In this document: in pieces, positions 1 through 32,000 of the stretch
Layout: each line of letters begins with the position of its first letter
How positions within the stretch are numbered: the stretch's first letter is position 1
DNA from: Verrucomicrobiota bacterium
Lineage (GTDB): Bacteria > Verrucomicrobiota > Verrucomicrobiia > Chthoniobacterales > UBA6821
Direction: 5' to 3'
DNA length: 32,000 bases
NCBI GenBank assembly: GCA_008932965.1
Contig: WBXG01000013.1
Coordinates: 344-32,343 of the forward strand
Notes under the pieces: model-generated
Told to the model about the DNA's origin: nothing
Databases searched by the model: none
The model's input: the letters and a program-made list of their open reading frames with translations, nothing else
Position numbers and translations under genes: made by a program

Positions 1-71
1 CTACTTAGGAGCGATTCAAACCTGATGCAGCATACAAAAGGTTCCTGCCTGGCATGAAATAGTACGACTCA
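1..71. repeat. Degenerate fragment of a second repeat subfamily (related to 7721-7820), cut by the window start
   Basis: The reverse complement of 1-71 aligns by eye with 7750-7817. Shared blocks are TGAGTCGT(A/C), CCAG, AGGA(A)CC and (A/G)ATCGCTCCTAA(G/C)T. The spacing between first and last block is 55-56 nt in both. Confidence 0.35.
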
Positions 72-106
72 GCAAGTTGATTGCAGGAGGCCTACATAAA
101 AAATTT

Positions 107-196
107 GGAGGGGTGGTAGAGTGGTTTATTGCACCGGTCTTGAAAACCGGAGAGGTGTTAAAGCCTCCGTGGGTTCGAATCCCACCTCCTCCACCA
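107..196 (+). tRNA. tRNA-Ser (anticodon UGA), type II with long variable arm, encoded CCA end
   Basis: The acceptor stem GGAGGGG pairs with CTCCTCC (one G-U). The anticodon stem-loop is CCGGT-CTTGAAA-ACCGG with anticodon TGA. The long variable arm is GAGGTGTTAAAGCCTCC and the T arm is GTGGG-TTCGAAT-CCCAC, followed by A-CCA. The anticodon arm and T loop match my recollection of enterobacterial tRNA-Ser(UGA). Confidence 0.93.
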
Positions 197-240
197 TTCG
201 GTTATTCCTTTCAAGAGTGGAGTGAATCATTCATTCCTCT

Positions 241-511
241 AGCCCGCATATTTCATACTGATTCCTTGCGAGGTGCCGCGAATCCTGATGGGGCACCACC
301 GGCGGTCAGGAGACCGCGGGGGAGACTGCCCTGGCTTTAAGTGGGCAGCCCTAAAAGGGCGAGACGAGCGGGAGCGAGCAAGTCAACGCAGGCGAGCATT
401 TTGATGCAGGGCTGTATGTGTACATACTGTCCAAATCAAAATGTGAGTCTAACGCAGCATCGATCTGACTTCTCGGCTTACGCAGTAGATCGGTATGAAA
501 TATCCGGGCTA
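241..511. mobile_element. MITE-like palindromic element, long variant carrying an extra insertion of about 85 bp in its left arm
   Basis: The left terminus is AGCCCGCATATTTCATACTGA (241-261) and the right terminus is GATCGGTATGAAATATCCGGGCTA (488-511). The interior 386-487 aligns with canonical copy 13898-14081. The extra segment at about 290-385 contains a module shared with 19141-19209. Confidence 0.8.
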
Positions 512-599
512 GGTTACCCATTTTACTACCATGTTTCTTAGCTTGGCAGCTGTAACACTCTGGAAAAGGGTATGACAGAGAGTCATTTTTTAATAAGAA

Positions 600-866
600 C
601 TACTCCAAAGCACGACTTTGGTCATTCATTTCGTGAGGTGCACAAACAAAGAGTTTATCTAATATACGATCTGCAATCATCAATGCTCTCATCATGGCCT
701 CCAAGCATTTGACTTTTCCTTGATCTTTTTCATCTTTGAGTTTCACCTCGGTTTCTTGACGCAGAGAGATAACACGGTCGCGCAGAGTCAAGCGATACTT
801 ACCACTATGATCATTTTGAAGAGATTCCCCCATCTCCATGATCTGTTTTTTTTTGTTATTAATCAT
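600..866 (-). CDS. Small helical protein directly downstream of sctD; YscE-like by size and position only
   Basis: An 88-aa ORF (or 79 aa from Met10 at 839) lies 67 nt downstream of sctD on the same strand. It is predicted helical and charged. The Yersinia order is yscD-yscE. I saw no motif-level support. Confidence 0.45.
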   Translation of the reverse strand: MINNKKKQIMEMGESLQNDHSGKYRLTLRDRVISLRQETEVKLKDEKDQGKVKCLEAMMRALMIADRILDKLFVCAPHEMNDQSRALE

Positions 867-932
867 AAGTTTTTAGGATTTTTTATTGTAAGCCTATTGT
901 TACGCAATCAAACAAAAAAGATAATACCCGGA

Positions 933-2354
933 CTAGGGAGACTCATCACTAATATTCAATTCCGGAATTGATGACTGTCCGTTGAGTGGAATAGTTTTTT
1001 TGTCACCATGATTGATTAATTGGATTCCATTCCGAGTGATTGAATCGACCGTATATCCGTTATTCGTTTTTGCTCCAGGAAAAATACGTTCTCCATTGCC
1101 AAGAATTGCATAAGGGGAGGAAGAGATTGATATTGAAACAACTGGGGCATTAAAAAAACCATATATCTTACTAGGAGCCGCACCAACGGTAACCATATTT
1201 AAGAATTTAACATTATCATGAAATTCTTCTTTGAGTTTTTTCAAGACCTCTTCCCATCGAATGCTATCCCCCATCCCAATAGTGCCAGTGAGTGTAATAT
1301 TTTGTCGTTCTGGAGTTGAGGTAATATTACCAAAATAGTTTTTTGTTAATATTTCACGAACATGCTTGATTGCCTCATCTCCTAAAACAATATGAAATTC
1401 TTGCTCTGTGATTGCAGGCAAATCTCTTTCGATCTGTTTTTTCATGGCATCATAGAGCTCTTGATTAGGAAGGTAGCCACTCCATGTCACGTTCCCAGTG
1501 GAATCATCTACGGCAACTGAAACAGCTAAGTTCATCGCTTGCATCATCGCAAGACCACTATCATCAATATTACCAATATTGATGATATTGCAGACGATAG
1601 AAACATTTGCCTCATTCATTGTTTTGCGAACATAGTCACTCTGCATTTGATCATGCACATAGATGTAGAGAAGAGATGTTCCATTTCTTTCCACAACCTT
1701 GATTTTGTTTTTTGGAAATTTTTTTTCCAGCTCCTTGGCAGTGACTTCAGCAGCAATTCTCTGTTCTTTGACTCTTTCCTGATCTTCCTTATCAAATGAT
1801 GTGGGTTGAAAAGAGTTTTGTGGAACCATGAGATTCTTGTGTGCAATAATTCTAAAAAGCACCACCCCCATAAAAAGACAAGCCCCTACAATGATAAGAA
1901 TAGCAATGGAAATATTAGAAAAGGGCCGTTTATTTTGAGATGGTGAGTTTGATCCTACTGCAGGTGGCTCCGGTAAAGTCTCCGGTGGACTTTCTGGAGC
2001 AACTAATCCAATTTCTTGCATTTCAGGAATCTTAACTGGTGGCCAAAGCTGCTCGCTAGGCCCTCCAGTGAGATGGGTACTACCAAGCGTTAAAACATCA
2101 CCTAATGTTAGTAAAGCCTGCTTCTCTAACACCTGAACTCCATTAATAAAAAAAATCCCATCTCTTGGAATGATATCAAACCCCTCCTCTTTCTCCTTCT
2201 TAATTTGACAATGAATGGGGGCAATATGAGGGTCGTTAAGAACCAGATCGCTCTCCAATGAAGTGCCTATAGTAATTTCCTTGGATACCATGATCTGAGC
2301 TCCTGCATTTGGGCCATTCAATACTTTGAGGAGCCAAGGTTTTGCTGCATTCAT
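933..2354 (-). CDS. sctD: T3SS inner-membrane ring protein SctD (YscD/CdsD family) with N-terminal FHA-like domain
   Basis: The protein is 473 aa. It has an N-terminal FHA-like segment (ITIGTSLESDLVLNDPHIAPIHCQI...GIFFINGVQV) and a single TM helix (ISIAILIIVGACLFMGVVLF). A large C-terminal periplasmic region follows. The gene starts 12 nt after sctV. Confidence 0.8.
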   Translation of the reverse strand: MNAAKPWLLKVLNGPNAGAQIMVSKEITIGTSLESDLVLNDPHIAPIHCQIKKEKEEGFDIIPRDGIFFINGVQVLEKQALLTLGDVLTLGSTHLTGGPSEQLWPPVKIPEMQEIGLVAPESPPETLPEPPAVGSNSPSQNKRPFSNISIAILIIVGACLFMGVVLFRIIAHKNLMVPQNSFQPTSFDKEDQERVKEQRIAAEVTAKELEKKFPKNKIKVVERNGTSLLYIYVHDQMQSDYVRKTMNEANVSIVCNIINIGNIDDSGLAMMQAMNLAVSVAVDDSTGNVTWSGYLPNQELYDAMKKQIERDLPAITEQEFHIVLGDEAIKHVREILTKNYFGNITSTPERQNITLTGTIGMGDSIRWEEVLKKLKEEFHDNVKFLNMVTVGAAPSKIYGFFNAPVVSISISSSPYAILGNGERIFPGAKTNNGYTVDSITRNGIQLINHGDKKTIPLNGQSSIPELNISDESP

Positions 2355-2365
2355 GATATCATCTG

Positions 2366-4483
2366 TTAGTTAATACCTATACGACCTAGAGGCTGTATAT
2401 TAATTTCCTCTGTTAATTCTTGATGGGAAAGCACAGTGAGTTGTGGAATTTCGAGTTCAATGAGTTTTTTCATGTAACGACGTACATCCATGGAAGAGAT
2501 AAGAACAGGGGGGCGTTCTTTATTCGCAATATCACCTACCTGTTCCTTAACAGCATTAACAAGTTTTTTGCTAACCACAGGATCCATTGCTAAAAAACTT
2601 CCAGCAGAAGTTTGTCGAATTGATTTTCTGATTTGTTCCTCAGCGCTCGGCTCCAAGATATAGGCCACAAGAACATTTCTACCACCGCTGAAATGATAGC
2701 TAATATAGCGGCGCAAGGCAATTCGTACATATTCCGTTAATAATAACACATCTTTTTCTTTGGGAGCCCATTCAATAAGTGCTTGGAAAATAGTGCGTAA
2801 ATTTCTGATAGAAATTTCTTCCTGAACCAAGCGTTGTAAGACCTCTGCAATTTTCGTTGGTGGCAACACCCGCTGCACCTCACGAACAACCTCAACATTA
2901 TCTGCTTCCATTTGGGAGAGAAGCGTTCTGGTTTCCTGTAGGCCGATGAAATCAGCAGCATATTTTTTCAATACAAGCGAAATATGAAAACTCAATAGTT
3001 TCGGAGAATCCATCCCGCTTAATCCAATTTGTTGAAGTAATTGTTGTTGAGCAATAGGCACCCAGACTGCAGGAACTTGATCAGGAGGTGTTTCAACAGG
3101 TTCAAAAGGAATATGAAATGCTAATAGGTGCTCCTGGCTTTCTCGAACATAGAGATATTCAGGCCGAAGAACTCCCGAAGACATCGGCACTTCCTGCAAA
3201 AGAAGTTGATATTCTCCCTTTTTAAAATTTTCATTAAATCGCAAATGAATCCCTGGAAATGGGACACCTAAATCATGATAGAGGGCACGTCTCACTTGAA
3301 CGAGCTCTGTATTGAGGGCATCTGGAGAAATGAATTCTTGAATAGCAGCATCCACTTCAAGCAAAACCGGAACAGTAATTGAAAATTCTTCTTCATGTGA
3401 GGCCTCTTTTGTTTCATCAGCAGAGGATTCTCCAGGAGGAGTAGCTGCTTTTTTAGAGCCTGGAGAGAGCAATAATGAACCTCCTTTTTTTAGGAGAGGG
3501 AGGGGACCTCGCTCCAGCATATACCCAAGCACAAGAACAATAATTGATAATAAGCCAAACTGAATTTTGGGAAAACCTGGAACAATTGCAAAAAATAATA
3601 AAATCGTTCCTGCAATCATCAATGCTTTGGGAATTGCTAGCACTTGGCCAAAAATATCTGAACCCAATCCTGTTTTTTCCTCAGAACCAACACGCGTTAC
3701 AATAATTCCTGCAGTAATCGTGATCAGCAATCCAGGAATTTGGGAAACTAAGGCATCTCCGATCGATAAAATAGAGTAGGTTTCAACGGCCCTGCCAATC
3801 ACCATTTTCTTTTGTAAAATTCCAATTGTAATTCCAGCAATAATATTAATCGAAACAATAATTAATGTCGCAATAGCATCTCCCTTAACAAACTTCATAG
3901 CACCATCCATCGAACCAAAAACCTGACTCTCTTTTTCTACATTGTGACGCCTTTTTTGTGCTTCCTTAATATCGATCACTCCGGCCCGCATATCAGCATC
4001 AATACTCATCTGTTTACCTGGCATCGCATCCAAAGTAAAACGTGCAGCTACCTCTGCAACTCGCTCTGCACCTTTGGTTACGACAATGAACTGAACTACA
4101 AGGAGAATCATCCACACAACAACACCAACAACAAAATTTCCTCCTACCACAAAATTACCGAACGCATAAATTATTTCTCCTGCATAACCATCCAATAGAA
4201 TCATTCGTGTTGATGTAATATTAAGCGATAACCGAAACAACGTTGTAATTAAGAGCAAACTTGGGAACGTTGAAAAGGCTAATACATTAGGAACATAAAG
4301 CGCCATCATGAGCATCACGATAGAGATCGTGAGATTCAGTGAAATCAATGAATCCAGAAGCCATGGAGGTACAGGCAGGATGAAAAGCCCGATAATGGCA
4401 ACAATCAGAAATGCTATATAGAAATCTCCGAATTTCTTAGAACGTGTAATCCAACTGTGAAATTGTTCTAAAAATTCGTTCAT
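2366..4483 (-). CDS. sctV: T3SS export gate protein SctV (YscV/LcrD/CdsV; FHIPEP family)
   Basis: The protein is 705 aa. It carries the hallmark FHIPEP block VVTKGAERVAEVAARFTLDAMPGKQMSIDADMRAG and GSMDGAMKFVKGDAIA. It has a multi-TM N-terminal half and a soluble C-terminal half. Confidence 0.97.
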   Translation of the reverse strand: MNEFLEQFHSWITRSKKFGDFYIAFLIVAIIGLFILPVPPWLLDSLISLNLTISIVMLMMALYVPNVLAFSTFPSLLLITTLFRLSLNITSTRMILLDGYAGEIIYAFGNFVVGGNFVVGVVVWMILLVVQFIVVTKGAERVAEVAARFTLDAMPGKQMSIDADMRAGVIDIKEAQKRRHNVEKESQVFGSMDGAMKFVKGDAIATLIIVSINIIAGITIGILQKKMVIGRAVETYSILSIGDALVSQIPGLLITITAGIIVTRVGSEEKTGLGSDIFGQVLAIPKALMIAGTILLFFAIVPGFPKIQFGLLSIIVLVLGYMLERGPLPLLKKGGSLLLSPGSKKAATPPGESSADETKEASHEEEFSITVPVLLEVDAAIQEFISPDALNTELVQVRRALYHDLGVPFPGIHLRFNENFKKGEYQLLLQEVPMSSGVLRPEYLYVRESQEHLLAFHIPFEPVETPPDQVPAVWVPIAQQQLLQQIGLSGMDSPKLLSFHISLVLKKYAADFIGLQETRTLLSQMEADNVEVVREVQRVLPPTKIAEVLQRLVQEEISIRNLRTIFQALIEWAPKEKDVLLLTEYVRIALRRYISYHFSGGRNVLVAYILEPSAEEQIRKSIRQTSAGSFLAMDPVVSKKLVNAVKEQVGDIANKERPPVLISSMDVRRYMKKLIELEIPQLTVLSHQELTEEINIQPLGRIGIN

Positions 4484-4514
4484 GAGCCGATAATCTTGGT
4501 TTTTCTAGAAAAAA

Positions 4515-4895
4515 TCATACTTTAAGATTTAGAAGTTTTCTGAGACTTAAAAATTCAGCTATAGCATGAGAGGAATCCTCCAGGCGCTGAAGGCGCATTA
4601 AAACCCGACCTAGAAGAAGAAATGTTGCAGCTCGTTCCTCTTGATCCATACTCATATTTAAACTATTTTCCAAGATCTCCTTCGCCTCCTCCATGTTGCC
4701 AGACTCCATTTCACTACGTGCTAACGACCTTAGAAGGCGACTATCACTAGGTCTCAATTTAATTAAAAGACGTAAATAGTGACGTGCCCTTTCTGGTTTT
4801 CCATAAACCATATAAAAATAGCTGAGCAAATCCAACAAAGCATGTAATCGCTCTCTATTGGGGGAATGCTTTTCTTGCGTCATAGTAATATTCAC
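4515..4895 (-). CDS. Small TPR-like T3SS chaperone, YscY-like
   Basis: The protein is 126 aa and all-helical with TPR-like repeats (YFYMVYGKPERARHYLRLLIKLRP...). It lies immediately upstream of sctV, as yscY does in Ysc loci. Its N-terminus MNITMTQ resembles my recollection of YscY. Confidence 0.6.
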   Translation of the reverse strand: MNITMTQEKHSPNRERLHALLDLLSYFYMVYGKPERARHYLRLLIKLRPSDSRLLRSLARSEMESGNMEEAKEILENSLNMSMDQEERAATFLLLGRVLMRLQRLEDSSHAIAEFLSLRKLLNLKV

Positions 4896-4933
4896 TTTGA
4901 GATTAAAAGAATTTTTGCGAAACAGACCACTCT

Positions 4934-5374
4934 TTATCCTCCGAGAATAGTTCTTCTAAGGGCAGCAAGAAGTTCGTGATTCATAACCTCCTCAAGTAAC
5001 ATCTCTTTGACGCAACCAATTTCGTGCATCGGGGCAATTCCTTGTGCAGAACTTAATAGTGATGAGCCATCTGCAATAAGCGACTTGAGCGACTCTTGAG
5101 CAAGAACCTTGAGCGTCTCCGCAGGGAGTGCTAAAGAACTTAATTCAAGATTCTCTAATTCATTTCCACGAAATAGCTCCTGTAATTTACTCAAAACAGG
5201 AGCATCACCCATGAGAGGAGAGAGCTCTTCAGTTGGAAGTTTTTCAGGACGAGACTGAGGTAAGAGTGTTAATCCACCTTCTCTAAAATCAAAGGGGGAA
5301 ATTCTTTTAAGCTCCATTATAAAAACGGTAATGAGAAGTGATTCAGTGAGGCAAGGATTTAATCTATCAATCAC
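4934..5374 (-). CDS. Hypothetical T3SS protein at the YscX position, between the SycN-like and YscY-like genes
   Basis: The ORF is 146 aa from a GTG that overlaps the upstream stop (GTGA), or 127 aa from the ATG at 5317. Synteny is the only support. I recognised no convincing motif. Confidence 0.5.
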   Translation of the reverse strand: MIDRLNPCLTESLLITVFIMELKRISPFDFREGGLTLLPQSRPEKLPTEELSPLMGDAPVLSKLQELFRGNELENLELSSLALPAETLKVLAQESLKSLIADGSSLLSSAQGIAPMHEIGCVKEMLLEEVMNHELLAALRRTILGG

Positions 5375-5742
5375 AAACTTTCAAACACCTGGCTCATCAG
5401 TTCTGTGAGAGAATCTAGTGCATTTGATAGCACAGAAGGGTCAATTTCTTGCTCTTCGAAGATAAAGTAGAATCCTAGGATATCGTCATGAAGCTGAGCG
5501 TGCAGAGGCTTAATTCTAGGTTCTTTAAAATGAGCACGAGCTAAGATTTTCCGAGCATTTAGCAAGTATGGATTTTCTACTTTTTTGCTTAGACCTATAA
5601 GAAAGTGAGGTGCTTTATGATCAAGCTGAAGAGTGCCAATGCTATCAATGATTAAATTTAAACTTGCTCCTTCTTCCATCGATACACCGGAAAGACCATA
5701 CTGTTGACAAAACTGTTGAACGGCATCTGTAATCATAGTCAT
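5371..5742 (-). CDS. Class I T3SS chaperone, SycN-like (CesT/SycE fold family)
   Basis: The protein is 123 aa and lies downstream of the gatekeeper gene, as sycN does. The segments VQQFCQQYGL and IGTLQLDHKA resemble the SycN N-terminal region as I recall it. It is acidic with a small alpha/beta-like pattern. Confidence 0.65.
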   Translation of the reverse strand: MTMITDAVQQFCQQYGLSGVSMEEGASLNLIIDSIGTLQLDHKAPHFLIGLSKKVENPYLLNARKILARAHFKEPRIKPLHAQLHDDILGFYFIFEEQEIDPSVLSNALDSLTELMSQVFESL

Positions 5743-5828
5743 TGATATAAAGAGTGTTGATCACTCTATTCTTAATTAAAGTTTGCTGGAAGCCTCTCTA
5801 TGAACTCCAATCTAAATGGTAAAGGGTT

Positions 5829-5850
5829 CACCTGAATATTTCATCCTAAT
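5829..5850. repeat. Solo terminal-repeat fragment of the MITE family
   Basis: CACCTGAATATTTCATCCTAAT matches the TIR core (C)C(C/T)G(G/A)ATATTTCAT(A/C)CT. It lies 6 nt before the full copy that starts at 5856. Confidence 0.5.
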
Positions 5851-5855
5851 TCTGC

Positions 5856-6037
5856 TAACCCGGATATTTCATGCTTATCTTGACTAAGAGGCCGCGAAGG
5901 CTGATGGAAGAGGGCACGTGATGAAGTCTGAGGACGGCTGTAGTAGTCCCTACTGGCCGAGGAAGACTTCGAACTCAAGCAGCATCGACCCTTGCTTTCA
6001 ACCACCACAGGTGATCAGTATGAAATATCTAGGCTAA
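5856..6037. mobile_element. MITE-like palindromic element (full copy, diverged interior), between the SycN-like gene and sctW
   Basis: The termini are TAACCCGGATATTTCATGCTTATC and GATCAGTATGAAATATCTAGGCTAA. The left arm GAGGCCGCGAAGGCTGATGG is identical to the canonical copy. The element is 182 bp. Confidence 0.85.
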
Positions 6038-6062
6038 GGCTTTAAAAGCTTATTACCCTCTC

Positions 6063-7259
6063 TCACGCGATCTCACTCTCTCGAGCAATGGCAGAATCTA
6101 AGGAGCATTGTATCGCTCTTAAGCAATTTTCTCGATTAGCGTCACTAGGAAAGATTCTTTCTGGAAAAAGCCTCATCATTTCATAAATACGAGTTAGGAA
6201 TTCAATGGAGAGTTGAAGTGGGGGAACAGAAAATTTTTCTGCAATACGCAAAAACTCATCATCTAGAAGTGTCTCTTTGGTCACACGCGTCAATATTTCA
6301 TTGATGAGTAGAGAAGGTTTCACAGGAATAACAGGGTTATTCATATTCATTTTTGTGAGCATTTGAAGAAATGAACGGTATGCATTACGAAAAAATTCTA
6401 TTTGACACAAGCCGTCCATAACACTTTTTAAAAATGAAGGTTCTAGAGAGGGAGCATTGGACTTTAATTCTGCTGCTAATGATTTCAAAAGAAACTCTAA
6501 TGCCTTCTCAAGGCGCTCCTGGCCTTCTTTTCCATCTGGCTCTTCCCCTTGTCCCTGCTTATTTTTTTTCTTGTTTTTATCCCTCTTCACTCGATCTAAT
6601 TCCGGAAAAGAATTCATGATAGTGCGATAGTTCGTTACTAAATCTTGATTGCTAAAAACGACCTGACAGTAAAAATCTCTGAGTGCAGCTACAAGATCGG
6701 CCTCATCCCCTATTGTTGATGCGGCAATTTGAGAAATATTGTATCCAGCTCGAATTTCAGCTCCATTAGACTCATCCAAATCACTCAGAATTTGTTCTAA
6801 TAATTCCTTAAGCAAGGGATCATCTAATTGGCTTTCAAGAACCTTAATAGCACCTTTGAGCGCTGCACTTTTTAAGGTGGGATCATCAAACAGAGAATCT
6901 AATGTTTGCTTGATCTCATCATAACTTCCGCCTCGTTGACTCCTTCTAATTTGAGCCATAAATTTTTTAAAATTAGGAGATTCGGAGAATTCTTCAAAAT
7001 CAGGAAGGCTTTCTTGCTCATCCTCAAATGCATTTTTCTCCTTTTTTTGAGAAGTGCTTTTGAGTTCGACTTTGCTGCTTGAGGCAGATTGCCCCCCACG
7101 ATCATCACCCTCATCATGAATTCCAAACTCAATATTATCATCAGCACGAGATTTTTTAATTTCCTTACCTCGATACAGCCCTACACCCTGTAAATCAGCA
7201 GTGTCGATTTCACCCCCTACAGGCCTTGATACACGAGCTTGAACCCTCGGATTCATCAT
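6063..7259 (-). CDS. sctW: T3SS gatekeeper SctW (YopN/CopN/InvE/MxiC family, TyeA-like part fused)
   Basis: The protein is 398 aa, about the combined length of YopN plus TyeA. The N-terminus is disordered and charged. A helical core follows (LKSAALKGAIKVLESQLDDPLLKELLEQILSDLDESNGAEIRAGYNISQIAAS), typical of the HrpJ/YopN family. A class I chaperone gene comes next. Confidence 0.8.
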   Translation of the reverse strand: MMNPRVQARVSRPVGGEIDTADLQGVGLYRGKEIKKSRADDNIEFGIHDEGDDRGGQSASSSKVELKSTSQKKEKNAFEDEQESLPDFEEFSESPNFKKFMAQIRRSQRGGSYDEIKQTLDSLFDDPTLKSAALKGAIKVLESQLDDPLLKELLEQILSDLDESNGAEIRAGYNISQIAASTIGDEADLVAALRDFYCQVVFSNQDLVTNYRTIMNSFPELDRVKRDKNKKKNKQGQGEEPDGKEGQERLEKALEFLLKSLAAELKSNAPSLEPSFLKSVMDGLCQIEFFRNAYRSFLQMLTKMNMNNPVIPVKPSLLINEILTRVTKETLLDDEFLRIAEKFSVPPLQLSIEFLTRIYEMMRLFPERIFPSDANRENCLRAIQCSLDSAIARESEIA

Positions 7260-7262
7260 CTC

Positions 7263-7652
7263 TTAAGGACTCACTATTTTTGTGATCTGAAGAGAGGGGA
7301 CTCCCTCCACCAAAATTAAATCGGCTTGAGCAATAGTTTTTTCTTGAAGCATCACGGATGCTTCAAATTGAGAACCTCCAAGAGAAATCACTTTTCCCTC
7401 TACAAGGGAGTTGAGCTCCTCCATAGGAATCATTTGATTTCCTAATACAAAAGATAATTCCACTTTCAATTGGAGGGAGGTGCTAGGCTCTTTTGATAAT
7501 TCTTGAGGTGCTACTTCCTTTGGAGGTGAGGTTATTATCTGAGGCTTGACCTCAGGTGATTCTATTTCAGTAGAAGTTTCCTTACTCTTCAATAAAACCT
7601 CATCTGGTAATTGTTCTACTAATTCTGGTTTTGTATCATCAGGATTTGCCAT
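7263..7652 (-). CDS. Stand-alone SpoA (FliN/SctQ C-terminal) domain protein
   Basis: The protein is 129 aa. The N-terminal half is Pro/Glu/Ser-rich. The C-terminal ~70 aa (LKVELSFVLGNQMIPMEELNSLVEGKVISLGGSQFEASVMLQEKTIAQADLILVEGVPSLQITKI) has the FliN/SpoA pattern. Its stop codon (7263-7265) lies 3 nt upstream of the sctW start. Confidence 0.7.
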   Translation of the reverse strand: MANPDDTKPELVEQLPDEVLLKSKETSTEIESPEVKPQIITSPPKEVAPQELSKEPSTSLQLKVELSFVLGNQMIPMEELNSLVEGKVISLGGSQFEASVMLQEKTIAQADLILVEGVPSLQITKIVSP

Positions 7653-7720
7653 GCGCTAACAAATATCTCACTTTCTTCAAGAGGTCAAAAATTATAGTCA
7701 AATTACTCATCTCGGATAAC

Positions 7721-7820
7721 TAACCCAGATATTTCATCCTAAATCGTTATGAGTCGTCACATAGCCAGATTGAGGACCAATAGGGGTCGTGAGATAACGC
7801 TGGGATCGCTCCTAACTTCA
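7721..7820. repeat. One-sided MITE-family fragment (left terminus plus diverged arm), second subfamily
   Basis: TAACCCAGATATTTCATCCTAAATCGTTATGAG matches the family TIR and the arm start of 19107-19140. No right terminus is present. The distal part aligns with the reverse complement of 1-71. Confidence 0.55.
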
Positions 7821-7869
7821 CCAATAGCCGTTTGACTATCGGACTCAAAACACGATTTTCAAACCTCTT

Positions 7870-8529
7870 TTATTGAGGTATTGAAAGTAACTTCTTTTGC
7901 TTCTGAGCTATCATTCTCTTTCTTACTCGGTTCCAAATTGGAAATTTTTCAAAGCGACTATTTCGATGAACTTCTGCGTAAATGAAAAAAACTCCATTAT
8001 GCTCATAAGATTCAATCTCTCCTAAAATACGATTATAAAAAGTAATGAGGTTTTCCATTTTTAGATTATTTTTATTTTCTTTGATATTGAAATTCTTATC
8101 AATATTCCCTCCCACATAGTTGATGCCTTCGCACTCGTAACGAGTAAAAGCAAAAAACTCTGTTATTCCAAATAGAGGTGATAGCATTTTTGGCCCCTCC
8201 TCCCTTTTCATAAAACAGACGGCTAAATCATGAGGAGTTGGCTGACGAAAAACAATACGAAGTCCACTCATGGAGACTTGAGAAGCCAACCAGTCTGAGT
8301 CTGTATATTGAGGGTATAACGGATAATCCACTACAGTATAGCCATAGGCAACTAAAGCACGGGCCATAGGACTTTCGCCTGGATTTGAACGAAAGGCTTG
8401 TTCTTGAAAACGCTCATTTAATTCTTTTCCAATGGGACTTTTAGGTACCAGATTTTTTGCTGAAGAATAAATCTGAGGCTTCCGATTGGCACTGGCAGCA
8501 GTAGTGGAATTGTTAATATCAAGTTTCAT
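7870..8529 (-). CDS. Hypothetical protein embedded in the T3SS locus (candidate secreted substrate or accessory factor)
   Basis: A 219-aa ORF lies 52 nt downstream of sctU on the same strand. The first 50 aa are Ser/Thr/Asn/Lys-rich with no TM helix or Sec signal. I did not recognise the globular C-terminal part. Confidence 0.6.
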   Translation of the reverse strand: MKLDINNSTTAASANRKPQIYSSAKNLVPKSPIGKELNERFQEQAFRSNPGESPMARALVAYGYTVVDYPLYPQYTDSDWLASQVSMSGLRIVFRQPTPHDLAVCFMKREEGPKMLSPLFGITEFFAFTRYECEGINYVGGNIDKNFNIKENKNNLKMENLITFYNRILGEIESYEHNGVFFIYAEVHRNSRFEKFPIWNRVRKRMIAQKQKKLLSIPQ

Positions 8530-8581
8530 AATTTTTAAAAATAAATGAACCCGCCTACAGGGTGAAGGAGGTGTGAAAAGT

Positions 8582-9646
8582 TCACTCTGCTACGCGTGGC
8601 GGCAGAGTTCTGACCCAACGTAAGATTTCAGTCACTGGCTCAAGAAGACTTTTGGGAATGATATCATTGACCTCAAGTTCATTGTAGAGAGCTCGTGCTA
8701 AGGGAACATTCTCAACAATGGGAATATTCTCTTCGCGCGCTACAGAAATCATCCTTAATGCAATAAAGCCACTTCCCTTTGCCCTTAAAACTGGCAGCGG
8801 GGTTTTGCCTCTTTCATAATAAATTGCAGCTGCATAGTGAGTCGGGTTGGTTACAAGCACTGTAGATTTACGGGTTGCTGTGGAGGTATCTTCAAAGATC
8901 ATTTCGCGTTGCAGACGACGCCGATTCCCTTTGATTTGTGGATCTCCTTCCATATCGTGCATTTCACGTTTTGTCTCATCCTTAGTCATTCTGAGCTCTT
9001 TTAAGAGCAGTTTTTTTTGAATAATAAAATCAAAAAGAGCAATAACGACATAAATGGCCATGAAAGAGCCAATGAAATTTAACAACATAGGTTGAACAAC
9101 ATCTAAAGAATTCATCAGGGTTGCAAAAGGTAATGTTGCCAAAGGCCCTATTGATTTTGAAATAATAAAACAGAGAAGAATACCAAAAATGCTGAGCTTG
9201 ATCGTTGACTTTACTAGCTCAAAGAGTGTTTTCATTGAAAAGATTTTTTTAAATCCACTCATAGGACTTATCTTATTTATGTCAGGTTTGAGGGGGTCCA
9301 ATGAAAATAGAAAACCAAATTGGCCTACATTAGCAATAATCACTGCGATTGCAGCAACAATGCAGACTGGATACATGGAGGAGATGAGTTGAGGGATAGA
9401 CAATTCTAACATATTCAACATTGAATTATTGTTAGGACTAGAAATTGCTAAAAAAACAGCATCAAAGAATTTGATGAGTGATTTATAAATATCCCCAAGA
9501 GTTAAATAAATTGTTTCTAATACAAAAAAAGTACTAACAGTAGTGACAACATCTGTGCTTTTAGCAACTTGTCCCTTTTCTCTAGCGTCGCTGAGACGCT
9601 TCGACGTGGGCTCCTCTGACTTTTCTCCACTTGGTTGATCAGCCAT
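8582..9646 (-). CDS. sctU: T3SS export apparatus switch protein SctU (YscU/CdsU)
   Basis: The protein is 354 aa. The N-terminus GEKSEEPTSKRLSDAREKGQVAKS is typical, and four TM segments follow. The NPTH autocleavage motif is present (VLVTNPTHYAAAIYY). Confidence 0.96.
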   Translation of the reverse strand: MADQPSGEKSEEPTSKRLSDAREKGQVAKSTDVVTTVSTFFVLETIYLTLGDIYKSLIKFFDAVFLAISSPNNNSMLNMLELSIPQLISSMYPVCIVAAIAVIIANVGQFGFLFSLDPLKPDINKISPMSGFKKIFSMKTLFELVKSTIKLSIFGILLCFIISKSIGPLATLPFATLMNSLDVVQPMLLNFIGSFMAIYVVIALFDFIIQKKLLLKELRMTKDETKREMHDMEGDPQIKGNRRRLQREMIFEDTSTATRKSTVLVTNPTHYAAAIYYERGKTPLPVLRAKGSGFIALRMISVAREENIPIVENVPLARALYNELEVNDIIPKSLLEPVTEILRWVRTLPPRVAE

Positions 9647-10421
9647 GGAAAAGCCCCTTTAAAAAAAGTGCGACTCCGGTAGTCGTGAATAGTTCATGCT
9701 GAAATCCCTCGATAAGGTAACGCATATAAAATGGTAAAAAAATAAAACAAAGTCCGCTTTTGATAGGAAGGGAGATAAAAAAAACATTTAGCTGCGAAAC
9801 AAAACGATTCGCTAAGCCGAGCCCAAAATCCATAAAGAAAAAAATAATTAATAAAGGGGCCGAGTAAAGAATTCCAAGTTCAAAAACTTTTGTAAAAAAA
9901 GGAAATACTAATTTTTGCCAGCCAATGGAAAATGGAGGAAAGAGCTTATCAACCGGATAGGCCTGATAGCTTGCAAACATAATCTCTAACAAGGAGAGAA
10001 AACTTCCTGTAGAAAAAAAGAAATAACTGACAATACGCAAAAAGAGTCCACCAATGGGGGATTCTTGAGCTCTTAACATTGGATTATAGATTCCCCCGGC
10101 AGTGGTGCCACGCTGAAGATCGATGAGCTCACCTGCAATTTCAATTCCCCAAAAAATAACGGAAACAAAAAAAGAGATGATAATGCCTAAAAAAATTTCT
10201 TTAACTATAAGGATTGCTATTAAGAACAAATCTAATTTTTCAAGCGAAATCATAGGAGATGTCATGGGAACAACAATCCCTACTGTAATGATTAAAAAAA
10301 CCTGTCTAGGCAGACCACTTGCAGAAAAAAAAGGAACAATGGTCAATACAGTCCCAAAGCGAACTGATCCAAGAGCTAACAACATGGGAGCTTGGATCAT
10401 TAACTGAGTAATATCACTCAT
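9639..10421 (-). CDS. sctT: T3SS export apparatus protein SctT (YscT)
   Basis: A 260-aa polytopic membrane protein between sctS and sctU. It overlaps sctU by 8 nt. The FliR/SctT-like hydrophobic pattern is present. Confidence 0.9.
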   Translation of the reverse strand: MSDITQLMIQAPMLLALGSVRFGTVLTIVPFFSASGLPRQVFLIITVGIVVPMTSPMISLEKLDLFLIAILIVKEIFLGIIISFFVSVIFWGIEIAGELIDLQRGTTAGGIYNPMLRAQESPIGGLFLRIVSYFFFSTGSFLSLLEIMFASYQAYPVDKLFPPFSIGWQKLVFPFFTKVFELGILYSAPLLIIFFFMDFGLGLANRFVSQLNVFFISLPIKSGLCFIFLPFYMRYLIEGFQHELFTTTGVALFLKGLFHG

Positions 10422-10464
10422 ATCAAGACCATTTTATGCAAGAATAGAATCCCATAACGTTTAG

Positions 10465-10737
10465 TTAATAATTCAACATGGATGGAAAATCCCGAAAAGA
10501 AATTATTGCAAAGTTCAAAAGATCTCCAAAAACATAATTCATTGCGTAAACAATTACTAAAAAAGTGGCTATAATTTTTATTGCAAAGGGAAGCGTCTGA
10601 TCTTGAATTTGAGTGAGCGCTTGAAATAAAGCCACCAATAAACCTACTGCAGTAGCCATAATAATAGGAGGAAGTGATGATGTTAGAACGAGTAACATCG
10701 CCTGAGAAACAAGATTTACAGAGACATCTTGATTCAT
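10465..10737 (-). CDS. sctS: T3SS export apparatus protein SctS (YscS)
   Basis: The product is 90 aa from the internal Met (MNQDVSVNLVSQAMLLVLTSSLPPIIMATAVGLLVALFQALTQIQDQTLPF...), a FliQ/SctS-like two-helix hairpin. The longer 114-aa ORF form would overlap the sctR 3' end by 64 nt. Confidence 0.88.
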   Translation of the reverse strand: MNQDVSVNLVSQAMLLVLTSSLPPIIMATAVGLLVALFQALTQIQDQTLPFAIKIIATFLVIVYAMNYVFGDLLNFAIISFRDFPSMLNY

Positions 10738-10745
10738 AACATTCT

Positions 10746-11405
10746 TTAGGAAATTCGGTACGTCATAATTAATCCATCCATGAGACGTGTCCAGCCGTCG
10801 ACAAAACAAAAAAGAAGCAACTTGAAAGGGAGTGAAATCGTTGTTGGTGACAGCATCATCATTCCCAGTGCCATAAGAATATTCGAAATCACGAGATCGA
10901 TAATAATAAATGGAAGATAAAGAATAAATCCTATCTGAAAAGCTGCGGTTAGTTCAGAAACAAGAAAAGAAGGAACTAAAATAATAAAATCTTTTTGTGA
11001 AACGGTACTTCCATATTTAGGGGGCCAGAGGCGTTTTGCGGTAACGACAAAGAACTTCTGAACACTCATTTTACTGTTATTACTTAAAAAAGTCTCTATT
11101 GGCTCCTTAATAGAATTCACCATCGGCCCGATACTCGCTAGGGTCACATTAGAAATGTTTAATTTTTCGCTCAAATAATAGGTGTCAGAAAGAACAGGAA
11201 ACATAACGTAAATCGACAAAATAATCGCCATTCCATTAAGAACCATATTGGGTGGGCTAGATTGAAGGCCCAATGCTGTTCTCACTAAACTAAAAACAAC
11301 AATTACTTTTGCAAACGAAGTAACCATCACAGCAAGAAATGGAATCATTGCAATTGCAACCAAAACCAAAATCATCTCCAGAGGATTTCCAATATTAAAA
11401 TTCAT
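10746..11405 (-). CDS. sctR: T3SS export apparatus protein SctR (YscR)
   Basis: The protein is 219 aa with FliP/SctR-like sequence (FAKVIVVFSLVRTALGLQSSPPNMVLNGMAIILSIYVMFPV). It overlaps sctQ by 4 nt. Confidence 0.95.
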   Translation of the reverse strand: MNFNIGNPLEMILVLVAIAMIPFLAVMVTSFAKVIVVFSLVRTALGLQSSPPNMVLNGMAIILSIYVMFPVLSDTYYLSEKLNISNVTLASIGPMVNSIKEPIETFLSNNSKMSVQKFFVVTAKRLWPPKYGSTVSQKDFIILVPSFLVSELTAAFQIGFILYLPFIIIDLVISNILMALGMMMLSPTTISLPFKLLLFCFVDGWTRLMDGLIMTYRIS

Positions 11406-12466
11406 TTTATGAGGTTAAGTTGAGTAATAAAAACCGCATGCTGTCCATGGAGTTCTACTAATTCTCCAGCACCAATACATGCTCCATGAGCATAAATTTT
11501 CAATGGATTACTAACTGTCGTGGTATCTGGTATTTTTAATAATTTAGCACCATGGGTGATCTCATCCTTTGTTAAAAAAAGTCTACCGGCACTGAATGAG
11601 AGCTCTCTATTGACACGTTTTTCTAGCGAAGCAAGCTCGTCTTCTTGAACATTTTCTTTTTTTTCTAATTCTGGGGTCTCTTTTGGTATCAATGGAGAAA
11701 TAACTATTTTTTCTAGGGGACGAATTAGGGAATTGAGTTTTTTTTCACCAAGTGAAATCGGCAGGCGTTGATTATTACCAAAATGAAAAAAAACTTCCCC
11801 TGTTACCAATGCGGATGGTTCTTCAAAAAAAACAAGGTCCCCTAATGTAAGTTTATTAAATTGAAGCGGGGATACTTGTGTCGTACCAATAACAATTTCT
11901 CCCTGAAAAGGAAATTGATTAAGATCGGAACGTATTGCACGTGGGAGTGTTGCAGCCATTGCAAGAAGCTTTTCAAGCAACACGCTGGGAAGTTTTATTG
12001 CACCATAGATTTCAACTAGGGAATCCTTATTTAGAACTTCAAAGCAGAGGTTTTGTTCTCCTTCTACGGCATCATCGCCGTCCTCTTTCTCTTCGGCTTT
12101 TCTTAATGAAACCGGTAACTGAAAAAAACTCTCTACGAGTTGAAGTATTTTTTGACTGCAAAAAGCTATTACTGCATCCAGGAAATCCTTGGGAATAGAC
12201 TCCTTGCCACCAAATTGTGAAAGGCTTTTAGTAATGTTACTTTCTATTGTCGGTTTTAGTGCTATGTCGATGTGGTGATGATCTATCTCCAAGGGGAGGT
12301 GAAAGTCAAATGATTCATTACAATTCACTGCAGGAAAAACAAATCGGAGTCGTTGAGAAAAATCTTTTTTAGAAAGTGGAAAAAATCTTTTAGAAAAAAT
12401 TAATTCTTCATAAACCGCCACATCACTTTGAGAAAATTCAAGAGGCCTATAGGGTATCTTTATCAT
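11402..12466 (-). CDS. sctQ: T3SS sorting-platform/C-ring protein SctQ (YscQ)
   Basis: The protein is 354 aa and sits between sctP and sctR. The C-terminal SpoA-like domain is ELSFSAGRLFLTKDEI...IYAHGACIGAGELVELHGQHAVFITQL. A second SpoA-like segment lies around aa 185-240. Confidence 0.85.
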   Translation of the reverse strand: MIKIPYRPLEFSQSDVAVYEELIFSKRFFPLSKKDFSQRLRFVFPAVNCNESFDFHLPLEIDHHHIDIALKPTIESNITKSLSQFGGKESIPKDFLDAVIAFCSQKILQLVESFFQLPVSLRKAEEKEDGDDAVEGEQNLCFEVLNKDSLVEIYGAIKLPSVLLEKLLAMAATLPRAIRSDLNQFPFQGEIVIGTTQVSPLQFNKLTLGDLVFFEEPSALVTGEVFFHFGNNQRLPISLGEKKLNSLIRPLEKIVISPLIPKETPELEKKENVQEDELASLEKRVNRELSFSAGRLFLTKDEITHGAKLLKIPDTTTVSNPLKIYAHGACIGAGELVELHGQHAVFITQLNLIK

Positions 12467-13850
12467 CGTTTAAGTGCCCTCTATTTTCTTGATTCAAGCT
12501 TGCAAAATCATTTTCAGCCTCTCTTTGATTACTAAATTCTGAAGATGATGATGAAGGTAGAAATTGAGTTTTTACCTCAACTGTTTGCCCAGAACAAAGA
12601 GTAGCAAGATGATTCTGAAGTGTAGCAATATTGGCATTGAGCAAATCATTACTTGCAAGACTTCTGGTAGAGAAAAAAACCTCCATTTGTTCTGTATTTG
12701 CATTAATATGAACAGTGGTTGCATCAAGAACGTCACTACGAAACTGGAATGAAATATCTTGGCCATTAGAACTATTAAGGCGTGCTCGATCTACGGTAGA
12801 TGTGAGTTCACTTAAGAAGGTGGATACATTACCAGTACGTATAGCACTTGCCAAAGAAGCAGGAATCTTTCCTCCAAGTGCATCTGACGAGCCTATGGAT
12901 CCTTCATTTTTAAAATTAGAAATAGACTGATTTGCCAAAGAGGAAGTAGAAAATCCTGGGACCTCATCTAGGGAACTCAATTTATTCTCATTGAATTCTT
13001 TCATAGTTGTTGCACTCTCACCATCAGAAGCAGCATTCGTATCGAGGCCTTGCGAAAGACTGGGAACACTGGGAAGACTACTCACAACCTCATCAATAAG
13101 AGCATTGGTATCGGGGCCTTGCGAAAGACTGGGAAGACTACTCACAACCTCATCAATAAGAGCATTGGTATCGGGGCCTTGCGAAAGACTGGGAAGACTA
13201 CTCACAACCTCATCAATAAGAGCATTGGTATCGGGGCCTTGCGGAAGACTGCTTGTGCCATCGTCTTTAAAGGAAGCCGAGCTTAGAGAGGCCATTGCTG
13301 CTGATAAAAGAGTTGAAAGGTCTTCTTTATTTTCATCGAGTATTGAAACAGTTACAGTATTTATTCCCATGCCGGCTCCTTGAAGAGAAAAAGCCCGTTC
13401 TTTTTGAGGATGATCATCATCTCCATCATCACTTTTTACTTTGAGAAAATCGCTTTTTTCATCAACATCCTCGACATCATTTTGATGAGAAGAGGAGGAA
13501 GCTGCCAACTTTTTCTGATGAACAGCAGATGATGATTTTAATTGGGAAGTGTTAAAATTGCTCTGATCTTTTTTCTCTGTGTTATCTTCTGCAATAGCCT
13601 TATTGTTATAACTTCTATTGCTTGAAGACTCCAAGGAGTTCTGAAGATTATAGAGACTGTACGATTCCTCCACAGGCTTGGAAGAATGAATCGTAGCAGA
13701 GGAAACCTCTGATTTGGACTGGGTCTGATAAGCTTTTGTTGCTCGTATAGTACTCATGGTTTTAGAACTACTATCGCATTCCGTTAGTAGTAAGAGACAC
13801 CACATTAAAAAGGTGCGAAATGAGAATGACAACACTCTTATTAACGTCAA
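12447..13850 (-). CDS. sctP: T3SS needle-length ruler / substrate-specificity switch protein SctP (YscP/FliK-like) with internal tandem repeats
   Basis: The gene sits between sctO and sctQ. The protein is Ser/Asn-rich and looks disordered, with 3.5 copies of a 20-aa repeat. The C-terminal segment (VHINANTEQMEVFFSTRSLASNDLLNANIATLQNHLATL...VEVK) fits a T3S4/FliK C-terminal-like domain. The start is more likely Met32 at 13757, because the first 31 codons look non-native. Confidence 0.7.
   Translation of the reverse strand: MTLIRVLSFSFRTFLMWCLLLLTECDSSSKTMSTIRATKAYQTQSKSEVSSATIHSSKPVEESYSLYNLQNSLESSSNRSYNNKAIAEDNTEKKDQSNFNTSQLKSSSAVHQKKLAASSSSHQNDVEDVDEKSDFLKVKSDDGDDDHPQKERAFSLQGAGMGINTVTVSILDENKEDLSTLLSAAMASLSSASFKDDGTSSLPQGPDTNALIDEVVSSLPSLSQGPDTNALIDEVVSSLPSLSQGPDTNALIDEVVSSLPSVPSLSQGLDTNAASDGESATTMKEFNENKLSSLDEVPGFSTSSLANQSISNFKNEGSIGSSDALGGKIPASLASAIRTGNVSTFLSELTSTVDRARLNSSNGQDISFQFRSDVLDATTVHINANTEQMEVFFSTRSLASNDLLNANIATLQNHLATLCSGQTVEVKTQFLPSSSSSEFSNQREAENDFASLNQENRGHLNDDKDTL
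13033..13250. repeat. Perfect 60-bp in-frame tandem repeat inside sctP (about 3.5 units)
   Basis: Positions 13081-13140 and 13141-13200 are identical. Positions 13201-13250 are identical except for 1 nt. The unit at 13033-13080 carries a 9-nt internal duplication. The encoded repeat is SSLPSLSQGPDTNALIDEVV. Confidence 0.95.
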
Positions 13851-13897
13851 TGAGAAAATGGGAACCGATCTATAATTATTGACGCATTATTTTCATT

Positions 13898-14081
13898 TTA
13901 ACCCGGATGTTTCATACTGATCGTGACGAGGAGGCCGCGAAGGCTGATGGGGTAAGGCAGGCGAGCATTTTGATGCAGGTCTGTATGTGTCCCTACTGCC
14001 CAAATCAAAATGGGAGTCTAACGCAGCATCCATCTGACTTCCCGGCTTCCGTAGTAGATCAGTATGAAATATCCGGGTTAA
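13898..14081. mobile_element. MITE-like palindromic element, canonical full copy, between sctO and sctP
   Basis: The left end is TTAACCCGGATGTTTCATACTGATC and the right end is GATCAGTATGAAATATCCGGGTTAA. The two 90-bp arms are imperfect reverse complements of each other. The element is 184 bp. Confidence 0.9.
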
Positions 14082-14135
14082 GGTCATGATTTTTCATGAA
14101 AGAAATGATCAGCATTTTTTCTTTGCCCCCTATTT

Positions 14136-14633
14136 TTATTCACCTTTGTTTACCCCGCCCATTGCAAACATGGTAGCAGCTATTTCCTCTAGATCAGATT
14201 CCTCTTCATATTCATCACGTAACATTTCCTCTTTCATCCAAAAATCACGATGTTGATCTATTTTCCAAACTGCTTTGTATGCCTCCTCTTGGGCTTGGAG
14301 ACAGGCAGCTGTCTCTTCTTTTGCAGTTTCTAATTTTTTATGAGCTTCCTCAACTTGGACAACATAAGTCGATTGCTGAGATCGATTCCAACTGATTTGG
14401 TGAGTAATATCGGTAACTTTTTTAATAGGGTTAATCGTACCAAGAACTGCTTTAAAAAGACGATCTGCCTCATTGTTCATCCATGTTAAATAATCCTCAA
14501 GACTCTTCTGGGCTCGTTGCACCTCTTCTTCTAAACGTGCTTGATAGGAACGAGCCGAAGCAAGCTTGCGCTGCGCCTCATCCTCTTTACGCATTCGTAA
14601 TAATCGAATAGACTCAAGCGGATAAGCCTTCAT
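14136..14633 (-). CDS. sctO: T3SS stalk protein SctO (YscO/FliJ-like)
   Basis: A 165-aa, highly charged coiled-coil protein. It overlaps the sctN stop by 4 nt (ATGA). The position matches yscO. Confidence 0.75.
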
Positions 14634-16030
14634 CGAACAATAGTATCTAATTTTTTAATAGTTTCTTCAAAAGTAGAGCGATCTCCCAGGCCTTGCCGCA
14701 AAAATGCATCCATGACTTCTTTTTTGGCAATAGCCTCGTCGGTGATAGGATCATTTCCCGCTTTGTATTCTCCAATTTTAAGCAGCAGCTCTGCCTCTTG
14801 ATATTTGGAAAGAAGCTCACGGAATTTGCCAGCAGCACTTAAATGCTTGGGTTGAGAAACCTGCGTCATCACACGACTAATGGATGCCAAAACATCAATA
14901 GCAGGATAATGATTAGCTGCTGCAAGTTTGCGGGAGAGAATAATATGACCATCTAGGATCGATCTCACCTCGTCTGCCACTGGCTCATTCATATCATCTC
15001 CCTCCACAAGGACCGTATAAAGGGCTGTAATAGAACCTACGATACCGGGACCAGCACGTTCTAAAAGTTGAGGTAAAATAGAAAAAACAGAGGGAGGATA
15101 ACCACGACGTGCTGGAGGTTCACCTGTAGCCAAGCCAATAACACGCTGAGCTCGAGCAAAACGGGTTACTGAATCCATCATCAAGAGAACCTTTTTTCCT
15201 TGGTCCCTAAAATATTCTGCTATCGCCGTTCCGACGTAAGCAGATTTGAGGCGCTCTAGCGCAGGCCGATCGGAAGTGGAAACAACCATCACGGTTTTTT
15301 TTCTATTTTCGGGAGTTAACGTCATCTCTAATGTTTCTCGTACTTCTCGACCCCGCTCACCGATAAGCACCATGACCACTACTTCTGCTTCAGTATTACT
15401 AATAATCTGAGATAAAAGTGTGGATTTACCACCTCCAGCAGCAGCAAAAATGCCAACCCGTTGTCCTTGACCACAGGTTAACAATCCATCAATACTCCGA
15501 ATTCCAAGTGATAATGGTTCTTTAATGAGTGAACGTTGGAGAGGATCAGGAGGATCAGCAGTAACGTTATAATAGGTTTCAGGAATAAATACTTCTTTAG
15601 AATTATCCATGATTCTTCCGAGACCGTCTACAACACGTCCCATTAAACCAGGACCAACACCTACCTGAAGAACTTTACCAGAGGCAATCACTTCTGTGGT
15701 CAAGGAGAGGCCAGTGAAGTCACCCAAAGGCATAATCAAAGCACTATCACCTCTAAAGCCGAGCACCTCTGCATCGAGCGGTTCCTTGATTCCAGGTCTT
15801 CTTAGTTCACACAATTCACCTATTTTACTATCTGGTAAAATAGCTTTCACCAGCATTCCAACAACTTCTGTAATTTGACCTCGTAGGGGTTTAGGCTCGG
15901 TAACCAGGGCTATAGATTGGAGCTTCGTTAAGAAATCTTCTCCCATTGCATGATAACAGGGAACCACCACCGAGGAAGTTTCCTCCGAAGTGTGAGCATT
16001 TGCTGAGGTAGTCGATGTTTGTTCCATCAT
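14630..16030 (-). CDS. sctN: T3SS ATPase SctN (YscN/CdsN)
   Basis: The protein is 466 aa. Walker A is [14 protein letters not shown] and Walker B is [15 protein letters not shown]. The sequence is F1-beta/FliI-like throughout. Confidence 0.97.
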
Positions 16031-16083
16031 GAGTGGTTTTTATAAGAGCTCATTGTGACAATCACTCCTTTTTTCAAAAATAT

Positions 16084-16746
16084 TTATACTGATTCTGCTG
16101 AGGCTTTCAAAAGGGATGACTCAAGAATGGCCAGCTGACTTTCAAGAGAAGCATCTACTAAACCTAAAGGAGATTCTAATACGCACGAATTAGGAGCTAA
16201 TTCTTCACGTGCCCTCACTTCTATTTTAGAGCCTTCAGGCATCAGCTGTTGCAACTTTGGCATGACTGCATCAACGGCCTCTCGATCTTGAGGATGAATT
16301 TGAAGCACGATCCGTGGCTGCTGTTTTACTTCATCAAGTGCCTTACCAATCAATTGATAAAATCGATCCTCAGGAGGTAGATCAAGGATGAAGTGCCGCA
16401 TACAACTAATAACAACACCCACCAATTGATTTCGTGATCGCTCGAAATAATCTAGTGAAGCTAAGACTGTTTTAATATTATGTGCTGCTGCTGCTGCTCT
16501 CCCTTCACTCAGGCCCGTCTCGTAGCCTAATTTTTTTTGGTTTTCAAATTCCTTCTTTGCATTTTCCTCCATCACCACAACACGAGCTCTTCCTTTCTCC
16601 ACTAGGTCACTAGCTTGCAAACAAATGGCTAATTCTTGTTGAGTCAGCACTGGACCTCGTAGAAGGTAACTTGGTAAATCTTTATCCCATTGTAGTAATG
16701 AGGAAGCGATTGGAGAGGGTGCAGTCTCTATATTCATGAATTTCAA
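16084..16746 (-). CDS. sctL: T3SS stator / ATPase regulator SctL (YscL/FliH family)
   Basis: A 220-aa protein directly upstream of sctN. It has a FliH/SctL-like C-terminal pattern (IVLQIHPQDREAV...CVLESPLGLVDASLESQLAILESSL). Confidence 0.8.
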   Translation of the reverse strand: MKFMNIETAPSPIASSLLQWDKDLPSYLLRGPVLTQQELAICLQASDLVEKGRARVVVMEENAKKEFENQKKLGYETGLSEGRAAAAAHNIKTVLASLDYFERSRNQLVGVVISCMRHFILDLPPEDRFYQLIGKALDEVKQQPRIVLQIHPQDREAVDAVMPKLQQLMPEGSKIEVRAREELAPNSCVLESPLGLVDASLESQLAILESSLLKASAESV

Positions 16747-16861
16747 TGATGATGAGTCTATTCAACCTTGTGTGTTGTTGAATACTTAAAGTGGAAGAGG
16801 AATCGACTGGCACATGAAAAAGTGATTTCATGGTGCAGCATCCATAGATACTCGAGTGAAT

Positions 16862-17668
16862 CTATAACCATGATCCAGCCTCCCTCCAGAGTGCACAAAG
16901 AATTTTTTCTGCTACTGAAGCCGATGGAAGGGGAGCATCACAATATCCATGCGCAAAAGATCCTGGAAATTTTGTAGCTATACGCTCTTGAATTCCTCGT
17001 TCTTTGGATGAGAAAGCCTGTTGCACAATCATAAGAGCTCCTTGATGAATAGCCTCAGAAATATCATTTTGTGCAAGCGTGGAAAACTCTAAGTGTACTG
17101 ATTCGAGAAAGTATTTTAATGAAGCGTTCGTTAAGAGAACAAATTGAAAAATATCCTCCCCTATCTGTTTTCGAAGTTTTCTTACAATAGCACCATCGAT
17201 GATTTGAGTTATTTCATTCTTCATTGAGCAAGAAGCACTCAAGAAGGCTAATCTTCGAAATCGACCTGGGGGCATCATAGCTAAATTCCAGAGTGGATCC
17301 TCTGGAGACCAAGCCACGGAGGAACTCCAGGACAGTTGAGATTTTAAAAGTGGATCCACATAGGCACTAACTCGAGAATCCGTTAAAAAGATCTTGAATA
17401 GAGAGCCAGGAAAAAAAGAAGTTAATAGCTCAAAAGAAGCATGACGTAGAGGTGAATTATTCCAATAAATCCATTGATCAATAGCAGAAGCGGCAGCCTC
17501 TCTTTTTATCCAAGCGTCAAGAAGTTCATCACTCCAAAGGTGAGAGCTGCTGCTTGGGACGATCTTGTTAAGATCCGAAGATTCTAGTGTGGAGTTCATT
17601 CCTGCTTCTTGGTTTATCCAAAGGGCCTTGCTTTTGAAACGTAAATCTGAAGTGGTTTTCGCGTTCAA
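16862..17668 (-). CDS. Probable sorting-platform protein SctK (YscK position)
   Basis: A 268-aa soluble protein between sctJ and sctL. The assignment rests on synteny. The sequence is poorly conserved, as is usual for SctK, and the start is uncertain (an alternative is Met24). Confidence 0.5.
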   Translation of the reverse strand: MNAKTTSDLRFKSKALWINQEAGMNSTLESSDLNKIVPSSSSHLWSDELLDAWIKREAAASAIDQWIYWNNSPLRHASFELLTSFFPGSLFKIFLTDSRVSAYVDPLLKSQLSWSSSVAWSPEDPLWNLAMMPPGRFRRLAFLSASCSMKNEITQIIDGAIVRKLRKQIGEDIFQFVLLTNASLKYFLESVHLEFSTLAQNDISEAIHQGALMIVQQAFSSKERGIQERIATKFPGSFAHGYCDAPLPSASVAEKILCALWREAGSWL

Positions 17669-17748
17669 TCCAGCTGAAAAATTTCCTTAACAAACTTTCT
17701 TTTCTTTCTTTCGAAATCCAAAAACAGTTTGGAATGGGTGAAGCTGGA

Positions 17749-18606
17749 TTACGTTTTTTCTTCTGTATCAGTGGAGGAGATGACCGGAGGTGATACCGTA
17801 AGAGTTGGAACGGAGAGAGGAGCATCCGGAGGATTTTTATTTTCTGATACGATCTCTGATTTCTTATTCAACAATTCCAAAACAATTTTTTTTCCAAAAA
17901 TAACAGCCACTACAAGAGCAATACTGATAAAAATAAATCCTAAAATCACGAACCAGAAATTCCACAAAGCGGACTTAGGAATTTTGATGCCAAAGAAAGA
18001 GACCTCTTGCTGCACATTCACAGGATAGTAGTAGTCAATGCTCTCGGACTGAACAATAACAACAGAAACATTATCGTAGTTGAGACCTTCAACACTCTTC
18101 ATCACCAGCGTTTTGATTTGAGGCACTAAAGTCGGAGGAACACTCCCTGGTCGGAACTTGAGAAAAACAGAGGCAGAAGAGGGGGTTAATGTTTCTGTGT
18201 AGGGATCATTTTTAGGTAATACTAAAGAAACTCTTGCAACTAAGACTCCATCAATGTGACTGAGGGTTTCTGAAATCTGCTGACTTAAGGCATACATAAA
18301 GCGAATTTTTTCTTCGCTTGGCGAGGAGACAATTCCTGTTTTTTTAAAAACTTCACCGATACCAGAAAATTTCTCGGATGGTATGCCATACCATTTTAAC
18401 AAGTCTGTTGCAGCAGCGAACTGCTGCCTTGGAACGGAGATTGAAAATAAATTTTCTTTCTGCGGTGTCTTGACCGCTTGAATATTTCTTACCAAAAGAA
18501 GCCCCATCATTGTATTGGCATCTGATTCTGATAAATTGGAATAGAGAATTTCCGGGCCACATCCTACAAGCATCAAGCAACCTAGGAGCACCACAAGAAA
18601 TTTCAT
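17749..18606 (-). CDS. sctJ: T3SS inner-membrane ring lipoprotein SctJ (YscJ/CdsJ)
   Basis: A signal peptide with lipobox (MKFLVVLLGCLMLVGC) appears from the Met at 18606; the ORF could extend to 18648. A YscJ/FliF-like periplasmic domain is present (LLVRNIQA...GVLVARVSLVLP). A C-terminal TM helix follows (FWFVILGFIFISIALVVAVIFG). Confidence 0.9.
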   Translation of the reverse strand: MKFLVVLLGCLMLVGCGPEILYSNLSESDANTMMGLLLVRNIQAVKTPQKENLFSISVPRQQFAAATDLLKWYGIPSEKFSGIGEVFKKTGIVSSPSEEKIRFMYALSQQISETLSHIDGVLVARVSLVLPKNDPYTETLTPSSASVFLKFRPGSVPPTLVPQIKTLVMKSVEGLNYDNVSVVIVQSESIDYYYPVNVQQEVSFFGIKIPKSALWNFWFVILGFIFISIALVVAVIFGKKIVLELLNKKSEIVSENKNPPDAPLSVPTLTVSPPVISSTDTEEKT

Positions 18607-18671
18607 ATAAAATTTCCCTTCAAGCAGTAAATATTTGAATCGTTTCACTCAATTAAAAAATAGAAGCTTTC

Positions 18672-19094
18672 ATGAAAAAACTTACCGTAGGCAACTCTCA
18701 CGATCCAATCAAGCAAACTTCGTCTTTATTACCATGGAGAGTCAAGCATCTCCCCTACCCACCAGAAACAGTTGAATATTCCCATCTTCAATTACGATGG
18801 GTCTCCTGTAAGAAAATCAAATTGCCTTGGATCACCATTCACAAAAGGGAAATAGACAAGCCAGGACCTTCTGTAAACTATGACCTTCTATGTTCTCAGC
18901 TTGAATCAATATTGAACCAAGAGGAAGTCTCAGGTTATGAGCTTCAATCACTCTACCCGACCCATTCTGGCTCCTACTCGGTGACCACAACACAAAAGCG
19001 GCCTCATCATCAATTTTTAAAAACACAAACTCCAAGCCACCATCTTCACAGCAAAGAAGCACTTCTCCTTATTTTTAAAAAGAAGGTGAATTAA
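18672..19094 (+). CDS. Hypothetical protein, divergent from sctJ (uncertain whether it is real)
   Basis: A 140-aa ORF in an AT-rich context where long open frames are unlikely by chance. It has no recognisable domain and no SD. It ends 12 nt before the repeat cluster. Confidence 0.35.
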   Translation: MKKLTVGNSHDPIKQTSSLLPWRVKHLPYPPETVEYSHLQLRWVSCKKIKLPWITIHKREIDKPGPSVNYDLLCSQLESILNQEEVSGYELQSLYPTHSGSYSVTTTQKRPHHQFLKTQTPSHHLHSKEALLLIFKKKVN

Positions 19095-19106
19095 GAATGA
19101 ATTTCC

Positions 19107-19391
19107 TTAACCCGAATATTTCATACTGAATCGTCATGAGGCGCCGCGAATCCTGATGCAGAAACCACTGGCGGTCGGGAGACCGCGGTGGAGACTGCCC
19201 TGGCTTTAACCCGCATATTTCACACTAAATCTATTACGGCTTGTGGAAAGCTCCTCATTACTGCGTTGGTCTCGAATTGTGATTTGGACAGTATGAAACA
19301 TACAGCCCGGCATCCCAATCCTTTGCCCGCCTTGTACTAATAAGCTTTGCACGGCGCCTCATGACACTTCAGTATGAAATATCCGGGTTAA
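19107..19391. mobile_element. Composite of two MITE-family units: a half element plus insertion module (19107-19209) abutting a full inverted-orientation copy (19210-19391)
   Basis: TTAACCCGAATATTTCATACTGAATCGTCATGAGGCGCCG lies at the left and its complement CGGCGCCTCATGACACTTCAGTATGAAATATCCGGGTTAA at the right. An internal second terminus CCCGCATATTTCACACTAAATC starts at 19210. Positions 19141-19209 match 272-340. Confidence 0.85.
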
Positions 19392-19416
19392 GATTCTCTA
19401 AGAAAATATTAAGAGG

Positions 19417-21780
19417 CTATTCTCCCCATTTCCAATGACGTATTTCCGGCATATCCTCCCCATGCTTATTGATGTACTCCTGATGCTCGATAAGTTTTTC
19501 TTTCATCTGCTTTTTGAGATAGACTCCAGTATTGCCAGTTTGTGGAAGGCGATTAATCACATCGATGACGAGATGGAAACGATCTAGTTCATTAAGCACG
19601 GTCATATTAAAAGCTGTTGTAATGGTTCCCTCTTCTTTGTAACCACGAACATGAAAGTTATGATGATTGGTGCGGCGGTAAATCAGTCGATGGATAAGCC
19701 ATGGATAACCATGAAAAGCAAAGATGACCGGTTTGTTTTGAGTAAAAAGATCATCGAAATCACCTTCATTGAGCCCATGAGGATGTTCTGTTTGTGGTTG
19801 AAGTTTCATAAGATCGACCACATTAATGATACGAATTTTTACTGCGGGTAGGTGTTCTCGTAAAATAGAGACAGCTGCTAAGGTTTCGAGAGTGGGAACA
19901 TCACCACAGCATCCCATAACGATATCGGTTTCCCCAGCCTGATCATTACTTGCCCAATTCCAGATGCCAATTCCTTCAGTGCAATGCGTAACAGCCTCTT
20001 CCATCGAGAGCCATTGTGGAGAAGGATGTTTGCCGGCGATGACAACATTGACATAGTGGCGACTTCGCAAGCAATGATCCATGACCGAGAGAAGAGAGTT
20101 GGCATCTGGTGGAAGATAGACACGTACGATTTCAGCTTTTTTGTTCACGACATGGTCGATAAAACCGGGATCCTGATGTGTGAAGCCATTATGATCCTGC
20201 CGCCAGACATGAGATGAGAGGAGGTAATTTAACGATGCAATCTTACTGCGCCATGGTAATTGGGAGCTAACCTTTAGCCATTTTGCATGCTGATTAAACA
20301 TCGAATCGATAATATGAATAAAAGCCTCATAGCAATTAAAAAGTCCGTGGCGGCCTGTGAGCAAGTATCCTTCGAGCAATCCTTCACATTGATGTTCACT
20401 GAGCATTTCAATAACGCGTCCCTCAGAGGCAAGAAATTCATCAGATGTAAGATATTCTCCCATCCACTGACGCTTGGTCACTTCGAAGACCGCTCCAAGT
20501 CCATTAGAGAGTGTTTCGTCAGGACCAAAAATACGGAAGTTTTTCTTTTCCTCATTCAGGGCAATAATATCACGTAAAAAAGGTCCTAGGATCCGCGTGT
20601 CGCCGATAGCCATGATTCCTGGCTCTAAAACCGGAATGGCATAATCACGAAAATCAGGTATCCGTAAATCGGTTAAAAGCATCCCCCCATTGGCATGAGG
20701 ATTAGACCCCATACGTCGCTCACCTCGAGGGGCAAGTTCTTGAATTGCTGGTTTCAGACGACCGTATTGATCAAAGAGTTCTTCGGGTTGGTAGCTTTTC
20801 AACCAATCCTCTAAGAGTTGAAGATGCTGGGGATCTTTTATGGGATTGGTGATAGGGACTTGATGAGCATGAAAGGTTCCCTCATTGGGAATACCATCAA
20901 TTTTTTTCGGCCCCGTCCATCCTTTGGGTGACTTTAACACAATCATCGGCCAACGAGGGCGTTCTTTTCTTTGAGACGAGAGGGCCTCTTCTTTTATTTT
21001 TTTAATCTCTTCGATGACGCAATCGAGTGTTGAGGCCATCTCCTCATGCATGAGCATGGGGTCCTCCCCTTCGACAAAATAGGGGTTCCATCCATAACCA
21101 CGAAGAAGCTGTTCTAATTCTTCATGGGAAATACGGGCTAGAAGTGTGGGGTTGGCAATTTTATAACCATTGAGATGCAGAATAGGGAGAACGACCCCAT
21201 CAGTTGAGGGGTTGAGGAATTTATTGGAATGCCAGGCTGTGGCGAGAGCTCCAGTTTCTGCTTCTCCATCTCCAATAACACAGGCCACATAAAGATCTGG
21301 ATTATCCAGAGCTGCTCCAAAGGCATGGCTTAATGAATAGCCAAGCTCCCCTCCTTCATGAATAGAACCAGGGCATTCAGGAGATACGTGACTTGGGATT
21401 CCTCCGGGAAAAGAAAATTGAAGAAAGAGTTTTTGGAGGCCCTCTTCATCCTGGCTGATGTTAGGGTAAATTTCACTGTAGCTCCCTTCAAGGTAAGTAT
21501 TGCTCACAAGCGCTGGACCACCATGTCCTGGGCCAGAGATATAGATCATATTGAGATCATATTTTTTGATGATGCGATTGAGGTGCACATAAATAAAATT
21601 TTGTCCTGGAGTTGTACCCCAATGGCCTAACAACATTTTTTTGATATCCGTAGTGGCTAGGGGTCGTTTTAGGAGTGGATTATTTGCAAGGTAAATCTGT
21701 CCTACAGATAGATAATTAGCAGCTCTCCAGTAAGCATCAATGTTGTGAAGGAGCTCTTGAGAAAGGGTATTTTTTTTCAT
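19417..21780 (-). CDS. xfp: Xylulose-5-phosphate/fructose-6-phosphate phosphoketolase
   Basis: The protein is 787 aa. XFP family signatures are present: [26 protein letters not shown] and GDGEAETG (ThDP binding). The length is typical. Confidence 0.95.
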
Positions 21781-22937
21781 AAATTAAAAATCCGGCAGAC
21801 AGAACGGGCAATCATGAGCTCCTCGTTTGTGGGGATCATATGTACGGTAACACGACTTTCTTTGGAAGAGATCAAGGAAGCATTTTTTTGGTTTGCTTCT
21901 TCATGAAGTTGGAGTCCTAAAAATTCTAATCCTCTACAAATACGTTCCCGGATGAGGGGAGCATTTTCGCCAATGCCACCACTAAAAACTAATGTGTCTA
22001 AACCTCCCAGTGCAGCAGTATAGGCACCAATCCATTTTTTTGTTTGATAACAAAAAAGTTCTACGGCTTCTGCTGCTCTAATATCCCTTTCTTCACAAGC
22101 AAGTAATTCGCTCATGTGAGAACTTGTCTCTGAAATGCCAAGCAGACCCGATTTTTCATTTACCATCTCAGAGAAAGCCTCGCTGGTCATCTTTTCTGTT
22201 TGTTCGAGATAGCGTGCTACACCAGGGTCCAAATCACCGGAGCGAGATCCCATGATTAATCCTGAAGTAGGAGTAAAACTCATACTTGTATCAATACTTT
22301 TACCATGATGCACGGCAGCAAGGCTTGCTCCATTGCCTAAATGAGCAAGAATAATACGGCCTTGAGCAGCATTTTTTTGAGATAATTCTTCCATGAGATA
22401 TTCATAGGAGAGGCCATGAAATCCAAATCGCTCTAGGCCTTTATTAAGGTAGTGTCGAGGGAGGGGAAGTAATTTTGCAACACGCGGCATTGTCTGATGA
22501 AAGGAGGTATCAAAGCAGGCGCATTGATCAAGATGAGGATACTGATGATAGAATGCCTCAATGAGGTTGAGTTCCTGTGGTAAATGATCGGGTGCATAGC
22601 GCTTAAGAGTGTGCAACTCTTGGAGTAAATTTGAATCAATGCGTTGTGGCGTACGATGAAACATTCCATGAACAACGCGGTGACCAATAATTGTTCCGCA
22701 ACAGAGTGCTTTCTGATGTTCTAACCAGTTTAGAAGAAAGGAAGCTGCCGATGTATGGTCGATGACTGAAGTCGTATCAACTAGGTGAGGCTTTTCTCCT
22801 TTTTTTTGAAAAAAAAGCGATGTGTTCTCTTGATTGATATTTTGAACTTTCCCTTGAAATAAGAGCTCTGTTTTTTGATAAAGAGCGAATTTAATACTTG
22901 AAGATCCAACATTGATACTGAGGATTTGGAACTTCAT
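21777..22937 (-). CDS. ackA: Acetate kinase
   Basis: The protein is 386 aa with the [17 protein letters not shown]-terminal motif and ASKHA-fold acetate/propionate kinase patterns. It overlaps xfp by 4 nt. Confidence 0.93.
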
Positions 22938-22943
22938 GAAGTT

Positions 22944-23549
22944 TTATTGCAAGTGACTCGTATCATTCCAAAGTCGAATAACAGGTTCAGAAGAATTATG
23001 CTCGTAACCAAGGATGCTTAGACTAGCAGTACTCAAAAGATAAAAGCGACCATCATTGGCTGGAAGGTCAAGCCATCGTGTAGCCAGCATCCTAAGAATG
23101 TGGCTATGGGCAAAGAGCAATATATCTCCTGGTGCTTCTTGTTGGAGTGATTTGATTTTTTGGATCAGTTGATCACAGCGCGTTGCAACCTGGTTCGGAG
23201 ACTCCCCACCGGGGCATCCATCCTTAAAAATAAGCCAATCTGGCTTTTTTTGTAGAATTTCTTTTGTGGTCAATCCTTCGTATTCACCATAATTCCACTC
23301 CAGTAAATAGGGCTCTGGTTGGACGAGATCCTTAAAACCAGCTAAGGCAGCTGTTTTCATTGCACGTTGCAAAGGACTTGAATAAACGTGAGTGAAAGAT
23401 TTTTTTTTAAGACGCTCTCCGAGCTGTTGTGCGTTTTTTTCTCCCTGAGGAGTAAGCGGAATATCGGTGTGACCGGTATGTTGACCTGAAAGACTCCAAG
23501 CTGTTTCACCGTGACGTGCGAGGTAGATTTGAGGAAGGTTGGATGGCAT
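22944..23549 (-). CDS. Histidine phosphatase family protein (GpmB/PhoE-like)
   Basis: The protein is 201 aa. It has the RHGET motif (IYLARHGETAWS) and a downstream catalytic His context (LFAHSHILRML). It is the first gene of the operon with ackA and xfp. Confidence 0.85.
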   Translation of the reverse strand: MPSNLPQIYLARHGETAWSLSGQHTGHTDIPLTPQGEKNAQQLGERLKKKSFTHVYSSPLQRAMKTAALAGFKDLVQPEPYLLEWNYGEYEGLTTKEILQKKPDWLIFKDGCPGGESPNQVATRCDQLIQKIKSLQQEAPGDILLFAHSHILRMLATRWLDLPANDGRFYLLSTASLSILGYEHNSSEPVIRLWNDTSHLQ

Positions 23550-23608
23550 AAATAATAATATTGTAGCGTTATTGATTCTATTAGAGCTGCTCGGTAGGGG
23601 ATTCTTTT

Positions 23609-23779
23609 CTACCCTTCATAGTGCTCCATATGGCGAATAAGACGAGCAGAACCTTTATTAAGATTGTTATCAAGACGAGCAGCATCTTTAGAAGATGTAT
23701 CGATAGCTGTGCAGGAGCAGAGCATTCCAACAATGAAAGATAAAAAAATCCTCCTAAAATAATATTGGTTTTTTTGCAT
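23609..23779 (-). CDS. Possible 56-aa small lipoprotein (below the ORF-track cutoff)
   Basis: My manual translation gives MQKNQYYFRRIFLSFIVGMLCSCTAIDTSSKDAARLDNNLNKGSARLIRHMEHYEG. It starts with a basic n-region, then a hydrophobic core, then an LCSC lipobox-like site. No SD is visible. Confidence 0.3.
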   Translation of the reverse strand: MQKNQYYFRRIFLSFIVGMLCSCTAIDTSSKDAARLDNNLNKGSARLIRHMEHYEG

Positions 23780-23842
23780 TGCTGAAAAATGAATGTTTAA
23801 AAAAAAGATTCAATATAATTGTATTTCTGTCACTCTCATTAA

Positions 23843-25381
23843 ATGGAAGTTGAAATCTTAGCTAGGATTCAGTTTGCATTCACGGTAGCTTTTCATTACA
23901 TCTACCCCCCTTTAACGATGGGCTTAGGGCTACTGCTAGTGCTGATGGAGGGGACATTTATTGTCACCGGAGATCGCATGTATCATCGTTTAGCCCACTT
24001 TTGGACACGCATTTTTGCTGTTATCTTTTCCATTGGAACAGCCACAGGCATTGTCATGGAGTTTGAGTTTGGCACCAATTGGGCTACCTATTCTCGTTTT
24101 GTTGGGGATATTTTTGGAAGTGCTCTAGCTGCAGAAGGTGTTTTTGCCTTTATGCTGGAGGCAGGCTTTCTTTCGTTACTTCTTTTTGGTTGGGATAAGG
24201 TAGGAAAAAAGACCCACTTTTTTGCTACCTGTATGGTTTGTTTAGGATCTCATTTCAGTGCTATTTGGATTGTTGTTGCTAATTCCTGGATGCAGACACC
24301 TGCCGGCTATCACCTGGAATTATTTCAAAATGGTGTGCACTCGATTCTACCTGCTGATTATATTTTACAGACAGCTGATATAGGGCATGTACGTGCTGTA
24401 ATCGATAGTTTTTGGGAAATGGTGTTCAATCCCTCATCGCTACAACGCCTCTGTCATGTAATTTTTGGAACATGGCTATCGGGTTCTTTTCTTGTCATCA
24501 GTGTGAGTGCCTATTACCTCATTCGCGGTAGGCATCGTCGTTTTGCAGAGGCCTCGATGACGATAGCCATTTTTTTAGCGGCTGCGACTAGTGTCTTTCA
24601 ATCGATCAGTGCTGATGCTACTGCACGTGGTGTTGTTCAACATCAACCTATTAAGTTGGCAGCTATGGAAGGGGTTTATCATACCGCTCCTTATACTCCG
24701 ATGAATCTCTTCGGCTATGTGGATGCATCGCAACAAACTGTCTACTCGATTCAAATACCAGGATTGCTCAGTCTATTAGCATTTCATAATATAAAGACAC
24801 CTGTGATTGGACTGGATCAACTACCTTCTGATGCATTTCTTGCCGCTAGAAATCCTGGAAAATCAGCTCAGGAACTTGCTGCACTACGTCCTCAATATTG
24901 GCCTAAAGTTCAAGGAGTTTTCCAAACATATCACATCATGATTATTTTTGGATCGATCGTTTTTGGAATGGCCTTTTTCTCTCTCTTTCTATGGTGGAAG
25001 GGATGGCTCTTTAGGACTGATTCACTTCTGGTGCGCCTCTGGCTTTTCTTATTAATTTTCTCTGTTTTGTTTCCACAGATCTGCAATCAAGCTGGATGGT
25101 TTACTGCGGAGATGGGACGTCAGCCTTGGGTCGTGTATAATATCCTTAAAACCTCACAAGCATTTTCAAAAAAAGTTTCCTCGGATCAAGTGCTAGGCTC
25201 TCTTCTTCTCTTCTTTGCTATTTATAGTCTCCTTTTCTTTGCCTTTCTTTATCTCTTAAATCGAAAAATTCAACATGGTCCTGATGATCCTGAAGAAGAT
25301 CCTGAACCGTTGGAAGATGGAAAACGTGACTTTTTCTATCAACTTATGGTGGGTACTGACTCCTCACGTGCTTCTTCATAG
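23843..25381 (+). CDS. cydA: Cytochrome bd ubiquinol oxidase subunit I
   Basis: The protein is 512 aa. The N-terminus ILARIQFAFTVAFHYIYPPLTMGL is typical of CydA. It is polytopic, with a GRQPW motif near the C-terminus (AEMGRQPWVVY). Confidence 0.95.
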   Translation: MEVEILARIQFAFTVAFHYIYPPLTMGLGLLLVLMEGTFIVTGDRMYHRLAHFWTRIFAVIFSIGTATGIVMEFEFGTNWATYSRFVGDIFGSALAAEGVFAFMLEAGFLSLLLFGWDKVGKKTHFFATCMVCLGSHFSAIWIVVANSWMQTPAGYHLELFQNGVHSILPADYILQTADIGHVRAVIDSFWEMVFNPSSLQRLCHVIFGTWLSGSFLVISVSAYYLIRGRHRRFAEASMTIAIFLAAATSVFQSISADATARGVVQHQPIKLAAMEGVYHTAPYTPMNLFGYVDASQQTVYSIQIPGLLSLLAFHNIKTPVIGLDQLPSDAFLAARNPGKSAQELAALRPQYWPKVQGVFQTYHIMIIFGSIVFGMAFFSLFLWWKGWLFRTDSLLVRLWLFLLIFSVLFPQICNQAGWFTAEMGRQPWVVYNILKTSQAFSKKVSSDQVLGSLLLFFAIYSLLFFAFLYLLNRKIQHGPDDPEEDPEPLEDGKRDFFYQLMVGTDSSRASS

Positions 25382-25476
25382 AGGCTTTCTGTAAGAGTGA
25401 AAAAATAGCTAGGAAATTGGAAAGTTGAAATTGAAGAAACAATAAAGAAAAACTGTAGATTGCAACTTATAAAGAT

Positions 25477-26535
25477 ATGGCCATACATTTTTTGAGTCAC
25501 CTTTTGGAAACCATCACCCCTTATTATACGATCATTTGGTTTGTGCTCGTAGGTGCTCTCTTTACGGGTTACTCCATGTTAGATGGATTTGATTTAGGAG
25601 TAGGTGTACTGCACCTCTTAGTTTCAAAGGATGAAGAGAGGCGCATTTTTCTCAATGCAATCGGTCCTGTCTGGGATGGTAATGAAGTCTGGTTAGTGGT
25701 TGGGGGAGGTGCTCTCTTTGCTGCTTTTCCGGGCGCCTATGCAACGGTCTTTTCTGGTTTTTACATGCCCTTTATTTTTCTCTTAGTCTTCTTAATTTTT
25801 AGGGCCGTTGCTATAGAATTTAGAAGTAAGGAACCGAGCACCTTGTGGAGGCAAACGTGGGATCATCTTTTTGCAGTAGGAAGTATTCTTGCTTCCTTCA
25901 TGCTGGGAATCACCCTAGGGAATCTTACACGGGGAATTCCCCTTGATGCAGAGGGAGAATTTATAGGTACTTTCTGGGATCTATTAAATCCTTATAGTCT
26001 CTTTATGGGGGTCACGGTGGTAGTGCTCTTCGCGATGCATGGATCCATTTACTTAGTGATGAAAACCGAGGGAGCCTTGCAAGAACGAGTAAAATCCTGG
26101 GTGCCCTACCTTATTCTTCTTTTTGTTGCTTGTTATTTCATTTTTAATTTTTCAACGCTTATCGTTGCACCTCATCTTGCTGAGATAGTATTTTCTCGGC
26201 CATGGATATTTGGAGTTTTAGGCTTAGACATGTTTTTCCTTTGGAAAGTTTGGACCTTCGTAAAGCAAGGCAAAGAGCTCCTTGGGTTTCTTTGTTCCTG
26301 CATCATGATGGCCTTGTTGCTTGCTACTTTTGGTCTTACTTACTATCCAAATATGGTTCTTTCTCACCCCCATCCCGAAAACAGCGTTACTATTTTTAAT
26401 GCTGCTTCTACCTCAAAAACATTAGGCCTTCTCTGTGTTATTGTTCTGCTAGGTATTCCAATGGTTGTCAGTTATACAACAAGTGTCTACTGGATATTTC
26501 GAGGAAAGACACGATTAACCGACACGAGTTACTGA
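25477..26535 (+). CDS. cydB: Cytochrome bd ubiquinol oxidase subunit II
   Basis: A 352-aa polytopic protein downstream of cydA. It has a CydB-like N-terminus (YSMLDGFDLGVGVL...GPVWDGNEVWLVVGGGALFAAFP). Confidence 0.92.
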   Translation: MAIHFLSHLLETITPYYTIIWFVLVGALFTGYSMLDGFDLGVGVLHLLVSKDEERRIFLNAIGPVWDGNEVWLVVGGGALFAAFPGAYATVFSGFYMPFIFLLVFLIFRAVAIEFRSKEPSTLWRQTWDHLFAVGSILASFMLGITLGNLTRGIPLDAEGEFIGTFWDLLNPYSLFMGVTVVVLFAMHGSIYLVMKTEGALQERVKSWVPYLILLFVACYFIFNFSTLIVAPHLAEIVFSRPWIFGVLGLDMFFLWKVWTFVKQGKELLGFLCSCIMMALLLATFGLTYYPNMVLSHPHPENSVTIFNAASTSKTLGLLCVIVLLGIPMVVSYTTSVYWIFRGKTRLTDTSY

Positions 26536-26695
26536 TCACCTGCGAAAGCCGGGAAGTTAGACGGATACTGCGTTCGGCTCCCATTTTGAATTGGGGTCGG
26601 TGACTCATACAGCCCAGCATAAAAATGCTCGCCTGCCTTACCCCATCAGCCTTCGCGGCGCCTCGCGACGAATCAGTATGAAATATGCGGGTTAA
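26515..26695. mobile_element. MITE-like palindromic element (inverted orientation) wedged between convergent cydB and the 1156-aa gene, overlapping both 3' ends
   Basis: The right terminus is TCAGTATGAAATATGCGGGTTAA (26673-26695). The left arm TACTGATCACCTGCGAAAGCCGGGAAGT starts at 26530, preceded by a degenerate TTAACC at 26515. The interior aligns with the reverse complement of 13898-14081. Confidence 0.85.
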
Positions 26696-29600
26696 CCTCT
26701 TTTTCTTTAATTGCCGCTGCTGTTCTTTCCAGTTTTTTCCAGCGGACCCAGCTTCCCTCAGCTGCTTTAAAAAGCGATTTCCAGACGACATACCCTAACA
26801 CCGGGCGGTATAAAAAGCGCATTGGAAGGGCTCTCCAAGCAGAGAGAAAGCTCCGTTTCGCTAAATGAGCGGAAAGTCCTGCAATAACAGTATCAATGAG
26901 TAGAGATAATATAAAATAAGGATAAATCGCTTTCCCTCGACCTAGGTATATTGAAAAAATAACGAGGAGATCAAGAATGGGGGTGATAGCAATAATGCCA
27001 ATTTGAAAAATCCAAATGGAGGGAAGTGCCAACCATCCCAGCCAGCCTGAACCAGGGCTTAAGATGAGGGAGCGATGTTTCCAAACGCATTGCAATGTCC
27101 CAAATGCCCATCGAAAACGTTGAGAAAAAAGGGCTCGAATATTTTGAGGAGCCTCGGTATCGGCGATAGCCAAGGGTGCGTAGGTGACTTTCCAGCCGTA
27201 TCGATGGAGTTGTAACGTCAGGTCTGTATCCTCTGCTAGGGTTTCCGTATTAAGTGGGCCCGCGTCTAAAAGAGCTTTGCGACGAAAGGCGCTTAATGCA
27301 CCTGGAACAACGGTAATGCAATTTAAAAGATCTTGTGCACGTCGATTAATTTCAAAGGAAAATTCATATTCAATTTGTTGAAATCGTCCAAGCCAGTGGC
27401 GAAAATTACCAACACGTATATGTCCCGAAACGGCTCCCACTTCAGGATTGCTCAAAGGTTGAATCAAGAAACGTAATGCCTCGGAGGAGACCATTGTATC
27501 AGCATCTAGTGTAACAATATATTCGTGACTCGAGGAGGCGATAGCATCATTGAGTGCAGAAGCTTTTCCGGTATTTGGTTGTTGGAGTAAAATAATGCTG
27601 CGCTGACTGGTAGAATATTCGTTTACCCATCGCATGACTTTCTCAGATGTTTTATCGTGAGATCCATCATCAACAATAATCAATTCTATAGGAGCTTCAT
27701 AGGAGCTAGCTAAAAGATGTTCTATGGTGGAGTCGATAACACACTCTTCGTTATAAGCAGCAACAATAACGCTTAGAGGAGGGAGAGAGCTATTGTATTG
27801 CAAATGAGATGAGACTTCCCTTTTTTCCCGTCGACGATGAAGCAAGGCACACGCAATAAAAAAGAGAATGAATAATAATGATAATAGGGTTGTGATGATC
27901 AATAGTGTCCAGGCAGCCATTTCTATAAATCGAAGAGTTGCAAAGCTTCCATAAATATAGCGCATCGCAACAGTAACATCTCCATGGCGCAATGGAGGCA
28001 TGAGCACATCGCGTGGCAACTCAATAAAGCGTCCAAGTGGGACGATTTCATCTCCACGTGCATGGAGGTAATCGATAATAAGTGGAAGTGCAGCGACAGT
28101 TTGAGACCGATTGCCACCCGCATCATGCATTAAAATCACACTCCCTCCATCAACACGTTCCTCCTTAATATTATTTAAAATCGTCTCTACTCCAGGACAC
28201 TCCCAGTCGCTTGTGTCAATGGACTCCCCCACGGTGAGATAGCCAAGATCTGAAGCAATTCCCAAAGCACGCAGTTCTCCTGGGGTTGATGGAGTCGCAT
28301 CACTGTTGTAAGGGGGGCGAAAAAGAGAGGTGGAATGCCCGGTAATACTTTCAATGAGTCGCGTTGTGGCATTGAGTTCGAGGGAAATTTGCTCATCACT
28401 AGCTGCAGCAAGATTTTGATGTGTGTAGGTATGATTTCCTAATTCATGTCCCTCCTCTAAAATTTGTACTAGAAGGTCAGGAAATTGTTGAGCTTGTGAA
28501 CCAACAACAAAAAAAGCAGCTGGAACCTTTTTCTCTTTTAAAATACGCAGAATGCGTGGTGTCCAAGTGGGGTCAGGTCCATCATCAAAGGTGAGTGCTA
28601 CTTGATGCAGAGGTGCAGCTCCTTGGTGATATACACAAGCAGGACGAGGAAATTCTTCGTAGAGAGAACTCATGAACTCTGTGGGTTCTAAAGTAATATC
28701 ACGCCATCCTTTGCTGGGCTCATCTCCAACGGAAAGAAAATCTCCCCTGCCAATCGAGGCTACTTCATTTTTAAGACTCAGGGTTTCGAAGGCTTCTAGT
28801 TCCTCGGTGGTCGGCTCATGACGATCTTCTGTTTTCATTTTGGATATGAATTTTAATGCTTTCCAAATATCTGGATCCTCCTCCCCAAGACGGTCGAGCG
28901 CAATCCCTCCAATGGGATAGTGTGAGATGGTGTGTAATTGATTAAAAAAAGTGATGGCATCGAGAAACCAAATTTCATGTTCCTCTTTTTCATTAAGGCC
29001 AGAGAGATAATGAAATGAGGGTGAAAAATGAGGTGCTTCGACGCTAACATGTTCTGCTAAAGCAAGGTTGGCACGTGCCATGACATCGACAAAACTTAAA
29101 GTCTCAACGGTCCCTTTGGTTTCATTCCAATCAAGACCAAAGCAACCTAATCCAGCAACCCATTGCTCCGCTTTACCGTAGCGGATTATTTCTTTGAGTT
29201 GTTCCTCAACCCAATCCTGCTCTGCTAGGGGGCCCGGTTCATCAGGCTCTGAGTTTTCATCATCAAGGGAGAGGACAAAACGATCTGCTACCTCGCTGAG
29301 GGCTTGTAGATCAAAAATTTTCTCTGCTTTCTCCGTTGAGATGCTGATCCAGAACTCATAATGAGACTCATGAAGCTTCTTGCCAAAGCGAATCAGTAAT
29401 TGATTTAGCTCCGTACGGTAGGAAGGATCGAGTTCATTCCAATCAAGGAGTAATCCGATAGCTCCGGGTGGTAGACGTTTGATCAGATTACTGAAAAAAA
29501 GATCCTGCTCTTCGGTTGAGGATTTAAAGAGTCCTTCGATGGCTTCTGCTTGCCACGTTGTTCCATCAATGTTTCGTAAAATAGGAAGTAGGCCAAGATT

Positions 29601-30143
29601 CTTGCGCACACAACAAGAACGAATCTCCTCACTGGGTGATTCCACAAGTCTTCCTTCAACTCCAACGATATGAAACCAATCCGTTGCAACGTGTGTTAAA
29701 AAATCGGCATGCTGCTTGAGCGAAGAAATGCTTTGGGGGTCCCAATCTACAGCATAACCCAGGCGAACAGGGAAAGAGGAGTACTCGAGTAGGTGCTGCT
29801 CTTGATTTTTTTGAGAAGGTGTTGCTACCGAGCTCACAAAAGCACTAATCCCACCCTCATGCTGAGAGTTTTTAGGAAAGGGGAGAGGGTTTGCTGTTTC
29901 TAAGAAGTGATGCCAATCTTCCGTGCTTGCCAGTAGACCTGGATCTTTAAATGCTTTTAGTGGTGTTCTGTATCCTCGCACTTGCTGGGGAAGACGTAGT
30001 TCGGGAGCAACCAGTAGGCTTGCTATAAAGTATGCAGAGGCACTAAGAAGAAGGAGTGCTATCACCACGATGGTGACTTGTAAAAAGCGGCGACGTCGCC
30101 CGTGAGGATCTGCAAAAATGGAGTTGTTAGAGTTCGAAGACAT
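26673..30143 (-). CDS. Fused membrane protein: N-terminal TM anchor, GH18-like domain, NodB-type polysaccharide deacetylase, TM, processive family-2 glycosyltransferase with C-terminal TM bundle (PgaB/PgaC- or NodB/NodC-like in one chain)
   Basis: The protein is 1156 aa. NodB motifs are VALTFDDGPDP and GNHTYTHQNL. GT2 motifs are VIVAAYNEE, IIVDDGSHDKT, VTLDADT and QRFRWAFG (QxxRW). The N-terminal domain has a degenerate GH18-like LLLDWNE. Confidence 0.88.
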   Translation of the reverse strand: MSSNSNNSIFADPHGRRRRFLQVTIVVIALLLLSASAYFIASLLVAPELRLPQQVRGYRTPLKAFKDPGLLASTEDWHHFLETANPLPFPKNSQHEGGISAFVSSVATPSQKNQEQHLLEYSSFPVRLGYAVDWDPQSISSLKQHADFLTHVATDWFHIVGVEGRLVESPSEEIRSCCVRKNLGLLPILRNIDGTTWQAEAIEGLFKSSTEEQDLFFSNLIKRLPPGAIGLLLDWNELDPSYRTELNQLLIRFGKKLHESHYEFWISISTEKAEKIFDLQALSEVADRFVLSLDDENSEPDEPGPLAEQDWVEEQLKEIIRYGKAEQWVAGLGCFGLDWNETKGTVETLSFVDVMARANLALAEHVSVEAPHFSPSFHYLSGLNEKEEHEIWFLDAITFFNQLHTISHYPIGGIALDRLGEEDPDIWKALKFISKMKTEDRHEPTTEELEAFETLSLKNEVASIGRGDFLSVGDEPSKGWRDITLEPTEFMSSLYEEFPRPACVYHQGAAPLHQVALTFDDGPDPTWTPRILRILKEKKVPAAFFVVGSQAQQFPDLLVQILEEGHELGNHTYTHQNLAAASDEQISLELNATTRLIESITGHSTSLFRPPYNSDATPSTPGELRALGIASDLGYLTVGESIDTSDWECPGVETILNNIKEERVDGGSVILMHDAGGNRSQTVAALPLIIDYLHARGDEIVPLGRFIELPRDVLMPPLRHGDVTVAMRYIYGSFATLRFIEMAAWTLLIITTLLSLLFILFFIACALLHRRREKREVSSHLQYNSSLPPLSVIVAAYNEECVIDSTIEHLLASSYEAPIELIIVDDGSHDKTSEKVMRWVNEYSTSQRSIILLQQPNTGKASALNDAIASSSHEYIVTLDADTMVSSEALRFLIQPLSNPEVGAVSGHIRVGNFRHWLGRFQQIEYEFSFEINRRAQDLLNCITVVPGALSAFRRKALLDAGPLNTETLAEDTDLTLQLHRYGWKVTYAPLAIADTEAPQNIRALFSQRFRWAFGTLQCVWKHRSLILSPGSGWLGWLALPSIWIFQIGIIAITPILDLLVIFSIYLGRGKAIYPYFILSLLIDTVIAGLSAHLAKRSFLSAWRALPMRFLYRPVLGYVVWKSLFKAAEGSWVRWKKLERTAAAIKEKEVNPHISY

Positions 30144-30189
30144 GAAAATCTCTGCTAAAAAACGATGCTAGGAGTGGAACAAAAAGAGT

Positions 30190-30371
30190 ATACCCGGATA
30201 TTTCATGCTAATCGTGGCGAGGAAGCTGCGAAGGCTGATGGGGCAAGGTAGACATGTATTTTGATACAGGGCTGTATGAATCCCTACAGCCCAAGTCAAA
30301 ATGTGAGTCTCATGCAGTATCCATCTGACTTCCCGGCTTACGCAGGTGATCGGTATGAAAAATCCGAATAT
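30190..30371. mobile_element. MITE-like palindromic element (full copy) in the divergent intergenic region
   Basis: The left end is ATACCCGGATATTTCATGCTAATCG and the right end is GATCGGTATGAAAAATCCGAATA. The interior is GCGAAGGCTGATGGGGCAAGG...GGGCTGTATGAATCCCTACAGCCC...CATCTGACTTCCCGGCTTACGCAGG, collinear with the canonical copy. Confidence 0.85.
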
Positions 30372-30575
30372 AGGTTAAAGATTCTGTGCTGAAGATGAAA
30401 TCTAAAAAACAGAGAGCATTCTGGCATATCTCCTCTTTCCAAAATAATGAGACTCACTGAGGTGTTATTTTTGGGTGATAGAATCATTGGGATATTTTAT
30501 TGTGAGATGTAAAAATTAAAACCTACTCATCGATAAAAAAATCTTTAGGAGAGAGGGTAGAATCTTTAGGCTAGT

Positions 30576-31847
30576 GTGATGTCAGCTTCTCTATTCTTAG
30601 CCCGCCGTTACTTGCAGCCCAAGCGCACCTTTCTTTCTGTTATTACACTGATCTCGGTGCTCGGAGTGACTCTTGGAATCACGGTTCTCATTTTAGTAAT
30701 TTCAGTAATGACCGGATTTCAAAGGGAGCTACAACGTAAGGTCATTGGCTTTGATGCCCATTTAGTGATTTCTCAAGAAAGGATTCTTGATCATTGGCAG
30801 CAGCTTTCCAAAAAAGTAGAGCATCTTCCCGAGGTAGAGCAGCTCGCACCCTTTGTTCAAGGACCTGTTATCGTGGAATTTCAGCATCGACGTCTCACTC
30901 CCAATATGCGTGGTATCGATCCTGAGAAAGAAACAGAACTTCAAAAATTTATTAAGGAGGGATCCTTTGATTTAAATGGTGATAACGCCATCGTTGGTTC
31001 TGAAATGGCCTCCACGCTTGGTTTGCAGGTGGGAGACAAAATTACCATATTCTCCTCGCACAACCTGAATCAAATCTTAGAAGAACTCAATAAGATTCAG
31101 GAAAAACAAGGAAAGGCCAATTTAGATTCACTGCGCCAATTGGTTCTTCCAACAGAATTGACCGTTACTGGTATTTTTGAAACAGGACGTTATTTTTACG
31201 ACAGTGAATTTGTACTCGTACCACTTCACATTGGACAAGAACTCTATGGTCTTGGGGACTGTGTTCATGGGCTTGCTTTATGGGTCAAAAATGCTGATCG
31301 AGCTGATGTGGTTCAAAAAAATATACGTAGTGAATTTACTAAGGACCTCATTGTTACCACTTGGATGGATTCTAATAAGCAACTCTTTGATGCCATTGCA
31401 ATGGAGCGTCACGTAATGTTTTTTTTACTGATGTTCATTGTACTGGTGGCTGCGTTTGGGATTATGAACACATTGATTACGGTCACTGTTCAAAAGACGC
31501 GTGAAATTGGTATCCTCCAAGCTCTTGGTGCACGTACAGGACAAATCATCATGATCTTCCTTGTGCAAGGAATGATTGTAGGCGTTGTTGGCGTTGCCTC
31601 AGGATTAGCACTAGGAATGACCCTCATTCGCTGGAGGAATGAAGTGAGTCAGGCACTCTCCTCCCTTTTGGGAGTTGAAATCTTCTCACGTACCATTTAC
31701 CAATTCTCTGAGATTCCTGCGGAAGTGGTTCCAAGCGATGTTGCGGTTATCTGCCTGAGTGCTTTTGCGATCTGTTCTCTTGCAGCTCTTGTACCAGCTT
31801 GGTTAGCCTCAAGGCTCGATCCAGTCAAGGCCCTACGTTATGAGTGA
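30576..31847 (+). CDS. Lipoprotein-releasing ABC transporter permease, LolC/LolE family (MacB-like periplasmic domain plus FtsX domain)
   Basis: The protein is 423 aa. The N-terminus LARRYLQPKRTFLSVITLISVLGVTLGI is typical. A large periplasmic loop is followed by three C-terminal TM helices. The family ending is present (LVPAWLASRLDPVKALRYE). The start is GTG at 30576 or ATG at 30579. Confidence 0.88.
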   Translation: MMSASLFLARRYLQPKRTFLSVITLISVLGVTLGITVLILVISVMTGFQRELQRKVIGFDAHLVISQERILDHWQQLSKKVEHLPEVEQLAPFVQGPVIVEFQHRRLTPNMRGIDPEKETELQKFIKEGSFDLNGDNAIVGSEMASTLGLQVGDKITIFSSHNLNQILEELNKIQEKQGKANLDSLRQLVLPTELTVTGIFETGRYFYDSEFVLVPLHIGQELYGLGDCVHGLALWVKNADRADVVQKNIRSEFTKDLIVTTWMDSNKQLFDAIAMERHVMFFLLMFIVLVAAFGIMNTLITVTVQKTREIGILQALGARTGQIIMIFLVQGMIVGVVGVASGLALGMTLIRWRNEVSQALSSLLGVEIFSRTIYQFSEIPAEVVPSDVAVICLSAFAICSLAALVPAWLASRLDPVKALRYE

Positions 31848-31883
31848 AGCTTTTCTTAATTTGGATATTGCAGGCCGGGCTGG

Positions 31884-32000
31884 CCCGAATATTTCACACT
31901 AAATCTATTACGGCTTGTGGAAAGCTCATCATTACTGCGTTGGTCTCGAATTGTGATTTGGACAGTATGAAACATACAGCCCGGCATCCCAATCCTTCGC
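31884..32000. mobile_element. MITE-like element, inverted-orientation copy truncated by the window end
   Basis: My manual alignment finds 114 of 117 positions identical to 19210-19326. The copy starts with CCCGAATATTTCACACTAAATC. Confidence 0.85.

Follow-up and report, generated by a model that had tools for sequence, protein, structure and literature searches.

Here we describe a family of short palindromic repeats in an uncultured Verrucomicrobiota genome and propose that they are non-autonomous MITEs, mobilised in trans by the DDE transposase of an insertion sequence (IS) of the IS1380 family. Judging from the sequences compared, we put the probability of this reading at about 0.9. The repeats were studied in a 32,000-nt stretch of DNA (the window, meaning the whole stretch at its full length), in genomes of related Verrucomicrobiota and in public metagenomes. 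Searches of the window by blastn with the canonical copy (13898-14081), and then with nhmmer profiles, recovered copies of the element at seven clear sites together with fragments, which are as follows.

239..512, plus strand: long-type copy with a 266-bp core (243-508), flanked by CTAG (239-242) and CTAG (509-512)
about 295-384, plus strand: extra internal module of the copy at 239..512, ~90 bp, found again in the window at 19164-19209
5830..5854, plus strand: lone degenerate terminus CCTGAATATTTCATCCTAA with 3 mismatches, a weak match (nhmmer E about 1) adjoining the copy at 5855..6037
5855..6037, plus strand: full copy with a 175-bp core (5859-6033) and a direct, non-palindromic CTAA/CTAA duplication, between a SycN-like chaperone gene and a CopN/SctW-like gene
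7721..7771, plus strand: truncated copy, a terminus and about 30 nt (nhmmer E = 1.6e-4)
13898..14081, plus strand: canonical copy with a 176-bp core (13902-14077) and TTAA/TTAA, frame 0 stop-free in both orientations, between YscO-like and SctP/HpaP-like genes within the T3SS cluster
19107..19205, plus strand: left part only of a long-type copy, a terminus and the internal module, ending at the TTAA that took the next copy
19206..19391, minus strand: full copy with a 178-bp core (19210-19387) and TTAA/TTAA, nested in the element at 19107..19205
26515..26695, minus strand: full copy with one terminus decayed, recovered by blastn/nhmmer and a terminus scan
30189..30372, plus strand: full copy with a 176-bp core (30193-30368) and an off-consensus TATA/TATA duplication, in a divergent intergenic region
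31880..32000, minus strand: incomplete copy that runs off the window end, with 97% identity to 19210-19326

An earlier sequence-only reading had proposed a recurrent full-length element family, and this is borne out by both blastn and nhmmer. The window copies can be aligned end to end at 67-95% identity, beyond the termini alone, and the 19-nt terminus CCCGNATATTTCATACTGA occurs 14 times in the window at up to 3 mismatches, against 0.03 occurrences expected from shuffles. The copies cover about 1.46 kb, or 4.6% of the window, where roughly 5% had been estimated. Some of the units first delineated had to be redrawn. The copy placed at 241-511 is real but represents a longer subtype with the extra module, not the standard unit; about 19 module-bearing copies of 257-295 bp occur in the MAG loci described below. 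The composite read as two units at 19107-19391 is likewise real, but consists of the left part of a long-type copy and a full copy nested at its internal TTAA. The fragment claimed at 7721-7820 is significant solely over 7721-7771, that at 5829-5850 corresponds to the weak lone terminus listed above, and a supposed fragment at 1-71 gained no support (nhmmer E = 0.6). Every window copy is intergenic or overlaps only the final 6-7 codons of genes, as the same reading held; this is true of the window and false for the family, which has in-frame genic copies in related genomes. Two convergent neighbours, cydB at 25477-26535 (+) and a gene at 26673-30143 (-), take their final 6-7 codons and their TGA stop from the copy at 26515-26695. 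For both genes the TGA falls inside the terminal repeat ...CATACTGA, and the native C-termini of the products, cytochrome bd subunit II and a 1156-aa deacetylase-glycosyltransferase (GT2), are replaced. No transposase was detected in the window by Pfam searches of 20 ORFs or by tblastn with the IS1380 transposase, in agreement with the initial observation.

Positions 933-18648 of the window hold a complete non-flagellar T3SS cluster from a Chthoniobacterales-like uncultured genome of about 41% GC. The window genes include those for SctD, SctV, a TPR chaperone, a SycN-like chaperone, CopN/SctW, SctQ-like proteins, SctU, SctT, SctR, SctP/HpaP, YscO and SctN, and the cluster is followed by genes for a phosphoketolase, acetate kinase, cytochrome bd, the deacetylase-glycosyltransferase and a MacB-type permease. 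A tRNA-Ser at 107-196 (107-193 in the Rfam match) is the only match in the window at Rfam gathering score. In the T3SS cluster, SctD has an FHA domain and the CopN-like gatekeeper is an HrpJ-TyeA fusion; both traits are typical of chlamydial systems, and the cluster hints at a host-associated lifestyle. Within the gene at 12447-13850 (-), which encodes the SctP/HpaP-like protein, a 60-bp tandem repeat at 13068-13251 (3.1 copies, 99% identical) gives rise to 20-aa repeats. Exactly one 60-bp unit is missing from L092, a contig with 99.7% identity to the window, which makes this a copy-number polymorphism. The SctP/HpaP family acts as the needle-length ruler in other T3SS.

The core of the element measures 176 bp in 37 of 101 copies and ranges overall from 162 to 295 bp, with a minority of about 260-295 bp, and the 19-nt terminal inverted repeats (TIRs) are kept in all subfamilies. 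There is no transposase gene within the element; its small size, its TIRs and a duplication of fixed length are among the features by which MITEs are recognised. The sole open frame of the element comes without a start codon or RBS context and is represented only by short ORF calls annotated as 'hypothetical'. At the lower extreme, a 58-bp 'mini' element (L036 7391-7448) contains little beyond two termini back to back (CCGGATATTTCATACTGATCGCGAC...GTCACGATCAGTATGAAATATCCGGG). The imperfect inverted-repeat arms and the single long hairpin described from the window sequence were both recovered: the arms of the canonical copy are about 69% complementary, and it folds as one hairpin in RNA (-93.6 kcal/mol, z = -10.5) and in DNA (-47.5 kcal/mol, z = -9.4). 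The subfamilies differ at up to 81 of 184 positions, and the arms are complementary within each of them. RNAalifold on 78 copies recovered just the termini and the tip, because the arms of different subfamilies do not align column by column, and it was replaced by an arm-swap folding test. In this test the folding energy was -96 to -110 kcal/mol for matched arms, -71 to -80 kcal/mol for arms that had been swapped and -78 kcal/mol for a natural chimera. The matching of the arms would stem either from selection on the hairpin, acting on DNA during transposition or on RNA, or from homogenisation between the arms. A search of the element against Rfam 15 returned nothing at gathering score (best 21.7 bits against a cutoff of 81, E = 0.29), and a scan of the element for promoters and terminators gave no signal above chance.

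The wider scan for copies that the sequence-only reading had called for revealed many of them in four MAG species and in public metagenomes, including filled and empty orthologous sites. The terminus pattern was sought in 185,579 species genomes, from which at least 84 loci were taken; among the matches listed, nearly all lie in four Verrucomicrobiota MAGs (Kiruna_bin-02438, Tobar2m-G38, Deming_bin.170 and SMAG_U8253) that carry the labels Chthoniobacterales or 'Spartobacteria'. In these 84 loci and the window (583 kb in all), nhmmer found 199 non-overlapping hits comprising full copies and fragments, 88 of them full length. The element accounts for 2.3-6.4% of the fetched DNA per MAG, values that are biased upward since the loci were picked for containing termini. 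Contigs 99.3-100% identical to parts of the window were recovered from GCA_029981535.1 (an NCBI metagenome assembly), from JGI metagenomes and from a Logan assembly. The comparative data consist of MAGs and metagenome contigs, and such assemblies break at repeats. The identity of copies to their nearest neighbours reaches 98%, with a median of 93%, which may be given in support of recent activity of the family. Lone termini in a Coxiellaceae MAG (L051) and a Saprospiraceae MAG (L023) have neither element body nor transposase and were set aside as chance matches or relics.

Two further observations concern contigs outside the four MAGs. Homology between the window and two same-species contigs (L086 and L087, 99.3% identical) ends exactly at window position 19107, which corresponds to position 3331 of L086/L087: these contigs share the phosphoketolase side and the composite element with the window and then diverge at the outer end of the element. 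In a third contig (L089 1008-1293) a similar element is joined to yet another neighbour. These junction differences reflect either recombination between copies or assembly chimeras at repeats. In metagenome contigs of about 60% GC (L094, L095, L099, L102-L105, L107, L108, L110, L111, L113, L114, L120-L122 and L124-L127), the same 20-nt terminus is attached to a different module of ~120 nt (CCCGGATATTTCATACTGAGCTTGAATCCGCGACAG...), for which no second matching terminus was found within 3 mismatches. The module probably represents a further non-autonomous family that makes use of related IS1380-type transposases.

The flanks of the element were analysed in 101 copies with both termini, drawn from the window and the four Chthoniobacterales MAGs. 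In 66 of the 101 copies, the same 4-mer stands immediately outside CCCG...CGGG on either side (TTAA 34, CTAG 21, CTAA 9, TTAG 1 and GTAA 1), and other registers (1-3 and 5-8 nt) gave 0-1 matches. The initial reading had noticed TTAA at the ends and offered two explanations for it, a target-site duplication or a part of the repeat. The informative non-palindromic flanks are direct in 11 copies and inverted in none, which excludes TTAA from the inverted repeat. A single subfamily (subfamily 4) contains both TTAA and CTAG flanks (8 vs 5), so the flank is not tied to the lineage of the element. The four outermost bases represent a 4-bp target-site duplication with the consensus YTAR, lying outside the repeat, and the order of target preference is TTAA most, then CTAG, then CTAA/TTAG. 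The non-identical flanks of the remaining 35% of copies require decay or recombination between copies.

Comparison of orthologous loci provided filled and empty sites. A low-molecular-weight phosphatase gene (LMW-PTP) of the Kiruna MAG contains a 184-bp copy (L021, 225 aa) and its Tobar ortholog (L012, 149 aa) is without the insert; the two proteins align gap-free once the element and 4 bp are removed. The Kiruna PheT has 849 aa against 789 aa in its nearest ortholog, to which it is 91% identical over aligned columns, and the gap is exactly 60 residues, with the junction GAGE|LIEK in the 789-aa protein and GAGE|L-(59 aa)-ICG|LIEK in the 849-aa protein. PheT with the insert is also present in an independent cluster (P0205, about 90-93%; 849 aa, 7 member sequences). 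The spacer between sctV and sctD carries a ~270-bp copy in the Kiruna MAG (L054), compared with 12 bp in the window. Exact-protein look-ups of three window proteins, directed at strain-level empty sites, gave no matches. Three other PheT orthologs from Chthoniobacterales (P0209, P0219 and P0225) have unrelated insertions of 41-68 aa elsewhere (alignment columns 130-197, 350-396 and 613-653), which may stem from other insertion elements. The MITE interpretation offered for the window thus withstood each of the three checks laid down beforehand: the copies align beyond their termini, Rfam yields no family for them, and further copies exist together with presence/absence differences.

A transposase flanked by the same termini, which the sequence-only reading had suggested looking for, was found outside the window and belongs to an IS1380-family IS. 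For this search, a metagenome collection was scanned for termini with C or G as the next base, which is almost absent at that place in MITE copies; the scan yielded 35 loci. In one of them (L118), termini at 128(+) and 1700(-) delimit an element of 1573 bp, whose ends read CCCGCATATTTCATACTGAG... and ...CATTAATATGAAATATGCGGG and which has CTAA/CTAA on its flanks. The termini of the IS, CCCGNATATTTCATAYT (17-19 nt), are the same as those of the MITE. Its single ORF (291-1604, 437 aa) matches NF033539, 'IS1380 family transposase', at 400.6 bits (cutoff 180, E = 6e-120), and PF13701 at 543 bits (cutoff 34.7, E = 3.9e-163). With a length of 1573-1575 bp, one ORF, short TIRs and 4-bp CTAA or TTAA repeats, the partner has the characteristics of the IS1380 family. 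The L118 IS is inserted inside a long-type MITE, splitting GGGCAGCC-CTAA-AAGGGCGAGAC, and the same sequence is continuous in the window copy at 239-512, so that for the IS itself one site is filled and its counterpart is empty. A second intact IS lies at 9905-11479 of a 270-kb contig (L129), with TTAA/TTAA and an 80% identical transposase, and more diverged IS1380-type genes with the same terminus occur in two further loci (L119 and L098, 64% and 42% identity). In the Kiruna MAG, which is rich in MITEs, a contig (L057) terminates in an IS end of 87% identity that directly follows a TTAA. Close relatives of the transposase number in the thousands in metagenomes, mostly on contigs of ~1.5-2 kb, as expected for a collapsed repeat.

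Only the terminal 17-19 nt are common to the IS and the MITE, so the MITE did not arise from the IS by deletion alone. The link between the two is drawn from their common termini, their common duplication and their co-occurrence, which together point to the IS1380-type transposase as the probable mobilising enzyme. Neither the window nor the few contigs recovered from the same species yielded a full IS, and no transposase lies between termini in the 84 genome-contig loci. Two candidate parent elements with termini paired 0.3-4 kb apart (L079 and L063) were rejected, as they enclose only housekeeping genes. An IS30-like gene (L086 9286-10044, HTH_38 + rve) was likewise rejected as a partner, being a truncated remnant cut by a MITE copy at 10022-10206; it is broken after its DNGKEF motif and ends at a TGA within the MITE terminus.

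The length of the element has consequences for the genes that receive it, since one insertion of the 176-bp class adds exactly 180 bp. In this class, frame 0 (TTA ACC CGG ATA TTT CAT ...) is stop-free in 29 of 37 copies in the forward and 27 of 37 in the reverse direction, and no copy is open in any other frame. The consensus sequences of all four subfamilies can be read without a stop in both directions; the classes of 177-182 bp are not frame-preserving. Long ORFs run through at least 10 copies in related MAGs, and through none in the window, and keep their Pfam domains intact to either side of the insert. The hosts are the following.

PheT: insert between the tRNA_bind and B3_4 domains
GlnD: insert between the HD and ACT domains
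further hosts: an AddB-like nuclease, PriA, an OprB porin, two PMT-type glycosyltransferases, a type I dehydroquinase and LMW-PTP

When the copies were excised in silico, 13 of 101 proved to lie within long ORFs, compared with 69.5% of random YTAR sites, and 10 of these 13 are read through. The simplest reading is survivorship, in which disruptive insertions are purged and frame-0 insertions are tolerated. A search with a peptide profile for insert-bearing host proteins returned only spurious ORFs of up to 107 aa, from a candidate list that favours short proteins.

These results can be assembled into the following model. The IS1380-type transposase would bind the termini common to the IS and the MITE, cut at the CCC/GGG ends and integrate with a 4-bp stagger at YTAR, and the interior of the MITE would be a separate palindrome with arms of ~85 bp. 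Insertion at a YTA leucine codon would leave the host ORF intact and longer by 60 residues, and such copies would persist in genes, essential ones included. Insertion in either of the other two frames would introduce a stop within the terminus, with survival only between genes or at the extreme 3' end of a gene. The location of all window copies between genes or at gene ends is consistent with the fate predicted for other-frame insertions.

Other sources of mobility were weighed against this model. The YTAR target is identical to the 5'-YTAR-3' logo reported for IS5 of E. coli, which also generates a 4-bp duplication (PMC5009759), and the duplication alone cannot name the transposase family because both features are common to IS5, the candidate considered first on account of this logo. 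Mobilisation by an IS5-family transposase is nevertheless very unlikely, given that IS5 differs in its termini and transposase type, that about 0.9 Mb of fetched loci contains no IS5-type gene with these termini, and that the transposase genes bounded by the termini in those loci are all of the IS1380 family and show the same YTAR duplications. The repeats might instead be REP/BIME or IS200/IS605-type palindromes moved as single-strand hairpins by a Y1 (RAYT/TnpA) transposase, as the whole element is a hairpin and a Y1_Tnp-like gene is found near the IS in L129. Such systems are not known to have target duplications or terminal inverted repeats (for REP features, PMC3733652); here the 4-bp duplication and the 19-nt TIRs are clear and the element measures 176 bp, compared with 20-40 bp for REP palindromes, which leaves this explanation hardly any weight.

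Mobility itself might be incidental if the repeats were kept chiefly for a function as structured RNA or DNA, for example as terminators, as hairpins that stabilise mRNA, as RNase III sites or as small RNA genes. The great stability of the hairpin, the co-variation of its arms between subfamilies and the placement of several window copies inside or at the ends of T3SS operons would fit such a role, but complementary arms are common in MITEs, the Rfam, promoter and terminator searches gave nothing above chance or cutoff, and copies occur in both orientations and within coding sequence. The duplications, the presence/absence differences and the autonomous partner explain the distribution without function, and we regard a primarily functional element as improbable. 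A comparably small probability attaches to the in-frame copies being artefacts, either mis-assembled MAG contigs or pseudogenes that are open by chance. The data do come from MAGs, and frame 0 is open in most copies anyway, which makes read-through weak evidence of translation. Against this, the PheT allele with the insert recurs in the independent cluster with its several members, and PheT is essential; the domains are intact on both sides in PheT, GlnD, the AddB-like gene, PriA, OprB and LMW-PTP; and 10 of 13 genic copies are in the tolerated frame, where about 1/3 would be expected. Mobilisation by an IS1380-type transposase, followed by the loss of disruptive insertions, thus remains our preferred account.

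The family shares traits with several known groups of elements. ERIC/IRU, Correia (CREE), RUP and Nezha elements are also imperfect palindromes of 100-200 bp with TIRs and short duplications. They are linked to other transposase families and make mostly TA duplications. These elements are mostly intergenic and co-transcribed with their neighbours, and are occasionally intragenic with ORFs (PMC10969869); no report of them in Verrucomicrobia was found in the literature searched. The partner IS resembles members of the IS1380 family such as IS1380, IS1247 and ISEcp1 in passing NF033539, in its size of ~1.57 kb, and in its single ORF, short TIRs and 4-bp duplication; the MITE is a non-coding derivative, not an IS. 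Duplications in the IS1380 family range from 4 to 5 bp and its members measure about 1.5-2 kb. IS1247, for example, makes a 5-bp duplication (PMC3281130). The strict YTAR/TTAA preference and the CCC...GGG ends are described here for the partner IS and are not known to hold throughout the IS1380 family. The piggyBac transposase is regarded as a distant relative of IS1380 (PMC10140906), and piggyBac and its MITEs have a 4-bp TTAA duplication and CCC...GGG terminal bases as well. We note this as a resemblance and no more: piggyBac belongs to eukaryotes, its DDD transposase measures about 600 aa, and it is strict for TTAA, whereas the elements described here also use CTAG, CTAA and TTAG.

The closest parallel in behaviour is provided by the Rickettsia palindromic elements (RPEs; Ogata et al. 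2000), palindromes of ~150-180 bp with many copies, a sizeable share of which lie in frame in unrelated housekeeping genes (PMC10969869). As in RPEs, the in-frame copies, at least 10 of them in related MAGs, encode a conserved peptide, as peptide alignments show, and keep the ORF open, a likeness of behaviour. Unlike the RPEs of Alphaproteobacteria, the present elements reside in Verrucomicrobiota, have clear 19-nt TIRs, a YTAR duplication and a candidate transposase, and can be translated in both orientations. To our knowledge, no partner or mobilising transposase is known for RPEs. The literature searched, with incomplete coverage, contained no matching MITE in Verrucomicrobia, no link between a MITE and IS1380, and no occurrence of the terminus sequence. 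We rate the family as undescribed and of a known kind, its MITE architecture, hairpin, in-frame insertion and YTAR target each being known elsewhere. What adds interest is the combination of RPE-like behaviour with an identifiable transposase, and the tie of a MITE to the IS1380 family, of which no published example was found in the literature searched. With termini, target, transposase candidate and filled and empty alleles of an essential gene in hand, both mobilisation and its consequences for proteins can be tested.

For its hosts, a poorly known and uncultured lineage of Chthoniobacterales carrying a T3SS, the family accounts for about 4-6% of the DNA in the fetched genome parts, which are loci chosen for their termini, and it explains assembly fragmentation and apparent rearrangement at these sites. 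Whether selection has also acted on the coding properties of the element was approached in two ways. If the sites at which subfamilies differ were changed at random, both frames would stay open with P = 0.02 and 0.21 in two independent comparisons, and the excess of stop-free copies among intergenic ones is not significant (19 vs 15.0 expected; 16 vs 13.5). These values, together with the lack of frame preservation in the 177-182-bp classes, are at most suggestive of an element that is itself selected to be translatable. We put forward, as a tentative idea that we hold to be possible and do not favour, that the MITE lineage is not just a tolerated parasite and has been shaped by selection to be 'coding-compatible', with 60 codons that are stop-free both ways across subfamilies. 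If this were true, it would represent a second, independent origin of the phenomenon seen in Rickettsia palindromic elements, here with an identifiable transposase (IS1380, piggyBac-like, TTAA), and the family would be able to colonise and persist in essential genes and would act as a recurrent source of new 60-residue protein segments.
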